Source: a virus
Taxonomy: Duplodnaviria > Heunggongvirae > Uroviricota > Caudoviricetes
Length of the DNA stretch: 64,000 nt
Strand: one strand, 5' to 3'
IMG/VR virus record: IMGVR_UViG_3300020050_013219
Shown: one piece after another, positions 1 to 64,000 of the stretch
How positions within the stretch are numbered: the first letter of the stretch is position 1
How the letters are laid out: each line of letters begins with the position of its first letter
The notes under the pieces: generated by a model
What the model was told of the DNA's origin: nothing
Database searches by the model: none
What the model saw: the letters and a program-made list of their open reading frames with translations, nothing else
Program-made: the position numbers and the translations under genes

Positions 1-1194
1 TGCAATGTTTACCATGCTGTTCAAGAATACTTTACCCAAAGTACCTGTGTTAAATACAGTCTTTCTATCCTTTTCATCAACCCTTGTCATAAATACACCA
101 TCCAAATATTCTTGCAAATCATCAACAGTCAATTGACCATTGTGTGTTGCATAATGTCCATATTTTTGTAATTGACGTAAACCAGGAGCTACAAAACTAT
201 CTGATTCTGAACTATTTACACCAATAGCATTTGTTACATTTGTAAGGGTTGCTGCACGTCCAAAAGTACACATTACTTCCCTGTCTTGAAGAATCATATC
301 TTCAACTTTCATTTCAAGGAAAGACATAAGACCATCAGATTTCATTGGGGTCATTTTACCATCTTTCAATGATTTGTCCCAAACACCAAAAGCAAATACA
401 GCCCCGTTAACAAAGTCTGAAGGAGAAATTTGATATTTATAACCTTTTTCAGCACTCATTGGCATTTGACCATTACCTTTATTAGCTCTCATTGCCTCAC
501 GCATGGCTGCTTCATCCACTGTAAATTCACGACCATAAGCACCAACTCTATTTCTCAATCTGATAATTGTACCAAAACGTCCTAAACCTGGTTTTGCAGG
601 TGTTCCATAACGAGGTATGGTAGAAGAAACACTATTAACAGTATTATCTTGTTTCAATAAATCAACTGGAATACCAAGAGCTTCTGCACTACCTTGAATT
701 TTACATGAGTAACGGGTTGATTGACCTGTTGAAATACCATCAGAAGTAATTACCAACATATATTCATTGTTGTCAAGCATTACAACTTCATTTTCAGAAA
801 GATATTCAGCATCAAGTTCAATATAAAATTCACGTTGTCCTTGACCAATAAGTCCATCTTGAATAAAAGCTGCATTTTCTGTAATATCATCAACATCTTT
901 TGTAACACGAATAAACATGTCTGTATCACCTACTAAGTCCCATTGGTAATGGTTTGTAGTGATTTTATAATAATTTTTATCTGCACTACCAATGGTAGCG
1001 TTTGTAAACATTTTAGGATAAAAACGGCTTGTTGATGTAAAGATTTTATTTACTTTAACACCAAAATTATGAGGGCTATCTTGATTAAACACAAAACGGT
1101 TTAACTTATCACCTGTTACATTTTTACCTAATCTCATTTCCTTCAAGCTACCAATTTGGAGATAAGCTTGACGGTCTGCAATCTGAACTGTCAT
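1..1194 (-). CDS. Major capsid protein, putative; partial, the 3' end runs off the window
   Basis: Uninterrupted minus-strand reading frame from the ATG at about 1194 down to position 1 (not in the ORF track because there is no stop inside the window). It is the last gene of the TerL-portal-scaffold-capsid order. No sequence motif was verified. Confidence 0.5.
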   Translation of the reverse strand, partial: MTVQIADRQAYLQIGSLKEMRLGKNVTGDKLNRFVFNQDSPHNFGVKVNKIFTSTSRFYPKMFTNATIGSADKNYYKITTNHYQWDLVGDTDMFIRVTKDVDDITENAAFIQDGLIGQGQREFYIELDAEYLSENEVVMLDNNEYMLVITSDGISTGQSTRYSCKIQGSAEALGIPVDLLKQDNTVNSVSSTIPRYGTPAKPGLGRFGTIIRLRNRVGAYGREFTVDEAAMREAMRANKGNGQMPMSAEKGYKYQISPSDFVNGAVFAFGVWDKSLKDGKMTPMKSDGLMSFLEMKVEDMILQDREVMCTFGRAATLTNVTNAIGVNSSESDSFVAPGLRQLQKYGHYATHNGQLTVDDLQEYLDGVFMTRVDEKDRKTVFNTGTLGKVFLNSMVNIA

Positions 1195-1206
1195 TTATAA
1201 TTTAGT

Positions 1207-2184
1207 TTAATATTTATTCCAATCAAGGTCATCAGCTTCTTTACCAAAACCATTTCCTCCACTGGCTATTTTTTTATTGGAGGTTTGTCCTTTCCAATCT
1301 CTATTTATACCTTTTATAATCTCTGATTTTTGCTGCTTAGAAAATATATCAAAATTAATATCTTCATCTTGAATCATTAAGTGTAAAGCAGCAATCAATT
1401 TAGGAGCTTTTTTATTATCTGCCAAAGCTTCTCCAACTCTTTTCAATATGTTAGAACTTTGTTTTCCTGTGTGCATTTCAAGCATTGTATTAACAAGTTC
1501 TTCATTAACATAATCTTTCAATTCTTTATTCCAACCTTGTTCAATCACAGTTTCTTTCATTTGAAGAATCTTTTGGTTAAACTCTTGTACAAAAGCTTTT
1601 CTCTCATTCTCTTGTTTTTCCAAATATTCAGCTTTTCTCTTTTCAACAGAAGATTGTTTATTTTCATTTTCTGCTTTTAATTTCTCATTAGCTTCCGTAA
1701 TAAGTTCATCATTTACTTCCATTGTATTAAGAATGGTGTCAATATGTTTATCTTTCATACCTTGAGCTTTCATTTGACTTTTCAAATATTCTTTTGCTGC
1801 TTCATCTGTTGTAATTTCTGTAACAGTTTCAGGTTCAGCATAAACATGATTAGCAAAGTCTTTAATGCTTGAAATTTTACCTTCTTTTTTCAATCTGATA
1901 GCTTCAAGAATTTCTTCATCTCCAATAGCATCTTCAAGTTTTCTTTCATCTTCAAAGAATTTCAATTTCTTGAAAAGTTCTTCTTCTGTTTCTACATCAG
2001 ATAAAAATTCTGCATCATAACCAAATTCAGATACATAATTTGCCCAATTATTTGGAGTTGTTTCAATTTCATCAGAACCTTCTTGTTCTACAAAATCTTG
2101 ACCTTCAGGAATTTCTTGAGCATCTTTTTCAAAAAAATCATTCTCATCAAAAATTACTTCATTATCGTTGTTGTAATGTTCCAT
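1207..2184 (-). CDS. Scaffolding protein, putative
   Basis: 325 aa, very acidic (E/D-rich) with coiled-coil character, lying between the portal and capsid genes. The call is positional. Confidence 0.5.
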   Translation of the reverse strand: MEHYNNDNEVIFDENDFFEKDAQEIPEGQDFVEQEGSDEIETTPNNWANYVSEFGYDAEFLSDVETEEELFKKLKFFEDERKLEDAIGDEEILEAIRLKKEGKISSIKDFANHVYAEPETVTEITTDEAAKEYLKSQMKAQGMKDKHIDTILNTMEVNDELITEANEKLKAENENKQSSVEKRKAEYLEKQENERKAFVQEFNQKILQMKETVIEQGWNKELKDYVNEELVNTMLEMHTGKQSSNILKRVGEALADNKKAPKLIAALHLMIQDEDINFDIFSKQQKSEIIKGINRDWKGQTSNKKIASGGNGFGKEADDLDWNKY

Positions 2185-4811
2185 TATTTCTTGTTAGTGG
2201 ATTTATTTGCCTTTATACGCTCTTTCTGTAAATCATGTTCTCTATCTTTCTGGTTCTCAATTTGTTTATTTTTTTCCTTAACTTCTTCAAAACTTTGAGA
2301 CCTTGCTTCTGTTATAGCTTTTTGCTTTTCAATGTTAAGTTTTGTTTCACCTTCATTGATTTTTCTTTGCAACTCTCCTGCTTGTAAAGCATCTGAAATA
2401 CCATTATTATCTACGTCAAGTGTTTCTTGGTTTTGATAAACTTTAATATTAGCTATTTCTTTATCAATTTCACCTTTTGCTTCAATGTGTTTTTCTTTCC
2501 ATTGTTCCTGTAAATTAATCAAATCTTTTTGTATTTGAATCATTTCTTTTTGACTTGCTTGTTTCATTTGTTCAACTTTCATTTGTTGTTCCTGTATTTG
2601 AGCATCTCTTGTTTCTCTATCTTTTTGTGCTTTAATAAAATATTTTTGAATTTCATAAGGACTTTCCCCACTTTGCACTGCCAAGAGAAGTTTGCTAAAA
2701 TCAGCAACTGTAAGCATTTGATTTTGAATCATTGCTTGAGATTCTCTTAACATAATATCAAAATATTCTTTTGGATTACTATTGTTAATCATTACACCCA
2801 AATAAGCAAATTCAAGATTTTCAGGTTTAATCCTAAGAACTTCTCTTTGATTTTCACCAAATATATAAGAAAGTCTGTGTTCTCCACCATTTTCAATTTT
2901 ATTCTTTGCCCACTCAATGAAATGATTAACATAACCTGTCATAATTTCTTGCCATATCCAATTGTGTTGTTGAAAAGTAGGGTCAATCATATAACCTGTT
3001 TGTTGCAAAGCTTGTTGATTATCAGTAACATTTCCACTAATCATTTGACTAAGAGCTTGTGGAGAAACTCCTACAATAAGCCCCATTTCAGATTTAATCC
3101 AATTTAACATTTGCATAAGCACTGCAAAGGTTTGTCCAATATCTACTGGAATAACAGCAGGTGCAGGTCTTGTAAGTCCTGGCTTATCTTCAACAAAACT
3201 ATCTTGAATTAAATATCCTTCTTTTCTATATTGAAAGAACTTATTCATTCTTTCTTCAGAAGTATCTCCTAAACCAATTGGAATAGCACTTGGGTCAACG
3301 GGAATTAAATAACCATCCCAACGTTCAGCTAATTGTGCAAGTTTATTAAAAATTACAACATATAAAACATTGTAAGGTTTTAATCTTTCAAATACTGAAA
3401 TTCTTTCCGCATTATAGTTGGATAAGAACTTTCCGTAATAACTAAGTTCATGCTTAAAAGGATTATCGGGATTAATTGGTTGATTTTTAACTTCTCTTAT
3501 TCTTGTATAAAAATTTAAACCAATTCTATACATTTCATATTTTCTTGGCAACCATAACCATTCAACACTTCCACCTTCCCAAAAATAAGTATCAGATTCA
3601 TAGCCCCATTCATTCATTACTTTCTCTTTTACAGCACTTTTTGGGGTATCAAAACTTTCATCTACAAATTCCAATATTTCTTTTCCCATGATGTCAGTTG
3701 TTCTTAAAAAACCAATTTTCTTAAAAGCAACAAATTCAAAATGAGTAACAGGAATTAATCTTTCTCTGTGAACATAAGGAAGCTCTCCATAACCATATTG
3801 TTGTTTTTCATCATAATAAGGTAATCCTTTGGTTATAAGAGCTTGTGTGTCCCATTCAGGATATTTTGTATGATGATGAGTTCTAATATCAATAGTAGGA
3901 CTTTCTATATTGTGAGAGTATAAACCATATCTTGCAAGCTCATCATTTTCAAGTTCTGGAAATTCCAATTTTAGTTGAAATAAAGTAAACATTTTAGTAT
4001 AAGCTGCCCACATACTTTGTTGGACATATTCATGTTCAGGAGATTTGTGGCAAAGAAAATAAGGTAAATTTACTCTTTCAAATTCAGTTCCATCATAAGT
4101 ATCTACAATTCTAACTATTTCTCCATCATTTAATATTACATCTTCAAAACAATCATTCTTTACTTTTTTGTAACGAACTGATGTGTTATAAGTTGCATAT
4201 TGAATAATTTTATTTGCTAAGATTTCTAATTCACTCATAAATCCTTCTATTTGAGGTATTGGATATTGAGCTTTTAGTTCTTGTTCCATTGCTTGAACTT
4301 GCTTTTCAATTTCTGCAAGCTGTTCAGGTGCTATTTGACCAGATTGGTCTTGAGCTGCCATAATTAACTCTTGATATTTTTGATTTGACTGTAATACTGC
4401 TGAAAGTTGTCCTTCAACATATTGAGCTATTTGATTTTTTAATTGCTCATCCTTTTCAACCATTGCTTGTTGGGTGAGAAGTAAAGGAGTATAAGTATCA
4501 TTTCTTCTAAGCTCAACTGTTTTTAGATAATTAACAATTACATTAATAATGTTTACTTTAAAAAAAGTAGTATCAAAATTAGTTTCATCAATACCAAGTT
4601 CATTACAAACATCTTCCCATTCCCCAAAATCAAACTTATCATTTCTGTAAAGATAATTATTGACCATTTTTTGTTGGGCTTCTGTAAGATAATTAGTCAT
4701 TCCTCCAGAAGGTAAATGAAACTCCATTACTCTTTTAAACCAATAATGGTCATTTTCATATTTTTCTGCTTCTGAAAGCCTTAATTCTGGCACTCCTAAG
4801 AAGTAGTCCAT
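2184..4811 (-). CDS. Portal protein, putative
   Basis: 875 aa ORF immediately downstream of TerL on the same strand (ATGA-type overlap). It has a Q/E/K-rich C-terminal coiled-coil extension. The call is by synteny. Confidence 0.5.
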   Translation of the reverse strand: MDYFLGVPELRLSEAEKYENDHYWFKRVMEFHLPSGGMTNYLTEAQQKMVNNYLYRNDKFDFGEWEDVCNELGIDETNFDTTFFKVNIINVIVNYLKTVELRRNDTYTPLLLTQQAMVEKDEQLKNQIAQYVEGQLSAVLQSNQKYQELIMAAQDQSGQIAPEQLAEIEKQVQAMEQELKAQYPIPQIEGFMSELEILANKIIQYATYNTSVRYKKVKNDCFEDVILNDGEIVRIVDTYDGTEFERVNLPYFLCHKSPEHEYVQQSMWAAYTKMFTLFQLKLEFPELENDELARYGLYSHNIESPTIDIRTHHHTKYPEWDTQALITKGLPYYDEKQQYGYGELPYVHRERLIPVTHFEFVAFKKIGFLRTTDIMGKEILEFVDESFDTPKSAVKEKVMNEWGYESDTYFWEGGSVEWLWLPRKYEMYRIGLNFYTRIREVKNQPINPDNPFKHELSYYGKFLSNYNAERISVFERLKPYNVLYVVIFNKLAQLAERWDGYLIPVDPSAIPIGLGDTSEERMNKFFQYRKEGYLIQDSFVEDKPGLTRPAPAVIPVDIGQTFAVLMQMLNWIKSEMGLIVGVSPQALSQMISGNVTDNQQALQQTGYMIDPTFQQHNWIWQEIMTGYVNHFIEWAKNKIENGGEHRLSYIFGENQREVLRIKPENLEFAYLGVMINNSNPKEYFDIMLRESQAMIQNQMLTVADFSKLLLAVQSGESPYEIQKYFIKAQKDRETRDAQIQEQQMKVEQMKQASQKEMIQIQKDLINLQEQWKEKHIEAKGEIDKEIANIKVYQNQETLDVDNNGISDALQAGELQRKINEGETKLNIEKQKAITEARSQSFEEVKEKNKQIENQKDREHDLQKERIKANKSTNKK

Positions 4812-7147
4812 ACTTTACTTTTAGTTTTATATTTTAACTTTTTGTTTTTGAAGGCTGAATAAATGTTGTCATCATTGTTTTTTAATACCTTTTCCTCATA
4901 TTGATTAAACATATTTCTCTTTGCAACCATAATTCCTAACATACTCATTATGCGGTCATAATTTGATTTCTTGCTTTTATCATCTTCATAGTCATAATGA
5001 ATTATTTCACTTAACATACCTAAACTACTTATCCTTTCAACATTTAACTTCTCACCATCTTTGTTTAAAGTAGTAGATTCTTGCAGCCATTCTGCAAAAA
5101 AAGTAAGTAATTCAGGTTTATTTTGTCCAATTAAATAACCATATTTTAATACAAATGAAGCTTTTGCTTTTCCATCATAATTAGTAGGAGTAAATGCTAA
5201 TAACCATTCTTTCTTTTTCTTGGTAAAAAATTCTGTAAGCTTATCATAACCTCTATTACCCTCAAACATTAAGCTTCTTTTAGGGTTTCCATAATAAGCT
5301 AAAAGTAATTCTACTTTTTCATAAAACCTATCTCTTGTGTCTGGCTTACCTGTGTATTCAGCAACTATAACATTACCTGTTTTACCTTCTGTAATATATT
5401 TAGGATTTTTATAAACAAATACACTACCTAAAGATTCACCTAAGTCTTTTTCATCTGAAACATAAGTATCACAACTAAAAAGATATAAATCATCTTTTCC
5501 ATATTCAGGTTCTTCATAAATAATAATATCTGTATCAGTATCTCCTTTTTTATTTTTAGAAGAATTACTACCTTGACTTTCAAAAAAATTATCAATAGTA
5601 ATAGCTTCTTTTGGATTAATAAACTGAACTTCAACTTTTCCATTATTCCAAGATAAATTTACAAATCTTCTAAAATGCTCTTCTTTACCTTGATTTTTCA
5701 ATAATAATAATTGTTGGTATCTTTTTTTGGCACTTTCTTTATTAAAGAATGAACCTTTTCGGGTAAACCACATCTCTTCGACCAGTATAGGATTGTTTAA
5801 ACATTCTTCTCTTAAAGCATCAGGTGTTTCACATTTAGCTCTCCTATTTGCAAAATATTTTAAAACATCTTTTACTAAAGTATTACCATTTTCATCTTTA
5901 AAGTTTCTTTGTACTAATATTGCAGGAAGATAAAGTCCTGTCCTACTTGGAGCTTCTTTAGTATAAGGATTATAAAAAGAGTGCATGTTAAAACTACTTG
6001 GATTTGTAAACATTTCCTTAGCTTCTTGCACAAGTTCTAAATCACTTGAACTTGTACCTGCCATGAGTTGAACACCAAATTTTGTTTTCCTTCTACAAAG
6101 TGCTGAATTTGAACCATGTATGGACTTAATAGATACAGGCATCCTACCACATTCATCTACAATACTTAAAGCCACCCTTGTTGAAGCTGCTGATGTTGTA
6201 GCCCCACGTTTATTTGGAGAATAACTAACTGATTGATAGCTACTTCCAGTTCCCCCAGATTCTCTTCCATTAACTACATATCTATATCTAAAAAAGTTAT
6301 TTGTTTGACCTAAAAAATGTCTTCCTAAAAAAGGAATACTTTCTGCACCTGGAACATGATAAACTCCTAAATCTTCATCTGTAAGTAAATGACTTAAAGC
6401 AACGTCAATTCTTTTATTAATTTCTTTTAAAGGTAAATCTCCTGCTGCACCTGCAATAATATTTGCCGATATTTGTTGTTCTATCCACTCCTTACTAATA
6501 CTTTTAGTACCATCAAAAAGTAATAAATGGCAACATAAACCAATGATACTGAACGTTTTACCTGATGCTCTCGCACCAAAAATCATTAAATCTTCTGCTT
6601 CATTGAACCATTGAGGTTTACCTTTATTAGTATCATGCACATCAAATAAGTAATCTTCAACTGTAATATAAGTCCTAAGCTCTCCATTTGGTTTAAAAAG
6701 ATATTTATACCTTTCAGGGTCTCTTTTAGCTATTATCATTTCATACTGGTCTATAAGAGCTTTATCACAGGAAAATTCTGTTTCTTTTTCAAAGCTTGTG
6801 AAACCATAGCAAGCAGCTATAGCATGTCCAATTAACCATTCTACGTCATCAAGATTAGCTAAACGTGTTACTGTTTCCCTTCTCTCATTTTCCATTTCAA
6901 TTTTAATGTAATTACAGTATAAGTAGGTGGCAGGAGGTAACCAACGCCATCCACCTCCTTGTTTTGCCCATTTACCGTAAATACAATGTTCTATTTCTTG
7001 AATCTTAAATTCCTTATACTGTTTTGTGGAAGGATGATAGTGAGGATGTTTAACTAAATATTGACTTCTATCATGTATATGAATATATTTAAAGTTCTCA
7101 ATAAATTTTAAATCCTCATAAATTTCATTTTCTGTCATAATCAGCAA
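4796..7147 (-). CDS. terL: Terminase large subunit
   Basis: 783 aa with a Walker A motif (GARASGKT in 'MIFGARASGKTFSIIG'). Its size and position at the head of the morphogenesis cluster fit TerL. Confidence 0.65.
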   Translation of the reverse strand: MLIMTENEIYEDLKFIENFKYIHIHDRSQYLVKHPHYHPSTKQYKEFKIQEIEHCIYGKWAKQGGGWRWLPPATYLYCNYIKIEMENERRETVTRLANLDDVEWLIGHAIAACYGFTSFEKETEFSCDKALIDQYEMIIAKRDPERYKYLFKPNGELRTYITVEDYLFDVHDTNKGKPQWFNEAEDLMIFGARASGKTFSIIGLCCHLLLFDGTKSISKEWIEQQISANIIAGAAGDLPLKEINKRIDVALSHLLTDEDLGVYHVPGAESIPFLGRHFLGQTNNFFRYRYVVNGRESGGTGSSYQSVSYSPNKRGATTSAASTRVALSIVDECGRMPVSIKSIHGSNSALCRRKTKFGVQLMAGTSSSDLELVQEAKEMFTNPSSFNMHSFYNPYTKEAPSRTGLYLPAILVQRNFKDENGNTLVKDVLKYFANRRAKCETPDALREECLNNPILVEEMWFTRKGSFFNKESAKKRYQQLLLLKNQGKEEHFRRFVNLSWNNGKVEVQFINPKEAITIDNFFESQGSNSSKNKKGDTDTDIIIYEEPEYGKDDLYLFSCDTYVSDEKDLGESLGSVFVYKNPKYITEGKTGNVIVAEYTGKPDTRDRFYEKVELLLAYYGNPKRSLMFEGNRGYDKLTEFFTKKKKEWLLAFTPTNYDGKAKASFVLKYGYLIGQNKPELLTFFAEWLQESTTLNKDGEKLNVERISSLGMLSEIIHYDYEDDKSKKSNYDRIMSMLGIMVAKRNMFNQYEEKVLKNNDDNIYSAFKNKKLKYKTKSKVWTTS

Positions 7148-7760
7148 ATAGTGATTTATCTTCCAAATCAGTAGCTCTACGTTGTCCTCTTATAGATATA
7201 TCATCTTTTTCTATTGCAAACATTTTAGCACACTCTTTATAATCTTTCATAATAAGAGAAGATGTTTTAAGCATACCATCTAATACATCGTGCGTATAAG
7301 TAACTTTCATAAAAGTATTTCCTGCTTTGATGTATCTTCCTTCCTCATCTTTCTTATAAATATCATCAGGATATTTTTCTGTCCTTAAAATATGTTCTCT
7401 TTCAAGAACTTTTTGCTGAATAGCAGATAAAGCTCTTTCAGGAATTGTCATTATTTTAGCAGGATAATCTTCTAAGCATTGTTTAAATATTTTATCTTCC
7501 CAATCAAACTTAAATATATTATCTACCATTTCTTTTACTCTTTCTTTTTTAAGACGAAGATACTTATTTTCTTGCTCATCAGGTGAATTTAAAATCCAGA
7601 CTGTGTAAAATTCATTACTTGCTTTTTTCTTATCTTTTGATTTATCCCTATCGTACAACTTACTATAAGGTTCTATATATTTTAAATGAGGATTATTTAT
7701 AAACGGATTTCCTTCAAATACTTCACATGCTACTATATCAACGAATTGATTAGTGTCCAT
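7125..7760 (-). CDS. Hypothetical protein; small terminase subunit candidate by position only
   Basis: 211 aa ORF overlapping the TerL start by 23 nt. No motif recognised. Confidence 0.5.
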   Translation of the reverse strand: MDTNQFVDIVACEVFEGNPFINNPHLKYIEPYSKLYDRDKSKDKKKASNEFYTVWILNSPDEQENKYLRLKKERVKEMVDNIFKFDWEDKIFKQCLEDYPAKIMTIPERALSAIQQKVLEREHILRTEKYPDDIYKKDEEGRYIKAGNTFMKVTYTHDVLDGMLKTSSLIMKDYKECAKMFAIEKDDISIRGQRRATDLEDKSLFADYDRK

Positions 7761-8071
7761 TAATTTGTTAGTTTCTCAAACTTTAAATCTGTCTTCTTCA
7801 TTTTGTGTCCTTTAATTATATTTTGTATATTAATATCGTGCAGATTATAATATGTTGCAGCTTCTCTTATGGAATTAAATACTTTATTTTCTGTTATACA
7901 ACGTATTTTGACTTTAACTTTTGATTTTCCAACTTTACAAACATATTCTTCATTTAAGAATCTAAAAGTATAACCATTTGTTTGAGCAGCATTTCCTTGA
8001 CACACTTCTCCAATATGAGACCTTGTAATTAATTCATTTCTCTTCATTAACGATTTTTTTATTCTAAACAA
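7760..8071 (-). CDS. Small DNA-binding protein with tandem NUMOD1-like (homing-endonuclease C-terminal HTH-like) motifs; no nuclease domain
   Basis: C-terminal 'FNSIREAATYYNLHDINIQNIIKGHKMKKTDLKFEKL' resembles the F.SI.EAA...I....GK...GGYKWEY motif of GIY-YIG/HNH homing-endonuclease DNA-binding tails. An N-terminal 'SHIGEVCQGNAAQTNGYTFRF' looks like a second copy. The track start is a TTG; an ATG lies at about 8047. Confidence 0.45.
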   Translation of the reverse strand: MFRIKKSLMKRNELITRSHIGEVCQGNAAQTNGYTFRFLNEEYVCKVGKSKVKVKIRCITENKVFNSIREAATYYNLHDINIQNIIKGHKMKKTDLKFEKLTN

Positions 8072-8072
8072 A

Positions 8073-8096
8073 AAAAGAGCTAATTAAAGCTCTTTT
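8073..8096 (-). terminator. Intrinsic terminator candidate for the minus-strand transcript upstream (9-bp stem aaaagagct/agctctttt, 6-nt loop, T-run on the minus strand)
   Basis: Inverted repeat read directly in the intergenic region between the 8311 and 8071 genes. On the minus strand it is followed by TTTTTTTG. Confidence 0.5.
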
Positions 8097-8310
8097 AAAT
8101 CTTGTAACCAAATAAGTACCAAGTAGTTACAATCTTTGTGAACATTCCTGGTTTTGATTCATCTTCAAATTGTTCAACAACTTTTGTTAATATTTTCATT
8201 TGTTTGTTAGTTTATTTATGGACTTTAATCTTTTATATTTTCTTTCATCAAGAGCTATCTAAACTAAAAACACAAGCAAAATTTGCCCAAGTATAAAAAA
8301 GCACATATTA

Positions 8311-8628
8311 TTAATTAGTTACCCAATAATTCCCAGGACATAAAGCATTAGTACTCAATACTTTAGCTGCTAAATTACAAGAACATCCTTCAAATTTATC
8401 TCCTTTATTTCTCTTTTCTCCATAATAATAAAAACTCTCTTTTACAATTCCTTGTTTTTTAGAAGAGCATTTATTTCCAATTCTGATAGGGCAAGATTCA
8501 CATATTTTAAATCTTCTTAATCCTTCTTCTACTGTCTTCTCATCTAATGTGCCTAATTTGGCTTTTAAGACATTAACAAATCCATCTTGTATATCTGCCA
8601 TCTGATTAATTCGTTCTTTTAAATCCAC
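8311..8628 (-). CDS. Hypothetical Cys-rich protein (8 Cys, including a CxxC pair)
   Basis: 105 aa ORF with a 'CESCP...C...CSC...C' pattern suggesting metal binding. Confidence 0.55.
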   Translation of the reverse strand: MDLKERINQMADIQDGFVNVLKAKLGTLDEKTVEEGLRRFKICESCPIRIGNKCSSKKQGIVKESFYYYGEKRNKGDKFEGCSCNLAAKVLSTNALCPGNYWVTN

Positions 8629-8630
8629 GA

Positions 8631-9455
8631 TTAGCTTAGTTTAAATAGAAAGTAATTTTTACCATTAGGTTCAATAATATGAAAAACATCATTTGAAATG
8701 TTCTTTTGCTTTGTACCTTTTGGAGAACCTATTGGAATTTTAATTCTGAATAATGAAGGTTCAGTTATTGTAACACAATACGGTTCAGCATCATACATTT
8801 CAACTTTTGAATTATCAATATCTGAATGACAATAATAATTACCTAATCCATCTTGAACTTCTTTTCTTGGTTTATATTCAGTCCTTTGATAATACTTATC
8901 ATCATACATTAAAGAAGTTCCAAATTGTTTCCATAAAACATCTTTATGTTTTTGTAAAGATTTCTCTAATTCTTCATAAGTAGGTTTAGTATTTGGAAAG
9001 TTAAATATATCAGAAGGTAAAAAAGGTTTGTTGCAAAGTTCTTCACAATGTTCTATAAACTTTTTATAATCTACTGAACCAAGTTTTTCTTCCAAAGTTT
9101 TATCAGCTTTACCTTCATATTTTACTTTATCGCAAAACAGTTCTTTCTTTTCGTCTAAATTGTTTAGCATTTTCTCAATAAGAGATTTGTAATTAGAACT
9201 TTTAAGTTTCCTAAATACCAAAGCATCTTCTTTATAACCTTTTTCAATATGTTCATTTTGAAAGTCATAAATAGCTTTTGTTATTTCAGACTGCTTCTGA
9301 TATGAATATTTACGATAGTTAATAAAAAACTCTTTATTTAGTATATCTACTACTAATATCATAGGTCTAAAACCATTTTCTTTAATTACATAAGCTTCTG
9401 AATATTCAGTAGCATAAACAAAAGTTAATTCAGGTATCACGTCTATTAATTTCAT
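8631..9455 (-). CDS. Hypothetical protein
   Basis: 274 aa ORF packed in the operon. Confidence 0.6.
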   Translation of the reverse strand: MKLIDVIPELTFVYATEYSEAYVIKENGFRPMILVVDILNKEFFINYRKYSYQKQSEITKAIYDFQNEHIEKGYKEDALVFRKLKSSNYKSLIEKMLNNLDEKKELFCDKVKYEGKADKTLEEKLGSVDYKKFIEHCEELCNKPFLPSDIFNFPNTKPTYEELEKSLQKHKDVLWKQFGTSLMYDDKYYQRTEYKPRKEVQDGLGNYYCHSDIDNSKVEMYDAEPYCVTITEPSLFRIKIPIGSPKGTKQKNISNDVFHIIEPNGKNYFLFKLS

Positions 9456-9646
9456 TTTATTTTTAGTTCTAAGTCATTTAACATAACTACAAATTCTTTA
9501 TCTTTTTCTATTATTTCCAAAGGTTTCTTATATCTAAAATCTTTTGTTTCTAAGAAATACTTTTTATCTTTCTTATCAAACATAGAAAATATTGCTGCTA
9601 TGAAACCTACAATAAACATTCCTAAGAATAAACCGTTCATAAACAA
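9452..9646 (-). CDS. Small membrane protein (one TM helix)
   Basis: 64 aa with an N-terminal 'LFLGMFIVGFIAAIFSMF' hydrophobic helix. It overlaps its neighbour by 4 nt. Confidence 0.5.
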   Translation of the reverse strand: MFMNGLFLGMFIVGFIAAIFSMFDKKDKKYFLETKDFRYKKPLEIIEKDKEFVVMLNDLELKIK

Positions 9647-9650
9647 TTAG

Positions 9651-9995
9651 TTAAGCATAGTCTAAACACACAAGTGTTCCGTTGTAATATCCAAAATTTT
9701 GCTTTTTATAATCTCCCCAATGATATTTATCATATAATTCAATTTCTTGTTCTGTCAAATCCTCTAATTTAGGTTTACATTTAGCTTGAATTTGAAATAA
9801 ACCAAACCAAGAGCAAAAGTATGAATAAGCTATTTTAGTAATATCCATTGTAGTTTTAGAAATACTTCTTTCACTTAAATTACAATAGCATCCATAAACA
9901 AAGTGCCTATGTTCAACTAAGAAATTAGGAATTTTAACTACAAACTTATCAAATACGAAAACTATTCTTGTTGTTCCTTTTTTAACAAACATCAA
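9651..9995 (-). CDS. Hypothetical protein
   Basis: 114 aa ORF. Confidence 0.5.
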   Translation of the reverse strand: MMFVKKGTTRIVFVFDKFVVKIPNFLVEHRHFVYGCYCNLSERSISKTTMDITKIAYSYFCSWFGLFQIQAKCKPKLEDLTEQEIELYDKYHWGDYKKQNFGYYNGTLVCLDYA

Positions 9996-10372
9996 ATAAT
10001 AGTTAGTTCAAAACCTTTTGGTGCAATTTTCAATAAATTATCTAATGTAACTCTTGATTTAACAAGTGTATTTTCAGTATTCTTTACGCCCAATAAAATG
10101 CAACCATGAGTATCTTTTGTATAGTTACCAACATGAATTAAAATTGTATCTCTATCTTGTACATTATCAACATAATAATGTTTCTTAAATTTTTCAGAAG
10201 TTCTTGGTGTACATTTATAAGTTCCTGTTGGAATACAAGATATTTGAAATTTATTATCTTTCCAAGGAAGTTCTAATGTATTTGAAGTAAATATTACTTT
10301 GTCTTTATCAGTGAGTATGAAAACTCCCATGTTACAATCAGTTTTTTCATTACGAATTAATACTGCTTTCAT
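9992..10372 (-). CDS. Hypothetical protein with a conserved His/Cys motif 'ILIHVGNYTKDTHGCILLG' (possible L,D-transpeptidase-like or peptidase-like active site)
   Basis: 126 aa. The IH.GN......HGCI motif is typical of a phage-associated domain family. The call rests on the motif only. Confidence 0.55.
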   Translation of the reverse strand: MKAVLIRNEKTDCNMGVFILTDKDKVIFTSNTLELPWKDNKFQISCIPTGTYKCTPRTSEKFKKHYYVDNVQDRDTILIHVGNYTKDTHGCILLGVKNTENTLVKSRVTLDNLLKIAPKGFELTII

Positions 10373-10516
10373 CTTTTATTAGTTGTTGAATCATTAATTT
10401 CTGCAACATAGACATTTTAGGTTTAGGATAATTTATAATTTCAGGTTCTTCAATTGGCTCATAGCTAATACTACTTACTACTTTCCATTCTTTCTCATTT
10501 TTAAATTTTTTCATAG

Positions 10517-10587
10517 CAGAGCTGCAAGGGATTGAACCTCAATCTTCTGAACCAAAATCAGACGTAATACCTTTATACCACAGCTCA
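10517..10587 (-). tRNA. tRNA-like gene, non-canonical (short D-arm); anticodon loop TTTTGGT gives anticodon UUG (Gln) as the tentative reading
   Basis: Minus-strand sense sequence has a GGTTCAATCC T-arm, a 5-bp anticodon stem TCTGA/TCAGA with a 7-nt loop, and a 6-7 bp acceptor stem GAGCTG(T)/(G)CAGCTC. The D-stem is only about 3 bp. It sits in a 220-nt gap between minus-strand genes. Confidence 0.5.
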
Positions 10588-10593
10588 ATTAGT

Positions 10594-10989
10594 TTATTTA
10601 CAAGGAACTTGCATAACAAATCCTGGTTTAATATTTGTAATTACTTTTATACTATAAGCAGGTGCAATTATAATTACTTGTTCTGGTTTAATCAAATAGC
10701 TTTGTTTAACACATTGCTTAATAGCAGGAATTGTCCTATTACAAATTTTTATTTGATTATTTGAACAATCAATGTATTGCTCCGTAAATTCAGGTCTCAA
10801 TACTTTATTAATAATAGTATCTTTATAAACGGCAGGAATAATTTGTGTTACAGCAGGAACAATTTCTACAATTGTATCAGCTTTTGTAGGAACATATTCA
10901 TAAGTAAAACAACCCATATTAGCCACTGGAAATTGAGCCTTAACACTTATAGTTAATAAACAAAGTAATGCTATTGTTAAATATTTCAT
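10594..10989 (-). CDS. Secreted protein (signal peptide MKYLTIALLCLLTISVKAQ)
   Basis: 131 aa with an N-terminal signal peptide. Confidence 0.6.
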   Translation of the reverse strand: MKYLTIALLCLLTISVKAQFPVANMGCFTYEYVPTKADTIVEIVPAVTQIIPAVYKDTIINKVLRPEFTEQYIDCSNNQIKICNRTIPAIKQCVKQSYLIKPEQVIIIAPAYSIKVITNIKPGFVMQVPCK

Positions 10990-11426
10990 AAATCAGTTAG
11001 TTTATTTTTATCATTCCAATATTCTTTATCTACATACATAGAATCAAAGGAATCATTTATTTCTTTTAAAGCTCCCCAATTCTTATCAGTGTCAAAATTA
11101 TGACCAAAGTTTTTAAATCTTATTTTAGCTCTTATTTCTCTTTGCCAATTATTTTCTTTCCATAATGACTTGTAGTATGTACTTGCCCAAGGTGTACCAT
11201 TTGGCGAAAAATAAATATGGCAACCTCTATATTCACCAAAACTTCTTATAGGTAAAGTAATACAGATTACTCCATATTTTTTAGTACTTATTTGAACTGC
11301 CCAGTTCATAGCATTTTCTCCAAATATCGTAATATTTCCAATATTAATATGTCCACCAAAAAAGTTTTCCCAAAAAGATAGTGAAGGATATTTTGCTTTT
11401 AATATTTTTGCTAAGAATGTATTCAA
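10986..11426 (-). CDS. Hypothetical protein
   Basis: 146 aa ORF with a 4-nt overlap. Confidence 0.6.
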   Translation of the reverse strand: MNTFLAKILKAKYPSLSFWENFFGGHINIGNITIFGENAMNWAVQISTKKYGVICITLPIRSFGEYRGCHIYFSPNGTPWASTYYKSLWKENNWQREIRAKIRFKNFGHNFDTDKNWGALKEINDSFDSMYVDKEYWNDKNKLTDL

Positions 11427-11433
11427 TTGATTG

Positions 11434-11898
11434 TTAGTATGTTCCCATTATGAGATTCTTAGGAATTAAGAAAAATCCTGGAAGTTGATGTTTTGGAGTT
11501 GAGAAAATATATTCAGTACTTACCAACCAATTTTGAGCATAAAAAGCCATTGGTGAAACTAAAATATCTGTTCCATATTCATAACCACCACCTGTAATAA
11601 CAACTCCATAAGCCCTTCTACTGGCATCTTGTCCATACCAACCCATAACTGTACCTTGAGCATGACCTGTTTCAGGATGAAGTCTAAGAGCTTCAAAATT
11701 AGGTTCATCTCCAAGTTTTAATCTTACAAGTACATAACCTGGCGAAGGATTAAATTGCTTATAGATTTCAGGAATATCATTAAAAGAATTATTATATTCT
11801 TGTATTTGCTGTAAAGCATTTTGTTCAAGTTCTTGATTTTTAGCTTCATCAATTACTGGTTTAGGAGCTTTGTTCAATCTAATATTTTTCTTGTCCAT
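11434..11898 (-). CDS. Hypothetical protein
   Basis: 154 aa ORF. Confidence 0.6.
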   Translation of the reverse strand: MDKKNIRLNKAPKPVIDEAKNQELEQNALQQIQEYNNSFNDIPEIYKQFNPSPGYVLVRLKLGDEPNFEALRLHPETGHAQGTVMGWYGQDASRRAYGVVITGGGYEYGTDILVSPMAFYAQNWLVSTEYIFSTPKHQLPGFFLIPKNLIMGTY

Positions 11899-12665
11899 TA
11901 TAAGTTAGTTAAAAATTTGTGTAATTCTTTGTTCCACTTTGCATCACTAAGAGCATTATGTTCATTTTTGGGACTTTCAAATTTTGTATTTTTTCCTGTC
12001 TTTTCCCAAATCTCATCTGCAATTTGTTTTAAATCCCTACAATACATCGGAAAACCTTTTGGTAAATCTATCATCTTTCCAAATAACCAACAAAATACTA
12101 CCCAATCATAATCAGCATAATATCCGTAAAATTCAGGTTTAGACTTATCAAGTTCTACGAAGTTAATAATTTCTTCTGCAATTTCTTTATTTGTTTTACC
12201 ATACTTCAAGAGTAACATTTTCAAATAAACATATTTCTCATTATCTTTCATTTCATCCCAAGCATAAGAAGCATCAGATTTAGTATATTTTCCATGCTGT
12301 TCAAATAAATCCATCCATATTTGTTTTAAAACATTTTCCCTTAACCAATAGACTTTAATAGGTTCATCCCCCATTTCTTCGGGAAGTTGTAAATCATGTC
12401 TATTCCAAGCTTCTTCCAAATTAAAATCTTTTGATATTGCATAATATTCGTTTTGAAAAGGTAATTTATGTTTATCACAACAATATTTTCCTAATTTCTC
12501 ATTAATATGACCTGCTCCTTTTTCTTTAAAATCACAACAATCTTCACTAACAATTCCTATACTTATCAAGTCAATAGTAAACGGTGTTTCTCCATATTTA
12601 ATACCAAGAAATTTTTTATCTTGTTTACCCTCAATGAACTCACAGTCAAGATAATATTTAGCCAT
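11898..12665 (-). CDS. DEDDh-family 3'-5' exonuclease (DnaQ/RNase T-like)
   Basis: Exo I 'YLDCEF', Exo II 'YADYDWVVF' and Exo III 'HNALSDAKW' (the H.A..DA signature). Confidence 0.7.
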   Translation of the reverse strand: MAKYYLDCEFIEGKQDKKFLGIKYGETPFTIDLISIGIVSEDCCDFKEKGAGHINEKLGKYCCDKHKLPFQNEYYAISKDFNLEEAWNRHDLQLPEEMGDEPIKVYWLRENVLKQIWMDLFEQHGKYTKSDASYAWDEMKDNEKYVYLKMLLLKYGKTNKEIAEEIINFVELDKSKPEFYGYYADYDWVVFCWLFGKMIDLPKGFPMYCRDLKQIADEIWEKTGKNTKFESPKNEHNALSDAKWNKELHKFLTNL

Positions 12666-12732
12666 TTTCTACTTTAGTTACTTTATACCCATTTAACTGC
12701 TTCAATTACAACAGGTTTCTTTCTATATTGCA

Positions 12733-14457
12733 TCAATATGTTAGTGTATTAAGTTTAATAAATTTCTTTACAACTGCTGTACTGTTAAGTAAGCTCTCTG
12801 TTAATGAAGCAGCACTATCTAAAATATTACTTGTTTCAATATCTTCATATTTAAAAGTTCCAAAATTGAATAATTCACTTTCCGTAATATAGTTTCCATA
12901 AATCACATCATAATTTTGATAACCACTTTTACACATAATTTGCAAACCTGTTTTAAGTGCTTCAATTACAGCTTCATATCCCATTAAAATTTCTTTATCT
13001 TTTGGTAAACTCTTTTCAAGCATTGAAGCAATATTAATATCTGTCCAAGCTCCTCCTGGCAACACACCTGATTTAACTGCTGATGAACAAGCCATAAGAG
13101 CATCTTCTACTAAATATTTATTGGTTTGAATTTCTGTAAGAGAATTACCACCTACATAATAAGTACAACTAACTGATTTAAGTCTGTTCATTCTATCTGC
13201 ATGATTTTTAATCAATTGACCATCAGTAACATCTGCTGCATCAAATTCTTCATTAAGCATGTCAATGTAAGCATCTGTAACTTCCTTTGCAGTATTAAAC
13301 TCAAATATACAATTTTCTGCTGTTAAAGTAGCTGATTTAATTTGAAGCTCATAAAACGGGGAAGGACTATCATCTTGTACATCTTTAATATGAGTTTTAT
13401 CTTTTAATATTGCATTTTTCTTCCAAACTAAATCATAGAAGACTTCACCATTTTCAGTGCTTTCCATTAGTTCTGCTGAAGCCATAGCACAAATATCTTC
13501 AAATTGCTTATCAACTTCTTGACCATAAGTATCTACTTTACAAATAAATATTGGTATGTTATAAGTTTTTTCCATTTCTCTTGCCATTTCAACCAATGAA
13601 GGATTTAATTCCTTTACAATAAAAACAACAGGACTTGTATCTCTCATTACCCTACGATGTATATTTTTGGTTAAAACACCAAAAGCATCTAACTTTCCGT
13701 TGTAAAGAATGATTCTTGGATTTTCCAATTTTGGCGGAATATTAACATTCACACTTGGGGATTTAATTGTAATAATATAACCAGTCTTTTTAACTACTTT
13801 ATCTTCATAAGATATTCCATCTTCAAAATCAATACTTATTCCCCAATCTTTCCTGTCAATTTGGCTGTAAAGAGACTTAATGTTATTTGCAACTTTTTCA
13901 TTTCCATGTGAACTTGTGTAAGCTATTTTCCATAAATCTTGAAGTTCTACATTTCTTTTGTTTGTAGCTATGTATGCAAGTGCTTGATTAACAGCAAGTT
14001 CAATACCTTCTTGAATTTTATAAGGATTTGGACTTTTAATCATTTCTTTTATTTTTGTAAAGAAACCTTTGTTTGTGATAAGTCTTTGCAGCATTGTGTG
14101 AATCATAGCAATAGTTCTTGTTGTTCCATCACCTGCAATAAAAGCTGTTTTTTGGGCTGCTTCAAGAATAAGGCTTGCTATAATATTTTCAGCTTCTCCT
14201 TTAAGTGGTAATAAACTCTTTGCCACTGTAACACCATCATTTGTAATTTCTGCTGTATGTCCAAATACAGTTTCTTTTTTAAATATGTGATATTGTCCAT
14301 TAGCTCCCATTGTTGCAATTACAGGAATTGCTAAAGCTTCACTTGCAAGTTTTACTGCTCTTTTAACATCTTTAATAGTAACTTTTCGCCCATCAAAGAT
14401 TTGCTCATTTCCACTGTTCATTAATTTATCATGTATGCTGTTCATTGTTAAGCTCAA
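12733..14457 (-). CDS. GroEL-family chaperonin (phage-encoded Hsp60 homologue)
   Basis: 574 aa. 'ITNDGVTVAKSL' matches GroEL ITKDGVSVAREI, 'AGDGTTRTIAMI' matches AGDGTTTATVLA, and the C-terminal 'VEDALMACSSAVKSGVLPGGAW' matches [21 protein letters not shown]. Confidence 0.85.
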   Translation of the reverse strand: MSLTMNSIHDKLMNSGNEQIFDGRKVTIKDVKRAVKLASEALAIPVIATMGANGQYHIFKKETVFGHTAEITNDGVTVAKSLLPLKGEAENIIASLILEAAQKTAFIAGDGTTRTIAMIHTMLQRLITNKGFFTKIKEMIKSPNPYKIQEGIELAVNQALAYIATNKRNVELQDLWKIAYTSSHGNEKVANNIKSLYSQIDRKDWGISIDFEDGISYEDKVVKKTGYIITIKSPSVNVNIPPKLENPRIILYNGKLDAFGVLTKNIHRRVMRDTSPVVFIVKELNPSLVEMAREMEKTYNIPIFICKVDTYGQEVDKQFEDICAMASAELMESTENGEVFYDLVWKKNAILKDKTHIKDVQDDSPSPFYELQIKSATLTAENCIFEFNTAKEVTDAYIDMLNEEFDAADVTDGQLIKNHADRMNRLKSVSCTYYVGGNSLTEIQTNKYLVEDALMACSSAVKSGVLPGGAWTDINIASMLEKSLPKDKEILMGYEAVIEALKTGLQIMCKSGYQNYDVIYGNYITESELFNFGTFKYEDIETSNILDSAASLTESLLNSTAVVKKFIKLNTLTY

Positions 14458-14629
14458 TTTGTTTGTTAGTGCAGTTACAAATTTTTAATTCTCTGTATTC
14501 TAAAAAAGTATATTCTGTTAATACAAAAAATACTTTATTCAAATCTTCCATAAAATTTTCATTTACTTTTCGTCCACTGAATATTGCGGAGAAAATATTA
14601 TGTAAATCATCTTCTAATTCTTTGGTCAT
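14429..14629 (-). CDS. Hypothetical small protein
   Basis: 66 aa ORF overlapping the chaperonin start by 29 nt. The chaperonin may start at an internal Met. Confidence 0.4.
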   Translation of the reverse strand: MTKELEDDLHNIFSAIFSGRKVNENFMEDLNKVFFVLTEYTFLEYRELKICNCTNKQIELNNEQHT

Positions 14630-14631
14630 AA

Positions 14632-14847
14632 TTATTTAGTATTTGCCCCAGGCATATCATCAAAAGCATCAAAATGATTAATTATAATAACTGTTGATTT
14701 AGGATTAAAAGGTGTTTGCCCGATTAAATGCTCATTACTATATATTTTTACAACAAAAGTTCCTGTTACTTCAAGTTTCTCTATTTCCCAAAGAGTTACC
14801 TTATCAAAAATAGCTCCCATTTGTCCTTCTTGTACTATGACCTCCAT
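14632..14847 (-). CDS. Hypothetical small protein (next to the chaperonin; co-chaperonin role not supported by the sequence)
   Basis: 71 aa ORF with no GroES mobile-loop motif. Confidence 0.5.
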   Translation of the reverse strand: MEVIVQEGQMGAIFDKVTLWEIEKLEVTGTFVVKIYSNEHLIGQTPFNPKSTVIIINHFDAFDDMPGANTK

Positions 14848-15122
14848 TCTTTATTGTTAGTGCTATAAGACTTAGAAAACTCTAATAGTTCTTCCAGTTC
14901 CTTAGTTTCAAGTTTCATTCTTTTATACTTTGCAATTTTATACTTAATCATATTTGCTGATAAGAAAAAACTACCTAAGTTACTTATGTATATGCTTGAA
15001 GCTAATCTTCCTTTAAATACTTCTTTCATTATTGAGAAGAAATTATTATAAACATATTTAATAACTTCCTTAGAATATTTTTCTTCAAGTTTAACATAAG
15101 CTTCATCTATAAGAGTACTCAA
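14835..15122 (-). CDS. Hypothetical protein
   Basis: 95 aa ORF. Confidence 0.5.
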   Translation of the reverse strand: MSTLIDEAYVKLEEKYSKEVIKYVYNNFFSIMKEVFKGRLASSIYISNLGSFFLSANMIKYKIAKYKRMKLETKELEELLEFSKSYSTNNKEWRS

Positions 15123-15489
15123 CTGTTAAAGTAGTGAAATTCTTTTCAAGTAACTTTTCAAGCTGTGGGTGAAGTCTAAGTTTTCTATTTTTATTCCGTT
15201 TTTCAAAGTTTGGAATAATTAGTGGACTTGCTATGCCACCAATATCTTTGTGTATGTTGGTAAGTTTGTTAAGGTCATTAACTAATACTTGCCATTTATT
15301 TTGATTTTCATAAGCTAACTTTTCGCAAAGTAGATTTTTTAAATCATCATCTAAGATTAAATCTTTTTTCCAAATAGACATAACTGCCAAAAGTACACTG
15401 TAATACTTATCATTCAAATTGACTGTGGGAAGAAGTAGTACTTTGGCAATTAGTTCTGGTTTATTTTTACATATTATTTTCATTTTCAA
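15103..15489 (-). CDS. Hypothetical protein
   Basis: 128 aa ORF. Confidence 0.55.
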   Translation of the reverse strand: MKMKIICKNKPELIAKVLLLPTVNLNDKYYSVLLAVMSIWKKDLILDDDLKNLLCEKLAYENQNKWQVLVNDLNKLTNIHKDIGGIASPLIIPNFEKRNKNRKLRLHPQLEKLLEKNFTTLTVEYSYR

Positions 15490-15736
15490 TAGTTATGTTA
15501 TACACATAAGAAATTCTATCTTTCTTTTCTTTGATAAGTTTTTCCTCAACTTCTAATTGTTTATAGAGTTCTACGGCTGTGTAGTAATTCAGATTCTTAA
15601 AAATGTTTTTAAATTCTTCCATATTTTTACTATTTTTTGCATCAGAAATATAATTCATAAATAAACCTAAATTATTTTCAATAAACATTTCTTTTTCTTG
15701 TTCTGCTTTAACTTGTTCTATTGGGTTAAACATCAT
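15467..15736 (-). CDS. Hypothetical protein
   Basis: 89 aa ORF. Confidence 0.5.
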   Translation of the reverse strand: MMFNPIEQVKAEQEKEMFIENNLGLFMNYISDAKNSKNMEEFKNIFKNLNYYTAVELYKQLEVEEKLIKEKKDRISYVYNITIENENNM

Positions 15737-15920
15737 TTAATAGTTTATAATACTCATCTCTAATTTCTTCTTGTTCTCTAAACTTTTGTTTTTCAAACAT
15801 TTCCATTTGTAATTCATTTAAGACTTCTTCTATTTCATCTATGGGAATAGGATTGTGAACTATCTTATCAGTAAGTTCTCTGTGTTTTATTAACTTATCA
15901 AAATCTCTTGTACCTTTCAT
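15726..15920 (-). CDS. Hypothetical protein; first gene of the minus-strand block
   Basis: 64 aa ORF. Confidence 0.45.
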   Translation of the reverse strand: MKGTRDFDKLIKHRELTDKIVHNPIPIDEIEEVLNELQMEMFEKQKFREQEEIRDEYYKLLNDV

Positions 15921-16279
15921 GCTTCCCTAACGATAAAAAAATTAAAATGTTCAAATTTCGTTTAAAATAATTTTTAAAATGTTGATAATAAGGAAGATAA
16001 ATTTATCATGGCTTGATAGAAACATTAATTTTTATAAACTTAGTCCCCCCATGGTTTTCTGTGTATAAAATAGCCCCATGTGTTTTTAATTGTAAGAATT
16101 AATGTTTTTAGATTTTATAAGTTTGTTATAATAGATTGGTTAATAGTGTTGTATGTGTAAGGTCAGTACCAAGATACCCACGCCTACTTAATTTCGAGCA
16201 GTTTATACCCCATACTTGTTTGTATGGCTTGTAAACTTAGTTTGCTCACTAAACTTATCACATATAATTTATCATTATC

Positions 16280-16600
16280 ATGGCATCAGCATCAACTAAA
16301 CTTGCAACAGTTTCAATCCTTGACTTTATGAACTCACAAGGATTTGTATCATGTGTTAAAGCAGTTCGTACCAACAGTAATACTTATCCTTACATTACAT
16401 TCCTTACTGCTGATAATGTAGCAGAGAATGTATATTTCTCCAAAAATGCTTCCAAGCTTGTTGGAGCAGGAGATGTTATTGCTAAGGGTTTCTTCACACC
16501 ATTCATGGCTGCTGAAACTACCAATGCAGAAGGGGAAAAGCGTTGGAAAATAGTATCACAAGGAGAATCTAATAGAGTATCTATCGAAGATTTGTTCTAA
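16280..16600 (+). CDS. Hypothetical early protein; first gene of the plus-strand block, with its own terminator
   Basis: 106 aa ORF followed directly by a strong terminator. Confidence 0.6.
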   Translation: MASASTKLATVSILDFMNSQGFVSCVKAVRTNSNTYPYITFLTADNVAENVYFSKNASKLVGAGDVIAKGFFTPFMAAETTNAEGEKRWKIVSQGESNRVSIEDLF

Positions 16601-16608
16601 ACACATAG

Positions 16609-16643
16609 CAGGTTATCCTTAGTGGTAACCTGTTTTTCTTTTT
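16609..16643 (+). terminator. Intrinsic terminator (stem caggtta(t)cc/ggtaacctg, 5-nt loop, then tttttcttttt)
   Basis: Read directly, 9 nt after the stop codon of the 16280-16600 gene. Confidence 0.7.
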
Positions 16644-16661
16644 ATTTTCAATATAACCTAT

Positions 16662-16743
16662 CTAATAGGCTCTACAATCAACTAACTATTTATTTTGATA
16701 TAAACATATCATTTAAAAGATAATTGATTGTAGGGCTTATTAG
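16662..16743. repeat. Long imperfect inverted repeat (20-nt arms, 18/20 matching: ctaataggctctacaatcaa ... ttgattgtagggcttattag; 42-nt AT-rich spacer)
   Basis: Read directly in the 360-nt non-coding region 16644-17005. Confidence 0.5.
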
Positions 16744-16922
16744 AGGTCTTAAACAGAGATTGATTACTAAATTGTAATTATATCTTGTGGGATTTGCTGA
16801 AACCCAAGAAAAGTAAGCAATAGTTCTGTCCAACAATATGATTCACTGATAACTTGCTCAATGAGTATAAGGTAAAGTCAATCATGTTGTTGGTTTAAAT
16901 AAGTGCATAACAGGTAATGCTG

Positions 16923-16952
16923 TTAGGTCTGATAATTATCAGGTTTAGGTCT
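16923..16952. promoter_or_regulatory. Operator candidate: perfect 14-bp palindrome ctgataattatcag (16929-16942) flanked by direct repeats ttaggtct (16923-16930 and 16945-16952)
   Basis: Read directly. It lies 20-45 nt upstream of a TAATTTTG -7-like box. Confidence 0.45.
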
Positions 16953-16971
16953 ATAAGATGCTCAAACTTAT

Positions 16972-16979
16972 TAATTTTG
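16972..16979 (+). promoter_or_regulatory. Bacteroidota-type -7 promoter box candidate (TAATTTTG matches TAnnTTTG), 27 nt upstream of the 17006 ATG. A 7-bp hairpin ggtagtt/aactacc sits in the short leader.
   Basis: Motif match read directly. No -33 TTG was identified with confidence. Confidence 0.35.
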
Positions 16980-17005
16980 GTAGTTAGTTAAACTACCGCA
17001 ATATT

Positions 17006-17302
17006 ATGAATTTTCTATTAGTTGATAAAGACAACAATATAATCCTAAAAGGAATAGTAGTTATGCTTGGTACTCACACAGCATTAAGTGAAATAAACAA
17101 TTGCCAATGTTTTTTCGTTTATTTAAACAATCCTCAAATACTCAATGAGGTTCAGTTTGAAGAATGGAAAAGTAAATTCTTGTATTATAACAAAGCGATT
17201 GGCAGTAACGGTATTCCTCCTACATCAGAATACTGTTATATGGAGTTTAAGTTAGATAAATTCAGAGATGGATTTGACTTCCAAATAACTGAAAGAACAT
17301 AA
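17006..17302 (+). CDS. Hypothetical protein
   Basis: 98 aa ORF with a promoter-like motif upstream and a terminator downstream. Confidence 0.6.
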   Translation: MNFLLVDKDNNIILKGIVVMLGTHTALSEINNCQCFFVYLNNPQILNEVQFEEWKSKFLYYNKAIGSNGIPPTSEYCYMEFKLDKFRDGFDFQITERT

Positions 17303-17313
17303 CATTTTAATAA

Positions 17314-17353
17314 GTTTCCCAAATCAGTAATGAGGAGGGAAACTTTTATTTTC
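17314..17353 (+). terminator. Intrinsic terminator candidate (stem gtttccc/gggaaac, 16-nt loop, then ttttattttc)
   Basis: Read directly, 12 nt after the stop. Confidence 0.5.
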
Positions 17354-17391
17354 GTTAGTGAAATGAATTACTAAATTAACTAATTGAAAAT

Positions 17392-17913
17392 ATGAAAGAC
17401 ACAGGTTATGAACAACTGTTAAATTTAAAGCATCACGAGAAAGCTGCTAAAATTAATACAGAAACAGGTCAAATTACAGAATTACCAAAGAGAATGAACA
17501 GAATCCCAAAAGGTAAATCTAAATTAGATTATGAAAGATACCACATTTCTAATGATGTATTCATCAAGAAGGCTTTATCTACTAATCTATTGACCAACGA
17601 AGAATTAGGTATTGTAACTCACATGAGTTCTATTGCTGAAATTAATACCAATTCTTTACGTCCACTGACAAATGATGTAACATTGAAAGATTTATCTGCA
17701 AGATTTCAAGTTCCAATCAAGAGAGTTGAGAAAATATTCAAAAAACTATTTAGTTTAGGAGTTTATGCTCAATTGAATTACTTTTCATACTCTGAAAATC
17801 AAGAAGTAACATATTGGGTGTTAAATCCTTATATTTCTTGGAAAGGAACATTGAAAAATGATAGTATTTTCAGTGCTTTTGCTGATACATTGGTGTGTAA
17901 GTTAGTATTGTAA
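17392..17913 (+). CDS. Putative DNA-binding protein (HTH-like 'LKDLSARFQVPIKRVEKIFKKL'); regulator or replication-initiator candidate
   Basis: 173 aa. HTH-like segment recognised by eye. Iteron-like repeats lie immediately downstream. Confidence 0.55.
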   Translation: MKDTGYEQLLNLKHHEKAAKINTETGQITELPKRMNRIPKGKSKLDYERYHISNDVFIKKALSTNLLTNEELGIVTHMSSIAEINTNSLRPLTNDVTLKDLSARFQVPIKRVEKIFKKLFSLGVYAQLNYFSYSENQEVTYWVLNPYISWKGTLKNDSIFSAFADTLVCKLVL

Positions 17914-17997
17914 CTGCCAAATGGAAGTTTTCATCTGCCAAATGGAAGTTGATTATACTTGATTATCAAGACTTTACACCCTTCTCTATTCTCTATT
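17914..17997. repeat. Iteron-like tandem direct repeats: 2x ctgccaaatggaagtt (17914-17929 and 17935-17950), 2x ttgattat (period 10), 2x ctctatt
   Basis: Read directly in the 116-nt intergenic region straight after the stop of the HTH gene. Confidence 0.55.
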
Positions 17998-18029
17998 CTT
18001 ATACAATATTCAATTAACTTTTCAACAAC

Positions 18030-18341
18030 ATGAGAACATTTGTAATTTACCATCCTCTCAACTCTGATTTCAATTTCAGATGCAAAAGAGGAGTTTTTGA
18101 ATATGAAGAAGTAGCTGTCGTACAAAAAAACAGCTTAAATGAAGTTTATCAATGGTCTCAAAATGATTTTAACACCACTTATAAATGTCTTGAAAAAAGA
18201 AGTACAAGTGTTGGAGATATTATTGTTGATAGAGAACTTGACAAACATTATTTTGTAGCAGGTTGTGGATTTCAAGAGATTCCTCAAACAGTTGTGCAAT
18301 TTATTGATTGGAGTAATCATATTCCTAAAGCAAGTTCTTAA
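18030..18341 (+). CDS. Hypothetical protein (MRTF... N-terminus; the paralogue-like small ORF at 18429-18590 and the partial ORF at 63885 open the same way)
   Basis: 103 aa ORF. Confidence 0.55.
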   Translation: MRTFVIYHPLNSDFNFRCKRGVFEYEEVAVVQKNSLNEVYQWSQNDFNTTYKCLEKRSTSVGDIIVDRELDKHYFVAGCGFQEIPQTVVQFIDWSNHIPKASS

Positions 18342-18428
18342 CAAAACAGGACAATTTGGCAGAATAGTAGCCTAACAAGGGTATGAAAATCAAAATATCT
18401 GTCATTTTGTCCTTTCTTTTCGTCAATT

Positions 18429-18590
18429 ATGAGAACATTTCATATATTTGAATCAGGTTATCTGATATGCAAATTTATTGGAGATATTGAATCTTTTGAA
18501 ATCTTCTTAGAAGAACAAGGTTTAGTATTCCATGAATGGAAAGTATTGGGTATCAGTGATATATCTCCTCAACCATTAAGTTGTAGTTGA
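18429..18590 (+). CDS. Small ORF (53 aa), paralogue-like of the 18030 gene (MRTFHIFESGYL... versus MRTFVIYHPLNS...)
   Basis: Below the 60-aa track cutoff; I translated it by hand. Both paralogues begin with the same atgagaacattt and differ in their upstream context. A stem-loop (tatatctc ... gagatata) spans the stop codon. Confidence 0.4.
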   Translation: MRTFHIFESGYLICKFIGDIESFEIFLEEQGLVFHEWKVLGISDISPQPLSCS

Positions 18591-18752
18591 GATATAACTT
18601 ATTGGTTGTTAGATGTTTATGTGGTTACACACTTAATCATCTATATATTTCAATGTTACAACATCAATGTTTAAACATCAATCTTAATTTGATTAATATA
18701 TTAATTTTGTAAATCTAACTTAATTTGTTAGACTAACCTAACTCTTAACAAC

Positions 18753-19016
18753 ATGAAATTTCTATTTGTAATAACAGACCAAAATCAATACAGAGTTGGT
18801 AATAAACATTTGCTCAAATTACCAAATTTTGCAACAATTGAAGAAAATAACATAATAATTCCTTTTGAAATAGGAAATTATTGTCGTTATGCACAGCCAT
18901 CATTTGAATGTGTAGATTTTATCATTGAAAACATTATTGTTGAATATGGAGAATTTACAGCAATAGATTCATTTGATAGACATTTCCCATTAAATTTTTG
19001 TTTTAAAATCAAATAA
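18753..19016 (+). CDS. Hypothetical protein
   Basis: 87 aa ORF with a TAATTTTG box at 18702-18709 upstream. Confidence 0.55.
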   Translation: MKFLFVITDQNQYRVGNKHLLKLPNFATIEENNIIIPFEIGNYCRYAQPSFECVDFIIENIIVEYGEFTAIDSFDRHFPLNFCFKIK

Positions 19017-19157
19017 AGAAGCAGGTAAGTTCACTGATTTTAGGGAAACATGTTAGCCTACAAAAATCATGTCCATAAACACGAGATAATCTGACGATTG
19101 ACTTAAACATTCAAATTATAAAACCTTCCGTTGAATAGGTAAAACGGAATTAATATT

Positions 19158-19928
19158 ATGAAAGTATTTTTTAGCACAGATTGGACATTAAATGATAGTT
19201 TATTAACAGAAGTTGATAACATCATTACTTTGCATCCACAAGAAGTAGTATTTACTCCAACATCAAACAATGTTTGCTTAATGGCTCACAATGAGCTTGG
19301 TGAAATAATTGCAACAAGCGGTTGTGGTGAAGAAGAACCACTTATCACAGAAGGATTTATTAGATTTTGGGCAGGTGAAGGATTTCCTGCTGAAATGGAC
19401 ATTGATGTTTCATTACTTTATATGGAAGATTATTTTGGGAAATTAGAAAGTAATCAACTTCCCGAAATTCCAAGTGAAATTATCACATTTACTGACAAGT
19501 TTGGTAATGTTTATGATTCTTTTCAGCAAATGCTTGCAGAAGAAGGCTTGCAAAGAAAAGATAAAGGACAATTTCTTGATTTTATCAACAATGAAGGAGA
19601 GCATTTCTCACAAGAAGTTGATAAGTTAATGGATGCACAATTTGATTTGGAAGCAATGGACTATGAAGCAAGAAAGAATTTGAAAAAACATACTCTTGTA
19701 AAGAAAGCTAATCTTCAACCAAGAGTTGATTTTCAATTACTTGTAAACTCATCATCAGACATTTGGAACGCAGGACATTTGTTAGGGATAAGTGAAGACC
19801 CTAACAATCCAACAGTAAAATTAGGACAGGATTCTGTGAAAAATTTGATGTTATTCTTCAAGCTTATGTCAAATCCTAAGTTTGCTACAAGAGCAAGCTT
19901 TGAGATTGAAAAGATTCTTAACAAATAA
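19158..19928 (+). CDS. Highly acidic hypothetical protein (256 aa, E/D-rich)
   Basis: Composition read directly. A 7-bp hairpin ttccgtt/aacggaa lies just upstream of the ATG. Confidence 0.65.
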   Translation: MKVFFSTDWTLNDSLLTEVDNIITLHPQEVVFTPTSNNVCLMAHNELGEIIATSGCGEEEPLITEGFIRFWAGEGFPAEMDIDVSLLYMEDYFGKLESNQLPEIPSEIITFTDKFGNVYDSFQQMLAEEGLQRKDKGQFLDFINNEGEHFSQEVDKLMDAQFDLEAMDYEARKNLKKHTLVKKANLQPRVDFQLLVNSSSDIWNAGHLLGISEDPNNPTVKLGQDSVKNLMLFFKLMSNPKFATRASFEIEKILNK

Positions 19929-20002
19929 AATAAGGAGTTTGAAAAGATAAAAACTAATCCTACGGTAGGGAAATATTAGTTCTCCTTTAATTTATCAACA
20001 AA

Positions 20003-20167
20003 ATGGAACAAAACAACATTTATCTTAGTTACACTTGGGCTGAATTACAATCCATAAAATCATTTATTGAAAAACAATTTGGTGATTCTACTAATGAAGT
20101 AGAAAAACGGGAATTGTTTAGAAAACTTCTCCAAATCAAAGCTGCTATAAATATTTTAACAAAATGA
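20003..20167 (+). CDS. Small ORF (54 aa) ATGA-coupled to the downstream lipoprotein gene
   Basis: Hand-translated MEQNNIYLSYTWAELQSIKSFIEKQFGDSTNEVEKRELFRKLLQIKAAINILTK. Its stop TGA overlaps the ATG at 20164. Confidence 0.45.
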   Translation: MEQNNIYLSYTWAELQSIKSFIEKQFGDSTNEVEKRELFRKLLQIKAAINILTK

Positions 20168-20787
20168 AAACAATTCTTTTCTCACTAATTTTCTGTGCAT
20201 TTTGCACACTTGCTCCTTTATCAACCTTATTGATTGGTTGTAATAAAGTTGAAGCTCAAATTGTTCCTGATTCATTAACTTATTATGATGATTTTGAAGA
20301 CTTTGTGTTCATAATTGGCAATTTACCATATATGCAAACAAAAAATGGTACTATTGAGATTCTAAGAGTTGCAAATGCTCACAAGTTGTACAGCTATATC
20401 TTAACAGAGCGTAATTATGACGAAGAATTTCCTGAAATATACATGGATGATTGGCAAGATTCTTCCCACGTTGTATGTGAATTTCGTGGTAAATTTTATT
20501 ATCATACTCACGAAAAGTTAAATATTCCTATTTTAGGCTATTTAATGTCGGAAAGTGATTATCCAATTACAGTATGTTATAGAGATGAAATATTTGTTGG
20601 AGAAGATTATAATCTTAATCTCAACAATATTTCAGAACCCTTACAAACATATTGCAGGACATTAACAGACTTTGAGGCACATATTTATCCAACTGAAAAT
20701 CCTTCAGAATTTAAAATATATTTTGGAGGTTGGGATAATGCAAAAGGAGAATATTCATATTTCAAATCAAAAATTATAATAACATAA
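20164..20787 (+). CDS. Lipoprotein (signal peptide with lipobox ...LLIGC)
   Basis: 207 aa with an N-terminal hydrophobic segment followed by Cys. Confidence 0.65.
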   Translation: MKTILFSLIFCAFCTLAPLSTLLIGCNKVEAQIVPDSLTYYDDFEDFVFIIGNLPYMQTKNGTIEILRVANAHKLYSYILTERNYDEEFPEIYMDDWQDSSHVVCEFRGKFYYHTHEKLNIPILGYLMSESDYPITVCYRDEIFVGEDYNLNLNNISEPLQTYCRTLTDFEAHIYPTENPSEFKIYFGGWDNAKGEYSYFKSKIIIT

Positions 20788-21503
20788 TGCAAAATACAAT
20801 CGTAATTAATGGAATCACTTACACACGTAATGATTCCATTGCGAAAGATGAAAAAACATCTTTTAATGAGAAAATAGAAACAGCATTTAAGCCAGTAATA
20901 TTTCTCAAAGAAGTTCTCAACAGAGGTTCTAAAAACCTTGATTGGGAAATAGCCTATTTTGAAAGACTAAGAGAAATCGCAAGAATATTTCATTTGGTTC
21001 ATAATGATTATCAAAATAATCATTTAAGACTTTTAGAAGTTAAAATTGGTTGGATTGAAAGAAACAGACTAACGGAATATTCTACAAATGGTAAAACTTT
21101 TCATGTATTTGCTAATAAGTTAAAAACAATACTTGACCAATTTCAACCACAATTTGATAAAGTTTGGGAAGAATTGAGAAATGTCTTTACTGATTCAGTG
21201 CAAGTAAGTAACGAGAAGAAACTTTTATTAGAATTAGTTATCCCTAATTGCAGATATTCTCATACTTTTGAAAAGTTTAGAAAATATTCTTTTCAAACTA
21301 CTGAAATGATTCCTTTTGCTCAAAAAATCATTGATATTGATAAGCAAATTGTAGCCGCAACATTGCCTTTATTTGAAGAAATAGAAAGTTTCTTTACAAA
21401 AGGTATTGAAAACATGTACAATGAATACATTATTGGAAAAGTCAAGGGGATGACCCTTGAAGATTGGAAAGATTTATCAACAAGTTCAAAACATTTCAGA
21501 TAA
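20787..21503 (+). CDS. Hypothetical protein
   Basis: 238 aa ORF with a TAATG overlap at both ends. Confidence 0.65.
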   Translation: MQNTIVINGITYTRNDSIAKDEKTSFNEKIETAFKPVIFLKEVLNRGSKNLDWEIAYFERLREIARIFHLVHNDYQNNHLRLLEVKIGWIERNRLTEYSTNGKTFHVFANKLKTILDQFQPQFDKVWEELRNVFTDSVQVSNEKKLLLELVIPNCRYSHTFEKFRKYSFQTTEMIPFAQKIIDIDKQIVAATLPLFEEIESFFTKGIENMYNEYIIGKVKGMTLEDWKDLSTSSKHFR

Positions 21504-21733
21504 TGGGATTTTTCGATTGGAAACCAAAAAAGCAAGAACCTGAAAAGGTTTATGCTATTACATCAACAACCACCATTTGTGGAACATTTTATGTTGATAA
21601 GAGAGGTAATAATGTTTGCTGTGCAATGGATTCAGCACAAAGCAATGGTAAAACGTTTGATAATGTGTATGCTAATCTTCAGGATTTGAAAAGAAAATAT
21701 CCTGAACGTAATTTTAACATAGAGGAAATATGA
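21503..21733 (+). CDS. Hypothetical protein (start trimmed to the ATG in TAATG overlap with the upstream stop)
   Basis: The track ORF is 21464-21733. An ATG at 21503 gives MGFFDWKPKK... (76 aa). Confidence 0.5.
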   Translation: MGFFDWKPKKQEPEKVYAITSTTTICGTFYVDKRGNNVCCAMDSAQSNGKTFDNVYANLQDLKRKYPERNFNIEEI

Positions 21734-21987
21734 AAACGGAAACATTAAACCAATTAAGTCAAGAAGATTTAGATTGGTTGAAAGAAAATTTTGTTCTTGC
21801 TGAAAATCTTATTAAAACTATTCCGCAAAAAGAAATAGCTAATAATATTTTAACAATTGAGCAAAAAGATACTACATTGAATGATAATGAAGTAAGACTT
21901 AACGCAATAAAACATGTAAAAAGTGTTTTAGGTCTTGGCTTAAAAGAAGCTAAAGATTTAGTTGATTATATCATTATTAATCAATAA
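21730..21987 (+). CDS. Small protein with a ribosomal bL12 (L7/L12) C-terminal-domain-like motif
   Basis: '[23 protein letters not shown]' matches bL12 '..[21 protein letters not shown]..'. The protein is only 85 aa and ends 7 residues after the motif. Confidence 0.55.
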   Translation: [85 protein letters not shown]

Positions 21988-22254
21988 AAATACATAAAGG
22001 TTTATACAGTAAAAATACAGTCATTTATAAGTACAATACACCGTAACAAGTGGAAGTTTTATTGACGAGAATGTGGGTACACATGAAGTATTTTCCTTTA
22101 AGACAGTTGGAAAACATCAACATTGTTGGTGATGCAGGTTTTGATTCTAAGTTTTACTGCATGGAGTTATGTTCCAAATACATATAGTTGTTAGGGAGAC
22201 ATTTATGTCAGAGGTGTAGAGCATGAACAACTTTTATTTTTAACTTTTCGCAAT

Positions 22255-22509
22255 ATGAAAATTACAATACCGAAAAATTTATTAGAATCAGTAGTTGAAA
22301 AATACTATGATTGGAAAATGTTAGGAAGAAGATTGAATAATAATTTAGAAGTTTTCAAAAATGGAGAAGAAAATTATGAGTTTGAAATAGATGGGTTTAA
22401 AGAAAACCCTGAATATTACATTGAAGATTTTCTCGAAAAAATTGATACGTTAGTAATATCTCAACAAGTAGAAATTCAAAGACTAAGAAATAAAATTGTT
22501 GAAAAGTAA
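22255..22509 (+). CDS. Hypothetical protein
   Basis: 84 aa ORF. Confidence 0.55.
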   Translation: MKITIPKNLLESVVEKYYDWKMLGRRLNNNLEVFKNGEENYEFEIDGFKENPEYYIEDFLEKIDTLVISQQVEIQRLRNKIVEK

Positions 22510-22544
22510 TTTTTGATTTACGAACAACTTTTAAAAAAATTCTT

Positions 22545-22618
22545 GGGTTTATAGCTCAATTGGTCAGAGCAACTGACTCATAATCAGTAGGTTACAGGTT
22601 CAAGTCCTGTTAAGCCCA
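22545..22618 (+). tRNA. tRNA with CAU anticodon (Met or Ile2-lysidine type; elongator-like, with G1-C72 paired)
   Basis: Full cloverleaf folded by hand: acceptor GGGTTTA/TAAGCCC, D-stem GCTC/GAGC, anticodon stem ACTGA/TCAGT, loop CTCATAA, T-stem ACAGG/CCTGT, T-loop TTCAAGT. 74 nt. Confidence 0.9.
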
Positions 22619-22642
22619 CAAAAGACAATTAGCTGAAATATC

Positions 22643-23185
22643 TTGTTTTCTATGAAAACGCATAAAAGTAGGCAACAAACAAACAATTTTTTAATTTTTA
22701 TTATTATGTCATTAGCTAAATCATTAGTAAACGCTGTTAAAACAGGCAAACAAACTTTCCGCTATGGTAGAACAGGAGAAAAAACAGCTCCTATTGGAAG
22801 TTTGACTTATGTGGAAAATCCAGGTTATCAAGATGCAGTATTTGGTACAGCCATTGTAACTTCTGCACCAAAAGAGTACAATCAAGTAAACAGTAAAGGT
22901 ACAAAGTACGGTATTGCAAACATTAAAGTTACAACTTTGGGAGCATTGAACAGTTATATTACATCAATGATGGTATTTGAGAAAAATAAAGACCTTATTG
23001 AAGTTGGTCAATCTGTTGAGTTCCAAATTTCATCAGAAATGGGTAAAACAAAAGCAGGAGACCCTGCGTTCAATGTACAACACCATCTTGCAGGAAGAGT
23101 TGCAATTCTTGATGAAGCATTTGATGAAGATTTTGATGCAGAACAAGAAGCAAGAATCAATGCAGAATTGATGAAAGCTGAATAA
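22643..23185 (+). CDS. Hypothetical protein with an acidic C-terminal tail (DEAFDEDFDAEQEA); the real start is probably the internal Met near 22706
   Basis: ORF directly after the tRNA and followed by a strong terminator. Confidence 0.6.
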   Translation: MFSMKTHKSRQQTNNFLIFIIMSLAKSLVNAVKTGKQTFRYGRTGEKTAPIGSLTYVENPGYQDAVFGTAIVTSAPKEYNQVNSKGTKYGIANIKVTTLGALNSYITSMMVFEKNKDLIEVGQSVEFQISSEMGKTKAGDPAFNVQHHLAGRVAILDEAFDEDFDAEQEARINAELMKAE

Positions 23186-23206
23186 TTGTTTCAGTAAAAC
23201 CTCATT

Positions 23207-23236
23207 AAGGAAGTAGGAGAAATCTTACTTCCTTTT
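23207..23236 (+). terminator. Intrinsic terminator (stem aaggaagta/tacttcctt, 10-nt loop, then tttt)
   Basis: Read directly, 22 nt after the stop. Confidence 0.6.
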
Positions 23237-23430
23237 CAAACAAATCTATGACAATATTCAACAACTTCACAGAAAACGGCAAAAAATATATTCCTAAAAA
23301 GCAACCTGAAACTAAAAGAGATAATAAAAATCTTATTATATTTGGGTATTTTGAAGAATATGAAAATAATAAATTACTAAATAGTAATGTTTATAAGGAG
23401 TTTACTTTTCCTCTTCCAAAATGAACAACT

Positions 23431-23916
23431 ATGAAAAAAGTACAAATGGTTTTAGCTAATAGATTGTTTAACAACGATTTACAGCATAAATTTTCAAGAA
23501 ATACATTTTATTTAGCAGAAATTTCAGAAATTGTGGATTGTTATCTTTTAGAAACTGATACAATAAAAGTATATTCTTTTCGTGAATTAAGTTTGGAAGA
23601 ACAAGAAAAATATACAATATTAGGTTCTGTTGAATATGTAGAACTTTGTATTAAACTATTTCAAATGTACGCTTCTGATTTTAAAATTAATGAAGAATAT
23701 GTTAATGATTTATTTCTAAGAGAAAACAATATGCTTAGATTCAACGCTCAATATGGAAATATTGAAAATAAAATTTGGGCAGATTACGGAGGAAATATTG
23801 CTACTTTATCTTTTGAACAAATGAAAAGTCTAAAACTTATAGATGTTCCAAAAGACAATAGTTTTGACTTTTTAGAATCAATTAAGTCTGAAAATAGACT
23901 TTTGTTTATAGAATAA
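23431..23916 (+). CDS. Hypothetical protein
   Basis: 161 aa ORF. Confidence 0.6.
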   Translation: MKKVQMVLANRLFNNDLQHKFSRNTFYLAEISEIVDCYLLETDTIKVYSFRELSLEEQEKYTILGSVEYVELCIKLFQMYASDFKINEEYVNDLFLRENNMLRFNAQYGNIENKIWADYGGNIATLSFEQMKSLKLIDVPKDNSFDFLESIKSENRLLFIE

Positions 23917-23918
23917 TT

Positions 23919-24395
23919 ATGAAAAAGCATAATACAAACGAGCAAAACAAAAGAAACAAGGTTTCTAATGATTTGTCCAGTTATCTACCGACTGAAAAAG
24001 GTGGAAAAATCCAAGATTTAGCTATTATCTTAGCTTTGTTGAAAAGTCAAGATAAAGATGGTAGATACCATTTGCAAAGTTTTGACCAAGCTATTGATTT
24101 AGTTCCTGAACCATTGTTTGTTGAACAAGATAATAAATATATTTCAGGAAATCTTGTTATTCGTGATAAAAAGAAAGTTTGTTTAGATTCACAAGAATTA
24201 CAAGCAAATCGTTGGGAAGCTGTAAAAGCTATTTACAGGACATTCTTTTCATCAACAACAGGATTTCCAGAATACTTAGCTGAAAAGTATCAGCCGAGAT
24301 TCAACCCAAAACAACTTGTTGAACTTATCAACAAAGAGTTGGAACATGGCAATCCTGCTGTTAGAAGTAGAAGTCATCAAATGATAGGATATTGA
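23919..24395 (+). CDS. Hypothetical protein
   Basis: 158 aa ORF. Confidence 0.6.
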   Translation: MKKHNTNEQNKRNKVSNDLSSYLPTEKGGKIQDLAIILALLKSQDKDGRYHLQSFDQAIDLVPEPLFVEQDNKYISGNLVIRDKKKVCLDSQELQANRWEAVKAIYRTFFSSTTGFPEYLAEKYQPRFNPKQLVELINKELEHGNPAVRSRSHQMIGY

Positions 24396-24648
24396 TTTAG
24401 AGGCAAAGTGAGATTAGCTAACTTACACCGAGTTTGCCCATAGTCTTGAAAAGTGCGGATAACACTGCATAATTTGGGAGATTAATATCGTTTTACCAAT
24501 TTCAAGATATAAATCAATTAAAAAATTAATCACTTGAAATAATAGCTGTGAAGCTATTTTTCGCTAATGTGCAAAAAGAACAAACTAAATGTTTGACTAA
24601 GATTCTAAACTCTTACAGTAGGGTTCTTGCTTAGTAATTTTTAATATT

Positions 24649-24954
24649 ATGATAACTGACAAACAATATTATCAAAGTATAATTCCAGGATTTGATGGAA
24701 CAGATGAAGAATTTATCCCAAAAATAATGGAAATGTACTTTCCAGGATTTATTCCGAAAAATAAAGATAGTTCTATCACAACAATGAAAGAAAAAATCAT
24801 TAAAATAATAGAATCTTATATTCCTAAATATGATTTAGAATCTTATAAAGATAGAAAAGATTATACAGGAATTATTCTTCATGGAAGAGAAATCCAAAAA
24901 TGTAATGAAGTTCAACATTATCAGAATTTAATAAAAGATATTGAAGAATTATGA
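24649..24954 (+). CDS. Hypothetical protein
   Basis: 101 aa ORF with a 4-nt overlap to the next gene. Confidence 0.55.
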   Translation: MITDKQYYQSIIPGFDGTDEEFIPKIMEMYFPGFIPKNKDSSITTMKEKIIKIIESYIPKYDLESYKDRKDYTGIILHGREIQKCNEVQHYQNLIKDIEEL

Positions 24955-25352
24955 AAAAATCATACTTAGATTTGAATAATGACAGATTTGATGTCAAGTT
25001 TATTGAACATGATATATCTAAATACGATGTATTATTTCATGTAACTCTCAAAGAAAATAGGAAAAGTATTGAGGAAAAGGGACTGTTAATAGGACAACCT
25101 AAATACAAAAGTATGATTGATACTAATATGCTTTTCTTTAGTTACCCTATTGATATGAATACTTCCGATTGTTTTAGATGGTCAGATGAGTATCATTCTT
25201 TAATAGTACTTGATGCAAAGAAATTAAAACAAGATGGTTTTATATTTTACGATGATTTTTGGGGAAGTATTGACCAATCTTCTAAAAGAAATCATTTGTG
25301 TTGTGAAAAGAATATACCAAAAGAGTATATTACAGAAATCATAGAATTTTAG
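24951..25352 (+). CDS. Hypothetical protein with a Tpt1/KptA-like (ADP-ribosyltransferase-fold) HGT-type motif
   Basis: 'FHVTLKENRKSIEEKGL' lines up with the RNA 2'-phosphotransferase motif 'YHGTSLENWESIKEQGL'. The protein is short (133 aa) and its later catalytic Arg/His residues are not evident. Confidence 0.5.
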   Translation: MKKSYLDLNNDRFDVKFIEHDISKYDVLFHVTLKENRKSIEEKGLLIGQPKYKSMIDTNMLFFSYPIDMNTSDCFRWSDEYHSLIVLDAKKLKQDGFIFYDDFWGSIDQSSKRNHLCCEKNIPKEYITEIIEF

Positions 25353-25378
25353 CCCAAAGAGGCTCACTAAAGTAAAAA

Positions 25379-26278
25379 ATGTTAAATGAAAAACTAAATG
25401 ACGATTTTTTTGATGATGAAGATGAAACAAATGTACAATTACAAGAAATGTACAATACATCTTTTCAGTCAGAAGAATTTAAAAATCAAGTAGAAAGTGA
25501 AGAAAAAAAGAAAGTAAGTCTAAATGAAGACCAAAGCATTTACATGAACTGCATTGAAAAACTTAGAGTTGGCACTTTTCATAAAGGAAAGTTTAAAGCC
25601 TTCAATAGGTCTTTTAAAGGCTATTATGTAGATGTATTTGGCTTTGATGTTCTATGCCCACTGAACAAAAAAGAGTTCTATAATTGGGCATTTGGACATG
25701 AATTGAATGAAGAAAGAAAAGCAGAAATAAAACGGTTTGAAAGATTCAGTCAAGATGAAAAGAAATCATTTATGATTGAATTAGAGAAACAACTTGTAGG
25801 TTTTGAATTGACTGTATTAATTACGGTTAATAAAGAGCTTAAAGTTGGAGCAATTAACATGGACAATCTTGTGAAAATAAGTTGGACATGGAATGAATAC
25901 AATTTGTATATTTTTGCAAATGGTATGAGATTGATAGATTATAGTTTTCTCAATTCTTATGAAAAAGAGAAAATACGTCAATTTATCATAGATGAAAAAT
26001 GTGATAAAAGTACAAAAACTATTTATTATCACAAATCTTTGGCGGCAGAAGGAATTACACTGCTACCAGAAGAAGAAATTGTAATTCAAAAAAGACTACT
26101 TCCAGATTTGCTTTATAAGTATGATTCTTACAATGCAAATGGCTATATTGACCCATTAAACCCTAATTTTGCAGTGGATGAGCATGGAAATGTAACTTCA
26201 ATGAGGTATAGTCAAATGCCTTTTTACTTGAAAAGTAGTCAGGTCAAACTTATGGGAAATTTAGATTGTTTAAAATAA
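25379..26278 (+). CDS. Hypothetical protein
   Basis: 299 aa ORF. Confidence 0.65.
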   Translation: MLNEKLNDDFFDDEDETNVQLQEMYNTSFQSEEFKNQVESEEKKKVSLNEDQSIYMNCIEKLRVGTFHKGKFKAFNRSFKGYYVDVFGFDVLCPLNKKEFYNWAFGHELNEERKAEIKRFERFSQDEKKSFMIELEKQLVGFELTVLITVNKELKVGAINMDNLVKISWTWNEYNLYIFANGMRLIDYSFLNSYEKEKIRQFIIDEKCDKSTKTIYYHKSLAAEGITLLPEEEIVIQKRLLPDLLYKYDSYNANGYIDPLNPNFAVDEHGNVTSMRYSQMPFYLKSSQVKLMGNLDCLK

Positions 26279-26289
26279 ACTAAAATAAA

Positions 26290-26670
26290 ATGAAAAAACT
26301 ATTATTTATGTTCCTACTTACTATTAGTATGGTAAGTTTTGCTCAACAAATGACAAAAGGGGAATTAACAGTGTTTATGAGTAATCTAACCACTGCCCCT
26401 AAAACTTGGTTTCAGTTATATGACCCTACTTTATGGAAGGATTACTGCAAAGGATATTCTAATGACTACATCTCTTTGAAAAAAGGAGAAGAAGTTATTG
26501 AAATTCATTACACTGATAATCAACCGTACATGGTTGAGATAAAGTGTTTTAATCATTACACTCTTTTCACCGAATTATTGGTTGAAAAGAAAATGTGGTT
26601 ACCAAATGATTCACATGATTATTGGGAATGTGGAATGTGGAATGGAAAACTAATCTGTACTAAGCAATGA
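26290..26670 (+). CDS. Secreted protein (signal peptide MKKLLFMFLLTISMVSFAQQ)
   Basis: 126 aa with an N-terminal signal peptide. Confidence 0.6.
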   Translation: MKKLLFMFLLTISMVSFAQQMTKGELTVFMSNLTTAPKTWFQLYDPTLWKDYCKGYSNDYISLKKGEEVIEIHYTDNQPYMVEIKCFNHYTLFTELLVEKKMWLPNDSHDYWECGMWNGKLICTKQ

Positions 26671-26831
26671 AAAACCAAAAAATTATAGGTTGGTTAGCAT
26701 TTCTTCTCATGGGTTTATTATTTATGATTTCAGTTTCATACCCGACCCAAAAAGCTGAAAAGATAACTACCAAAATAGATACTTGTGCAAAAGATACCAT
26801 TAGAGATACTTTGTTAATTTACCAAGAGTGA
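26667..26831 (+). CDS. Small membrane protein (54 aa, one TM helix), ATGA-coupled to the upstream gene
   Basis: Hand-translated MKNQKIIGWLAFLLMGLLFMISVSYPTQKAEKITTKIDTCAKDTIRDTLLIYQE. Its ATG overlaps the upstream TGA. Confidence 0.45.
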   Translation: MKNQKIIGWLAFLLMGLLFMISVSYPTQKAEKITTKIDTCAKDTIRDTLLIYQE

Positions 26832-26858
26832 GATACAGTAAAAACTGTAAAACCTGCT

Positions 26859-27233
26859 TTGGCAAGCAGGAAAATGAAAGTTCCAACAGATTCAGCGAAA
26901 GTTGGGTCTGTTGGTTTAATGGAAAGTGGAACAGCAAGTTATTATTGTTATAATTCTGTTAGATTCACTGCAAATGGCTCTAAATTCAATCCTAATGGAC
27001 TTACTTGTGCTTATTACAGAAATAGTAATGAGAAAAGAAAGTTCCTTAATCGTCAAATTAGAGTGTGTACAGACACTTGTATTACACTTCTTATAACTGA
27101 TAATGGTGAATTTCGTTCTGAAAAATATAAATCTTTATCCAGAGTAATTGACCTTACACCTTATGCGTTCAAATTACTTGGTGGAACAAAGAAACAAGGT
27201 GTTTTAAAAAATGTAACAGTTCAATTATTATGA
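26859..27233 (+). CDS. Hypothetical protein (the track start is TTG; an ATG at about 26874 gives MKVPTDS...)
   Basis: 124 aa ORF. A hairpin cctgctt/aagcagg overlaps the start region. Confidence 0.55.
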   Translation: MASRKMKVPTDSAKVGSVGLMESGTASYYCYNSVRFTANGSKFNPNGLTCAYYRNSNEKRKFLNRQIRVCTDTCITLLITDNGEFRSEKYKSLSRVIDLTPYAFKLLGGTKKQGVLKNVTVQLL

Positions 27234-27541
27234 CAAAAGAAGAAACAAAATTAGAATTAACTAAATCTAAAAAAGTAGAACCATTTTATATGATGGGAAC
27301 TACTGCTTATCATCAACTTGGAAATCTAAGTAGAGATGAAGAAGATTTATTTAGAGTTGTTGAAGAAACAGATGATTATTATGTTGGAAGTTGGATTGAA
27401 GGTTATGGGTTTTTCGGAGTATTATTTCCCAAAACAACAAGTAGAAGTCTTACAAAAGAAGAAATTGAAACATATAGTAATTTATCTTTTGGAATAGTTG
27501 GGAGTGGTTATAGTAATAAAATTGCAATAAATACTAAATGA
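27230..27541 (+). CDS. Hypothetical protein
   Basis: 103 aa ORF. Confidence 0.55.
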   Translation: MTKEETKLELTKSKKVEPFYMMGTTAYHQLGNLSRDEEDLFRVVEETDDYYVGSWIEGYGFFGVLFPKTTSRSLTKEEIETYSNLSFGIVGSGYSNKIAINTK

Positions 27542-27674
27542 AACTATATGACAACAACATTACCATTCATTATTGCTCAAGAAGTAATAACTGAAATGAA
27601 GAAAAACGGTAAAATTATTTCTATGATAAGAACATTCTTTGATGGAAATATTTTAAAACAAACAATCACAAGTT

Positions 27675-27926
27675 ATGACAAACAAACTAATAACTGATTG
27701 GCTTTATTGGTATTATTCTACACAAGAATATACTAAAATCTACACATTTGATAGAGTTGAGTTTACATCTGTCAATGATAACAATGGTTTTATAAGAGTT
27801 TATAAAATAAAACTTATAAATCTTAATACTGATGGTCATATTTCTGACTATGAAGTAGAAAAATGTTTAGATATTTCTATATTAGAGCTTTTAACATTTA
27901 TCTATGACCAAGCAACAACTACTTGA
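27675..27926 (+). CDS. Hypothetical protein
   Basis: 83 aa ORF. Confidence 0.5.
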   Translation: MTNKLITDWLYWYYSTQEYTKIYTFDRVEFTSVNDNNGFIRVYKIKLINLNTDGHISDYEVEKCLDISILELLTFIYDQATTT

Positions 27927-28296
27927 AAAAGTAGAAAATCCAGTTTATATTTTCAAAAGACTTGAACTTGTCAGTGATGTTAGAAGTTTACAAGTAATTC
28001 AAACAAAATTTGAACCAACTGTATTAAAACATGGAGATATAGTTTATCATTCATACTTCAAGCATTATGTAGTTCTTGTCAAGAAAAAGAAAAGCATGTG
28101 GACTGTATTAATGATTACAAGTGATGAACTGTTAGAAGCTACTATTCCTGTTAATAGTAGATTTATCAAAGGATTCATTTGTAATCAATTAATACAACTG
28201 CATGAAGATACTCTTAAAACAATGAACTTTTCAGGTATTTATGACAATCATAAGCAACTTAGAGAAGTTTATAAAAATTTAAAAATTGTATTATGA
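27904..28296 (+). CDS. Hypothetical protein
   Basis: 130 aa ORF. Confidence 0.55.
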   Translation: MTKQQLLEKVENPVYIFKRLELVSDVRSLQVIQTKFEPTVLKHGDIVYHSYFKHYVVLVKKKKSMWTVLMITSDELLEATIPVNSRFIKGFICNQLIQLHEDTLKTMNFSGIYDNHKQLREVYKNLKIVL

Positions 28297-28460
28297 ACTT
28301 AACACAAACAGAAATATATCTAATTTTAGAAGCATTAAATCTTCATTATTTGGGGATTTACAGAGTTCTTGAAAAACCTGATAAATTGGGAGATATTGAG
28401 AAGAAAAATCTCATAGAAACTCAATTGTTATTAACAGAATTAATCAATAAATTAAAATGA
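28293..28460 (+). CDS. Small ORF (55 aa) ATGA-coupled at both ends
   Basis: Hand-translated MNLTQTEIYLILEALNLHYLGIYRVLEKPDKLGDIEKKNLIETQLLLTELINKLK. It fills what would otherwise be a 160-nt gap. Confidence 0.45.
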   Translation: MNLTQTEIYLILEALNLHYLGIYRVLEKPDKLGDIEKKNLIETQLLLTELINKLK

Positions 28461-30592
28461 ATTTTCAAACATTATTAACTAAAATCCAGTCTCAATTTGA
28501 GGCTATGTGTGCCACAGGTAAGTTGTATATTTCTTCAGTTGATGGAGAAACATTATGGCAGACTTATCTTAGTTCCTTTAAACCTAAAAATAATCCTATT
28601 TGGAGGGTAAATTCAGAACATGATGGTAGAAATGACCACAACTTTTTCCGTAGATATGCAAATATCGTTGCAATCAAAAATGGTAAAATTATTTCTATTT
28701 TTGATACAATTGTAGATGAAGAATATGCTGACAGCTATAATGCTTGCAAAGAATTATTGACAAATGCTCCTATTGAAGGTGTATTTGTTCAAACTTACAA
28801 TAAACTTGTGAATCTTCCTTATGAAAAATCTAAGCCTAATCAAGCTTATTACAGATTGGGCATGGAGAAAAATCATGTGCAGTATAAAGCTGATAATGCT
28901 ACTACTTTGGAAAGTGAAAAGGCAAAAGGCAAAGAGATTGGTAAAGTTTATACTTTTTATCATTACAGTATCAATATCCCTAAGCAATTCATTGACTTTT
29001 CAAATAAATCCAAAGAATCAATTTTTGGAGAGTTGCAAACAACGAAACAATTATTTCAAAAAGGTTTGTTAATTCCTTTGGAAACACTTGAACTTGTGAG
29101 AGATTTGATTCAGCAAGGTTCTTTGTATAGAGGAGATATTTATCTTCAAAAAGTTCTTGACTTTATCAAAATAAGAAAAGATTATGAACTTTCCACAAAC
29201 AAAGAGTTTTTCATTCTTGAAAACTTTTGGAAGACACCATTTGCAAGATTTGCCAATGAATTAATAGGAACAACTTGTATTGAACTTGCAGAAGGAAAAG
29301 AAATTAATAAAGTAGTTGATAGTTTCAATTTTAGAGTTGACCCTGTTAATTATCAAAAAGCTAAAAATCTTGAAGTATCTGAAAAAGCAAAAGCAGAAGC
29401 TGAAAAGAAATTGAAAGATTTAGGTTATTTGACTGAAACAAACAATTCTTTCAACAGAAGATATGCTACTATTGAAGATATTAATGTTAGTGAAATAAAA
29501 CATACTAATGTTGATAACACAGTAGAGAAACCACTTGGCTTGTTTGGTAAAGTAGGAGTTCCAACAACAGGATTTAGCAGACATAAAAGAGCTGAATTTG
29601 ATAAAGTAGAAAGTGTTACTATTGACAAGTTTATGAAAGATATTCTTCCGACTGTTACAAGTATGGAAGTATTCTTGGAGAACAAATTCAATAATAATTT
29701 AGTTGCTTTATTTACAGCAGCAGAAGAAGCTAAAAATCTAATGAAATGGAGTAATCCTTTTAGTTGGACTTATGAAAATAACTTGTCAGGAGTTTCTCAA
29801 ATCAAAGAACAGGTTAAGTCCAAAGGTGGGAAAGTTGATGGTGTACTTAGATTTAGCATGATGTGGGCTGATGGTAATGGTGATAACAGTGATTTAGATT
29901 TACATTGCATTGAACCAAGTGGTAATGAAATAATGTTTAATAATAATTACAATAGTAGAACAGGTGGAAATCTTGATATTGACATTACACAACCAAATGG
30001 TAGATTAGCAGTGGAAAATATTACTTTTCCAAATCTAAGCAAAATGCAAGAAGGAGTTTATAAATTATTTGTTCGTCAATTTGCGGCAAGAAACTCAAAA
30101 GGTTTTAAAGCAGAAGTTGAATTTAATGGAGAATTATATTCTTATTCTTATAATCAAGCTGTTTATGGAGATATTCATGTAGCAGAAGTTACTTTAAAAA
30201 ATGGAATATTTTCTATTAAACATATACTTCCTGCAACAGAAGGAGAAGCAGCTAATAGAACTATTTGGAATCTTGAAACAAATCAATTTCATAAAGTAAA
30301 TTTAGTTTGTGAATCTCCTAATCATTGGGGAGATAACAAAATTGGAACAAAAGAATATTTCTTTATGTTACAAGATTGTAAGTCAGACAAAGCCATGAGA
30401 ACATATCATATTGACCAGTTAAATTCTGAACTTATTCCTGAAAGAAAGGCTTTGGAACTTTTAGGTCAATATATGACTATTGAACCTGCTGAAAAACAAT
30501 TAGCAGGATTAGGATTTAATAGTACGGTTAAAGGAGAAGTTATTGTTAAAGTAAAAGGTTCTCATCAAAGAGTATTAAAAATTCAATTATAA
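28457..30592 (+). CDS. Large hypothetical protein (711 aa) with a Gly/Asp-rich motif 'MMWADGNGDNSDLDLHCIEPSGNEIMFNNNYNSRTGGNLDIDITQPNG'
   Basis: Longest ORF of the early region. I could not place the motif in a named family. Confidence 0.75.
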   Translation: MNFQTLLTKIQSQFEAMCATGKLYISSVDGETLWQTYLSSFKPKNNPIWRVNSEHDGRNDHNFFRRYANIVAIKNGKIISIFDTIVDEEYADSYNACKELLTNAPIEGVFVQTYNKLVNLPYEKSKPNQAYYRLGMEKNHVQYKADNATTLESEKAKGKEIGKVYTFYHYSINIPKQFIDFSNKSKESIFGELQTTKQLFQKGLLIPLETLELVRDLIQQGSLYRGDIYLQKVLDFIKIRKDYELSTNKEFFILENFWKTPFARFANELIGTTCIELAEGKEINKVVDSFNFRVDPVNYQKAKNLEVSEKAKAEAEKKLKDLGYLTETNNSFNRRYATIEDINVSEIKHTNVDNTVEKPLGLFGKVGVPTTGFSRHKRAEFDKVESVTIDKFMKDILPTVTSMEVFLENKFNNNLVALFTAAEEAKNLMKWSNPFSWTYENNLSGVSQIKEQVKSKGGKVDGVLRFSMMWADGNGDNSDLDLHCIEPSGNEIMFNNNYNSRTGGNLDIDITQPNGRLAVENITFPNLSKMQEGVYKLFVRQFAARNSKGFKAEVEFNGELYSYSYNQAVYGDIHVAEVTLKNGIFSIKHILPATEGEAANRTIWNLETNQFHKVNLVCESPNHWGDNKIGTKEYFFMLQDCKSDKAMRTYHIDQLNSELIPERKALELLGQYMTIEPAEKQLAGLGFNSTVKGEVIVKVKGSHQRVLKIQL

Positions 30593-30804
30593 TGTCAAAA
30601 ATAATAGAAATAACAGAAGTTAAACCTTCAATTTCAACATTACCTGATGGTAATTATTTAGGAGTTTTATCTGGATATGTGATAAAGCTAAAATACAAAG
30701 ATAAATCTTACGAACTTAAAGTTAATAATGGAATCAGAGGAACATCTAATGTTCTTGTTAAGTTTGAAGATGGGGAAGGTACATTTGAATTGTTAGAAAA
30801 TTAA
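30592..30804 (+). CDS. Hypothetical protein
   Basis: 70 aa ORF with a TAATG overlap. Confidence 0.5.
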   Translation: MSKIIEITEVKPSISTLPDGNYLGVLSGYVIKLKYKDKSYELKVNNGIRGTSNVLVKFEDGEGTFELLEN

Positions 30805-30805
30805 C

Positions 30806-31099
30806 ATGACAAGCAAATTATTAAAAGAAACATATTGTTTGAGAAGAAAATATTACCTTTTCAAGCAGTATGTTTTTGATTACCAAAAGAAGTTACAAGC
30901 ATTTGAAATGTCAAATTTATTACTGGAATTTCCTGATAAACAAGAACATTTTGATTCAATGTTAAAAACTTACAAACAAAGTCTTTCAGATATGTTTCAT
31001 AAATTGAAAATTATGAAAGATGAATTATCTAAATATCCACATATTCCAAACAAGTCTGAAAGAAAGAAAATCAGACAAACTAAAGCTAAAAGAAAATGA
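30806..31099 (+). CDS. Hypothetical protein
   Basis: 97 aa ORF. Confidence 0.55.
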   Translation: MTSKLLKETYCLRRKYYLFKQYVFDYQKKLQAFEMSNLLLEFPDKQEHFDSMLKTYKQSLSDMFHKLKIMKDELSKYPHIPNKSERKKIRQTKAKRK

Positions 31100-31482
31100 A
31101 CAACGTTCTAAAAGCAAACCAAATTAAGCTCCGTTTTAATACCAATAAAGGTATGTTAAATGTAGAGCAACTTTTTGACATTTCATTAGCTGATTTATCA
31201 GCAGCAATTAAATCTTCTCATAAACTTTTAGGAGAATCTTCATTAGGAGATGATTTATCATTTCTTGGAAGTGCAACAGTAAGTGTAGCAAATCAAACAG
31301 AGCAACTTAGATTTGATGTAATGAAAGAAATATATCAACTGAGAAAATCTGAACTTGATGCTGCTAAAGAAGCAAAAGAAATTAAAGCTCATAATGAGAA
31401 AATTGATGCTTTGATTGCTCAAAAACAAGACCAAAAATTGACAGAAATGTCAGTTGATGATTTGATGAAATTACGCAAATGA
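31096..31482 (+). CDS. Hypothetical coiled-coil protein
   Basis: 128 aa ORF. Confidence 0.55.
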   Translation: MNNVLKANQIKLRFNTNKGMLNVEQLFDISLADLSAAIKSSHKLLGESSLGDDLSFLGSATVSVANQTEQLRFDVMKEIYQLRKSELDAAKEAKEIKAHNEKIDALIAQKQDQKLTEMSVDDLMKLRK

Positions 31483-31640
31483 AAAACATAATATTCTTTA
31501 TCTTAGCAGCAATATTAACCCTGTATAGTTTAACTTTTACAGGTCATTATTTTTTACAATATCCTATTACTATTGTAGTAGGATATTTACTTTATTTTTC
31601 AGTTTTATTTCAATTTTACAAACTAATTCAAAAATTATGA
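31479..31640 (+). CDS. Small two-TM membrane protein (53 aa), ATGA-coupled to both neighbours; NfeD-like partner candidate of the SPFH gene
   Basis: Hand-translated MKNIIFFILAAILTLYSLTFTGHYFLQYPITIVVGYLLYFSVLFQFYKLIQKL. Confidence 0.45.
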   Translation: MKNIIFFILAAILTLYSLTFTGHYFLQYPITIVVGYLLYFSVLFQFYKLIQKL

Positions 31641-32476
31641 AAAAATTATTAGGTATTTTAACAATTTGTTTTATGATTGCTTGTACAACTATTCAGCAAA
31701 ATGAAGAAGGTGTAGCAATTCACAGAACTGAAACAGACAGCTCTAAGGTTTACAGCTCTGTAAAGGGTAGAATGTTTACTTTCTTTGATTGGAATACAGA
31801 TTATATTCATATTCCTATGTATCAACAAAAAGGTACAATTTCTTCTCAAGAAGTAAAAACAAGTGATAGAACAACTTTTACACTTGATAGTATTATTTAT
31901 ACTTATCAACCTAACAGAGGACATGGTCAGCAAATAACAAAGCAATTTAGACAATTTGCTAATAACGCAGAATTTCTTGATATGGTAGAAGACCAAGTGT
32001 TTGAGATTACTTTACGTGCTTTGATGAGAGATTTAACACTTAAATTTACTTCTGATTCATTATTATCTCATACAAATAATTATGTTGCAGCTTTGAGAGA
32101 AGGTTTGAACAAAGAATTTAATAATAAAGGTTTTGATTTTCAGACTATTACAATGAATATCCATGAGCCAGAAGCTATTAAAAAAATCATGGAAGCTAAA
32201 TCTAATTCTATACAACAAGCTGAAGCTGCAAAGGCTAAAGCTACTGAAGCTCAATCAAGAACTCTTATCATTGAAGCTGAACAAAAAAGTAGAATAGCAG
32301 AAGCAAAAGCTGATTTGGAAGTAGCAACTTTGGAAGCTGAATCACGTAAAGTTACTGTAAATTCTTATTCTCCTGCTTATTTGGAATATTTGAGAATCTA
32401 TTATTGGGGAGAAGCAAAATGTCCACCTCAAACAATATTCTATAATGGAAATCAAAGAGTTGAGTTAAACAAATAA
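31637..32476 (+). CDS. SPFH/Band-7 (stomatin/HflKC-like) domain lipoprotein
   Basis: Lipobox '...FMIAC'. SPFH-like core 'TSDRTTFTLDSIIYTYQ ... ALREGLNKEFNNKGFDFQTITMNIHEPEAIKKIMEAK'. Ala/Glu-rich C-terminal coiled coil 'AEAAKAKATEAQSRTLIIEAEQKSRIAEAKADLE'. Confidence 0.6.
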   Translation: MKKLLGILTICFMIACTTIQQNEEGVAIHRTETDSSKVYSSVKGRMFTFFDWNTDYIHIPMYQQKGTISSQEVKTSDRTTFTLDSIIYTYQPNRGHGQQITKQFRQFANNAEFLDMVEDQVFEITLRALMRDLTLKFTSDSLLSHTNNYVAALREGLNKEFNNKGFDFQTITMNIHEPEAIKKIMEAKSNSIQQAEAAKAKATEAQSRTLIIEAEQKSRIAEAKADLEVATLEAESRKVTVNSYSPAYLEYLRIYYWGEAKCPPQTIFYNGNQRVELNK

Positions 32477-32483
32477 TTCATTA

Positions 32484-32515
32484 GGAAGCTCTTAATTGAG
32501 CTTTCTTTTAACTTT
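32484..32515 (+). terminator. Intrinsic terminator candidate (stem ggaagctc/gagctttc with one G-U pair, loop ttaatt, then ttttaactttttatt)
   Basis: Read directly, 8 nt after the stop of the SPFH gene. Confidence 0.55.
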
Positions 32516-32520
32516 TTATT

Positions 32521-32895
32521 ATGAGTAATGAACAAAAATTAACCAAACTCCTGCAAATTGCAGTTGAGAATGGATATAAATTACCTTATTTACTTGACAA
32601 TAAGGATAAGTTTATAATTGATGTAAATAAAAACATTCTTGTTATTTATACTAATTATAGATATGACAACAATATAGATAATGACCTTATTTTAAATTGG
32701 GAAGAAGGTCAAATTGGTTTTATTGATGCTATTGAAGAAGGTTTTTATAAATATCATACTGAACATTCTGATGCAGTTTTAATGGTAGAATATCCTTATA
32801 AATCATTTTCTCAACAATTTAGAACACAATGGGTAAATTTACCAACTTCTCAAAGACTTAATTATTTATTCACTACTTTTAAACATTTATTATGA
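32521..32895 (+). CDS. Hypothetical protein
   Basis: 124 aa ORF. Confidence 0.55.
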   Translation: MSNEQKLTKLLQIAVENGYKLPYLLDNKDKFIIDVNKNILVIYTNYRYDNNIDNDLILNWEEGQIGFIDAIEEGFYKYHTEHSDAVLMVEYPYKSFSQQFRTQWVNLPTSQRLNYLFTTFKHLL

Positions 32896-33146
32896 AATAT
32901 CATTATTCGTTTTATGCTTTAAAAGCATTAGAAGCATTTTTAAAAACAGCTTATCCTGATATAAAAATATCTATTGAGAATGAAGTATTGGACTGTGGGT
33001 GTATAGAAATAGCTTATAAGTTAGGACAATATGACGTAGATTTATATTATCTTGGAAGTACAAGAGTAAGCTTAGGTTCAATGAGTGTTGAACAAATAGC
33101 TGATTTAATTTACATATTACATCACAACAAAGAATCCTTTACATGA
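32892..33146 (+). CDS. Hypothetical protein
   Basis: 84 aa ORF. Confidence 0.5.
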   Translation: MKYHYSFYALKALEAFLKTAYPDIKISIENEVLDCGCIEIAYKLGQYDVDLYYLGSTRVSLGSMSVEQIADLIYILHHNKESFT

Positions 33147-33499
33147 CAAAAGAACAATTTGAAGCTCTTAGAGCTAAACAAGATTTAACTGATTTATTTT
33201 ATCCACAAGCAATTGATTGGATGTGGGATTACTGCTTAAATCTTGGAAAATTTACTGATTCTAAAGGTGTAAATTATGATTTAGGAGTTCATTTTAATGG
33301 TAGAGAAGATATTGGTAACTTTTCATTAGCTGTTGTTTATTCAGATAAACCTGGAGATTATATTTCAGGTTATATGAAATTTGATAAATTGACACATGAT
33401 GATAATAACAATTTAGTTACTATGTTAGAATACTATAAGATGTATGGTTTTGAACATTATGTTGAAACTTGGAATAGATTACAACTATTAATAAAATGA
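33143..33499 (+). CDS. Hypothetical protein
   Basis: 118 aa ORF. Confidence 0.55.
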   Translation: MTKEQFEALRAKQDLTDLFYPQAIDWMWDYCLNLGKFTDSKGVNYDLGVHFNGREDIGNFSLAVVYSDKPGDYISGYMKFDKLTHDDNNNLVTMLEYYKMYGFEHYVETWNRLQLLIK

Positions 33500-33675
33500 C
33501 AGCGAAAATAACACAAATCTGTAATTCTTATGTGATAATGGCAGTTTATCAAAATGATAAATTCTTATCACAATATAATGTTCCTTATTCTAATGTAAAA
33601 CAGACAAATTTATCTGTTGGTCAAGAATACAATGTTGTAGATAATAATGGAGTATTAACATTTTGGTTAAAATGA
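33496..33675 (+). CDS. Small ORF (59 aa) ATGA-coupled at both ends
   Basis: Hand-translated MTAKITQICNSYVIMAVYQNDKFLSQYNVPYSNVKQTNLSVGQEYNVVDNNGVLTFWLK. Confidence 0.4.
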   Translation: MTAKITQICNSYVIMAVYQNDKFLSQYNVPYSNVKQTNLSVGQEYNVVDNNGVLTFWLK

Positions 33676-34064
33676 ACTTATCAATTAAATTTCACAATAA
33701 TGGTTGGGCAAAATTCTCTATCAATGGGAATATTCAAGATATTTCAGCCCTCACAGGATTTGGCAGATGTACTAAATCAATCGGTTTATCACTTGAGGAA
33801 GCATTACAGGCGGTTAAAGCTGATAAACAATACAAACTTATCTCTTGGTGTGAAGGTGCTGATTTAATTATAGATTTTATTCCTATACCAGAAGGTTATC
33901 AATTTGTAGCTGAAATCCAGGATGAAGATAAACCTCACAGAGTTTATGAAGTTATTTGTAATGAATTAATCGAAAAACAAAAATTAGTAATATTACTTCA
34001 AAACTTGATAGATTCTATTAATGAAGAAGAATATTTGGCTTACTTAAAATACAATGAATTATGA
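33663..34064 (+). CDS. Hypothetical protein (track start is TTG; the real start is probably the ATG at about 33672, in ATGA overlap)
   Basis: 133 aa ORF. Confidence 0.55.
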   Translation: MVKMNLSIKFHNNGWAKFSINGNIQDISALTGFGRCTKSIGLSLEEALQAVKADKQYKLISWCEGADLIIDFIPIPEGYQFVAEIQDEDKPHRVYEVICNELIEKQKLVILLQNLIDSINEEEYLAYLKYNEL

Positions 34065-34375
34065 AACAAATAATTTTTATTATAACATTGCTATTTACTT
34101 TTCAAGTAAAGGCACAAATGGAGTTAATGAGTTCTCCAAAAGTTGAAATTCTTGATACATTGAAAAATCAAGAATGGGTAAATTTTTATATGAACAAACC
34201 AGTTATATTCATCAAATTAAAGAAAGACAAAGTGGACTTTTTTTGTGATGGATATAGAAAAAGGTTAAAATACTGTTATTATTGGTGGTATAAAGCTATA
34301 AAAATCAATGACTTTGAAGTTGTAGTGTATCAATATACTTATAAAATTAAAAAATCAGAAATTGCAAGACCTTAA
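34061..34375 (+). CDS. Secreted protein (signal peptide MKQIIFIITLLFTFQVKAQ)
   Basis: 104 aa ORF. Confidence 0.55.
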   Translation: MKQIIFIITLLFTFQVKAQMELMSSPKVEILDTLKNQEWVNFYMNKPVIFIKLKKDKVDFFCDGYRKRLKYCYYWWYKAIKINDFEVVVYQYTYKIKKSEIARP

Positions 34376-34377
34376 TC

Positions 34378-35415
34378 ATGGCAACAAATAAAAAAATATT
34401 TAAAAAGAAGTTGGAAGCTTTGGAAAAGTATCATCTTACTAATCCAAGCTATTCAGAAGAAGTAAAAACTTCTGAAAAAGGAAATCATTATATTACTACT
34501 AATCAAAGTAAAGAATTAAGAACTTATAATTCTTATAATATTACAAAATCAGTAGTTGATAAGTTGGGAACTAATTTTACTTTTCCTGCAAATCAGAGAT
34601 TAATAATGCTTACTCAAACAGGTAAGTTTATTGTTAAAGAAGAAAGAGGTTGGAAAAATCTTACCAAGAAATATGGAGAATTGTACTATGTTGGTAAGAA
34701 ATTTGAATGGGTTTTGCAATATCCAGAATTAAAATATTTCAGGATTGTGAGACAATTTAGTTCTCTTAACGGCTTCAAAAAATGGCTTGAATATGAGTTT
34801 ATTTCAGATGATGAGTTTATAAGCTTGTTAAATGATAAGTTCAATGTAGAGCTTTTAATTGAGTTTAAATTGAAATCAAAAGATGAGAGAGTTAATCTTA
34901 TTAATCTTTTGAAACTCGGAGAAACTCAAACTGTAAAAGATACACTGAACATGCTTAAACAGCTCAATGTTCAGCATGAAATTCCAAAAGGTAAAAATGC
35001 TTTAAAAGAATTGCATGATAACTTATCAAGACAAATAAAGGTTAAGAATACTCCATTAATTGAAGTAAAAGTAACTTTGGAAGATTTTCATATTCCTTGG
35101 GATTACAAAATAATTCAAACAAGTTATGAACTTGTAGAAAGAGGGATTGAGAATAACCATTGTATAGGTTCTTATTACAACAGTTTGTTTAATGATGTAT
35201 TTCTTGTAATTGAAGGTTATGATTGCCATGTAAGAAAAGATTATGACAATAAATGGTATATTTCTCAAATGAGAGGTGCTTATAATAAAGGTGCAGGAAA
35301 TGAAATGTTGTCAATTATCAATACAGCTTTGGAGAAAATTAAAGTAAATATTGTAACTTTAAGTAATATTCCTGTTACAGAAGAAGTATTTTCTCTTGAT
35401 GATACTCCTTTTTAA
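34378..35415 (+). CDS. Hypothetical protein
   Basis: 345 aa ORF. Confidence 0.65.
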   Translation: MATNKKIFKKKLEALEKYHLTNPSYSEEVKTSEKGNHYITTNQSKELRTYNSYNITKSVVDKLGTNFTFPANQRLIMLTQTGKFIVKEERGWKNLTKKYGELYYVGKKFEWVLQYPELKYFRIVRQFSSLNGFKKWLEYEFISDDEFISLLNDKFNVELLIEFKLKSKDERVNLINLLKLGETQTVKDTLNMLKQLNVQHEIPKGKNALKELHDNLSRQIKVKNTPLIEVKVTLEDFHIPWDYKIIQTSYELVERGIENNHCIGSYYNSLFNDVFLVIEGYDCHVRKDYDNKWYISQMRGAYNKGAGNEMLSIINTALEKIKVNIVTLSNIPVTEEVFSLDDTPF

Positions 35416-35424
35416 ATTAAAATT

Positions 35425-36132
35425 ATGTGTATAACAGCAAACTTTTCACACTTAACAGGAACATTCATAGCTTCCTACGTTGTTGGTAGAAATCATAGAT
35501 TGATTTACCAAAATGAAACTGAAACTCAAGTTTCAAATGCTATGATATTGGCTATTCCAGGAGAAATCAAAAAACTAACTGCTTACCCAAAATCTTGGGT
35601 TTCAGACCTTTATGATAGATTAAATCCTGTACAAACAAGAGGTTTATCAAAAGGAATTTCTATTGAAAGAGTAGGTTCTTATATTGTGGGACATACTAAA
35701 AAATTAGATGAGCAAACTTCTTTTGATTTTTGTAAAGAAAATGGCTTAGAAATAAGTCAAGATATGATAAATTGGTTTCATAAGAATTATAAAAAATGGA
35801 ATTTTGTAATAGCAGTATTTAAACCTGAAAATACAGGAGAAATGCACCCTATTGCAATAGATTATAAAGCTTTTGAATGGCTAACTGATATTGCATTTAT
35901 CCCAATGGTAGAAGGACATGGAAATATTCCTGAATTATCTACGCAAAGAGTTCATCAAACAGTAATTGTAAATAATGTGGTTATTATTGGTGATAGAAAA
36001 CTTAAAACTACAAATGATGATTTGTATGTTAAATGTAATGTAGTTCCAGGATTTAATGCAGAAGATATGTTTAATAAAAAACAATTGTTTTTTGAACAAA
36101 ATCCTGAAAATTTGATTTTTTACACTAACTGA
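35425..36132 (+). CDS. Hypothetical protein immediately upstream of the DNA polymerase
   Basis: 235 aa ORF. Confidence 0.6.
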   Translation: MCITANFSHLTGTFIASYVVGRNHRLIYQNETETQVSNAMILAIPGEIKKLTAYPKSWVSDLYDRLNPVQTRGLSKGISIERVGSYIVGHTKKLDEQTSFDFCKENGLEISQDMINWFHKNYKKWNFVIAVFKPENTGEMHPIAIDYKAFEWLTDIAFIPMVEGHGNIPELSTQRVHQTVIVNNVVIIGDRKLKTTNDDLYVKCNVVPGFNAEDMFNKKQLFFEQNPENLIFYTN

Positions 36133-36136
36133 TAAT

Positions 36137-38020
36137 GTGCAATTTACAACATTCGATATAGAAACAACTTTGACTTGTTTCTTAATTGTAATGAAAGACT
36201 TCCAATCAAAGAAAAAAGTTTGCTATAAGATTTCTAAATATAGAAATGATTATGATACTTTTGTCAGACATTGGAAGTCTTTGGTTAAAAGAGATTATTA
36301 CTTTGTTGGTTTCAATTCACTTAATTTTGATAGTCAAATAATTGAGTTTATATTACAGAAACCAAGAACTTATTCTGAAATTTATGATGAAGCTCAAAGA
36401 GTAATTTCTCTTAGTGATGACCAAAGATATGAAAGTGCTATTCCTGAATGGAAAATGAGTTTTAAAAACATTGATTTGTTTAAAATTTATCACTATGATA
36501 ATAAAAATCGTAGAACTTCATTAAAATGGTGTGAATTTTCAATGAGAATGTCTAACATTGAAGAAATGCCTTTGCCACATGATATTTCTTATACAGAAGA
36601 AGAAGAAATATTAACAGAAGAATACTGTGAGTATGATGTTTTAGCCACAGAGCTTCTGCTTGAAAAATCTCTTGATAAAATCAAATTAAGGTTTGATATT
36701 GGAGAAGTATATGGTCTTAATTTAAACAATGCTAATGACCCCAAAATAGGCTCTGAAATCTTTAAAAAATTGTTGGAAGAAAGCTTGGAAAGAAAAATAG
36801 GTAAAGAAAGAACTTATCGTCCTGTAATTAATGTGAGTGAGATTATTTTACCTTATATAAAGTTTGAAACTCAACAATGTCAATTACTCTTAGCAGCCTT
36901 TAATAAGCTTAAAATTACAACAACTTTAAAACCATTTGAATATTCTATTAAATTAGGTAATATTACTTATGATTTTGGTGTTGGTGGAATACATGGAGCA
37001 ATACAAGGAATACATAAACCAAATGAGAATGAATTATTCAAATCACATGACATAGAAAGTATGTACCCAAATACAGGTATTCAAAATCATTTATATCCTC
37101 AACATTTAGGTGAAAGATTTTGTAGTATTTACAATGAAGTTTATAAAACAAGAGCTAAAGCTAAAAAAGAAGGAAATAAAGCTGTAAATGAAGGTTTAAA
37201 ATTGGCATTAAATGGAAGCTATGGTAAGAGTAATGATGCTTATTCATTCTTTTATGACCCAAAATATACAATGGCAATAACTATTAATGGACAATTATCT
37301 TTATTGATGCTTATTGAAAAACTGTATTTAGCAGGATTTAAGTTTAAAGTTGCCAACACAGATGGTTGTGAATTAATTATTCAAAAAGATAAAGAAGAAC
37401 TTTATTATAGTATTTGCGAAGAATGGGAAAATCTCACAAAATATAAATTAGAACATTTTGATTATTCGATTATGTTTATGAGAGATGTAAATTCTTATCT
37501 TGGAGTTTATACAAATGGTAAAATAAAGAGAAAAGGTATATTTGAAATCTATGAAGATTTTGTTGGAATGAAAGCTTGGAATAAAAATCCTTCATTTCTT
37601 ATCATTCCATTAGCACTGCAAGCATATTTTGTTGAAAAGAAAGATATTAGACAATTTATTAAATCTCACACAAATATTTATGATTTTCTTGGAGCTGTTA
37701 AGAAAAAATCAGATTTTGAATTATATTATTTAGATAAAAAGGGAAATAAACATAATTGCCAAAGAATAACAAGGTATTATCTATCGAATAATGGGTATTA
37801 TCTTATAAAAGACTATGGTATGGTTAAAGATAAAAAAACAGGTAAAATGAAACATGTAACAACAAAAGTAGAAGCAAATAATGGCTGTAAAGTTTTAAAT
37901 AAAGTTACAGATGAAAATGCTTTAAATTATAAAGACCTTGATTACAATTATTATATTTCTGAAACAGAAAAAATAATATTTGAAATTGAAGGTAATCAAC
38001 ACCAAACAACATTATTCTAA
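36137..38020 (+). CDS. Family B DNA polymerase, compact (627 aa), with an N-terminal 3'-5' exonuclease
   Basis: Exo I 'FDIETT' at residues 6-11, Exo II 'NSLNFD', Exo III 'YCEYDVLAT'. Motif A 'DIESMYPN', motif B 'KLALNGSYGK', motif C 'VANTDGCEL'. The annotated start is GTG. Confidence 0.85.
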   Translation: MQFTTFDIETTLTCFLIVMKDFQSKKKVCYKISKYRNDYDTFVRHWKSLVKRDYYFVGFNSLNFDSQIIEFILQKPRTYSEIYDEAQRVISLSDDQRYESAIPEWKMSFKNIDLFKIYHYDNKNRRTSLKWCEFSMRMSNIEEMPLPHDISYTEEEEILTEEYCEYDVLATELLLEKSLDKIKLRFDIGEVYGLNLNNANDPKIGSEIFKKLLEESLERKIGKERTYRPVINVSEIILPYIKFETQQCQLLLAAFNKLKITTTLKPFEYSIKLGNITYDFGVGGIHGAIQGIHKPNENELFKSHDIESMYPNTGIQNHLYPQHLGERFCSIYNEVYKTRAKAKKEGNKAVNEGLKLALNGSYGKSNDAYSFFYDPKYTMAITINGQLSLLMLIEKLYLAGFKFKVANTDGCELIIQKDKEELYYSICEEWENLTKYKLEHFDYSIMFMRDVNSYLGVYTNGKIKRKGIFEIYEDFVGMKAWNKNPSFLIIPLALQAYFVEKKDIRQFIKSHTNIYDFLGAVKKKSDFELYYLDKKGNKHNCQRITRYYLSNNGYYLIKDYGMVKDKKTGKMKHVTTKVEANNGCKVLNKVTDENALNYKDLDYNYYISETEKIIFEIEGNQHQTTLF

Positions 38021-38235
38021 TGACAGTTTTCAACTTATCAAAACAAGACAAATTCACCTTATTTGGTGAATTAAATGAAAGAGAAGTATTAGGTTTTTGT
38101 GGACAAGATACTACAAAAGTATATGCTACAAGAACAGAAGCCACACAACAAACAAAGGAAAGTAATATTTTTATTGTAGATACAAAAGGCAATGTTATAG
38201 ACATTGAAGATATTGATACTTACACACGAATTTAA
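38020..38235 (+). CDS. Hypothetical protein
   Basis: 71 aa ORF with a TAATG overlap to the polymerase stop. Confidence 0.5.
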   Translation: MTVFNLSKQDKFTLFGELNEREVLGFCGQDTTKVYATRTEATQQTKESNIFIVDTKGNVIDIEDIDTYTRI

Positions 38236-38491
38236 AATTATGGAAAATTACACAATTATTTTAGGAATAGTAATTATTCTTATTGGATTATTTACTATCT
38301 ACAAAAATCGTACTGTATTTAATGGTTATTATTCCTTGTTATTAGGAGTATTTTTATTATTAAATATGAATATCGGAATTTGTATTATAGCAGGAGCTTA
38401 CTATTTATCTATTATTTTAAGTTATGTATATTACTACTTAACAAAAGATAAAGAAGGACTTGCACATTTTAGAAGTGAAATATTATGGTAG
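38204..38491 (+). CDS. Small three-TM membrane protein (the real start is probably the ATG at about 38240, giving MENYTIILGIVIIL...)
   Basis: Hydrophobic segments read directly. Confidence 0.5.
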   Translation: MKILILTHEFKIMENYTIILGIVIILIGLFTIYKNRTVFNGYYSLLLGVFLLLNMNIGICIIAGAYYLSIILSYVYYYLTKDKEGLAHFRSEILW

Positions 38492-39225
38492 AAACTTACA
38501 AAATAATACAAGACAAACAAAAGTTACTTGATTTCATTGAATGGCTTCCTGAACTTCAAGAAAATGAAACTTTTTATTACTGTCTCTTTGCAAGAAATAA
38601 GTATGTAAGAGGTACAGAACATGAAAAGTTCCTAAAAGCAGACAAATGTCAATTAAAAAGAGGAACTTCAAAGAAAGATTTTTTGTTTGATAAGATTAAA
38701 CAACTTGAAGTTGAGCTTGGAAGTTATAAACAAAATGGTTATGAAATTCCGCAAGAAAGTTTAGCTTTATATATCAATCCTAATCCAAGGAGTGAATATG
38801 ATGCTTTACTATTACTTATGGAAAGAGGTGCAAAATTAGTTAGACATCAAAGTAAAGGTTTTGGTTTAAAATCAGAAATTTTATCTGCAATTCAAGTATC
38901 AAACTCAAAAGAAAATTGGGAATTAGGAGATTTTGGTTTTGACATAATAGAATTATCAAAACGCAAAGCTAAATATGTAGATTTTGATTTTGATGATAGT
39001 AATTTTGAAGATTATAAGGAAGCTATTGAAAATCAAATAGGTGAAGAGTATGCAGTTTTAAAAACAAGAGGAGGTTTTCATTTATTAGTAGAACCTTCAA
39101 AAGTTGTTTCAGCAACAAATTGGTACAAAACAATCATTGGTTGGGAAGCAGTTGATACTCATGGAGACCAATTATTACCTGTTCCAGGAACTTGTCAAGG
39201 AGGTTTTATTCCATACTTTTTATGA
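38485..39225 (+). CDS. Hypothetical protein
   Basis: 246 aa ORF. Confidence 0.6.
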   Translation: MVETYKIIQDKQKLLDFIEWLPELQENETFYYCLFARNKYVRGTEHEKFLKADKCQLKRGTSKKDFLFDKIKQLEVELGSYKQNGYEIPQESLALYINPNPRSEYDALLLLMERGAKLVRHQSKGFGLKSEILSAIQVSNSKENWELGDFGFDIIELSKRKAKYVDFDFDDSNFEDYKEAIENQIGEEYAVLKTRGGFHLLVEPSKVVSATNWYKTIIGWEAVDTHGDQLLPVPGTCQGGFIPYFL

Positions 39226-39809
39226 AAATTACTAAAACCACAATAATTCATATTCCAGATATTCCAATAGTTGCACATTGGTTTTTATCAACTTTGCAGA
39301 AATATGGCAAGTCAATAACTCATGCTCATTTAGACAGTTTATTTGAAAAAGAAAAGCTTTCTCATAAAAGTTATTTAGAACAAATGGTATATGAAAGCTA
39401 TTATTCCGAAATTGAAAATAGATTTGACATTGTATTAAAAACCAGACATGGTTATTTTCCAGATTTAGCATCTGTGATTGATTCTACTTTGTATTTTGAT
39501 TGGTATAATAAGGTTACAAGAGCAGAAGAAATTGTTGAAATAACAGAGGAAAATTTGGAAGAATTATTAAGTTGGTTTTTAGAAGATTTCAAAATTGTAA
39601 GAAAAATCTTTACTGTAAGATTTTCTATTGTAAACAAAGAGCATGAGCCTTATTACAACCCATTTAAACATGCTCCTAAAAGCTTTACTCATGGTTATTG
39701 GAGTAAACATAAGTCAAAAGAAAAAAGTGCTTTAAATCGTGAATTAAAGGGCTTAGAAGCAAATTATCCGTACAATCACAAACATTCAGCAATTTATAAT
39801 TATTGGTAA
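39192..39809 (+). CDS. Hypothetical protein (the real start is probably the ATG at about 39222, in ATGA overlap)
   Basis: 205 aa ORF. Confidence 0.55.
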   Translation: MSRRFYSILFMKITKTTIIHIPDIPIVAHWFLSTLQKYGKSITHAHLDSLFEKEKLSHKSYLEQMVYESYYSEIENRFDIVLKTRHGYFPDLASVIDSTLYFDWYNKVTRAEEIVEITEENLEELLSWFLEDFKIVRKIFTVRFSIVNKEHEPYYNPFKHAPKSFTHGYWSKHKSKEKSALNRELKGLEANYPYNHKHSAIYNYW

Positions 39810-40021
39810 TGACATTAAAACAAGTTTATTTTGATACTAATTGGGAATGTTTCATAGTACCAATTTCTCAAAGAGATGATGGAGAATATATTTGCATTAC
39901 TTGGAGTGGTGGAATTGTATATTCTAACATTGATAGAGCTATATTAGTTAATCAAGAAATACAAGATTTTTGTATGAAAAGTGAAAAATTTAATAAATGG
40001 ATTAACTCATGGAATTTATGA
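39803..40021 (+). CDS. Hypothetical protein
   Basis: 72 aa ORF. Confidence 0.45.
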   Translation: MVMTLKQVYFDTNWECFIVPISQRDDGEYICITWSGGIVYSNIDRAILVNQEIQDFCMKSEKFNKWINSWNL

Positions 40022-40302
40022 ACTTAACAAACACAAAGAGGTGGAAAGAATTTGAAGATTGGTATGATAAACAAAATTTCTTATATTCAATACGTTCTGG
40101 TTCAGACAATATTCCTGATTTTGAGGAATTAGATTTTGAATTTCAAGAAGGAGTTTATCGGAAATTTATTGAAAGTTTAAACTTAAATGTAAAAATAGAT
40201 AAGCAATATGACTATCCTTTTATATTAAAATTTGACAATCAAATTCTGAAAACTTTTAATACTTTTCAAGAACTTGTAGAATGGTTCTTCACAAATTCGT
40301 AG
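40009..40302 (+). CDS. Hypothetical protein
   Basis: 97 aa ORF. Confidence 0.5.
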   Translation: MEFMNLTNTKRWKEFEDWYDKQNFLYSIRSGSDNIPDFEELDFEFQEGVYRKFIESLNLNVKIDKQYDYPFILKFDNQILKTFNTFQELVEWFFTNS

Positions 40303-40321
40303 AATTTGCACTAATGAGTAA

Positions 40322-40984
40322 TTGAAAAAAGAAAGAAAATACAAATTCATAGAAGGAATCTTGCATTATCAAATTGATGGTGTTTGGAAACCTTCTATGA
40401 AAGAATATTATCAAATTGAAGATATAACTGAACAAATGATAAAAGATTTAAAATTCATTGTTCAGAAAAAGCAAAGACCTATTGATGTGGTTTCTGATTT
40501 TCTGTTAGAAATAGCAGAAGGTTTCTTTCCTTTATTTAAAAAAGAAGGTTTAACAAAAGAGCAAGTAGTTTTTCAAAGATTTCAAAAGAATTATCTTATA
40601 GATTATTTCAGAGGAATCAGAGGTAAAGAAACTTCTGAATTACCTGAAAATATTCCTTACATTGAAGATGAGAGCATTGATGACTTAAAAGAAATTTTAA
40701 GATTCTATAATCTTTGCGAAAATAATAATGAAAGACTTATTATTTTATCAGAACTTTGGAGGAACTACCAAAACAAATTCTCTGAAGATGAATTTATTCT
40801 CAATGTAAGTAATGTTATAAGTCAAGAAATATTGGATAGTTTTGAAATGCCTAAATATTTTAGAACTTATATGTTGAATTATTCTCAATGTATGCTTGCT
40901 TTGGGGATGAATGACTTGACTTATAGAGAAGAAAAAAAAAGATTATTTAGAAAACTAAGGAATTATGCTGCCACTATATGTTAA
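40322..40984 (+). CDS. Hypothetical protein (TTG start in the track; start uncertain)
   Basis: 220 aa ORF. Confidence 0.5.
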   Translation: MKKERKYKFIEGILHYQIDGVWKPSMKEYYQIEDITEQMIKDLKFIVQKKQRPIDVVSDFLLEIAEGFFPLFKKEGLTKEQVVFQRFQKNYLIDYFRGIRGKETSELPENIPYIEDESIDDLKEILRFYNLCENNNERLIILSELWRNYQNKFSEDEFILNVSNVISQEILDSFEMPKYFRTYMLNYSQCMLALGMNDLTYREEKKRLFRKLRNYAATIC

Positions 40985-41471
40985 AATAGTAATGTCTATT
41001 TTAGAAGAAATTCCTTTAAGTGAAGATTTGAGAGAACTTGAAGATGAAAATCTTATGGATTTTATTAAAGGTAATAGAATTATGGAATATTTGTGGGAAA
41101 ATAATATTATTACTACAAAAGGAGATTTTTATGTTCTTAAAAATAAGAAGGATAAAACTCTAAATTTGGAGAATTATTGGGATGAAGTAAAGAAATTTAT
41201 TGATATTAATGGTCAAACTGTTGAAGATTGGGATAAATCTTTAAATATGAAAGGTAGGTTAAATTGCTATGCTAATAACATTGTACAGATAGGAAAATTA
41301 CTTAAAAAAGGGTATTCTTATCGTCAAATAGGCGAAACAATTTCTTATGTTGCAAGGGATTGTGGTCAATTTACAGAAAAATTGACAAAGCAGCTTGACC
41401 CACTTATATTTAAACAGAACTTTGATAAAAGTAAGTTAGAAGTAGTAGATAAATTCACTAAAGTTCTTTAA
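40965..41471 (+). CDS. Hypothetical protein
   Basis: 168 aa ORF. Confidence 0.55.
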   Translation: MLPLYVKIVMSILEEIPLSEDLRELEDENLMDFIKGNRIMEYLWENNIITTKGDFYVLKNKKDKTLNLENYWDEVKKFIDINGQTVEDWDKSLNMKGRLNCYANNIVQIGKLLKKGYSYRQIGETISYVARDCGQFTEKLTKQLDPLIFKQNFDKSKLEVVDKFTKVL

Positions 41472-42511
41472 TGACAGGATTTGAATTAGCAAAAATCAAG
41501 AGACTAAATGCTTTGAGTGGAGTTGCCAATTGTCTTCCCATGCCTTTTGAGAAATTAAGTAAGAAAATTGCAGGTTTCAATAGAGGTTTAAATTGCTGTA
41601 TATCAGCAAGTTCTGGAGTTGGTAAGACTACTTTATCTAAATTTCTTCTGATAAGTTTTGTGGATTGGGCAATAAAAAATAAAATACAACTTTACATAAG
41701 AATGTATCTTTTAGAAGAATCAATAGAAACTTTTGAAAGTACTATATTAATGCACAAACTATTTAAGTTAGAATCAGAAAGAATTTCTCTTGACGATTTT
41801 AATTCAAATGTAAAACCTTTATCAGAAAAAACGTTAGAGAAATTAAAGAAGATAGAAGAAACTTATATGGTAGAATTTCGTAAATATGTAACTTGTATTG
41901 ATACAATGTCAAGACCAACGGAAATTTTTATGGATGCAAAGTCTGCTATACAAGAACATGGAAAAGTAGTAAAAGAAATAAATGAAAAAAGTGGTAAAGA
42001 ATATGAAAAAGAATTTATTCCAAACAATCCAAATGCTTTCCATGTAATATTTTTAGATAATCTAAATGAATTTGACAGTGAAGAAGGATTAGATTTATCT
42101 GCTATGATGAAAAGATGGAGCAATTATGCTTTGAAGGATTTGTGCAAAAGATATAATTATACTATATTTAATATTCATCAACAAAATGCCCAGCAGGAAT
42201 CGGTCGATAATTTGAAGGCTAATAGACTTACTCCTTCACTTAATGGCTTGGGAGACAATAAGTTAGTTGGACGTGCGTACAGATTATGTTTAGGATTATT
42301 TTCTGCCTATCGTCAAAATCAGGCTAAGTGGAATGAGCATATCATTACTGGTGAAAATGGTTATGAAGATTTTTATCGTAGTTTGAATGTATTTAAAAAT
42401 AATTTTGGAGTATCAGGAATAGAAGATAATTTGTATTTTGATGGAATGGTAATTGATTTGAAAGAAACTGAAAGTAAAATATTAAAAAATAAACCTAAAG
42501 ATAATGGATAA
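41471..42511 (+). CDS. DnaB-like replicative helicase (RecA-fold C-terminal domain)
   Basis: Walker A 'SASSGVGKTT', Walker B-like 'VIFLDNLNEF', and 'IFNIHQQNAQQES' / 'LGDNKLVGRAYRL' resembling the DnaB SQLNR and DLRESG regions. Confidence 0.6.
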   Translation: MTGFELAKIKRLNALSGVANCLPMPFEKLSKKIAGFNRGLNCCISASSGVGKTTLSKFLLISFVDWAIKNKIQLYIRMYLLEESIETFESTILMHKLFKLESERISLDDFNSNVKPLSEKTLEKLKKIEETYMVEFRKYVTCIDTMSRPTEIFMDAKSAIQEHGKVVKEINEKSGKEYEKEFIPNNPNAFHVIFLDNLNEFDSEEGLDLSAMMKRWSNYALKDLCKRYNYTIFNIHQQNAQQESVDNLKANRLTPSLNGLGDNKLVGRAYRLCLGLFSAYRQNQAKWNEHIITGENGYEDFYRSLNVFKNNFGVSGIEDNLYFDGMVIDLKETESKILKNKPKDNG

Positions 42512-42860
42512 CACCGAACAAACAATCAAAGAATTGGAACAACAATACCAATTAACAAAAAATGAAAATTGGTTAGTGTTGAAAATGGCTTTGCAAGAAC
42601 AAGACTTCAAATCAAAATGTAAAGAATTGCTTAATATTTATGAAAGTCATTGGGCAATAGGACTTTGTGCAGCAGTGTTGTATGATGATAAGATGTTAAA
42701 TTTTATCAAAGAATTAAAACCTTTTGTATCAGTATTTTTAAAAGAAATTGAAACTGAATTTACAGCAGGTTATTTATTTTTCTTTTATCTTAAAGATTCT
42801 TCAATTAAGCAAGATAGAGAAATTAGGATTAAGCTTTTAAAATGGTTAATTAATTTATGA
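42504..42860 (+). CDS. Hypothetical protein
   Basis: 118 aa ORF. Confidence 0.5.
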   Translation: MDNTEQTIKELEQQYQLTKNENWLVLKMALQEQDFKSKCKELLNIYESHWAIGLCAAVLYDDKMLNFIKELKPFVSVFLKEIETEFTAGYLFFFYLKDSSIKQDREIRIKLLKWLINL

Positions 42861-43228
42861 ACTTTAAAATAACAAATCAAACAGATTTTGACAACAGAAA
42901 GTTGTTAGACAAAGAAATTAAAAAAGCTTGGATTGAAGCTTTAAGAAGTGGTAAATATAAGCAAGGACAACTTTCTCTTAAACACAATAATTGTTACTGT
43001 TGTCTTGGGGTTCTTTGTGAAATAAATCACAAATTAGATGAGTACGGCTATATTATAGAAGGAGGTAAAGAATATCTAAATGAGGAATTAGAGAAAGAAT
43101 TTAATATAGGTTATAATGGTTACTTTAAAGGGTTTTCTATTAATGAAAAACTTTGTTTAACTGAATTAAACGATTTTACAGATTTCACATTTGAACAAAT
43201 TGCAGAAGTAATTGAATTATATTTTTAA
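42857..43228 (+). CDS. Hypothetical Cys-containing protein
   Basis: 123 aa ORF. Confidence 0.55.
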   Translation: MNFKITNQTDFDNRKLLDKEIKKAWIEALRSGKYKQGQLSLKHNNCYCCLGVLCEINHKLDEYGYIIEGGKEYLNEELEKEFNIGYNGYFKGFSINEKLCLTELNDFTDFTFEQIAEVIELYF

Positions 43229-43240
43229 CTTATACATAAA

Positions 43241-44146
43241 ATGAAAATTACAGGAGACGGAAATATTACTATTTCAGGAGTTATTAACTCCAACATCAAC
43301 ATTGGCAATATGTCAAAAGGAGATTTCAATAATTGGGTAAACAATTGTATTGAAACAGCTAATCTCAAACTATTATTTGAAAAATGTTGGGATTTGAATC
43401 CTAATCAAAATGATAGTGAAATGCGTTTACAATCTGCTGCTTGGCATGGAAATGAAAAGCAAAAAAGAATAGGAATTATTTCTGATACTTTTTATAGAGA
43501 GCAATTAGCTAAAATAAACTATGCTCTTACCGAACTTTACCCAAAAACAAATGATTATAAACCATTTGTACAAGAAACTTATCAACAAACAGAAATGAAC
43601 AAATATCAAAATCTATCAAAATCAGATGTAGCAAATGTACTTCTCACCTATTTGAAAGATATTAATCCTACAAATAGACCTTTTATTGCAGTATTGCAAA
43701 ATGAAGTCTTACTTGCTCAAAAAGAATTGCAATATTCTAAATTGCAAAGTCAATTAGAACAATTAGCAAGTGCTTCTGTATCTCCAAATGTTAATAATTT
43801 CCATGATGCTGTGTTTAAATCTAACTATGATGGTTGGGTTAAATCTACCATTGAGATTTTAATAAAATACATTGAAATTATAGATAAACACTCGACAAAC
43901 AATGAGTTGCCAAGTGCAGCTTTAAGTAGGTTATCTAATACTAAAACAATGGAGAATCTTAAACTTTGGATTGATTCATTGAAAAGAGCAACTGGAAGTA
44001 GAGTTAAACTTTCTGATAAACTTGTGGATAAACTTGATTATTGGAGAAAATATGTTGAAGGTTTAGATGAATTAGAAGTTGAGATTGTTTTAGACAATCA
44101 AATTATTCCAGATTTTAAATTATATTGTAATCAAAACGAAATATGA
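43241..44146 (+). CDS. Hypothetical protein
   Basis: 301 aa ORF. Confidence 0.6.
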   Translation: MKITGDGNITISGVINSNINIGNMSKGDFNNWVNNCIETANLKLLFEKCWDLNPNQNDSEMRLQSAAWHGNEKQKRIGIISDTFYREQLAKINYALTELYPKTNDYKPFVQETYQQTEMNKYQNLSKSDVANVLLTYLKDINPTNRPFIAVLQNEVLLAQKELQYSKLQSQLEQLASASVSPNVNNFHDAVFKSNYDGWVKSTIEILIKYIEIIDKHSTNNELPSAALSRLSNTKTMENLKLWIDSLKRATGSRVKLSDKLVDKLDYWRKYVEGLDELEVEIVLDNQIIPDFKLYCNQNEI

Positions 44147-44541
44147 GTTATACAATAATTACACATGAAGGTGCAAGATTACCTACAAAAATCTATCATT
44201 GGACAGATTTCTCTGCTTCACAAACAATCAGTGATTGGACAGAAGTATTGAGAAAGATAAGTTTTGATATTCCATTCATGGTTACAACCAAATTAAGGGA
44301 ATTAACACATGAAGAATGGGGAATAAAAGTGGCTGAAATAGCTAAAAAAGATAAAAAAGGTTTCATTGCTGCAAGTAAAAAAGTTCCAAAAACAGTTTCA
44401 AAACAAGAACTTTGTTTGAAAGTAATGAAAAATAAAGGTTATGTAACCATAGAAAATGTGGATAAAGAAGAAAATATTTCTTTTGATACCATAGATAATA
44501 TTATATTTGATGGCATTTTATATTCACTAACAACAAAATGA
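44143..44541 (+). CDS. Hypothetical protein
   Basis: 132 aa ORF. Confidence 0.55.
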   Translation: MSYTIITHEGARLPTKIYHWTDFSASQTISDWTEVLRKISFDIPFMVTTKLRELTHEEWGIKVAEIAKKDKKGFIAASKKVPKTVSKQELCLKVMKNKGYVTIENVDKEENISFDTIDNIIFDGILYSLTTK

Positions 44542-44792
44542 ATTATCAAAAAGTAATTAACAACACTTTGCGTTTGCAAGGTAAAATAATCAAAGCTTGT
44601 GGTAGAGAATTTGGTTCTCTTAAAAGCTTTAATAGTAAATATTCCTTTTCAGCTATTGATTATACGGAAAGATTAATAACTTTCTATAAAAAGAAAACTG
44701 ATGAGATTGAATATATTGCTTTTAGTTTTGAATTGATTCCAGGAACAGGCTCTAAAATATCTCATAGCATTAAAGCTACACTAATAAAATAA
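44538..44792 (+). CDS. Hypothetical protein
   Basis: 84 aa ORF. Confidence 0.5.
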   Translation: MNYQKVINNTLRLQGKIIKACGREFGSLKSFNSKYSFSAIDYTERLITFYKKKTDEIEYIAFSFELIPGTGSKISHSIKATLIK

Positions 44793-45635
44793 ATGAGTTT
44801 TATCATTAGAAAAGCCAAAAGAAAAAATAAGAAATTAAGAATTGGTCTTAGTGCTGCTTCTGGATTTGGAAAAACTTATAGTTCTTTGCTTTTGGCAAAA
44901 GGTATTTTAAAAGGGGATTTATCAAAATGTTGTGTAATTGATTCAGAAAATGATTCTGCTTCATTGTATGATAATTTAGGTGAATACAGTACAATTGCTT
45001 TAGAAGCTCCTTATACACCTGAAAGATATATTGAAGCTATTACAGCCGCAGAACAAGCAGGTTTTGAAGTTATTATTGTAGATTCTATCACACATGAATG
45101 GGAAGGTGATGGTGGTTGTTTGGAAATTCAGTCTAAACTTGGTGGCAAATATCAAGATTGGGCAAAAGTAACTCCAAGACACAATGCTTTTATTAATAAG
45201 ATTTTGCAAAGTTCTTGCCACATAATTACTACGGTAAGAAGGAAACAAGATTATGAAATGAGTAGTGTTAATGGAAAAACAACTGTAACAAAAGTAGGTA
45301 CAAAAGAAGTTACCAGAGATGGTTTTGAGTATGAATTGGATATTAATTTTGAAGTTACAAATGATAAACATCTCGTAGTTGCTTCAAAAGATAGAACACA
45401 ATTATTTGTTAATAAACCTGAATTTCTTATTACAGAAGAAACAGGAGAAATTTTAATTACTTGGGCAGCAGGAGGAACAACTCTTTTAGATGATGCTCTT
45501 GAAATGGTAAGAGAAGCTAAAACAGTAGAACAATTAACAAATGTATTCAAATCTTATCCTGAACTTAAAACCAATGAGGACTTAATAAATGCTTGTAAAG
45601 CAAGAAAACAATTTTTGACAGAAACAAATTCTTAA
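44793..45635 (+). CDS. RecA-fold ATPase, Sak4/AAA_24-like (putative ssDNA-annealing / recombination ATPase)
   Basis: Walker A 'GLSAASGFGKTYSS' and Walker B 'VIIVDSITHEW'. About 280 aa, next to an SSB-like gene. Confidence 0.55.
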   Translation: MSFIIRKAKRKNKKLRIGLSAASGFGKTYSSLLLAKGILKGDLSKCCVIDSENDSASLYDNLGEYSTIALEAPYTPERYIEAITAAEQAGFEVIIVDSITHEWEGDGGCLEIQSKLGGKYQDWAKVTPRHNAFINKILQSSCHIITTVRRKQDYEMSSVNGKTTVTKVGTKEVTRDGFEYELDINFEVTNDKHLVVASKDRTQLFVNKPEFLITEETGEILITWAAGGTTLLDDALEMVREAKTVEQLTNVFKSYPELKTNEDLINACKARKQFLTETNS

Positions 45636-45651
45636 TTAACTAACAACAAAC

Positions 45652-46494
45652 ATGTTTAACAACACAACAAAAAGCACACCAAAAAGTAAAATTGCTCCAA
45701 AATCAGGCTTAGTTCCTGCTACACTTCATGCAATTAATCCATCTCCCGCTCTTTATGAGAAAATTGCAGGTAAAAAATTGGGATTTGATGTAGATTACAG
45801 TCCAAAAGAAGGTAAAACTCCTTGTAGATTGTTAATTTCGGTAAGTGGAGAATTTATGTTTTTGGATATGTGGGATTTGCAAAATAGAATAAATAAATCT
45901 GCCACAGGTAAAACTCAATTTATTGATTCTTCAAATGGTAAATCTACATGGAGAGCTACAATGGCTGAAGCTATCAGTGAACTTGGGGAAGGCTGCAAAG
46001 AAGCTAAAGTTGGGGAAGAAATGATAGTAAATATTATGCTTCAATATAGAGGTGCTATTTTGAACCATATCATTGAAAATTCTGCCCAATTTGAAACAGA
46101 TGTTTATGAAGGTAATTGGGATATGTTTAACAATCTTATGCAACTTCATAAGGTGGAAAAAACTTTCTATGTGTTTGTTTATAGTAAAACTTCTGATAGT
46201 GGATTTGTTAATCTTCAAGCTATGAGAAACATTTTCATTGCAGCATGGAAAGTATTAGATAAAGATGGGAACATCAAAAGTTGGACAACAAAAGATGGAC
46301 AACCTATGAGTGAAGTAATCAAAACAATTAATTCTGTGAGAGAATCTATGGATAAATCGGAGTTTTTGCAAAAACCAAATATCTTTATTTCTTTACAACT
46401 TGGTTTTGTTACACAAGGAGAAGAAACTCCTATTGTTAGTAATTTTGAAATTCCTGAAGCTGATGCTGAAAAAACGGATGATTTGCCGTTCTAA
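45652..46494 (+). CDS. Single-stranded DNA-binding protein candidate (acidic C-terminal tip ...EKTDDLPF)
   Basis: C-terminal 'DDLPF' mimics the bacterial SSB 'DDDIPF' tip. It is adjacent to the Sak4-like gene. The OB fold was not verified. Confidence 0.45.
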   Translation: MFNNTTKSTPKSKIAPKSGLVPATLHAINPSPALYEKIAGKKLGFDVDYSPKEGKTPCRLLISVSGEFMFLDMWDLQNRINKSATGKTQFIDSSNGKSTWRATMAEAISELGEGCKEAKVGEEMIVNIMLQYRGAILNHIIENSAQFETDVYEGNWDMFNNLMQLHKVEKTFYVFVYSKTSDSGFVNLQAMRNIFIAAWKVLDKDGNIKSWTTKDGQPMSEVIKTINSVRESMDKSEFLQKPNIFISLQLGFVTQGEETPIVSNFEIPEADAEKTDDLPF

Positions 46495-46561
46495 GTGATT
46501 GATTATCAACCATTTATTATCTTTACCTATGAAAACTATTTATCAAATTAACTAACAAAAA

Positions 46562-47326
46562 ATGGCTACTCCAAAAACAAAAACAACAGCATTAGTTCCA
46601 ACAACAAGTAAAGCACAATCCGTAGAATTACGTAGATTAGAAATTGCAGCATTAGCTCTTAAAGTAGAAACTGATAGAAATAATATTGATGCTCAACTTA
46701 TTGCTCTTGGTATTGAAAGAAACAATATTCAAACTTCTTTTGCAAATCAATTACAAGAAGCTGAAATTACTTTTAAAGAAAGTTTAGAAGTAAAAGAATC
46801 AGAATATCAAGCTAAAATTGAAGCTTTGGAATCCTCTTATCAAGCAAAAGAATCAGAAATTAATGATAAAATTGCAAATCTTACAAATCTTCTTAACCAA
46901 AAACAAGAAGAATATAAAAGAAATTTAGAAGCTTTGACTTATCAAAACAGCATTGAAATCAGAAATACTAATATTGCAATGGCTAAAACAATTGTTGAAG
47001 CTAATAAATCTCAAGTTATTTCTAATGAAGATTTGGCAGAATTAAACAAACAAATCAAAGATGCTGAAAAGAATCTTACAATTGCTGTAAATTCTGCTGT
47101 TAAAAACGCAAAAGAATCATTGACAAGTGAATATACTTCTCAAATTCAAGAACTTAAAGTAGCTGCCCAACTTTCTGCTGTAAGTTTGACTTCATTGGAA
47201 AAAGAAAACAATTCTTTAATTAAACAAGTTGAAGAATTAAAAGCTGCTGCTAAATTGAAAGATGAGCAAGTTATCAAAATGCTTGAAGCTGCTAAATCAA
47301 ATGTTAATGTGAGTTCTGGAAAGTAA
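46562..47326 (+). CDS. Hypothetical coiled-coil protein
   Basis: 254 aa, Ala/Glu/Lys-rich heptad-like sequence. Confidence 0.55.
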   Translation: MATPKTKTTALVPTTSKAQSVELRRLEIAALALKVETDRNNIDAQLIALGIERNNIQTSFANQLQEAEITFKESLEVKESEYQAKIEALESSYQAKESEINDKIANLTNLLNQKQEEYKRNLEALTYQNSIEIRNTNIAMAKTIVEANKSQVISNEDLAELNKQIKDAEKNLTIAVNSAVKNAKESLTSEYTSQIQELKVAAQLSAVSLTSLEKENNSLIKQVEELKAAAKLKDEQVIKMLEAAKSNVNVSSGK

Positions 47327-47340
47327 ACTAAATAATCAAC

Positions 47341-48342
47341 ATGTTAAGAAAACCTGTTGATTGGTCAGATATAAAGCATATTTCAATATATGAACAGTTA
47401 AATTTGTGGTATGAATTGGTTGGTACAAGAAATTTGTATCAGCCAATTTTATCACCTTTTAGAGCTGACACTAACATTGGGGGAAATGTTTATCTTGACC
47501 ATTACAGAGGAAAAATAGTTTTGGCTGATTTTTCATGTAGAGATTTTCATAACATAGACATTTTCAACGCTTTAATTACTTATCATAATTGGAGTTTTGG
47601 TCAAATGTGTGATTATATAAAATCTAAAAATCAAAAATTATCTTTTCAGCATAGAATTGTTGAAGAAATAGATAAAAAATGTTACATTACTCCAAATGTA
47701 TTAAATGGTTTTTATAAGCCGACAATTGAGTACTTTAATACCTACGGAATTTCACATAAAAATCTCTATGATGATGGACATCTTAACGCTGATAAGATAT
47801 TTGTAAATAGATATAATAAAATAGACAAAAAACGTGTAATAGAAACTTGGCAAATGAAAACTTGCCACCTAATATTTAAGTTCAAGTCTGGAAATATGAA
47901 GCTTTACCAACCTTTGGAATCTGATTCTCGAAGTAGGTGGTGTTTATCTAATACAAATAAAGATGATTTTTTCATTATAAAAGGAGATAAATCAAGTGTA
48001 ACTATTGGTTCTTGTTATAAAGATGTCAGAGTTTTTATAAATTCTTTAAAATTAACAGGAAGTGGTATTGCAAGGCAAAACGAATCTTTGCCCAAAAATG
48101 TTGAAGAAGCTTTTGATTGGGAATGGATTTTTAGCCATGAAAAGATTTATCTTACTTATGACTTAGATAGAGCAGGAGAGGTCTTTAAACAGGCTTTAAT
48201 CAATTATATTTCTCAACATAGAGAATTACAGGTATTTGAATACCCGACAAATTTGCCTTGTAAAAATGCGTTTAATAAGACCATTAAAGATGTAGGAGAA
48301 TTATACAGATTTGATAAAACTTTAATATGTATCACAAAGTAA
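47341..48342 (+). CDS. Primase-like protein (Toprim-like 'YLTYDLDRAGE' motif)
   Basis: 333 aa with a Toprim-like DxD...G..E motif near the C-terminus and an N-terminal 'SPFRADTNIGGNVY' segment. Weak call. Confidence 0.45.
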   Translation: MLRKPVDWSDIKHISIYEQLNLWYELVGTRNLYQPILSPFRADTNIGGNVYLDHYRGKIVLADFSCRDFHNIDIFNALITYHNWSFGQMCDYIKSKNQKLSFQHRIVEEIDKKCYITPNVLNGFYKPTIEYFNTYGISHKNLYDDGHLNADKIFVNRYNKIDKKRVIETWQMKTCHLIFKFKSGNMKLYQPLESDSRSRWCLSNTNKDDFFIIKGDKSSVTIGSCYKDVRVFINSLKLTGSGIARQNESLPKNVEEAFDWEWIFSHEKIYLTYDLDRAGEVFKQALINYISQHRELQVFEYPTNLPCKNAFNKTIKDVGELYRFDKTLICITK

Positions 48343-48476
48343 CTTTTAGTTCAAGCAAAGGTATTTCTTATTGCCATACAAAAGCAACAGATGAAGCTAT
48401 TATCAAGAAAACTCTTGAAAAAGATGGTTTTAAAAATGTTGAAATCTTAGAAATTAAATTAAATGATAAAGTATGA
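48327..48476 (+). CDS. Small ORF (49 aa) overlapping the upstream gene by 16 nt and ATGA-coupled downstream
   Basis: Hand-translated MYHKVTFSSSKGISYCHTKATDEAIIKKTLEKDGFKNVEILEIKLNDKV. Confidence 0.35.
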   Translation: MYHKVTFSSSKGISYCHTKATDEAIIKKTLEKDGFKNVEILEIKLNDKV

Positions 48477-48925
48477 AACCTTATTTAGACATTTTGCAAG
48501 AATTTGAAGAAAGAAATAAACATGTTTCAGGTTCTTTAACAATTTCGGATAAACCTTTAGCAGGAAAATATGAATACTATGTTCCAGATTTCTTTAAAAT
48601 GAGTATTGGTCAAGCAATTAAAGTTTCTGAAAGTGAAACTGTTGAATTTGAAAAAAGTATTGAAAGTTTTGAAAGAATTGTTGAAAGTTTAAATAAAGTT
48701 ACAGGATTATTTGGTTCTAATTGTAAAGAATTTGATAGAATGATTGATTTTTGTAATGCTGAATATTATCAAGCATATACAGGAGAATATTGGTTTGAAA
48801 CGACTATTTTTCAGCCATATAAAAAGATATTTGTATCTTATTCAAAAAGAACAATTTCAGATAAAGATGGTTATAATTTTAAAACTTTAAAAGAATTAAT
48901 TGATTATGTTGATTCGTGGTTTTAA
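48473..48925 (+). CDS. Hypothetical protein
   Basis: 150 aa ORF. Confidence 0.55.
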   Translation: MKPYLDILQEFEERNKHVSGSLTISDKPLAGKYEYYVPDFFKMSIGQAIKVSESETVEFEKSIESFERIVESLNKVTGLFGSNCKEFDRMIDFCNAEYYQAYTGEYWFETTIFQPYKKIFVSYSKRTISDKDGYNFKTLKELIDYVDSWF

Positions 48926-48964
48926 TGCTGAACTTCTTCCCAAAATCTTGTCCATAAGGAGAGA

Positions 48965-49237
48965 TTGAGGAAAGCTAAATATGCTAAAAGATATAGATAT
49001 TATATTTCTTATTCATATTATGATACAAAAACATGGAAATGGGTTTATAAAGAAAGAACCAAAGAAGAATTAAAAGTTTATTTAGATAGCTTTTCTATTC
49101 AAAAAGGTAAAAGTAGAGCTGAAAAAAGAAAAGAAAAGGAAAAATTAAGGAAAGAAAAAGAATTGGAAACTAAAACTCATGCTTTTCAAACAATGGAAAG
49201 AAAAGGTTTTGATACAGAAAATTCTTTTAGACACTAA
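48965..49237 (+). CDS. Lys/Arg/Glu-rich small protein (TTG start in the track; low confidence)
   Basis: 90 aa ORF with no in-frame ATG near the 5' end. Confidence 0.3.
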   Translation: MRKAKYAKRYRYYISYSYYDTKTWKWVYKERTKEELKVYLDSFSIQKGKSRAEKRKEKEKLRKEKELETKTHAFQTMERKGFDTENSFRH

Positions 49238-49245
49238 CAAAATGA

Positions 49246-50031
49246 ATGTCAATTCAGACTAAAAATGGAAAAATCTCATATATTGGAACAGTAAACCCAA
49301 GTTCAAAATTAATAAAAGGTGTAAAATATAACGTAGATACATTCGGAGTATATCTAAGTCCTTCAAATTCAAGCGGTTATCAAGTTTGTCCCAAGGCTAC
49401 CAAAGGATGTATAAAATCTTGTTTGGCAGGTTCAGGACATGCAAAAATTTCAGCCACAATTCCTAAAGCTCGAATTGTTAAAACAAAATTCTTATTTGAA
49501 GAACCTGAAAGATATGCAAATATATTGGTAAAAGAAATTGAAAATGCTAAGAAATTATCAGAGAAAAAAGGTCATAAATTCGTATGCAGGTTGAATTGTA
49601 CTTCTGACTTAAATTTAGAAGATATAGGAGGGATAAATTTTCTTTCCAAATTTAGTACAGTTCAATTTTACGAATATACAAAGCGAGAAGAATTATTACC
49701 ATTAGCTAAAAAATATCCTAATCTAAATTATACTTATAGTTATGCAGGAGATATTGGTAATAATTGGGATAGATTAAAGAAAATATTAGACAATGGTCAA
49801 AATTGTGCAATAGTATTTTATCCAAATATCCCAAAATCATTTCGTGGGTATGAATGTATTGATGGTGATATTTCAGATTTACGGTATAAAGATGAAACAT
49901 CTAATATTGGAAAAATAGTGGCTTTGAAATACAAGCATGTAAAGGGAGAAACAAAAGAAGATATTCTTAATAATTCCTTTATCATAAAAACAACACTTAA
50001 CAAATTAACAAATGAATACGAAGTTATTTAG
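49246..50031 (+). CDS. Hypothetical protein
   Basis: 261 aa ORF. Confidence 0.6.
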   Translation: MSIQTKNGKISYIGTVNPSSKLIKGVKYNVDTFGVYLSPSNSSGYQVCPKATKGCIKSCLAGSGHAKISATIPKARIVKTKFLFEEPERYANILVKEIENAKKLSEKKGHKFVCRLNCTSDLNLEDIGGINFLSKFSTVQFYEYTKREELLPLAKKYPNLNYTYSYAGDIGNNWDRLKKILDNGQNCAIVFYPNIPKSFRGYECIDGDISDLRYKDETSNIGKIVALKYKHVKGETKEDILNNSFIIKTTLNKLTNEYEVI

Positions 50032-50299
50032 TTTATTCATATTATTCTTATGTTCTTGTGGAAATTCTATCCACAGTGGAACAGTAATTCAAAAGTATTA
50101 TGAACCTGAAAGACATTATACTTATATTACATACATGCACATTGGAAAAACTATGATTCCACAAGTTCATACAGGTTTTGATGATGAAGACTTTGTAATA
50201 GAAGTTAAAAAAGGAGAACTAAAAGAAAGTTTCTACTTAGATAAAAATACTTGGGATAGTATTAAAATCGGTCAATATTTTACAGATACAATAAAATGA
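50012..50299 (+). CDS. Lipoprotein (lipobox ...LFLCSCG)
   Basis: 95 aa with a signal peptide followed by Cys. Confidence 0.55.
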   Translation: MNTKLFSLFILFLCSCGNSIHSGTVIQKYYEPERHYTYITYMHIGKTMIPQVHTGFDDEDFVIEVKKGELKESFYLDKNTWDSIKIGQYFTDTIK

Positions 50300-50616
50300 C
50301 AAAACAAGAAAAATTATTTTTATATAAAACTGCTTTAGAATATATAGCAGAAGGTAAAGAAACTCTTTGCGGTTTATGCAACATGTTACAAACAATTGCT
50401 AATAGAAGTAAAAAAATTATAGACATTTATTATCATTTAGAAATGACAGAAGTAAATGGTTTATTTAGTAAGGCTACATCTGGAGGTTTTGAGGAACTTA
50501 CTGACCAAATGATTGGGAAACCGTTTGACGAATATTGGTTTCCAGAAGGAGAATGGAATGAAAGAAAACAATTATTGTTAAACGCAATTAATATTTTAGA
50601 AAATGAAACTACCTGA
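50296..50616 (+). CDS. Hypothetical protein
   Basis: 106 aa ORF. Confidence 0.5.
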   Translation: MTKQEKLFLYKTALEYIAEGKETLCGLCNMLQTIANRSKKIIDIYYHLEMTEVNGLFSKATSGGFEELTDQMIGKPFDEYWFPEGEWNERKQLLLNAINILENETT

Positions 50617-50941
50617 AATTGGTAAAATTTATCATTATTTTGATGATGGTAAGATAAGATTAACCAGAAGAGAAGAAGTTATAATAACTGAAATTATACC
50701 TTTTAATGAAATTGATTCTGAAACTCTTAGAGATTGGAAAGAAGAAGTAATTAAGTGCCATTGGTTATATGCAAAAGAAACAGACTATTTTATCAAAGCC
50801 GAACTTAAAATAGAAAAAGACTTATATTATTTAGTATTTGTAAGAACTCTTGATAATAGATGGTTTAGCTTAGGTTGGTGGGCAGGAGTATTAGATGTAG
50901 ATGGAACTTTAAATAATAGATTAAATGAACATACAGTATAA
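50603..50941 (+). CDS. Hypothetical protein
   Basis: 112 aa ORF. Confidence 0.5.
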   Translation: MKLPEIGKIYHYFDDGKIRLTRREEVIITEIIPFNEIDSETLRDWKEEVIKCHWLYAKETDYFIKAELKIEKDLYYLVFVRTLDNRWFSLGWWAGVLDVDGTLNNRLNEHTV

Positions 50942-51311
50942 CACAGCAAAACTTGCTAAGGAAAAAGGATTTGACTGGCAAACATTATCTTTTTATGACT
51001 TAGAAGATAAGCGATTAATTAATGATAGAATAGGAAGTTTAGGGGGGCATGATTGTTGTTCTACTAACCCTTTGTATCATTACGAAATAGAAGATATTTT
51101 AGCTGCTCCAACTCAATCAGAACTTCAAAAATGGTTACGTGAAATTCATAATTTATTTGTTATTATAGATTACAATGGTAAATTTGAATATACAAAATGG
51201 TTTTACACTATAAAGAGTGATACAAATCAAAAAGTATTTGATGGAGGGTATTGGGATACTTATGAAGAATGTCTTGAAGTAGCTTTGTTAGAATCACTAA
51301 AATTAATATGA
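50925..51311 (+). CDS. Hypothetical protein
   Basis: 128 aa ORF. Confidence 0.5.
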   Translation: MNIQYNTAKLAKEKGFDWQTLSFYDLEDKRLINDRIGSLGGHDCCSTNPLYHYEIEDILAAPTQSELQKWLREIHNLFVIIDYNGKFEYTKWFYTIKSDTNQKVFDGGYWDTYEECLEVALLESLKLI

Positions 51312-51640
51312 AAGCTGAAAACATAACAAAAAGTCCATCAGGATATATAAAATGTACATTAAATGGTATTAAAATTGAAGGTTCAGAAGACCAAGTTAAT
51401 GCTATTTTACATGCAAATGGTTGTGAACCTTTGAAGTTTGAACCTCAACATTGGTCTGAAACAAAGCAAGAATGGATTCCAATTAAAGATATGGCAGCTA
51501 AACATATTCAAAACTATCTTTTTAATCTATATGGTTCAGTAGATATGGAAGACATTATAGATGCTTTAAAACATAATAGTGGAAATCTTAGAGATTATTT
51601 AAGAAGATTAATAACTGTTTACGATAACTATAAAAAATGA
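51308..51640 (+). CDS. Hypothetical protein
   Basis: 110 aa ORF. Confidence 0.5.
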   Translation: MKAENITKSPSGYIKCTLNGIKIEGSEDQVNAILHANGCEPLKFEPQHWSETKQEWIPIKDMAAKHIQNYLFNLYGSVDMEDIIDALKHNSGNLRDYLRRLITVYDNYKK

Positions 51641-51783
51641 AAAAATATCTAAATGAAGGAACAAAATCAGAACAAATTGTAACTGTAATTAGTGAACATG
51701 GTATTTATACTAAAATAGAATATTCAACAGGTGAAATAGGAGAAGTTCTTACTTCTCAACTAACTGATATAAATGCTGATTGA
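51637..51783 (+). CDS. Small ORF (48 aa), ATGA-coupled upstream
   Basis: Hand-translated MKKYLNEGTKSEQIVTVISEHGIYTKIEYSTGEIGEVLTSQLTDINAD. Confidence 0.35.
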   Translation: MKKYLNEGTKSEQIVTVISEHGIYTKIEYSTGEIGEVLTSQLTDINAD

Positions 51784-51795
51784 ACTATTTAAGTT

Positions 51796-52203
51796 GTGTT
51801 AAAGAAACCTAAAACAATAGAACAGGAAAGAAAAGATTTTCTTATACCAATATTAAGAAAAGCAAGTGTAAGATGGAAATATAGATTGATAGCAAAAGAA
51901 AAAGCAAGGAGGGTTTCTCAATCTTCAAATAAAAGATTGAAATGGGAATTTCAGTGTGCCTGTTGTTCCCAATGGTTTGATAATCAAGGAGTTGAGTTAG
52001 ACCATGTTCAAAGTATTAGTTCTTGGGAATCTTGGGAATCCTTTATAGAAAAATTATTTTGTGATGAATCTAATTATCAAGTACTTTGTAAGCATGACCA
52101 TTTGGCGAAAAGTAAAAAAGAAAATGAAGAAAGAGTTGAAATTAGGAAAGCTAATAAACCTGTTGTTGAAAAGAAAACTAAGAAAAATGTTAAAAAAACT
52201 TAG
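51796..52203 (+). CDS. HNH endonuclease (free-standing)
   Basis: 'CACCSQWF...GVELDHVQSIS...CKHDHLAK' fits the HNH C..C...DH...N...C..H zinc-finger nuclease pattern. GTG start. Confidence 0.7.
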   Translation: MLKKPKTIEQERKDFLIPILRKASVRWKYRLIAKEKARRVSQSSNKRLKWEFQCACCSQWFDNQGVELDHVQSISSWESWESFIEKLFCDESNYQVLCKHDHLAKSKKENEERVEIRKANKPVVEKKTKKNVKKT

Positions 52204-52366
52204 ACCTTATCAAATATTATATTGGCAAGCAATTATGAAATTGAATTATTTTGCTGATGAATATTTGAAAACTATAAACAAGTGATATTCATTTTATGTT
52301 TACCAATAGTTCTAAACTTCATACTTTGGTGTGTTAGTTTAGAATTTAATTATTATTTGCAAAGTT

Positions 52367-52388
52367 TACCAAATGATTTAGTTTGGTA
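52367..52388 (+). terminator. Hairpin (taccaaa / tgatttag / tttggta) followed by ttatttt; a weak terminator or regulatory hairpin after the HNH gene
   Basis: Read directly. A second inverted repeat ttctaaac/gtttagaa (52310-52344) and a direct repeat gtttaccaa (52298 and 52364) lie in the same gap. Confidence 0.35.
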
Positions 52389-52424
52389 TTATTTTAGCGG
52401 AATCATTTATTTAATTAACAAAAT

Positions 52425-52907
52425 ATGAAAGTAAAATTTAAAAAATTACATGAAAGTGCAGTTATCCCTTCTTATGCTAAACAGGGTGATGCAGGAATGG
52501 ATTTAACTGCTATTTCAATTAATGTTACAGATGATTATATTGAATATGGAACAGGTTTAGCTTTTGAAATTCCTGAAAATCATGTTGGTTTATTATTTCC
52601 AAGAAGTAGTATTTCTAAAAAAGATTTATGTCTTGCAAATTCTGTTGGTGTAATTGACAGTGGATATAGGGGAGAAGTTAAACTTAGATTTAAAATACTA
52701 CATGACTTTCAAGAACTTACTGAAAAAGAAGGAAACAGATTGTTTTTCATACAAAATGAAGAAGAAATGTATGCTTATATTTATGATATTGGAGAAAGAA
52801 TTGGTCAATTAATTATATTACCTTATCCAAATATTGAACTTGAAGAAGGAGAATTATCAAATTCTGAAAGAGGAGAAGGTTCATTTGGACATACAAACAG
52901 ATTATGA
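52425..52907 (+). CDS. dut: dUTP diphosphatase (dUTPase)
   Basis: All five dUTPase motifs: 'GDAGMDL', 'PRSSISKK', 'GVIDSGYRGEV', 'GERIGQLIILP' and 'RGEGSFGHT'. Confidence 0.85.
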   Translation: MKVKFKKLHESAVIPSYAKQGDAGMDLTAISINVTDDYIEYGTGLAFEIPENHVGLLFPRSSISKKDLCLANSVGVIDSGYRGEVKLRFKILHDFQELTEKEGNRLFFIQNEEEMYAYIYDIGERIGQLIILPYPNIELEEGELSNSERGEGSFGHTNRL

Positions 52908-54253
52908 AATACACAGTAGAATATTGCAAAAATAACAAAGTAGCCATATTTGTAGATAATGAAAAAGATTTAATCTCTTTACATTCTACATTTAATATAA
53001 AATCTCCTTTATTTACAATGGGAGTAAATTACTTTTTTAATTTTAATTCAAAGTATGGTTATGGTAATGGTGGTCATTACTTAAAAGACAATTACGAATT
53101 AATCACTTTTCAAGAATTTATGCAAAATCAGACAAAAAAATTAACAGAATTTACAGACAAAGATGTAATCCATTGTCCAACAGAAGAAATTGCAAATAAA
53201 ATATGCAAATTGTTGCATGATAAAGGGTTTACATGGTGTAGTGGAAGCTCTTATATAGGTCATAATAATTGGAGACCATATCAAGAAGAAACTTGTTATT
53301 TGGTTTTAAAAGAACGATATGATTCTAAGAATTTTTATGAAAACGAAGGTACAATTCACAAAGCTGAAGATATTTTAGCTTTATACACTGTTTCCGAAGA
53401 AAAACTTCCTGAAGAATATATTGTAGAATGTAAAATAGTAGAAGAATGTAATATTGTAGCAAGTCATATTAAAGAAGTAGATTATGATTGTTTATCAGTT
53501 TTCAGATATGTTATTAATTCCAAAATACTTGGGAAAGATTCAACTTTATACTATAATATTCCTGGCAAATGTAGCCATCTTCCTATATTAACATTTCAAC
53601 AATTTCAAGAACAAATTATGAACATACAAAAGATAATTGGGTATAAAGCTCCTTATGATTTAGCAGGAGGAATGGTTAAAAAAGGTACTATTTATAAAAA
53701 AGTACAAGAAGATGATAGATTTTATGCTCCAGAAGGTAAAATATCAAAAACAACTTTACCAAAAGAAATTGTTGAAACTTGGGAAGCTGTATTTGAAGAA
53801 GAATTTAAAGTTGGAGATTGGGTTTATTTAATTAAACCTTGCAGTACTTCAAATAATAAAGTGGGTAAAATAGGTAAATTGTCTGTAATTGAAGAAGGGA
53901 GTTTATCAGAATTTGGTAAATGTGATTTGTATAAACTCGGAAGTTGGTATGAACATGTTTCAGGAATTAGAAAAGCTACACAGTCTGAAATTGATTCTCT
54001 TTTCACCAAAACTTTAACTCTAAGTAATGGAAAAGAGGTTATTGTTAAAAGAGGAATTATTACCGCTAATAATGAAAATGTATCTCTCATTAGATGGAAA
54101 GCTTTATTAGAAACTGGTAAAAAGATTAATAGTTATGATGTAGAATTAACTGATGCAACTTTTAAAATTGGTTGTTGGACTGGAGTTAAATTAACTGATA
54201 TTCAGTTAATTATAAAAACAGCAGAAGAACAGATTGAACTAATGAAAGATTGA
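52904..54253 (+). CDS. Hypothetical protein (449 aa), ATGA-coupled to the dUTPase
   Basis: Long ORF with no recognised motif. Confidence 0.65.
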   Translation: MKYTVEYCKNNKVAIFVDNEKDLISLHSTFNIKSPLFTMGVNYFFNFNSKYGYGNGGHYLKDNYELITFQEFMQNQTKKLTEFTDKDVIHCPTEEIANKICKLLHDKGFTWCSGSSYIGHNNWRPYQEETCYLVLKERYDSKNFYENEGTIHKAEDILALYTVSEEKLPEEYIVECKIVEECNIVASHIKEVDYDCLSVFRYVINSKILGKDSTLYYNIPGKCSHLPILTFQQFQEQIMNIQKIIGYKAPYDLAGGMVKKGTIYKKVQEDDRFYAPEGKISKTTLPKEIVETWEAVFEEEFKVGDWVYLIKPCSTSNNKVGKIGKLSVIEEGSLSEFGKCDLYKLGSWYEHVSGIRKATQSEIDSLFTKTLTLSNGKEVIVKRGIITANNENVSLIRWKALLETGKKINSYDVELTDATFKIGCWTGVKLTDIQLIIKTAEEQIELMKD

Positions 54254-55197
54254 TAAATTATTTTCGTTATCCTGCACTCAATAGTTCATTGATAAAGTTC
54301 TTACTTAATATGAAAAGTGATGATAAAGAAAGATGGATAAAACCTTTCGATAAAGGCTCTATACTTGATTTCTATCTCACTGAATATGAGGACTTTAACA
54401 ATTTCTTTGAAGTAGTAGATGTAGAAGAACCTTCCAAAACAACAAATGATGGAAAGTTTGCAAGTGCTTGTATAGCACAAAAAATAGGTAAGGGGGAAAC
54501 TTATAATTATGAGGAAGCTCATGCTAAGGTTGGAATAAAACAACCTTATGAATCTTTTATTGAAAATTATAAGTATTTTCCTTACCTTGAAACTTATCTC
54601 AAAAAGAAATTTAGTGATAAGAATGTAGTAATAAAAGCTGATGTAGAATTAGCTCAAAGAATGGTTTTAAAACTTGTAAATAGTCGGGTAAATCATTGCA
54701 AATATTTTGTATTTATAAAAGATGTTTATGAAACTTATGGACAGAGTGAGATATATGGACAATACAATGGTTGTCCATGTAAAATAAAAGCAGATAGAGT
54801 TATTGTGGACTATATCAATAAAACTGTACAATTGATGGATATTAAAAGTATGGGAGATTATAGTAGTAATTTTGACCAAAGCTTTGAATACTTCAAGTAT
54901 TCAATTCAGGCTGATTTTTATTGGATGGTTTTTAACGAAATGAATTGGGTTTCTCCAAATTTTGATAAAAGTAAAATAGAAGGTTTTACTTTATTAGAAG
55001 ATTTCATATTCTTAGCTATACCTACAAATGATTCAGCTTCATTAGATTATAAATACAAAGTTTGCAAACAAAACCCTGACATTTTGAAAGCCATAGAAAT
55101 GTATAAACAAATGGATGAAGCAGGAGTTAATAAAACAAAACAAAATTATTATGAATTAGTAAATAGTATGGAAGAAATTGAACTAGATAGTAAATGA
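54250..55197 (+). CDS. Hypothetical protein; possible PD-(D/E)XK nuclease ('KADRVIVDY...VQLMDIKS')
   Basis: 315 aa. A D...(D/E)xK-like arrangement was recognised by eye only. Confidence 0.55.
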   Translation: MINYFRYPALNSSLIKFLLNMKSDDKERWIKPFDKGSILDFYLTEYEDFNNFFEVVDVEEPSKTTNDGKFASACIAQKIGKGETYNYEEAHAKVGIKQPYESFIENYKYFPYLETYLKKKFSDKNVVIKADVELAQRMVLKLVNSRVNHCKYFVFIKDVYETYGQSEIYGQYNGCPCKIKADRVIVDYINKTVQLMDIKSMGDYSSNFDQSFEYFKYSIQADFYWMVFNEMNWVSPNFDKSKIEGFTLLEDFIFLAIPTNDSASLDYKYKVCKQNPDILKAIEMYKQMDEAGVNKTKQNYYELVNSMEEIELDSK

Positions 55198-55679
55198 TAA
55201 CAGAAAACCAAATTATTTATTGGTTTATTTTAAGAATCCGTTGGGACTATTATTTCAAAGGAATACCTATTAAAACAGGTCAATTTTGTAAATTCCAAGA
55301 TAAAATGTTCCTTTTAGACGATGAAAATCTCTATTTTTACAGTAGAGAAGAATTTAACTTAGAAAATGAAAATGTGGGAAGTTTAAGAGATAAATTAAAA
55401 AAATACACGCTTCCCATTGATAAAAGAATTGTTCAAGTACTTAAATCAGCTAAAAAAATAGAAGATTTAAGACTTCTTTACGACCATAAAGTTGTGAAGG
55501 AATTTCAAAAAAAACTTAAAGATGTACCAAGTTTAGAAGCTCCTTTTAAAATCATGTTAGGAGAAATAGACCTTGATACAGAATTGCAACTTGCTCTTAT
55601 AGATGAAAATTATGAAGAAGCAGCAATTATTAGAGACACAATAAACATTAACAACATCTTAAAAAATCTTTTTATATGA
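55194..55679 (+). CDS. Hypothetical protein
   Basis: 161 aa ORF. Confidence 0.5.
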   Translation: MITENQIIYWFILRIRWDYYFKGIPIKTGQFCKFQDKMFLLDDENLYFYSREEFNLENENVGSLRDKLKKYTLPIDKRIVQVLKSAKKIEDLRLLYDHKVVKEFQKKLKDVPSLEAPFKIMLGEIDLDTELQLALIDENYEEAAIIRDTININNILKNLFI

Positions 55680-56332
55680 CACAAATTGTTCCTATTTTGA
55701 ACAGAAAAGAAAATCTTAATTTCCAAGTACCAATAGCTTTGGAAGGACTTTTAAATGAATCAGAAACCATTAGAGATGGAATAGATTCTTTTTATTATTT
55801 AGAAAAAAACTTTGATAAAAATTGGTTTCTCTTTACACCTGTTAGACATGAATATTTAATGAAAATTGATGGAAGGAAACATACTTTCCAATCAATATCT
55901 GAAATGCAAAAATATATCTATAATTCAAACCACAATGATTATTCTTTCAGAGGAATAATTTTCTATTGTGGATTTTTTGTAGAGGAAAAGTTTGAATGTG
56001 AAGATATTTTAGATTTGAATAAAGAAGTAAAATATTTACTTAAATCAGATAAAATTAACTGTTCTGCACCTTCAAAAAACAACAAAAGATTCTTTACAAG
56101 CAGAATCAGAGAATGGGTTAAAAATCAAAATTTAACTGATTCTATGCCCATTTGGTGCAATGTAGAAGGATTTGAGCTTGCAGATTTAAACTTAATTTTA
56201 GAAGATGAAATTCCTGAATTAGCACTTGTTTCTATTCCTGAAAATGTTGTTGAATTAGAAGAACTTAAAAAAGTTCCTGATAATAACAAAGTAACTTTCT
56301 TTGCAAAAATAAGAAAAATGTTTGGTTTATGA
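55676..56332 (+). CDS. Hypothetical protein
   Basis: 218 aa ORF. Confidence 0.55.
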   Translation: MTQIVPILNRKENLNFQVPIALEGLLNESETIRDGIDSFYYLEKNFDKNWFLFTPVRHEYLMKIDGRKHTFQSISEMQKYIYNSNHNDYSFRGIIFYCGFFVEEKFECEDILDLNKEVKYLLKSDKINCSAPSKNNKRFFTSRIREWVKNQNLTDSMPIWCNVEGFELADLNLILEDEIPELALVSIPENVVELEELKKVPDNNKVTFFAKIRKMFGL

Positions 56333-56679
56333 AAGAACTGCTTGACGTGTCAATAAAAGGGTTTAATCAAAAGAAACAAATCCTACAAGATGAAATTAAA
56401 GAATATGTTCAAGATAAATCTCTCCCACTTAGTGATAGGTGGGAGATTTTTTGTTTAGCAGGAGATATTATTCCTAAAAAAGGTAGTATTGTAAGGTTCA
56501 AATCTTGGGAAGTACAGCAATTAATTGCTAATAGTTATTTACGATACCAATTAGTTGATTTAATAAGCTTAATACAAGATATGGAAAATGAGGATATAGA
56601 AATTGGAGATATAAGTATTGAGGATTTTAAAGAAGAAATTCTTGATAAATTTATTTGTAGTTTTAATTTAGATTGGTAA
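56329..56679 (+). CDS. Hypothetical protein
   Basis: 116 aa ORF. Confidence 0.5.
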   Translation: MKELLDVSIKGFNQKKQILQDEIKEYVQDKSLPLSDRWEIFCLAGDIIPKKGSIVRFKSWEVQQLIANSYLRYQLVDLISLIQDMENEDIEIGDISIEDFKEEILDKFICSFNLDW

Positions 56680-56969
56680 TGTTTGAAATAAAATACAAAA
56701 ATGCAACTCAAATAAGAAGATTAATTCTTAATGAAGATTATTTACTCATGGTAAAACCTTTGCAAAATAAAATATGGGAATTAGAAAGTGAGGAAATAAT
56801 AGATAAACCTGAAATTTTAAGACTTAAAAATCTATTATTTGGTTTTACAGGAGAATCTTGGTTTACAACAGAAAGTCCTTTATATAAAGCTATGACTAAT
56901 AATACAGGTCTTAAATGTAATATTGCAGGAAATCTTTATGAAATACCATTTACTTATACAAAATTATGA
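56673..56969 (+). CDS. Hypothetical protein
   Basis: 98 aa ORF. Confidence 0.5.
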   Translation: MVMFEIKYKNATQIRRLILNEDYLLMVKPLQNKIWELESEEIIDKPEILRLKNLLFGFTGESWFTTESPLYKAMTNNTGLKCNIAGNLYEIPFTYTKL

Positions 56970-57262
56970 AAACGCTTTTAGAAATATTACTTGAAAAGTA
57001 CAGAAAAGACAACAGAACAAGATTTCTGTGTAGTTTTATAAAATCAATGAAAGTTCAAGAACCTCTTAAAAAAGAATTACTTGAATTTATAAAACAAAAT
57101 TCTACTGGTAAAGAGGCAATAGAAATTTGCAACAGATACAATGTTAAATTACAAGTTTTACCAATGGAATACGGTTTATTTGCTGATAATCATTTGACAA
57201 AAAGACAAGAAAGAAAATTGAGAATTGAATGGTTAAAATTATTAATACAAAATTATGAATAA
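56966..57262 (+). CDS. Hypothetical protein
   Basis: 98 aa ORF. Confidence 0.5.
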   Translation: MKTLLEILLEKYRKDNRTRFLCSFIKSMKVQEPLKKELLEFIKQNSTGKEAIEICNRYNVKLQVLPMEYGLFADNHLTKRQERKLRIEWLKLLIQNYE

Positions 57263-57632
57263 TTACGCAAATTGGGAATTAACACAATTATTACCTGAAA
57301 TCAATCCTTATAAATCTGAATTGTTCGTAGAACAACAAGATTGGTATTTGGATATAGAACAAACAGATAGATTTATTCATTTAGGAGAATACCCTGACAC
57401 TGAATATGAGTTTATAAGAAACGCTTGGTCTTGGGAAGATATAAGATTATATTTGGAAAGCAAAGGATTCAGTATAAATATTAATCATTACGTGTTGCAA
57501 GATATTCCTTATTGGTGTCATGTCGTTAATTCAATTGATAGAAATAGTCAAGATATTGGTAAATTTGATACTTACGAAGAAGCAAGAGAAGAAGCTATTA
57601 AATATTGTTTAACTAAAATAAAAAATGGGTAG
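57255..57632 (+). CDS. Hypothetical protein
   Basis: 125 aa ORF. Confidence 0.5.
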   Translation: MNNYANWELTQLLPEINPYKSELFVEQQDWYLDIEQTDRFIHLGEYPDTEYEFIRNAWSWEDIRLYLESKGFSININHYVLQDIPYWCHVVNSIDRNSQDIGKFDTYEEAREEAIKYCLTKIKNG

Positions 57633-58056
57633 TTTCAGTTGGAATAAAGCTGATGATTTAACAGCTATTGAAAATATAGCAGAAGGTTATCCTTTTAAAT
57701 TTTTAATACCAGAAGAATTTGGTGGCGGATTTATCAAAGATACTTATCAAGATTATGGGTATTTAGGTACAAAAGAAAATGGAGTAGCTAAATATGACAT
57801 GTATGAAATCTTGGCTTTTTGGAACAAAGCTGAAGGTTTAAAGTACAATGGAGAATTTCCTTTAATGAAAGAAATAGATGAATTTACTGACCATAATAGA
57901 GATTTAGGAATTGACATTGGTTGTTATGATAAAGATATATTAAAATTAAAATATCCTTTAAAATTAGTATCTTGCTCATACGAAGGAACTTATGAAGATT
58001 TAAAAACTTGTAGCTTATCAGACCCTGACCAAGGGTTTTATCAAAGGGAAAGATGA
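57625..58056 (+). CDS. Hypothetical protein
   Basis: 143 aa ORF. Confidence 0.5.
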   Translation: MGSFSWNKADDLTAIENIAEGYPFKFLIPEEFGGGFIKDTYQDYGYLGTKENGVAKYDMYEILAFWNKAEGLKYNGEFPLMKEIDEFTDHNRDLGIDIGCYDKDILKLKYPLKLVSCSYEGTYEDLKTCSLSDPDQGFYQRER

Positions 58057-58099
58057 AATATCAAAAGACTAAAACAATAGAAAATGAGTTAATTCAACA

Positions 58100-58951
58100 T
58101 TGTTTATCAAAATAAATATGGAAAAATCAACAATTATGGATAGGATGAAAGAATCCTATGAAATTAGAGCAAGACATTATCTTACAAGAAGGATTCCTGT
58201 CATTATGAGGTTAGATGGGAAAGCTTTTCATACTTACACAAAAGGTCTTAATAAGCCATTTGATGAAGGTTTGATTGAAGATATGCAAAAGACTGCAATT
58301 TATCTTTGTGAGCAAATTCAAGGCTGTAAAGCAGCTTATATTCAATCTGATGAAATAAGTCTTTTGCTAACAGATTATGAAAACTTAAATACAGAAGCTT
58401 GGTTCAATTATGAAGTTCAGAAAATGACTTCTATTAGTGCAAGCTTAGCGACAGGTAAATTTAATCAAATGAGAATTGAAAGTAAATTTAACATTCCAGA
58501 TTGGAATTTATTAAGTTTAGACCATTTATTTGATAATTTTAAATTAGCAAACTTTGATAGTAGAGTTTTCACAATCCCAAAAGATGATGTAGCAAATTAT
58601 TTCCTTGCAAGACAACTTGATGCTGAAAAGAACTCTATTTCAATGCTTGCCCAAAGTATGTATTCTCATAAAGAACTTCATGGTAAACATGGTGGAGAAA
58701 TGCAGGAAATGTGCTTTCAAAAAGGTGTTAATTGGAATGATTTACATTTTAGCAAGAAAAGAGGTAGTTTTATTGTTAAGAATACTTATGTAAATGGGGA
58801 GTTATATGAAATTAGGAATAATAAAATATATCATCCTGAACCTTATGATAGATGGGTAGAATTAACAAAAGAAGATATTATCAGAACTAAATGGGAAGTT
58901 GTAGAAACTCCTATGAGGTTTAATCATTCACATTTTGAAAAATGGCTTTAG
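58100..58951 (+). CDS. Thg1-like protein (tRNA-His guanylyltransferase family; 3'-5' nucleotidyltransferase for tRNA 5'-end repair)
   Basis: 'RIPVIMRLDGKAFHTYTKGLNKPFDEGLIEDM' aligns with Thg1 '[28 protein letters not shown]'. 'AAYIQSDEISLLL' aligns with 'IAYGQSDEYSFVF'. 'TSISASLATGKF' aligns with 'THVASQFASSYVF'. The track start is TTG; the real start is probably the ATG at about 58118. Confidence 0.8.
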   Translation: MFIKINMEKSTIMDRMKESYEIRARHYLTRRIPVIMRLDGKAFHTYTKGLNKPFDEGLIEDMQKTAIYLCEQIQGCKAAYIQSDEISLLLTDYENLNTEAWFNYEVQKMTSISASLATGKFNQMRIESKFNIPDWNLLSLDHLFDNFKLANFDSRVFTIPKDDVANYFLARQLDAEKNSISMLAQSMYSHKELHGKHGGEMQEMCFQKGVNWNDLHFSKKRGSFIVKNTYVNGELYEIRNNKIYHPEPYDRWVELTKEDIIRTKWEVVETPMRFNHSHFEKWL

Positions 58952-59018
58952 AATATTTTCAAAAATTCATAGCTCCAACAGTGGAGAAATATTTACCAAA
59001 TTGTAAAGTTTATTATTT

Positions 59019-59306
59019 ATGAATCAACCAAAACAAAAAACAGCTAAAAAAGAACTAACTTTTGTAAGGCATTTAGAAGCAATAAAGTCAGAAGATAAAA
59101 CTTCTTTAGTTTGCCAACCGTATTTAACAGGAATGTATGTTATAATTGATAATAAACATCAAATGTCATTCAGCCACAAGCAGTATGAAAAATGGATTAA
59201 AGGAAGTATTAAGAAAATGGAGAAAAATGGTTATGAAGTAACTTTTTATGAGCAACCATTTACAGATTATTTTTCACAAGAAGATATTGACAACTATATA
59301 AAATAA
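59019..59306 (+). CDS. Hypothetical protein
   Basis: 95 aa ORF. Confidence 0.5.
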   Translation: MNQPKQKTAKKELTFVRHLEAIKSEDKTSLVCQPYLTGMYVIIDNKHQMSFSHKQYEKWIKGSIKKMEKNGYEVTFYEQPFTDYFSQEDIDNYIK

Positions 59307-59372
59307 TGTACTTTATAAACAACTTTGGAAATGCTGAATTTATAGATTTGGCAGAAATTAACACTTTAATAG

Positions 59373-59963
59373 ATGAAAGCTATAAATAAAGAAATGTCTC
59401 AAAATGAGATTATTTCTTATTATGAGAAACTTGGTTGGGTTAAAGGTGCTAAGTTTAGAAATATTTATGCTAAAGATAGAATTTATACTTTAACAAAAAT
59501 AGAAGTTATAGACGAAGATATTTGGGTACATGATGAGTGTGTTATTTTTGGAGATATAAATAATTGTACTCTTATTAAAGAACCAACTTATCCTAAAAGT
59601 TGGAAAGAATTGAAAGAGATAGATGGATTTTATATAGCAAATGATGTACCTGTTGTAAAAAAAATTAATTACTCTAAATCGCCAAAAGATGAGTTTCTTG
59701 ATGTTTTCAGAACTGAAAAACAAGCACTTAGCTGTTTAGCTTTTGCTCAATTATCACAATTAGTTGCTGAAATGAATGGAGATTGGCAACCAAATTGGAA
59801 TGACCACAATCAGTGTAAGTATGTTATAGATAGAGAATTTGATACTATTTATAAATGTACAACAACTGTAATTTTTCATCCTTTAGCTTTCAAAACAGCA
59901 GAAGCAAGAGATTTTTCTTTTCAACATCACGAATTAATTTGGAAACAATACTGGCAGATATGA
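59373..59963 (+). CDS. Hypothetical protein
   Basis: 196 aa ORF. Confidence 0.55.
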   Translation: MKAINKEMSQNEIISYYEKLGWVKGAKFRNIYAKDRIYTLTKIEVIDEDIWVHDECVIFGDINNCTLIKEPTYPKSWKELKEIDGFYIANDVPVVKKINYSKSPKDEFLDVFRTEKQALSCLAFAQLSQLVAEMNGDWQPNWNDHNQCKYVIDREFDTIYKCTTTVIFHPLAFKTAEARDFSFQHHELIWKQYWQI

Positions 59964-60658
59964 AATTAATAGATTGGCTTACTTGTAAAGAAGTTTTACT
60001 TCAATATTTTACAGAAGAAGAAATAGAACTTGCTTTACATCAAATAAATTATTCACTTGATGACTTAACTGATATTGAAAACTTTGAGAATGAACCAAAG
60101 TTTTATAAACATTACGAACTTTACAAACAAAATGTAAGGTTTAATAAAAAAGTTTATCAAGGAGAATATTCAAAAGATGTTTCAGTAGTTGGTAATTCTT
60201 ATAGAGTTAAAGCTAAATATCAAGGCTTGAAACATGGAAAACTTGTCCATAAATTATTTTCACATAAATATGAATGGTTTGATAGTTTCTTTACAACTCA
60301 ATTGCTTGACTGTAAGCAGTTTACAGGATTTATTAGACTTAAAGATATTCCTGAAGAATTTAAAGATTTAACAATTAATCAATTATTAGAAGTTGAGAGG
60401 AAAGAAGTAGTAAAATCTCAATGGAAAATATATGAAGTAAATTCTAACCCTGAAATGTACCTTGAAACAGAGTTTGGCAGTTTGTATGTTCCTTATAATT
60501 CCTTGATAGACAGAGACTTTTCAATAATAGAAAACAGAATGACTACTTATGTTAATTGGTATAGTACAGATATTGAAGAGAAAACTGCAATGTTAAAACC
60601 TTTAATTTCAAAAGAAGCTTTAAAACTAAAAGAATATTATGAAAGTAGAATTAATTGA
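59855..60658 (+). CDS. Hypothetical protein (the real start is probably the ATG at about 59960, in ATGA overlap, giving MKLIDWLTCKEV...)
   Basis: Track ORF of 267 aa; the first 35 codons overlap the upstream gene. Confidence 0.5.
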   Translation: MYNNCNFSSFSFQNSRSKRFFFSTSRINLETILADMKLIDWLTCKEVLLQYFTEEEIELALHQINYSLDDLTDIENFENEPKFYKHYELYKQNVRFNKKVYQGEYSKDVSVVGNSYRVKAKYQGLKHGKLVHKLFSHKYEWFDSFFTTQLLDCKQFTGFIRLKDIPEEFKDLTINQLLEVERKEVVKSQWKIYEVNSNPEMYLETEFGSLYVPYNSLIDRDFSIIENRMTTYVNWYSTDIEEKTAMLKPLISKEALKLKEYYESRIN

Positions 60659-61274
60659 TTACATGGGAAGTGATAATGCAGTTTGTCAAGCTGCAAGAGT
60701 ATCATTTAATAAACAATCAAAGGATTACAGTGAAGAACAAAACATTAAATTGTTAAATTATCTTGCTGCACATAATCACTGGTCTCCCTTTTCACATCCA
60801 CAATTACAGTTTAGGATTACAACTCCTATTTATGTGGAAAGACAACTTGTAAAAACAGAAGCAGGTAGAGTATATAATTCAATATCAGGAAGATATGTAG
60901 ATTTTAGTGATACTTATACCACAATATCAGAATGGAGAAAGCAGTCTAAAGATAGTAAACAAGGAAGCGATGGATTAATTGATAACCAAGAACTTGCAAA
61001 TAAAATACAAGAAGAAGTTATTGAGTATTGCAAATTTAGATATAATCAATTGATTGATTTAGGAGTTGCAAAGGAACAAGCAAGAACTGTTTTACCTTTA
61101 AGTTTAAATACAACAATGATTTATACTTGTTCTCTTTATACTTTTATTAGACTTTACAAACAAAGAACAAAACCAGATGCTCAAAAAGAAATTAATGATT
61201 TACTTCAACTTATGATGAAAGAAGTTGTTAAATCAGATTCTTTTCAACATTCTCTTAAGGCTTTTAATTTATGA
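60639..61274 (+). CDS. thyX: ThyX-family (flavin-dependent thymidylate synthase) homologue with a non-canonical RHR motif
   Basis: The N-terminus 'VELIDYMGSDNAVCQAARVSF' matches T. maritima ThyX '[21 protein letters not shown]'. 'LLNYLAAHNHWSPFSH' matches 'LIEYLMKHGHETPFEH'. 'SGRYVDF' is the ThyX S.RY motif, and 'ARTVLPLSLNT' matches 'ARIVLPLNLYT'. The RHR triad reads K-T-E here. Confidence 0.75.
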   Translation: MKVELIDYMGSDNAVCQAARVSFNKQSKDYSEEQNIKLLNYLAAHNHWSPFSHPQLQFRITTPIYVERQLVKTEAGRVYNSISGRYVDFSDTYTTISEWRKQSKDSKQGSDGLIDNQELANKIQEEVIEYCKFRYNQLIDLGVAKEQARTVLPLSLNTTMIYTCSLYTFIRLYKQRTKPDAQKEINDLLQLMMKEVVKSDSFQHSLKAFNL

Positions 61275-61528
61275 AATACACATTCACAGAAGAACAACTC
61301 AATGCTTTGATTTATGAAGTCATGGAACTTGCATCAGCAGGTGTAAGTTTTGAATGTTGGGAAGCCAAAGATAGAGATTGGGATGAAGAAGTAGAAACAG
61401 AAGATGGTGTAAAATACTTCCAAGATGAAGATGAAATAAAAGATGCTTGGTATTTTTATCCAATAGAAGGAGACCCTTTTGATATTGAAGATTTATATTC
61501 AATTAAACTAATTAAAAATGGAATATAA
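61271..61528 (+). CDS. Hypothetical acidic protein
   Basis: 85 aa ORF. Confidence 0.5.
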   Translation: MKYTFTEEQLNALIYEVMELASAGVSFECWEAKDRDWDEEVETEDGVKYFQDEDEIKDAWYFYPIEGDPFDIEDLYSIKLIKNGI

Positions 61529-61769
61529 AAAATTAGTAGTAAAACTTATAATAGAAGAATATTATAAAAATCCTTCTAAAACAAAGTTTGAAAGTTTAAA
61601 AGAATTTAGTAAAGATGATGAAATACATATTACATTTGAATTAAAATCAAATGGTTATTACAATCCTTGGGTTCATTTCAAAAATGTAACTAAGAAATTA
61701 TCAGGAAACTTTGAACAAAACAAAATATTTAGCTTATTAAACAATATCTCTTTTCAACAAATAAACTAA
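61518..61769 (+). CDS. Hypothetical protein
   Basis: 83 aa ORF. Confidence 0.45.
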   Translation: MEYKKLVVKLIIEEYYKNPSKTKFESLKEFSKDDEIHITFELKSNGYYNPWVHFKNVTKKLSGNFEQNKIFSLLNNISFQQIN

Positions 61770-61776
61770 CAAAATA

Positions 61777-62463
61777 ATGGAACAAATAATTCAAAAACTT
61801 AAAGATTCAAATATCAGAGTAATTTCAGGAAATGAAATAGCTCACCCAAATTCTGTAATTGAAATTATGCAAGGTTTGGGAAATATCAAAGTTGCTAAAT
61901 TGTCAGGAAAAATTGATGGTTTAGATGATAACTTTGATGAAATTCAACTTATCAACAATTACTTGATTGAAGTTGATGTGTTAAATAAAGAAGAATTTTA
62001 CGGAACTATTGGTGTAATTATTCAGCAAGGTTCTAATAAAATGAAAGTTTATAGTGGATTAACAGCACATGCTTGCTTAAACCTGACAGTTTGGGGAGCT
62101 GACTATGTAAAATCAGTTAATAGCATTGATATTGACGTTTTAAAAGGACTTCTTGATAAAAGCTATATGCACCTACCTAAACAATCAGAGTTGATTTTAG
62201 GCAATGTAGATAGGCTTAAAAGCAATGTCTATAATGAAGGTAATTGGACATTGAAAAAAGGTGAACTTTTAGAAACAATGAATCCTTCACTTTTTGGATA
62301 TTTAACCAACGCTGAAACACTTTTGAGAGATGAAAAGTCTTTATATTTTGACCAACCTTTGACCGATTGGACTTTATTATCAGCTCTAACTCATAAGATT
62401 AGTACAGAAGGAATTAGTTCAAGAGTAAACAAAACTTTACAATTAGAAGAATTATTTGTATGA
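61777..62463 (+). CDS. Hypothetical protein
   Basis: 228 aa ORF. Confidence 0.6.
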   Translation: MEQIIQKLKDSNIRVISGNEIAHPNSVIEIMQGLGNIKVAKLSGKIDGLDDNFDEIQLINNYLIEVDVLNKEEFYGTIGVIIQQGSNKMKVYSGLTAHACLNLTVWGADYVKSVNSIDIDVLKGLLDKSYMHLPKQSELILGNVDRLKSNVYNEGNWTLKKGELLETMNPSLFGYLTNAETLLRDEKSLYFDQPLTDWTLLSALTHKISTEGISSRVNKTLQLEELFV

Positions 62464-62654
62464 AAGTAACTTTTAGTAGAACTTATGAAATTGAAGAAGA
62501 ATACCTAAAAAGTATTCTTCTTTATTTTAATGAACCAATAACAAAGGAAAATTTAGAATCCTTAGCAATCACAGAAACTATAAATCTAATGAATGAAGAT
62601 ATGGAGCTTTTCTTGGATGATGTGGAAAACTTTGCAACTATTACCGTAGAATGA
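62460..62654 (+). CDS. Hypothetical protein
   Basis: 64 aa ORF. Confidence 0.45.
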   Translation: MKVTFSRTYEIEEEYLKSILLYFNEPITKENLESLAITETINLMNEDMELFLDDVENFATITVE

Positions 62655-62920
62655 CATTTCAACCAAACAACAAAGAAATAGTACAGGTTTTGGATAATTT
62701 AGTTGGAGAAAGATATTCCAAAGAACATTTGGAAAGAAAACTCACAGAATTTTTCAAAGTTACTATTGAATTAGAGCTTGAATATAGAGAAGAATGTGAT
62801 TATTCAGATGATGCTTTTCTATTTGTAATTGAAAATATTTGTGATGCTACAATTTATTTCATTAAAGATAAATTGGGAATGTATTATATTACTGAAAATA
62901 ATGTTGATTTTAACTTTTAA
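62651..62920 (+). CDS. Hypothetical protein
   Basis: 89 aa ORF. Confidence 0.5.
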   Translation: MTFQPNNKEIVQVLDNLVGERYSKEHLERKLTEFFKVTIELELEYREECDYSDDAFLFVIENICDATIYFIKDKLGMYYITENNVDFNF

Positions 62921-62922
62921 AT

Positions 62923-63270
62923 ATGAACTTAATAGAATTATCAAAACCAAAAGATAGAATTGTTTTTCTTAGATTATTTGAAGGGCAAGAAACTAAGGAA
63001 GAACAAGAATGGGAATGTCCTTTAAATATAGAAGAAGTAATGTCAAATCTTGATTTACTTAATCCTTATTTAGAAACATTTGACCAAGTTTGTGAAGATA
63101 CTTTTGAATATAATTCAAGACCTGAAATAAGCGATGAATATAATCTTTATGACAGACTTGTAGATGATAGACCAAATGACCCTATTGCAGACTATCAGTT
63201 TGTAATGGGTTGTAATGGTTATGATGTTTTTATTTATCACCAAGGAAAATCTTATATTTTACAAAGATGA
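62923..63270 (+). CDS. Hypothetical protein
   Basis: 115 aa ORF. Confidence 0.5.
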   Translation: MNLIELSKPKDRIVFLRLFEGQETKEEQEWECPLNIEEVMSNLDLLNPYLETFDQVCEDTFEYNSRPEISDEYNLYDRLVDDRPNDPIADYQFVMGCNGYDVFIYHQGKSYILQR

Positions 63271-63488
63271 AAAAATTAGAATTAATACCTTATATTTACG
63301 CAGGAGATATTCCTGATGATATTGTAGATGAAGAATTTGTTGATATAGTAAGCACTCATTATCAAGATGATATAGCTCACATAAATTGGAAAGATGAAGA
63401 ATATTTTCCTAAATTCAAACTTTGGCTTATAGAAGAATATGGAGAAGAAGTTAAAAAATATGGGGACTTTGCAATACAATCAACATGA
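63267..63488 (+). CDS. Hypothetical protein
   Basis: 73 aa ORF. Confidence 0.45.
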   Translation: MKKLELIPYIYAGDIPDDIVDEEFVDIVSTHYQDDIAHINWKDEEYFPKFKLWLIEEYGEEVKKYGDFAIQST

Positions 63489-63898
63489 GAGAAATAAAAT
63501 TTAGAATTTGGGATAAAATCCAAAATAAATTCATATATAATTGGCAAGAAGCAATTGCAGGACACATTAGTTATTTTAATACTGATATTAATCCTAATAA
63601 TATATATGCTTTACAAGATGAATTACTTGTATTTCAGCAATTTACAGGTCTTAAAGATATTAATGAAGTTGATATTTATGAAGGAGATATTTTAGAATTT
63701 CAAGAAGATTTTGGTTATCATACTAATAAAGGAGAAATGTATTATGTAGCCTTTGAGTATTCAACTTTTGTATTAAAATATTTATCAAATAATCAAATAC
63801 ATGGATTTGTTAAAGATTCTCAAAAAGATTGGCATCATTCTATTGAAAATCTCGGAAATGAAGTTAAAATAATAGGAAATATTTATGAGAACAAATAA
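63485..63898 (+). CDS. YopX-family protein
   Basis: N-terminal 'MREIKFRIWDK', central 'DIYEGDIL' and C-terminal 'IIGNIYEN' are hallmark YopX segments. Confidence 0.75.
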   Translation: MREIKFRIWDKIQNKFIYNWQEAIAGHISYFNTDINPNNIYALQDELLVFQQFTGLKDINEVDIYEGDILEFQEDFGYHTNKGEMYYVAFEYSTFVLKYLSNNQIHGFVKDSQKDWHHSIENLGNEVKIIGNIYENK

Positions 63899-64000
63899 AC
63901 AAGGTTTCAAAGTAAGAAATTTATATCGCATGTGGAGAATCTGTCCAAAAACAGGTTTTAAACAGTATCAAACATTCTTACACAAAGTTTCAGGTTGGAA
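63885..64000 (+). CDS. Hypothetical protein, partial (runs off the window); begins MRTNKQGF...
   Basis: ATG in ATGA-like overlap with the YopX stop. Open frame to the window end. Confidence 0.35.
   Translation, partial: MRTNKQGFKVRNLYRMWRICPKTGFKQYQTFLHKVSGW

Follow-up and report, generated by a model that had tools for sequence, protein, structure and literature searches.

The window analysed here is a 64,000-nucleotide stretch of DNA from a virus of the class Caudoviricetes (IMG/VR record IMGVR_UViG_3300020050_013219), and it encodes a portal protein, TerL, a DNA polymerase and a helicase. On its plus strand, in the same gene block as the replication genes and ~4 kb upstream of the DNA polymerase gene, lie two overlapping genes. 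The first is a 53-aa ORF for a two-TM hairpin protein (31479..31640); the second, joined to it by an ATGA start/stop overlap at 31637-31640, encodes a 279-aa SPFH/Band-7 lipoprotein of the prohibitin/HflK-like type (31637..32476). The ATG of the 53-aa ORF in turn overlaps the TGA of a 128-aa ORF (31096..31482), the last of four upstream plus-strand genes (711, 70, 97 and 128 aa; 28457..31482; ORF list, with matches to phrog_1735 and phrog_2018) that form one tightly spaced, partly overlapping series with the pair and are probably co-transcribed with it. These upstream genes are not kept beside the pair in its relatives, where the neighbours differ.

The only intergenic gap after this run of packed genes, 44 nt long, is occupied by a hairpin of nine pairs (32483-32506) with a T-rich tail (whole feature 32483..32516, plus strand), found by pattern scan and folding. 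Its folding energy is -12.5 kcal/mol (z = -4.1), and 0 of 200 shuffled sequences folded as well; comparable hairpins lie 3' of the SPFH gene at two related loci, L006 (-20.8) and L003 (-19.2, with a T-run). By its structure and U-tract we regard this element as a putative intrinsic terminator, with the proviso that host terminator rules may differ. The first-pass annotation had given the pair a terminator of its own; a stable hairpin with a T-tract is indeed present, but it stands at the end of a series of at least six genes, tightly packed or overlapping (28457-32476), rather than of the pair alone.

The identity and fold of the 279-aa protein were supported concordantly by Pfam, PHROG, PDB-profile, AlphaFold2 (AF2) and Foldseek results. 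It matched Pfam Band_7 (PF01145) with an E-value of 6e-10 and 39.9 bits against a gathering score of 23.6, the match spanning residues 18-204 and profile positions 2-174 of 176, and phrog_200 ('lipoprotein') with an E-value of 2.5e-24. Profile searches of the PDB returned PHB2 (8.6e-8), PHB1 (1.3e-7) and HflK (4e-3), as well as QmcA; by sequence, the prohibitins ranked nearest, followed by QmcA and HflK. The AF2 monomer model (mean pLDDT 78, > 90 over most of the core, < 50 in the last 21 residues) consists of a full-length SPFH alpha/beta core and a continuous 64-residue helix. In Foldseek it aligned over its full length with the cage subunits of prohibitin, stomatin, HflK/C, erlin, flotillin and QmcA (E 7e-13 to 3e-9), with alignments of 270-310 columns for prohibitin, stomatin, HflK/C, erlin and QmcA (E 1e-13 to 1e-9). 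The long helix, rich in Ala and Glu (residues 179-242; 32171..32362, plus strand), aligns with the coiled-coil region of prohibitin and HflK, and in the model it is the counterpart of the helix that builds the coiled-coil wall in SPFH cages. Both the SPFH-like core and the Ala/Glu-rich C-terminal coiled coil proposed in the first-pass annotation were thus recovered. NCBIfam and PADLOC searches gave no match for either the SPFH protein or the hairpin ORF, and we dropped the notion that the pair belongs to a known defence or anti-defence system.

A lipobox had likewise been proposed, and the alignments bear it out. The predicted lipoprotein signal peptide (31637..31684, plus strand) reads MKKLLGILTICFMIA up to the lipobox Cys, and the lipobox M-I-A-C ends at Cys16 (codon 31682-31684), which is invariant in an alignment of 41 sequences; all 120 SPFH family members of 120 carry [S/A]-C behind a hydrophobic leader. 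The SPFH domain begins ~8 residues past Cys16, and E24 and G25 are invariant in the alignment. From its lipoprotein signal, the SPFH protein is predicted to lie on the periplasmic side. In Enterobacteria-type hosts, the Lol sorting rule directs lipoproteins with Gly after the Cys to the outer membrane. Gly also follows the lipobox Cys of the SPFH protein, which by this rule would, in such hosts, take it away from the inner-membrane hairpin.

Relatives in viral and genome contigs were reached by alignment-based searches rather than single-protein queries: used as single queries, neither the 279-aa protein against viral contigs nor gp165 of Cellulophaga phage phi4:1 against genome contigs found any, and a blastn search of phage records with the 3-kb region gave only one weak partial match. 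The SPFH family comprises > 2,300 clusters at E ≤ 1e-5, and crAss-like loci make up most of those examined. The clade of the window protein is rare and divergent within it, with only three relatives of ≥ 57% identity among 5.8 billion clusters. The protein belongs, with the same lipoprotein signal, to the phage 'SPFH domain / band 7 family lipoproteins' of phrog_200. Annotated members are phi4:1 gp165, Kuttervirus CBA120 orf126, Vi01, Sajous1 gp200, the T4-like phages 44RR, Aeh1 and RB43, and the N4-like GIB1. The coiled coil of the window protein is ~20 residues longer than in phi4:1-type proteins. Phage SPFH lipoproteins have been listed with their function unexplained (PMC1524935, PMC3220722, PMC10892097, PMC13239085), and their role has been called unclear (PMC13239085).

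The hydropathy scan of the 53-aa ORF showed two hydrophobic segments, and the reading frames and overlaps confirmed the two-TM ORF, ATGA-coupled directly upstream of the SPFH gene, that had been described from the sequence. Its product comprises two TM helices joined by a 9-residue loop, in which an H/K-Y-x-L-x-Y-P motif is conserved; as both termini are basic, an N-in/C-in topology is predicted. It had no match in Pfam (E up to 1), PHROG, NCBIfam, PADLOC or the PDB, and 18 relatives likewise gave no Pfam match. Profile searches defined a hairpin family of 142 members, all of 47-92 aa. Homologous hairpin ORFs occupy the same position at three related loci (L005, L006 and L007; within-clade HMM E 1e-22 to 1e-27), and the within-clade HMMs matched these partner ORFs and nothing else among 7254 ORFs.

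The small ORF is kept both in related phages and in Bacteroidota genomes. Neither of the two outcomes named in the first-pass annotation as refuting, a missing SPFH profile match or a small ORF not conserved among related phages, was therefore observed. A two-TM ORF of 51-75 aa was present in 19/19 phage SPFH clusters examined. It ends -8 to +13 nt from the SPFH start in 14 of them; in the remaining five, a recognisable copy of the hairpin lies immediately downstream, one gene upstream or ~1 kb upstream. A homologous hairpin ORF abuts the SPFH gene, upstream or downstream, at 46 of 48 loci in Bacteroidota genomes, several of which are non-prophage: in Runella, Riemerella, Taibaiella and Flavobacterium, the pair has ordinary chromosomal surroundings. 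When the search was reversed and run with the hairpin profile alone, three of the four proteins found sat directly upstream of a Band_7 gene. Such ORFs occur in Ackermannviridae phages and in one cyanophage as well. Kuttervirus PhiSH19 and Cba120 and Erwinia phage Bue1 each have a two-TM ORF, unannotated or labelled 'hypothetical', directly beside the SPFH lipoprotein gene, and in Synechococcus phage S-CREM1 one lies 24 nt upstream of an SPFH gene, the product of which lacks the lipobox Cys. The partner is absent at two loci (L111 and L126) and in Acinetobacter phage Ab15. Natural crAss-like variants have, conversely, lost the SPFH gene (L149), and the SPFH protein is therefore dispensable.

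Hairpin and SPFH protein form a single ORF in at least six lineages: P0008 (on three contigs), P0010, P0012, P0076, P0095 and Filimonas zeae (L119). The order in these fusions is hairpin, signal peptide, SPFH, which is topologically consistent with an N-in/C-in hairpin followed by an exported domain. Could the small ORF nonetheless be a chance hydrophobic reading frame in AT-rich DNA, with the SPFH gene alone being real? The window has a GC content of 28.5%, the same crude predictor scores 18% of the other same-strand ORFs of 45-85 aa in related loci as two-TM, and many published annotations leave the ORF out. Yet the ORF and its loop motif are preserved in relatives with SPFH proteins of only 57-61% identity; the within-clade HMMs single out the partner ORFs; and the hairpin is kept even where it has switched sides relative to the SPFH gene and is fused to it in frame in several lineages. 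We consider a chance ORF extremely improbable.

The hairpins of different clades are less easily joined to one another. Leave-clade-out HMMs did not connect the window, phi4:1 and crAss hairpin families, and hhalign gave a probability of 33% for the window clade against the phi4:1 clade and nothing for comparisons with the crAss clade. Because these links are weak or absent, we do not claim homology of all hairpins; partners of different clades could be analogous rather than orthologous. The partners in proteobacterial phages carry a long basic loop, which suggests, from sequence, the opposite topology.

Among SPFH systems of known structure, the HflK/HflC and PHB1/PHB2 cages most resemble the window protein, giving the best sequence-profile matches and full-length Foldseek alignments that include the long wall helix. 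In HflK/C and prohibitin, too, the SPFH domain stands immediately behind the membrane anchor, and it lies in the periplasm or, for prohibitin, on the equivalent intermembrane-space side, the orientation that the signal peptide predicts here. HflK/HflC and prohibitin cages enclose FtsH-type or m-AAA proteases; no FtsH gene adjoins the pair in the window. Three features set the window system apart. Its anchor is predicted to be an acylated lipobox Cys instead of an N-terminal TM helix; it has one SPFH gene in place of a heterodimeric paralogue pair (each related locus gave one SPFH-profile match, the window being scanned over the 10-kb segment around the pair); and it has a dedicated two-TM hairpin partner.

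SPFH-NfeD operons (QmcA-YbbJ, YqiK-YqiJ, FloT-YuaF/NfeD2, FloA-NfeD1b and PH1511-PH1510) similarly couple an SPFH gene to a gene for a small membrane protein, and the window pair resembles the layout of SPFH1, SPFH2 and SPFH5 with NfeD (PMC2636767). The NfeD-type partner has been proposed to associate with its SPFH protein and to aid oligomerisation (PMC13086221; PDB 8z5g), and this QmcA-YbbJ structure was among the Foldseek matches of the 279-aa model. The small ORF might accordingly be a truncated NfeD that retains the membrane helices alone; NfeD proteins bear N-terminal TM helices, and QmcA and YbbJ pair 1:1 (PDB 8z5g; PMC13086221). Several findings make such a remnant very improbable. In contrast to the partners in SPFH-NfeD operons, the 53-aa protein has neither an OB-fold NfeD domain nor a ClpP-like protease domain, for either of which it is too short; the family is uniformly 47-92 aa, and no member carries or matches an OB-fold (19 scanned of the 142 found). 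Unlike NfeD, the family has no Pfam model, and PDB and Pfam searches with its profile did not recover NfeD, YbbJ or holin relatives. The window SPFH domain, judged from its signal peptide, also lies on the opposite side of the membrane from NfeD-partnered proteins such as QmcA, which faces the cytoplasm. Its nearest sequence relatives are the prohibitins, and no NfeD partner was found for prohibitin-like SPFH4 or HflK/C-like SPFH3 (PMC2636767). The first-pass annotation had called the genes a stomatin-NfeD-like pair. The operon layout upholds this as an analogy, and as an analogy of layout only, because the partner is not NfeD and the SPFH protein is closer to prohibitins than to stomatin.

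In size, two TM segments, predicted N-in/C-in topology and basic C-terminal tail, the hairpin is like class II holins and two-TM proteins of the T4 Imm type. It shares no profile similarity with these proteins, is tied to an SPFH gene and not to an endolysin gene, and, unlike them, also occurs in bacterial chromosomes. The likeness raises two further explanations. One is superinfection exclusion, which the first-pass annotation had put forward, like host-envelope remodelling, as a conjectural role; here an early inner-membrane hairpin and a periplasmic lipoprotein would block DNA entry or receptor function of later phages; models exist in T4 Imm, itself a two-TM protein, acting with Sp, and in the lipoproteins Llp of T5 and Cor of phi80. 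Both products of the pair are envelope proteins, encoded among replication-side and not late genes, and the loss of the SPFH gene from crAss-like variants is what one would expect of an accessory fitness gene. The Kuttervirus pair, moreover, directly follows and overlaps a gene annotated 'superinfection exclusion', and Bue1 has a gene so annotated ~1 kb downstream of the pair, but these labels are annotation only. The homologous pairs in the ordinary chromosomes of the four Bacteroidota genera argue instead for a general membrane function, neither protein resembles any PADLOC model, and we know of no exclusion protein with an SPFH fold. On balance we regard exclusion as unlikely.

The other explanation is lysis, with the hairpin as a class II holin- or antiholin-like protein that the SPFH lipoprotein scaffolds or restrains, setting lysis timing or aiding export of a secreted endolysin. 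Judged by hydropathy and charge distribution, the architecture would fit a class II holin, a description that is not holin-specific. In crAss-like Asinivirinae, the hairpin and SPFH genes are followed by a multi-TM ORF of ~100 aa and then by a signal-anchored glucosaminidase; in Bue1, an 'Rz-like spanin' lies 0.7 kb upstream of the pair; and the Kayvirus SPFH protein MbpS is encoded between lysK and tgl, beside the holin-like MbpV (PMC7150955). However, the glucosaminidase adjacency is limited to crAss-like loci, and there the separate multi-TM ORF next to the hydrolase presents itself more readily as the holin; in the window, phi4:1-type phages and Kuttervirus alike, no lysis gene was found close to the pair. 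Holin families gave no significant match (best E 0.07-0.11, one member each, among 19 members scanned), cellular, non-prophage copies of the pair exist, and natural SPFH deletion variants survive. A role in lysis thus appears quite unlikely. A spanin-like arrangement of outer-membrane lipoprotein and inner-membrane partner was also considered and set aside: the hairpin has no periplasmic domain, the pair has cellular copies, and SPFH deletion variants persist.

We consider it reasonably probable that the pair forms a lipid-anchored periplasmic SPFH ring of which the hairpin is the membrane-spanning part, and that it shields a patch of host membrane. The locus would then be the phage version of a membrane module of two genes that Bacteroidota chromosomes carry as well. 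A cleavable lipoprotein signal would take the place of the usual N-terminal TM helix of SPFH proteins, so that the mature protein would be lipid-anchored on the periplasmic side, and the protein, like its solved relatives, most likely uses its long helix to build a ring or cage on the membrane. The hairpin, with both ends predicted in the cytoplasm and its short conserved loop in the periplasm, would be made together with the SPFH protein through ATGA coupling, as it appears to be in a single polypeptide in some relatives, and is most likely the membrane-spanning subunit of the SPFH complex. We infer this topology, oligomeric cage, physical complex and membrane location, as well as the process acted upon, from sequence and modelling. 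Transcribed, as it seems, with replication-side genes, the pair most likely isolates or protects an area of the host cytoplasmic membrane while infection proceeds. For periplasm-facing SPFH cages, the standard example is the control of membrane proteases, FtsH among them; whether the target here is FtsH-type control, exclusion or lysis timing we can only infer.

A broader proposal, which we put forward as possible but doubtful, is that hairpin and lipid-anchored SPFH protein together make up a two-component membrane-cage system, widespread in Bacteroidota but so far unrecognised, that was captured repeatedly by phages and reinvented in Proteobacteria and cyanobacteria. A hairpin of 50-70 aa would in that case replace both the SPFH TM helix and the NfeD partner, and phages would use the system to enclose an area of the host's inner membrane; this might, for instance, neutralise FtsH-type quality control or prevent competing phages from entering.

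Taken by itself, the window yields a modest result: one more, divergent protein of a phage family that had been annotated before, and a partner gene that had been overlooked. Phage SPFH lipoproteins were known from annotation; for their conserved hairpin partner we found no description in the literature. The SPFH cages of HflK/C, prohibitin, stomatin and flotillin have been solved recently, and their cargo and the way in which partners shape them are live questions. A coupled or fused hairpin-SPFH pair would offer a minimal, compact system in which to study an SPFH scaffold together with its partner, with culturable carriers in Cellulophaga phage phi4:1, where the pair is gp164/gp165, and in the Kuttervirus phages of E. 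coli and Salmonella, where it is orf127A/orf126 in CBA120. Many crAss-like gut phages carry the pair, which would therefore open a first route by experiment to the question of why so many phages encode an SPFH lipoprotein.

The two overlapping ORFs described in the first-pass annotation were borne out exactly: a small ORF of 53 aa (31479-31640) and a large ORF of 279 aa (31637-32476) lie on the plus strand and are coupled by an ATGA overlap. The ATG of the small ORF in turn overlaps the stop of a preceding 128-aa ORF, there are no gaps between genes across 28457-32476, and the first intergenic gap, of 44 nt, directly follows the large ORF. In this gap, a pattern scan located a 9-pair hairpin with a T-rich tail (32483-32506; -12.5 kcal/mol versus -4.4 ± 2.0 in shuffled sequences, with 0 of 200 shuffles as stable). 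The terminator scan also flagged a 13-pair inverted repeat (AATATCCTATTAC...GTAGTAGGATATT) within the small ORF (31558-31587), spanning codons of the conserved YPITIVVGY loop and the start of TM2; it could be due to chance, or could be an RNA element acting on translation of the downstream SPFH gene.

The window (28.5% GC) is a phage genome and encodes a portal protein, a large terminase and a GroEL-like chaperonin (12733-14457; phrog_5725, E = 2e-62) on the minus strand, and DNA polymerase and helicase genes are found downstream of the pair on the plus strand. The first gene of the run that closes with the pair encodes a 711-aa protein of unknown function (28457-30592, plus strand; phrog_1735, E = 4e-182), whose copy at locus L008 bears the precomputed Pfam label DUF8224; it showed no linkage to the pair in relatives. 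Further plus-strand genes encode a 104-aa protein with, by eye, a signal-peptide-like N-terminus (MKQIIFIITLLFTFQVKAQ; 34061-34375), followed by a 345-aa PcfJ-like protein (34378-35415; PF14284, E = 1.9e-5, at the cutoff). The window also carries tRNA-Gln(UUG) (10516-10587, minus strand) and tRNA-Met(CAU) (22545-22619, plus strand).

The product of the large ORF, previously read as an SPFH-like protein with a lipobox, matched Pfam Band_7 over the gathering score (E = 6e-10) as well as phrog_200 'lipoprotein' (E = 2.5e-24). With a profile of 41 family members, the best PDB matches were prohibitin-2 and prohibitin-1 (E about 1e-7), followed by QmcA and HflK. An AlphaFold2 model (mean pLDDT 78, > 90 in most of the core) combines an SPFH alpha/beta core with two helices, the first of 64 residues (179-242) and the second short, and Foldseek aligned it at near full length to prohibitin, stomatin, HflK/C, erlin, flotillin and QmcA-YbbJ cage subunits (E = 7e-13 to 3e-9). 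A lipoprotein signal, MKKLLGILTICFMIA|C, makes up the N-terminus; its lipobox Cys is invariant across the SPFH family, and [S/A]-C follows a hydrophobic leader in 120/120 retrieved members. Together with the start of the SPFH domain ∼8 residues past this Cys, these features point to an SPFH protein that carries a lipid anchor in place of the usual N-terminal helix and whose domain is predicted to be exported. A C-terminal motif, WGEA-x-CP-x-QT (residues 258-266, nt about 32408-32434), is shared by the window clade alone and includes another conserved Cys (C262); neither the phi4:1 nor the crAss clade has this motif, and model confidence is low in the region.

The ends of the 53-aa protein are basic, and its two hydrophobic segments are joined by a loop of nine residues (TGHYFLQYP); by the positive-inside rule, this predicts an N-in/C-in hairpin. 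It had no match in Pfam, PHROGs, NCBIfam, PADLOC or PDB. NfeD proteins are defined by a C-terminal OB-fold, to which long forms add a ClpP-like domain; neither domain occurs in the hairpin or its family members, which rules out NfeD membership. Moreover, NfeD-partnered SPFH proteins, QmcA among them, face the cytoplasm (PMC13086221), whereas the window SPFH protein is predicted to be exported, and a prokaryotic survey reported no NfeD partner for the prohibitin-like SPFH4 or HflK/C-like SPFH3 subfamilies (PMC2636767), which are those closest to the window protein. The label 'stomatin-NfeD-like' thus holds as an analogy of gene layout only.

Conservation of the small ORF in related phages is extensive. 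Even though their SPFH proteins are only 57-61% identical to that of the window, all three closest relatives carry a two-TM ORF of 51-60 aa at the equivalent position, with the same K/H-Y-x-L-x-Y-P loop. Among 80 IMG/VR loci and reference phages, grouped into 19 SPFH clusters, 14 have a two-TM ORF whose end falls between -8 and +13 nt relative to the SPFH start; the other five retain a copy that is recognisably related, placed immediately downstream, one gene upstream or ∼1 kb upstream. A bacterial scan with the phi4:1-type alignment (phi4:1 being a Cellulophaga phage) yielded 48 Bacteroidota loci, and in 46 of these a homologous hairpin ORF abuts the SPFH gene on its upstream or its downstream side. 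Several of these loci have ordinary chromosomal surroundings, as judged by eye from ORF sequences: the Runella pair adjoins a large transporter-like membrane protein, and the Riemerella pair is flanked by RecF-like and peptidase E-like genes. It follows that the module occurs in cells as well as in viruses. The hairpin profile alone retrieved 142 small proteins, all of them unnamed and without a domain; of four looked up, three are encoded directly upstream of a Band_7 gene and the fourth (L149) belongs to a crAss-like genome with a clean SPFH gene deletion.

Nearly every SPFH (lipo)protein gene thus comes with a two-TM gene of ∼55-70 aa, 'two-TM partner' denoting an architectural class across clades rather than one established family. 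Within each clade the hairpin HMM is specific, matching only partner ORFs among 7254 ORFs, but of the window, phi4:1 and crAss clades, none has a hairpin HMM that detects the hairpins of another. Profile-profile comparison of window and phi4:1 hairpins gave only 33% probability, with the Y-P loop aligned, and nothing for the crAss clade. An unannotated two-TM ORF of 60-72 aa lies directly against the SPFH (lipo)protein gene in Salmonella phage PhiSH19 (Kuttervirus; L009 2432-2650, minus strand), Erwinia phage Bue1 (L141 1304-1498) and Leptolyngbya phage Lbo-JY46 (L003 2811-2993); the equivalent gene of Kuttervirus CBA120 also abuts, and is annotated (orf127A, 'hypothetical protein'). The Kuttervirus and Bue1 partners probably have inverted topology, because their loops are long and basic. 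In Synechococcus phage S-CREM1 the two-TM ORF precedes the SPFH gene by 24 nt, and the SPFH product lacks the lipobox Cys. The partner is absent at L111, L126 and in Acinetobacter phage Ab15.

In several lineages, hairpin and SPFH lipoprotein precursor form one ORF. The phage fusion P0008 (L143 3001-3972), present on three contigs and closely similar to the variant P0010, arose when one nucleotide was lost from an A4 run in the overlap, relative to cr85_1. Further phage fusions are P0012, P0076 and P0095 (the last at L142 2068-3027), and a bacterial one occurs in Filimonas zeae (L119 2815-3780); the latter two are in frame with no stop between the parts. The order is hairpin, signal peptide, SPFH, the one expected to preserve both predicted topologies. 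Conversely, a 99-kb crAss-like contig (L149 1501-1773) retains the hairpin ORF, but compared with L002 it has cleanly lost the SPFH gene and the next gene, so that the hairpin tail runs on into downstream sequence; the 90-aa product is found on six contigs. This natural variant shows that the SPFH gene is dispensable, which would suit a rival reading, superinfection exclusion, as would the neighbouring Ackermannviridae genes annotated with that function.

Phages and giant viruses commonly encode SPFH proteins, and the presence of such a protein in phage was still called unexplained in a 2026 paper (PMC13239085). We found no description of the conserved hairpin partner or of hairpin-SPFH fusions in the literature searched, which is not proof that none exists. 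The annotation note of phi4:1 gp165, the SPFH protein, opens 'part of structural ...', and Sajous1 gp200 was retrieved three times by virion mass spectrometry (PMC10892097); such low-level detection of homologues in virion preparations is probably membrane carry-over. The phi4:1 pair has, just downstream, a gene for an OmpA-family (PF00691) envelope protein (gp167, L001 3892-4875), and another such gene lies ∼3 kb downstream of the pair on large phage-like contigs carrying P0111 (L145 and L146, 7625-8698).

A second rival reading, lysis timing, is suggested by crAss-like Asinivirinae, where the pair is followed by a multi-TM ORF of ∼100-117 aa and a signal-anchored glucosaminidase or peptidoglycan hydrolase, in what looks like a lysis cassette (L004 3777-4609; L032 1909-2690; L087 3549-4350; L148 and L150 2470-3192), and by the Kayvirus SPFH protein MbpS, encoded within the lysis region (PMC7150955). 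The placement of the pair among replication-side genes in the window, in Kuttervirus and in phi4:1-type phages speaks for action ahead of lysis.

All solved SPFH relatives assemble into rings or cages enclosing a patch of membrane, and HflK/C and prohibitin, which face the periplasm or intermembrane space, hold FtsH-type proteases. By analogy, the mature lipoprotein would form a ring on the periplasmic face, and the hairpin would supply, in the 1:1 ratio suggested by coupling and fusions, the membrane-spanning part missing from the SPFH protein. The phage may use this complex during infection to shield or reorganize the host inner membrane.

What the first reader, a model, noticed from the sequence alone, without database searches (positions are those of the whole stretch)
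58100..58951. Phage-encoded Thg1-like 3'-5' nucleotidyltransferase, co-resident with two tRNAs (tRNA 5'-end repair candidate)
The protein carries the defining Thg1/TLP segments RLDGKAFH, QSDEISLL and SISASLATGKF, with the human Thg1-like spacing. Thg1-like proteins add nucleotides 3'-5' to repair tRNA 5' ends. A phage copy, in a genome that also carries its own tRNAs (22545-22618 and a non-canonical one at 10517-10587), suggests the phage maintains or repairs tRNAs during infection. One possible purpose is to counter host tRNA-cleaving defences. A Tpt1-like motif protein at 24951-25352 could belong to the same theme.
Basis: partly seen in the sequence, partly recalled or inferred. Interest (0 to 1): 0.7.

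Follow-up and report, generated by a model that had tools for sequence, protein, structure and literature searches.

The report
Phage Thg1-like tRNA 5'-end repair enzyme
A distant crAss-like phage carries an intact bacterial-type Thg1-like reverse (3'-5') RNA polymerase. The gene family is already widely annotated in phages and already proposed to repair tRNA 5' ends, so the identification is correct but ordinary.

Summary
The ORF at 58100-58951 is real; its likely start is the ATG at 58118 (277 aa). It is a Thg1-superfamily protein: Pfam PF04446 6.6e-28, PHROG 4717 "tRNA-His guanylyltransferase" 2e-81, Bacillus thuringiensis TLP crystal structure 2.4e-57. A predicted structure matches only Thg1/TLP structures.

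The metal-binding carboxylates (D39, D84, E85) and the nucleotide-binding residues are conserved. The eukaryotic HINNLYN anticodon-reading motif is replaced by EKNSISM. It is therefore a bacterial-type, template-dependent repair TLP and not a human-like Thg1.

The window is a distant Crassvirales phage, probably with a Bacteroidota host. Both tRNAs are real. The "Tpt1-like" ORF has no support. No RNA ligase, kinase, phosphatase, RlaP or CCA-adding gene is detectable in the 64 kb.

The family is common in phages: 162 GenBank records and more than 593 IMG/VR loci. Of 72 dereplicated viral loci, 33 carry recognisable RNA-repair genes within 10 kb. This supports the repair reading in general. That reading has been in the literature since 2010.

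Verdict: a new member of a known kind. The only modest novelty is the crAss-like, partner-less context. Interest is low.

The parts
58118..58951 (+). Thg1-like protein (TLP) gene, 277 aa from the ATG at 58118.
   Evidence: Pfam PF04446 6.6e-28; PHROG 4717 2e-81; BtTLP 4kgk 2.4e-57; the AlphaFold model matches only Thg1/TLP structures.
58208..58219 (+). RLDG motif. R37 binds the incoming NTP triphosphate (= MaTLP R19 / ScThg1 R27). D39 is the first metal-binding carboxylate (= BtTLP D30 / MaTLP D21 / human D29). G40 corresponds to MaTLP G22.
   Evidence: Alignments. Residue roles from PMC3701042 and PMC4820378. Invariant in 14 homologues. Coordinates.
58343..58354 (+). QSDE motif. S83 (= ScThg1 S75) acts in 5'-end activation. 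D84 and E85 are the second metal-binding carboxylates (= BtTLP D75/E76, MaTLP D69/E70, human D76/E77).
   Evidence: Invariant. Coordinates.
58628..58645 (+). KNSISM segment, which takes the place of the eukaryotic HINNLYN motif. K177/N178 correspond to MaTLP R136/N137 (recognition of the 5'-end base and C72) and to BtTLP K153/N154. M182 corresponds to BtTLP M158, the position of ScThg1 N161. This segment is the TLP-type signature.
   Evidence: Alignments to 4kgk, 5axk and 3wbz. Residue roles.
58781..58912 (+). A C-terminal beta region of variable length that ends in the conserved RTKWEVVETP segment (58883-58912). I infer that it is the counterpart of the MaTLP beta-hairpin with its single conserved Arg (R215), which holds the tRNA elbow.
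   Evidence: variable columns followed by nearly invariant R, K and W; beta strands predicted here; the MaTLP hairpin is poorly conserved except for R215. The equivalence is inferred and was not tested.
10517..10587 (-). Phage tRNA-Gln (UUG) with a U1.U72 mismatch and G73. It is a possible but unproven TLP client.
22545..22618 (+). Phage tRNA with a CAU anticodon (Met or Ile2) and a fully paired acceptor stem. It is a possible but unproven TLP client.

Best explanation
The gene encodes a catalytically competent, bacterial-type Thg1-like protein (TLP).

Mechanism, by homology with BtTLP and MaTLP: the enzyme binds a tRNA whose 5' end is short by one or a few nucleotides. It activates the 5' phosphate with ATP or GTP, or uses a 5' triphosphate directly. 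It then adds the missing nucleotides in the 3'-5' direction, using the 3' strand of the acceptor stem as a Watson-Crick template. The two metal ions are held by D39 and D84/E85.

Biological setting: the gene lies in the replication and nucleotide-metabolism block of a distant crAss-like phage. It is presumably expressed with that block and keeps host and/or phage tRNAs usable during infection, by quality control or repair of damaged 5' ends.

Shown and inferred: family membership, conserved active-site residues, the fold and the phage context are shown. The tRNA substrate, the repair role in vivo and any link to a host defence are inferred.
For: - Family and fold.
- Conserved catalytic and NTP-binding residues: R37, D39, K52, S83, D84, E85, K108, R155, K177 and N178. 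They are mapped through the alignments onto residues with published roles, and they are invariant among 14 homologues down to 59% identity.
- TLP type and not Thg1 type: EKNSISM replaces HINNLYN, with Met at the N161 position.
- Published enzymology: BtTLP prefers 5'-truncated tRNAs of any identity (PMC3061083).
- Gene neighbourhoods in relatives. In 72 dereplicated viral TLP loci, the commonest recognisable neighbours within 10 kb are an AAA_33 PNK-like kinase (18 loci), CCA-adding enzyme (17), RNA ligase (15), RlaP (12), metallophosphoesterase (10) and HAD_SAK_2 (8). Of the 72 loci, 33 have at least one of these and 24 have at least two. These genes lie closer to the TLP gene than other ORFs do (median 2.9 against 4.1 kb, p = 0.002), and 99% are on the same strand.
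- Selection: the gene is kept in a syntenic phage lineage at 75-91% identity.
Against: - No partner enzyme is detectable in this 64-kb window: no RNA ligase, polynucleotide kinase, phosphatase, RlaP or CCA-adding enzyme. Methods were Pfam at E <= 0.001 to 0.05 on 94 ORFs, local HMMs at E <= 10, and tblastn. The last roughly 35 kb of the 99-kb contig could not be retrieved.
- I know of no host defence that removes tRNA 5' nucleotides, and none turned up in the literature searched.
- Even for bacterial TLPs the physiological substrate is unknown.
- The neighbourhood statistics come from simple ORF calls and home-made HMMs. They are lower bounds and have no genome-wide background.
Confidence: 0.6

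Rival explanations
1. It works as its database name says, as a tRNA-His guanylyltransferase. It would add or restore G-1 opposite C73 on host or phage tRNA-His, for example after RNase P cuts at +1 during infection.
For: BtTLP adds a templated N-1 to tRNA-His (PMC3061083; PMC6471195). Four phage tRNA-His genes next to TLP genes have C73, so G-1 addition would be templated. Most phage records use this name.
Against: There is no tRNA-His gene in the window. All four phage tRNA-His genes seen near TLPs already encode G at -1. The His-anticodon-reading HINNLYN motif is absent. BtTLP kinetically prefers truncated tRNAs 5- to 160-fold.
Confidence: 0.15
2. It acts on an RNA other than tRNA, or mainly as a 5'-end activating (adenylylating or guanylylating) enzyme. 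It could extend or activate 5' ends of phage transcripts, small RNAs or broken RNAs, independently of a ligase.
For: TLPs accept externally templated substrates, and BtTLP accumulates App- and Gpp-activated intermediates (PMC6471195). [quoted passage not shown] That one of them has non-tRNA roles is my recollection and was not checked. No tRNA-repair partners are present in this window.
Against: The residues that recognise the acceptor-stem end are conserved (K177/N178). A C-terminal beta-hairpin-like region with a conserved Arg fits tRNA elbow binding. Neighbours in related phages are tRNA-specific enzymes such as the CCA-adding enzyme.
Confidence: 0.12
3. It is the polymerase half of a tRNA 5'-editing pathway, as in protist mitochondria. 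It would fix the encoded U1.U72 mismatch of the phage tRNA-Gln by replacing U1 with A1 after an unknown nuclease removes it.
For: The tRNA-Gln at 10517-10587 has a U1.U72 mismatch. DdiTLP3 performs exactly this repair step in mitochondrial tRNA 5' editing (PMC6471195).
Against: Only 7 of 169 tRNAs encoded near phage TLP genes have a mismatch at positions 1-3, so there is no family-wide editing signature. The same U1.U72 with G73 recurs in another phage's CUA tRNA. From my own knowledge, a weak 1-72 pair with G73 is a GlnRS identity feature. The mismatch therefore looks selected and not a defect. No candidate 5' nuclease was identified.
Confidence: 0.05
4. It is a recently captured host gene with no selected role in the phage, either a passenger or a decaying gene.
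For: Chromosomal TLPs exist in Bacteroidota at 46-50% identity. The closest isolated relative of the phage, Cellulophaga phage phi14:2, lacks the gene.
Against: The reading frame is intact and all catalytic residues are invariant across homologues from 59 to 91% identity. The gene is retained at the same syntenic position in L099. The nearest relatives are viral or metagenomic and not chromosomal.
Confidence: 0.05

Closest known systems
Bacillus thuringiensis Thg1-like protein (BtTLP; PDB 4KGK/4KGM)
   Same: It is the best sequence match (E 2.4e-57; 37-47% identity in the structural alignments) and the best structural match. It has the same metal carboxylates (D30/D75/E76), the same K43, the same K153/N154 and the same Met at position 158. 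It also lacks HINNLYN.
   Different: BtTLP is a chromosomal bacterial enzyme of 245 aa. The phage protein has an insertion of about 14 residues after the helix at aa 121-150 and a longer variable C-terminal beta region. Activity of the phage protein is untested.
Phage 'tRNA-His guanylyltransferase' family (PHROG 4717), e.g. Bacillus phages Bcp1, BM15 and G, and Pseudomonas phage 201phi2-1
   Same: It is the same protein family (PHROG E 2e-81) at 32-53% identity by tblastn. The same proposed tRNA 5'-end repair role is already discussed by Anantharaman et al. 2010 and Iyer et al. 2021.
   Different: The GenBank hosts listed are mostly large myoviruses and jumbo phages of Bacillus, Caulobacter, Mycobacterium and Prevotella (Lak), among others. 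The present genome is a roughly 99-kb crAss-like phage. No crAss-like record appeared among the 40 sampled hits, and phi14:2 lacks the gene.
Eukaryotic Thg1 (human THG1L, yeast and Candida Thg1)
   Same: It has the same palm fold, the same two-metal site and the same 3'-5' chemistry.
   Different: Similarity is only E 1e-8 to 1e-4. The HINNLYN anticodon-recognition motif and the Asn161 equivalent are absent. Non-templated G-1 addition opposite A73 is therefore not expected.
Phage and bacterial RNA-repair cassettes (T4 PseT/Rnl1 paradigm; the PNK, HAD or metallophosphatase, RNA ligase, RlaP and CCA-adding systems described by Burroughs, Iyer and Aravind)
   Same: Relatives of this TLP in 33 of 72 viral loci are embedded in such cassettes.
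   Different: In this window the TLP stands alone among replication and nucleotide-metabolism genes. No cassette component was detected.
Dictyostelium DdiTLP3 / protist mitochondrial tRNA 5' editing
   Same: It is a template-dependent TLP that acts on any tRNA. The phage tRNA-Gln has a position-1 mismatch of the kind that such systems edit.
   Different: There is no editing signature across tRNAs encoded near phage TLP genes (7 of 169), and no 5' nuclease partner is known.

Membership tests
Thg1 superfamily (Pfam PF04446) | Profile match above the curated threshold | tested here: met
   97.7 bits against a cut-off of 29.2, E 6.6e-28, covering profile positions 3-130 of 130. PHROG 4717 gives 2e-81.
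Thg1 superfamily (Pfam PF04446) | Palm-domain metal-binding carboxylates (human D29, D76, E77; BtTLP D30, D75, E76; MaTLP D21, D69) | tested here: met
   D39, D84 and E85 align to them. They are invariant in 14 homologues.
Thg1 superfamily (Pfam PF04446) | [quoted passage not shown] | tested here: met
   K52, S83, R37, K108 and R155 are present and invariant. The one exception is the MaTLP R83 equivalent, which is E105 here and Asn in BtTLP.
Thg1 superfamily (Pfam PF04446) | Thg1 fold | tested here: met
   The AlphaFold model (mean pLDDT 76, pTM 0.76) has Thg1 or TLP structures as all of its top 32 PDB matches. The best is BtTLP at E 2.8e-21.
Thg1 superfamily (Pfam PF04446) | 3'-5' nucleotide addition activity | not testable with these tools
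   This needs a biochemical assay.
Bacterial/archaeal TLP (repair type), as opposed to bona fide Thg1 | Lacks the eukaryote-specific HINNLYN motif and Asn161, and is closer to characterised TLPs than to Thg1 | tested here: met
   EKNSISM occupies the HINNLYN position. M182 corresponds to BtTLP M158. BtTLP scores 2.4e-57 against 1.4e-8 or weaker for eukaryotic Thg1.
Bacterial/archaeal TLP (repair type), as opposed to bona fide Thg1 | Acceptor-end recognition pair (MaTLP R136/N137) | tested here: met
   K177/N178 carry the conservative R-to-K change, as in BtTLP K153/N154. Both are invariant.
Bacterial/archaeal TLP (repair type), as opposed to bona fide Thg1 | Flexible beta-hairpin with a conserved Arg that binds the tRNA elbow (MaTLP R215) | tested here: inconclusive
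   The region has variable length, predicted beta strands and a nearly invariant Arg (R262) in RTKWEVVETP. The equivalence to R215 is inferred and was not aligned directly.
Bacterial/archaeal TLP (repair type), as opposed to bona fide Thg1 | Kinetic preference for 5'-truncated tRNAs, with Watson-Crick templating | not testable with these tools
   This is known for BtTLP and MaTLP and needs an assay here.
Phage RNA-repair cassette (kinase/phosphatase + RNA ligase, with or without RlaP, CCA-adding enzyme or Thg1) | Co-located end-healing and end-sealing genes | tested here: not met
   None was found in the 64-kb window by Pfam, local HMMs or tblastn. Such genes are present in 33 of 72 related viral loci. 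The remaining roughly 35 kb of the genome was not seen.
Tpt1/KptA 2'-phosphotransferase (claimed for ORF 24951-25352) | Profile or sequence match to the family | tested here: not met
   There is no Pfam hit at E <= 0.01 and no PHROG hit. The only PDB sequence hit, at E 0.47, is an unrelated phosphatase.
Crassvirales (crAss-like phages), for the genome as a whole | crAss-type terminase, portal and replication genes in the characteristic two-arm layout | tested here: met
   The terminase hits only crAss-like phages, with Cellulophaga phi14:2 best at 27% identity over 93% of the query. Portal, GroEL-like protein, PolB and DnaB also match phi14:2, in the same arrangement. The virion RNA polymerase genes lie outside the window.

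The most novel reading that the evidence does not exclude
In this crAss-like lineage the TLP works alone, without ligase, kinase or phosphatase. It would be a dedicated counter-measure to an as yet undescribed Bacteroidota defence, or phage-induced stress, that nibbles tRNA 5' ends. Alternatively it would be the polymerase of a phage tRNA 5'-editing step acting on the U1.U72 tRNA-Gln. Either case would be the first physiological role shown for a bacterial-type TLP.
Probability: 0.07. Interest if true: 0.6.

Novelty: new member of a known kind. Interest (0 to 1): 0.22.

Why it matters
The physiological role of bacterial-type TLPs is still unknown. Phages that keep the gene offer a tractable place to find it. 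The added value here is modest, in three points:
- The family reaches into roughly 100-kb crAss-like phages of probable Bacteroidota hosts.
- About half of the sampled phage TLP genes sit beside end-healing, end-sealing and CCA-adding enzymes, which strengthens the published repair hypothesis.
- This phage carries the TLP without detectable partners, which would make it a clean system for asking what the enzyme does on its own.

None of this changes current understanding.

Tried and rejected
- Retrieving the full 99-kb contig to look for partner genes beyond 64000 failed. Exact-protein look-ups, IMG/VR and JGI metagenome contigs did not return it.
- Megablast of the region against GenBank phages found nothing.
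- The Tpt1 reading of ORF 24951-25352 was rejected.
- Partner genes were searched with Pfam on 94 window ORFs, with iterated local HMMs for six repair families, and with tblastn using the repair genes of L001, L003 and L099. Nothing was found.
- The idea that TLP-carrying phages encode tRNAs needing 5' editing or G-1 addition was rejected as a general rule. Only 7 of 169 tRNAs have mismatches at positions 1-3, and 4 of 4 tRNA-His genes encode G-1. My first parse of the ARAGORN 3' ends was wrong and was redone.
- BLAST-level clustering of neighbours gave only small clusters, so representatives were named with Pfam.
- The promoter and terminator scan around the gene was uninformative: 20 promoter-like sites against 22.7 expected.

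Full report
**Observation**

An ORF runs 58100-58951 on the + strand. The identical public protein (P0001, 277 aa, from a 99,059-bp JGI contig) starts at the ATG at 58118. Several homologues begin at the equivalent of the next ATG, 58136.

The three quoted motifs are present: RLDG (aa 37-40), QSDE (aa 82-85) and SISASLATGKF (aa 111-121) (283-aa numbering is used throughout).

The match to the Thg1 family is far beyond chance:
- Pfam PF04446 scores 97.7 bits against a cut-off of 29.2 (E 6.6e-28).
- PHROG 4717, "tRNA-His guanylyltransferase", gives E 2e-81.
- The Bacillus thuringiensis Thg1-like protein crystal structure 4KGK gives E 2.4e-57.
- An AlphaFold model built on 14 homologues (mean pLDDT 76, pTM 0.76) has Thg1 or TLP structures as all of its top 32 PDB matches. 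BtTLP is best.

**What kind of Thg1-family protein it is**

I mapped the alignments onto residues whose roles are published (PMC3701042; PMC4820378; PMC6471195).

| Residue here | Equivalent | Published role |
|---|---|---|
| D39 | BtTLP D30, MaTLP D21, human D29 | metal binding |
| D84/E85 | BtTLP D75/E76, MaTLP D69/E70, human D76/E77 | metal binding |
| R37 | MaTLP R19, ScThg1 R27 | incoming NTP triphosphate |
| K52 | BtTLP K43, ScThg1 K44 | 5'-end activation |
| S83 | ScThg1 S75 | 5'-end activation |
| K108 | MaTLP K86, ScThg1 K96 | nucleotidyl transfer |
| R155 | MaTLP R114, ScThg1 R133 | nucleotidyl transfer |
| K177/N178 | MaTLP R136/N137, BtTLP K153/N154 | 5'-end base and C72 recognition |

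All of these are invariant in 14 homologues down to 59% identity. Only the equivalent of MaTLP R83 differs; it is E105 here and Asn in BtTLP.

The eukaryote-specific HINNLYN motif, whose His stacks on the tRNA-His anticodon, is replaced by EKNSISM. The position of ScThg1 N161 is Met, as in BtTLP M158.

A segment of variable length with predicted beta strands ends in the conserved RTKWEVVETP. It probably corresponds to the tRNA-elbow-binding beta-hairpin of MaTLP, which has a single conserved Arg. This equivalence is inferred.

The protein is therefore a bacterial-type TLP, the class that prefers templated repair of 5'-truncated tRNAs of any identity (PMC3061083). It is not a human-like G-1-adding Thg1.

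**Genome context**

The window is phage DNA with 27-31% G+C.
- The minus arm carries portal (2184-4811), large terminase (4796-7147), a DEDD exonuclease (11898-12665) and a GroEL-like chaperonin (12733-14457).
- The plus arm carries DNA polymerase (36137-38020), a DnaB-like helicase (41471-42511), primase (47341-48342), an exonuclease (54250-55197), dUTPase (52425-52907), the TLP and ThyX (60639-61274).

The terminase matches only crAss-like phages. The best is Cellulophaga phage phi14:2 (Crassvirales, Steigviridae) at 27% identity. Portal, chaperonin, PolB and DnaB also match phi14:2, in the same two-arm layout. The window is thus a distant crAss-like phage.

The host is probably in Bacteroidota. 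The phage relatives infect Flavobacteriia, and the closest genomic TLPs are in Bacteroidota MAGs.

Both tRNAs are real. The CAU tRNA has a perfect acceptor stem. The tRNA-Gln (UUG) has U1.U72 and G73.

**Partners**

The "Tpt1-like" ORF at 24951-25352 matches nothing.

Pfam scans of 94 window ORFs found no RNA ligase, polynucleotide kinase, metallophosphoesterase, HAD_SAK_2, RlaP, CCA-adding enzyme or Tpt1. Local HMMs at E <= 10 and tblastn with repair genes from related phages found none either.

The remaining roughly 35 kb of the contig could not be fetched. A syntenic relative (L099: TLP 75% identical, collinear with window 47.3-63.5 kb) has a HAD_SAK_2 gene 4.9 kb downstream of its TLP. Synteny with the window ends at 63488, just before that point.

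**Relatives elsewhere**

The family is abundant:
- More than 7,700 proteins match at E <= 1e-10 among the 8,000 candidates scored.
- 162 GenBank phage records carry it, mostly annotated as tRNA-His guanylyltransferase.

The nearest relatives (60-91% identity) are metagenomic or viral. Chromosomal bacterial copies reach about 50% at most.

In two phage contigs related by TLP (63-66% identical) the gene sits among RNA-repair genes:
- L001, whose DNA polymerase is also homologous to the window's, has an AAA_33 kinase and an intein-containing RNA ligase.
- L003 has RlaP, a PHA02142-type RNA ligase, two metallophosphoesterases and an AAA_33 kinase.

I dereplicated 98 loci to 72 by TLP identity and named the largest neighbour clusters with Pfam. 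I then counted families within 10 kb using iterated local HMMs.

| Neighbour family | Loci (of 72) |
|---|---|
| AAA_33 PNK-like kinase | 18 |
| CCA-adding enzyme | 17 |
| RNA ligase | 15 |
| RlaP | 12 |
| Metallophosphoesterase | 10 |
| HAD_SAK_2 | 8 |

Of the 72 loci, 33 have at least one of these families and 24 have at least two. These genes lie closer to the TLP than other ORFs do (median 2.9 against 4.1 kb, Mann-Whitney p = 0.002). Of them, 99% are on the TLP strand.

These counts are lower bounds from crude ORF calls and have no genome-wide background. The pattern nevertheless agrees with the published neighbourhood analysis of cellular Thg1 genes (PMC2904730).

**tRNA clients**

I examined 169 distinct tRNAs encoded within 10 kb of the TLP genes in the loci fetched by then, together with the window's two tRNAs. 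Only 7 have a non-pair at acceptor positions 1-3. All four tRNA-His genes encode G at -1 opposite C73. There is thus no family-wide sign that phage TLPs exist to edit or complete phage-encoded tRNAs.

The U1.U72/G73 pattern of the window's tRNA-Gln recurs in a CUA-anticodon tRNA of another viral contig. From my own knowledge, a weak 1-72 pair with G73 is a glutaminyl-tRNA synthetase identity feature. I therefore read the mismatch as selected and not as a defect.

**Mechanism**

The best-supported reading (confidence about 0.6) is an active TLP. It would restore missing 5' nucleotides of host and/or phage tRNAs in a template-dependent 3'-5' reaction during infection.

Family, active site, fold and phage context are shown. 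Substrate and biological purpose are inferred from BtTLP and MaTLP enzymology and from the gene neighbourhoods of relatives.

Against a repair-pathway role in this particular phage stands the absence of any detectable partner. Against the counter-defence idea, I know of no defence that removes tRNA 5' nucleotides.

The rivals are:
- G-1 maintenance on tRNA-His (0.15).
- A non-tRNA or activation-only role (0.12).
- 5' editing of the phage tRNA-Gln (0.05).
- A passenger gene (0.05).

**Comparison with what is known, and novelty**

[quoted passage not shown] This was restated for jumbo phages in 2021 (PMC7824862). A PHROG family and routine GenBank annotations exist. The finding is therefore a new member of a known kind.

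The modest new points are the crAss-like host genome and the partner-less context. No crAss-like record appeared among the sampled GenBank hits. The closest isolate, phi14:2, has no TLP. No paper in the library pairs "guanylyltransferase" with "crAss-like".

Interest is scored at 0.22.

Noticed in passing
window 10517-10587 (-); also L088 11750-11824 and L095 8222-8296: The phage tRNA-Gln (UUG) has a U1.U72 mismatch with G73. The same U1.U72/G73 acceptor end occurs in a CUA-anticodon tRNA (amber suppressor, called 'Pyl' by ARAGORN) in another viral contig. It looks like a Gln-identity feature shared by phage tRNAs.
   Followed up: partly
window 11898-12665 (-): This ORF matches the Rv2179c-type DEDD 3'-5' exoribonuclease (PDB 4oke, E 1.5e-9; PHROG 2259 'RNase H'). 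It lies 1.3 kb from the tRNA-Gln gene. Whether its substrate is RNA or DNA is unknown.
   Followed up: partly
window 12733-14457 (-): A GroEL-like chaperonin (PHROG 5725, Pfam Cpn60_TCP1) lies upstream of the terminase and portal genes on the minus arm. Cellulophaga phage phi14:2 has one (g105) in the same arrangement.
   Followed up: partly
L001 11903-14266: An RNA ligase gene (PF09414) near the TLP of a related 102-kb phage contig is interrupted by an intein (Hint plus LAGLIDADG domains).
   Followed up: no
L088 11477-11824 and L095 7949-8296: Two CUA-anticodon tRNAs sit side by side within 2 kb of the TLP gene in a viral contig. This suggests TAG stop-codon recoding in that phage.
   Followed up: no
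L099 14579-15100: A phage contig syntenic with window 47.3-63.5 kb carries a stand-alone HAD_SAK_2 gene ('Swiss Army Knife RNA repair' HAD phosphatase) 4.9 kb downstream of its TLP, next to dNMP kinase and ribonucleotide reductase genes. The equivalent position in this phage would fall just beyond the window end.
   Followed up: partly
window 28457-30592 (+): A 711-aa protein matches PHROG 1735 of unknown function very strongly (E 4e-182) but has no Pfam domain. It is a conserved phage protein of unknown role.
   Followed up: no
window 7760-8071 (-) and 63485-63898 (+): The small ORF at 7760-8071 weakly matches a local GIY-YIG homing-endonuclease model (E 8.6e-6). The ORF at 63485-63898 reads like a YopX protein from its sequence; the Pfam YopX hit in the pooled scan was not assigned to a specific ORF. 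It marks where synteny with L099 breaks.
   Followed up: no

Follow-up and report, generated by a model that had tools for sequence, protein, structure and literature searches.

ThyX-family thymidylate synthases are recognised by the signature RHRX7S (Myllykallio 2002), and one phylogeny of the family left out any sequence that departed from it at three or more dissimilar residues (PMC2826268). An ORF in a 64-kb stretch of tailed-phage DNA (the whole stretch is called the window here) raises the question of whether a ThyX that has lost this signature is still a thymidylate synthase. A first-pass annotation had described the product of this ORF as a ThyX homologue whose RHR triad reads K-T-E, and had proposed that the protein is either inactive, dependent on a shifted arginine or re-tasked, for example to a pyrimidine hypermodification. 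Coordinates of the features discussed are collected in Table 1. Residues of this protein (the query) carry query numbers, and positions in the family are given in the numbering of Thermotoga maritima ThyX.

By profile and by predicted fold, the ORF encodes a full-length ThyX-family protein. Pfam Thy1 (PF02511) matches residues 4-198 of 211 with an E-value of 7.8e-40 (137.1 bits, cut-off 24.8), the NCBIfam thyX equivalog TIGR02170 scores 133.2 bits against a curated cut-off of 87.9, and phrog_85 matches with an E-value of 2.8e-54, all three confirming the homology proposed from the sequence. Using HMMER, we obtained E-values of 1.2e-30 against T. thermophilus ThyX (6j61) and 6.7e-23 against T. 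maritima ThyX (1kq4), while hhalign comparison of the query clade with an alignment of canonical RHR ThyX gave a probability of 100% (E 3.8e-63). An AlphaFold2 model of the monomer, computed from 67 clade sequences, reached a pLDDT of 87.8 and a pTM of 0.82, the lowest-confidence part being the motif loop (residues 71-90; pLDDT 54-63). In Foldseek searches this model superposed on solved ThyX structures with TMq 0.77-0.84, and the best PDB matches shown were ThyX structures and the paralogue PolB (probability 1.00, TMq 0.72-0.84). Fold and domain are therefore common to the query and canonical ThyX such as T. maritima TM0449, T. thermophilus Thy1, M. tuberculosis (Mtb) Rv2754c and PBCV-1 A674R. 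In the N-terminal blocks the alignment with T. maritima ThyX is free of gaps, but to call the match almost residue for residue, as had been done, is an overstatement, as overall identity is only about 28-31%.

We found the motif itself to be replaced. HMMER places the query segment VERQLVKTEAGRVYNSISGRY opposite the motif segment of T. thermophilus (6j61) and T. maritima (1kq4) ThyX, and HMMER, a MAFFT alignment of 214 sequences and hhalign agree on a single register in which K72, T73 and E74 correspond to R78, H79 and R80, bearing out the K-T-E reading. The anchors R68-Q69 and N80...S83-G84-R85-Y86 flank the motif unambiguously. Between Q69 and N80 the query encloses 10 residues and T. maritima ThyX 9, which amounts to a single indel, and no placement of this indel gives R-H-R; the possibility that a shifted alignment had concealed an equivalent triad was thereby removed, as none appears in any register. 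Where canonical ThyX has R78-H79-R80, the query has K-T-E, is one residue longer and carries an invariant Gly (K-T-x-x-G), and against RHRX7S it reads K72-T73-E74-X8-S83, in which the first residue is still basic and nothing else of the triad remains. The S.RY and ARxVLPL segments pointed out in the first-pass annotation are indeed conserved, as SGRY at residues 83-86 and ARTVLPL at residues 148-154. We therefore class the query as a homologue of the ThyX family whose signature is non-canonical, and not as a canonical RHR ThyX.

Table 1. Features of the window and residues of the query ThyX referred to in the text.
Feature	Position	Strand	Basis
ThyX-family (Thy1) gene, 211 aa, ATG start	60639..61274	+	Profiles, AF2 model, Foldseek
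R68-Q69 (T. maritima R74-Q75), dUMP site, clade-invariant	60840..60845	+	Alignment; roles PMC6514825
K72-T73-E74 codons (aaa aca gaa), site of canonical R78-H79-R80	60852..60860	+	HMMER, MAFFT, hhalign
G76 (clade-invariant) and R77 (one-residue insertion relative to T. maritima)	60864..60869	+	Alignment, covariation
S83-G84-R85-Y86 (T. maritima S88-G89-R90-Y91), dUMP-binding loop and Tyr lid, clade-invariant	60885..60896	+	Alignment; roles PMC6514825, PMC3498832
R171 (aga; T. maritima position 169), candidate relocated phosphate-binding Arg, clade-invariant	61149..61151	+	Alignment, model, covariation
R176 (T. maritima R174), uracil-binding Arg, clade-invariant	61164..61166	+	Alignment; role PMC6514825
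Portal	2184-4811	minus-strand arm	
Large terminase	4796-7147	minus-strand arm	
GroEL-like chaperonin	12733-14457	minus-strand arm	
RNase H		minus-strand arm	
DNA polymerase	36137-38020	long plus-strand arm	
Primase, DnaB-like helicase, AAA_24 ATPase, Thg1-like protein		long plus-strand arm	
dUTPase	52425..52907	+	Pfam PF00692, E 3.7e-16

ThyX enzymes convert dUMP to dTMP with NADPH, CH2H4folate and FAD, as homotetramers in which three subunits make up each active site. In solved ThyX, one subunit's RHR triad forms hydrogen bonds to FAD at the AMP phosphate, at the FMN phosphate and at the ribityl moiety, the first Arg of the triad additionally contacting the isoalloxazine and dUMP; a second subunit contributes a Ser (Mtb S71) and an Arg (Mtb R190, Hp R165) that bind the same FAD moieties (PMC6514825). 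Direct dUMP ligands in the T. maritima enzyme are R78, R80, S88 and R90 (PMC3498832), the dUMP contacts and Tyr lid of Mtb ThyX comprise R95, R199, R87, S105, R107 and Y108, and the equivalents of T. maritima R74-Q75 belong to a dUMP site to which they are contributed by the neighbouring subunit (PMC6514825). With R80 a dUMP ligand (PMC3498832) and RHR the main clamp on the FAD phosphates (PMC6514825), the absence of H79 together with R80 alters the active site considerably. In the query, the equivalents of the FAD-binding residues H53 and S55 are kept and those of H79, R80 and R165 are gone; R165 has become Y167, and other changes relative to the canonical form are E58 to S52, H178 to D180 and, across the clade, E86 to Ser. 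We take Mtb S71 to correspond to T. maritima position 55 and Mtb R190 to T. maritima R165, in agreement with the sequence of mycobacteriophage L5 gp48.

The K-[T/S] form is widespread. In a search of a 5.8-billion-protein collection, with matches coming from metagenome and sequencing-run assemblies, all of the best 120 homologues (61-100% identity) read E-R-Q-x-x-K-[T/S]-x-x-G, and a pattern scan of IMG/VR found relatives encoded in 302 stretches, with K-[T/S] in 46 of the best 80, which lie on contigs of 4-170 kb. Among 122 clade members K72 is invariant, Thr occupies residue 73 in 113 and Ser in the other 9, and residue 74 is Gln (72), Glu (40), Ser (5) or Ala (5). In a neighbour-joining analysis the K-[T/S] sequences group into a single contiguous block that adjoins a block of viral K-H-Q sequences, and the clade looks monophyletic. 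It is known so far from uncultured phages. A tblastn search with two Ser-type representatives returned no close relative from a cultured phage, and a scan of cellular-genome contigs returned one locus, on a Bacteroidota MAG contig, which encodes a canonical RHR ThyX at 37% identity.

Conservation within this clade bears directly on the suggestion that the protein is inactive. Across the 122 members, R28, S30, H53, H59, R74, Q75, K78, G82, N85, S88, G89, R90, Y91, K143, E144, R147, S163, R169, R174, Q180 and E182 (T. maritima numbering) are invariant, a set that covers each dUMP contact and the Tyr lid reported for solved ThyX with the exception of R80 (PMC6514825, PMC3498832). In particular, the dUMP-site and catalytic residues R74, Q75, R78 (as Lys), S88, R90, Y91, R147 and R174 are all present. 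Pairwise dN/dS among clade members has a median of 0.129 (252 pairs), codons vary synonymously at K72, T73 and G76 (Thr is written as ACA, ACT and ACG), and the ORF is intact and full-length in more than 160 distinct sequences. By these measures the K-[T/S] form is fixed in a large phage clade under purifying selection, and is neither a one-off nor a decaying gene. An inactive remnant, or a non-catalytic binder of dUMP or flavin, would explain why a signature held in the literature to be strictly conserved is absent; it is a very improbable reading of a protein with a dN/dS of about 0.13, with catalytic residues that stay invariant along the whole sequence and with a score above the curated equivalog cut-off of TIGR02170, and the proposal of inactivity is contradicted by the selection estimate, the clade-wide fixation and the invariance of the dUMP-binding and catalytic residues.

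The query clade is not alone among phage ThyX in departing from RHR. The nearest proteins from cultured phages, those of Pelagibacter phage Mosig, Pseudomonas phage PA11, Vibrio phage VH-8 and podophage Lau218, are 39-45% identical to the query and read K-H-Q-V-G or K-H-K-I-G; all four are annotated as thymidylate synthases. Among 150 representatives clustered at 50% identity, the motif takes the form [K/R]-[H, sometimes S/T/Y]-x-[V/I]-G, with a hypervariable third position (Q, T, R, K, V, M, N and others), and His has been replaced by Ser in about six further places on the neighbour-joining tree outside the query clade. Canonical RHR is found in every solved ThyX that matched, in L5 gp48 and in the Bacteroidota MAG homologue, and among the matching PDB sequences there is none with a non-RHR motif. 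L5 gp48 was considered as a biochemically studied ThyX lacking the His and was rejected, its sequence being canonical RHR. Across the sequences compared here, the RHR signature is not universal among phage ThyX and is relaxed to [K/R]-[H/S/T]-x-x-G over much of their diversity.

With canonical ThyX the query shares the dUMP-site residues R74, Q75, S88, G89, R90, Y91, R147 and R174 as well as H53, S/T55, E144, Q180 and E182, and with Thermus/Bacteroidota-type ThyX it shares G89 combined with K/R143 and the 'RKQSKxxKQGS' loop. With the phage-type K-H-x-[V/I]-G proteins (Mosig, PA11, VH-8, Lau218) it has in common K78, a variable position 80, G82 with the one-residue insertion and 'HWSPF', but these proteins keep His79. 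Position 169 is Asn or His in canonical ThyX and an invariant Arg in the query clade; Mosig-like members also carry R169, although most phage-type ThyX with R169 have S-R-R-Y together with P143, whereas the query clade has S-G-R-Y with K143.

Position 169 proved to be linked to the loss of the motif His. Canonical ThyX has R80 and R165, together with E58. In non-canonical ThyX both of these arginines are lost, and nearly always exactly one Arg is found among positions 58, 80, 165 and 169, located either at 58 (with His or Asn at 169) or at 169. In a set of 258 sequences, Ser or Thr at position 79 occurred only with R169 (163 of 163, about six Ser lineages included), as against 32 of 95 sequences with other residues at 79, a signal that shared ancestry may inflate, the neighbour-joining tree carrying no support values. 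Positions 165 and 169 are i and i+4 on a predicted helix, one turn apart, and in the model of the query Y167 (position 165), R171 (169) and R176 (174) all lie on a single helix spanning residues 166-176. Of the two places at which the single Arg occurs, position 58 is one turn away from the ligand position 55 and position 169 one turn away from the ligand position 165. From helix periodicity and covariation we infer that R171 could reach the flavin/nucleotide phosphate pocket in place of R80 and R165. The immediate sister group (55-60% identity) reads K-H-Q with R58 and H169, not R169, and the changes H79 to Thr, R58 to Ser and H169 to Arg would therefore have taken place together at the base of the clade.

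The idea of a shifted arginine consequently holds in spirit, in that R171 tracks the loss of His throughout the set, but not for the Arg that the K-T-E-A-G-R segment seemed to offer. We rejected R77 as a shifted catalytic Arg: in most clade members the residue is Val (the commonest), Cys or Ile, and Arg is present if and only if residue 74 is Glu (44 of 44, the two never occurring apart). Judging by this covariation, R77 and E74 look like a local ion pair that adds no net charge.

Taken together, we consider the query to be probably a working flavin-dependent thymidylate synthase with a rebuilt R-H-R clamp, in which R171 would serve as the compensating ligand; its catalytic activity, its cofactor and the role of R171 are inferred from the comparisons above. 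This reading is favoured because the dUMP site and the equivalents of the catalytic residues H53, R174 and Y91 are invariant, because a dUTPase gene lies upstream and because the window holds no ThyA. According to this model, the enzyme would convert dUMP to dTMP during phage replication, downstream of the phage dUTPase. The first basic residue of the clamp would be retained as Lys (K72), and T73, a residue with a hydroxyl group (Ser in some members), would take the place of the His and may preserve a hydrogen bond to the phosphate. The third clamp residue, an Arg in canonical ThyX, would have given way to E74, paired with R77, and the FAD ligand from the second subunit, R165, to Y167. R171, one helical turn further along the helix, would then provide the flavin/nucleotide phosphate pocket with the guanidinium it lacks and make the His dispensable.

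The same set of lost contacts could also mean that the protein methylates dUMP with a different handling of flavin, either binding FAD weakly and transiently as a substrate or using FMN or another flavin. Three of the four reported FAD contact side chains (the RHR triad and R165) are absent, E58 and H178 are changed as well, and a single Arg, R171, stands in for two. We nevertheless regard such a departure as rather unlikely, given that the first basic residue is kept along with H53, S/T55 and N85, that a single Arg among positions 58, 80, 165 and 169, the usual state in hundreds of phage ThyX which retain the His, seems sufficient there, and that no feature of the sequence points specifically to FMN. 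More broadly, there is a small though appreciable chance that a clade without the FAD-clamping His and both arginines has a loose or exchangeable flavin, uses FMN, or releases a diverted product such as 5-hydroxymethyl-dUMP; if true, the ThyX fold would comprise two functional classes, this clade being the second.

The surroundings of the gene agree with a role of the proposed synthase in nucleotide supply. The window belongs to an AT-rich tailed-phage genome (about 28% GC, within 27-31%) with a minus-strand arm and a long plus-strand arm (Table 1), and megablast of the whole window found no close cultured phage at the DNA level, the single match being about 200 nt of the dUTPase gene with 73% nucleotide identity to Tenacibaculum phage Gundel_1. 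The ThyX ORF lies within a co-directional gene array, sharing 20 nt with the ORF before it and 4 nt with the one after it, and a scan for promoters and terminators around it gave hits at chance level. The nearby dUTPase reported in the first-pass annotation is confirmed by its Pfam match; it lies 7.7 kb upstream of the ThyX ORF and is likely a pathway partner, supplying dUMP to ThyX and separate from the enzyme itself. We detected no ThyA-like sequence by tblastn with E. coli ThyA in the window, which covers 64 kb of a 99-kb contig; the phage may encode a second thymidylate synthase elsewhere. In other phage contigs, of about 100-130 kb, clade members adjoin genes for RecA/UvsX, PhoH, class II RNR and similar proteins, and the context of these relatives is that of ordinary replication and nucleotide-metabolism modules.

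This context also has to be weighed against re-tasking, namely that the enzyme acts on or makes another pyrimidine nucleotide for DNA modification, whether 5-hydroxymethyl-dUMP via the exocyclic methylene or a product from UMP or dCMP as substrate. A precedent for altered function in the ThyX family is PolB, a C5-methylase of UMP and dUMP (PDB 4p5a/4p5b) that has the ThyX fold and is structurally as close to our model as true ThyX (TMq 0.82-0.84). In addition, catalysis by ThyX involves an exocyclic methylene intermediate open to diversion, and the last reduction could be influenced by the changed surroundings of the flavin; E86 is Ser in the clade. However, the match of the query to PolB in sequence is weaker than that to Thermus ThyX (E 1.3e-16 versus 1.2e-30), and PolB is encoded by a second thyX gene in Streptomyces that serves biosynthesis of the nucleoside antibiotic polyoxin, whereas the query gene sits in a phage replication module. 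Position 86 also varies in validated ThyX, being Gln in Mtb and Val in H. pylori (PMC6514825). The uracil-recognising R85 and R176, along with S83 and Y86, are invariant, which argues against a cytosine substrate; the sister K-H-Q proteins (55-60% identity) are found on the same kind of contigs; and, with no other thymidylate synthase in the window, a phage whose ThyX had been re-tasked would depend on its host. Screening about 60 ORFs of the window against Pfam or PHROGs returned no kinase, glycosyltransferase, amidoligase, hydroxymethylase or similar modification gene, a weak negative in that many of these ORFs match no annotation, and none was seen among the called genes of two related contigs with their precomputed Pfam hits. 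With the uracil-recognising arginines intact, modification genes missing from the screened ORFs and ordinary neighbourhoods, hypermodification finds no support in these data, and we consider re-tasking quite improbable.

A full-text search of the open literature returned no description or assay of a ThyX with K-H-x-x-G or K-[T/S]-x-x-G, and, as far as we could find, the non-RHR K-[T/S] phage clade has apparently not been described so far. The RHRX7S filter of the phylogeny cited above (PMC2826268) would discard it. Filters based on the motif undercount viral thymidylate synthases, and the clade offers a concrete case of active-site rewiring in ThyX, an enzyme that is an antibiotic target. The loss of the motif is real, abundant and mechanistically suggestive; by itself it points neither to new chemistry nor to modified DNA, and an ordinary thymidylate synthase remains the likeliest outcome.

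The documented phage route to precursors of modified pyrimidines runs through ThyA-family enzymes, the dUMP and dCMP hydroxymethylases and methylases, which are unrelated to the query in fold and family. The only ThyA-family gene that we saw (positions 899-1678 of the related contig L012) stands beside a K-T-Q ThyX, 6 kb away, and does not replace it. Its product has Asp at the position of E. coli N177 (GLPYD in place of GLPFN), the dCMP-specific signature in the literature on ThyA, dCMP hydroxymethylase and N177D. These residues suggest a division of labour in the L012 phage, in which ThyX may provide dTMP and the ThyA homologue may act on the cytosine nucleotide.

Within the clade of uncultured-phage ThyX proteins that share the motif K-[T/S]-x-x-G with the query, Glu74 and Arg77 (window 60858-60869) are inseparable (44 of the 44 sequences that carry them have both), while Gln, Ala or Ser at position 74 is paired with Val, Cys or Ile at position 77. 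Judged from this covariation, E74 and R77 probably form an i/i+3 ion pair within the motif loop. The ThyX family alignment contains a second covarying pair at positions 89 and 143 (T. maritima numbering; G84 and K145 of the query). Here, Arg or Lys at 143 accompanies S-G-R-Y in the dUMP-binding loop (23 sequences) and Pro accompanies S-R-R-Y (56 sequences), with the query clade being of the G89/K143 type. Since the side chain of Gln89 in the PBCV-1 enzyme was reported to extend into the dUMP phosphate pocket, the 89/143 pair may represent another relocated phosphate-binding Arg.

We found further noteworthy genes close to clade ThyX genes in two related phage contigs. In L012, the ThyX with the K-T-Q variant is encoded 6 kb downstream of a ThyA-family gene. 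In the product of this ThyA-family gene, the residue equivalent to N177 of E. coli ThyA is Asp ('GLPYD'), a signature which we take to be associated with dCMP-specific hydroxymethylases and methylases. The L012 phage may modify cytosine. In L007, which encodes a K-T-E ThyX, a dGTP_diPhyd_N (PF18909) protein, a class II RNR and a ThiF-family protein are located within 10 kb; PF18909 is the (d)GTP diphosphohydrolase domain known from 2-aminoadenine (Z-base) phages.

Features of the window and of related contigs
Feature	Location	Strand	Match or source
tRNA-Gln	10516-10587	-	window
GroEL-like chaperonin	12733-14457	-	phrog_5725, E 2e-62
tRNA-Met	22545-22619	+	window
711-aa ORF	28457-30592	+	phrog_1735, end-to-end, E 4e-182
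dUTPase	52425-52907	+	window
Thg1-like ORF	58100-58951	+	Pfam Thg1, E 6.6e-28
L007 features	4789-5376 and 982-1647		logan SRR24297605_49035, 101.6 kb contig
ThyA-family gene	L012:899-1678		IMGVR_UViG_3300044644_000765; 34% identity to E. coli ThyA

In the window itself, the ThyX gene lies 1.7 kb downstream of the Thg1-like ORF. Thg1 is a tRNA-His guanylyltransferase of the 3'-5' polymerase family, and besides the genes for tRNA-Gln and tRNA-Met no tRNA-His was detected within the 64 kb. The structural and packaging arm harbours the gene for a GroEL-like chaperonin, a protein that is uncommonly encoded by phages, and the 711-aa ORF matches a phage family without assigned function. Finally, the dUTPase gene gave the sole megablast match to cultured phages in the last 19 kb of the window (73% identity to Tenacibaculum phage Gundel_1 over ~200 nt), which, together with a GC content of 28%, faintly hints at a host among the Flavobacteriia.
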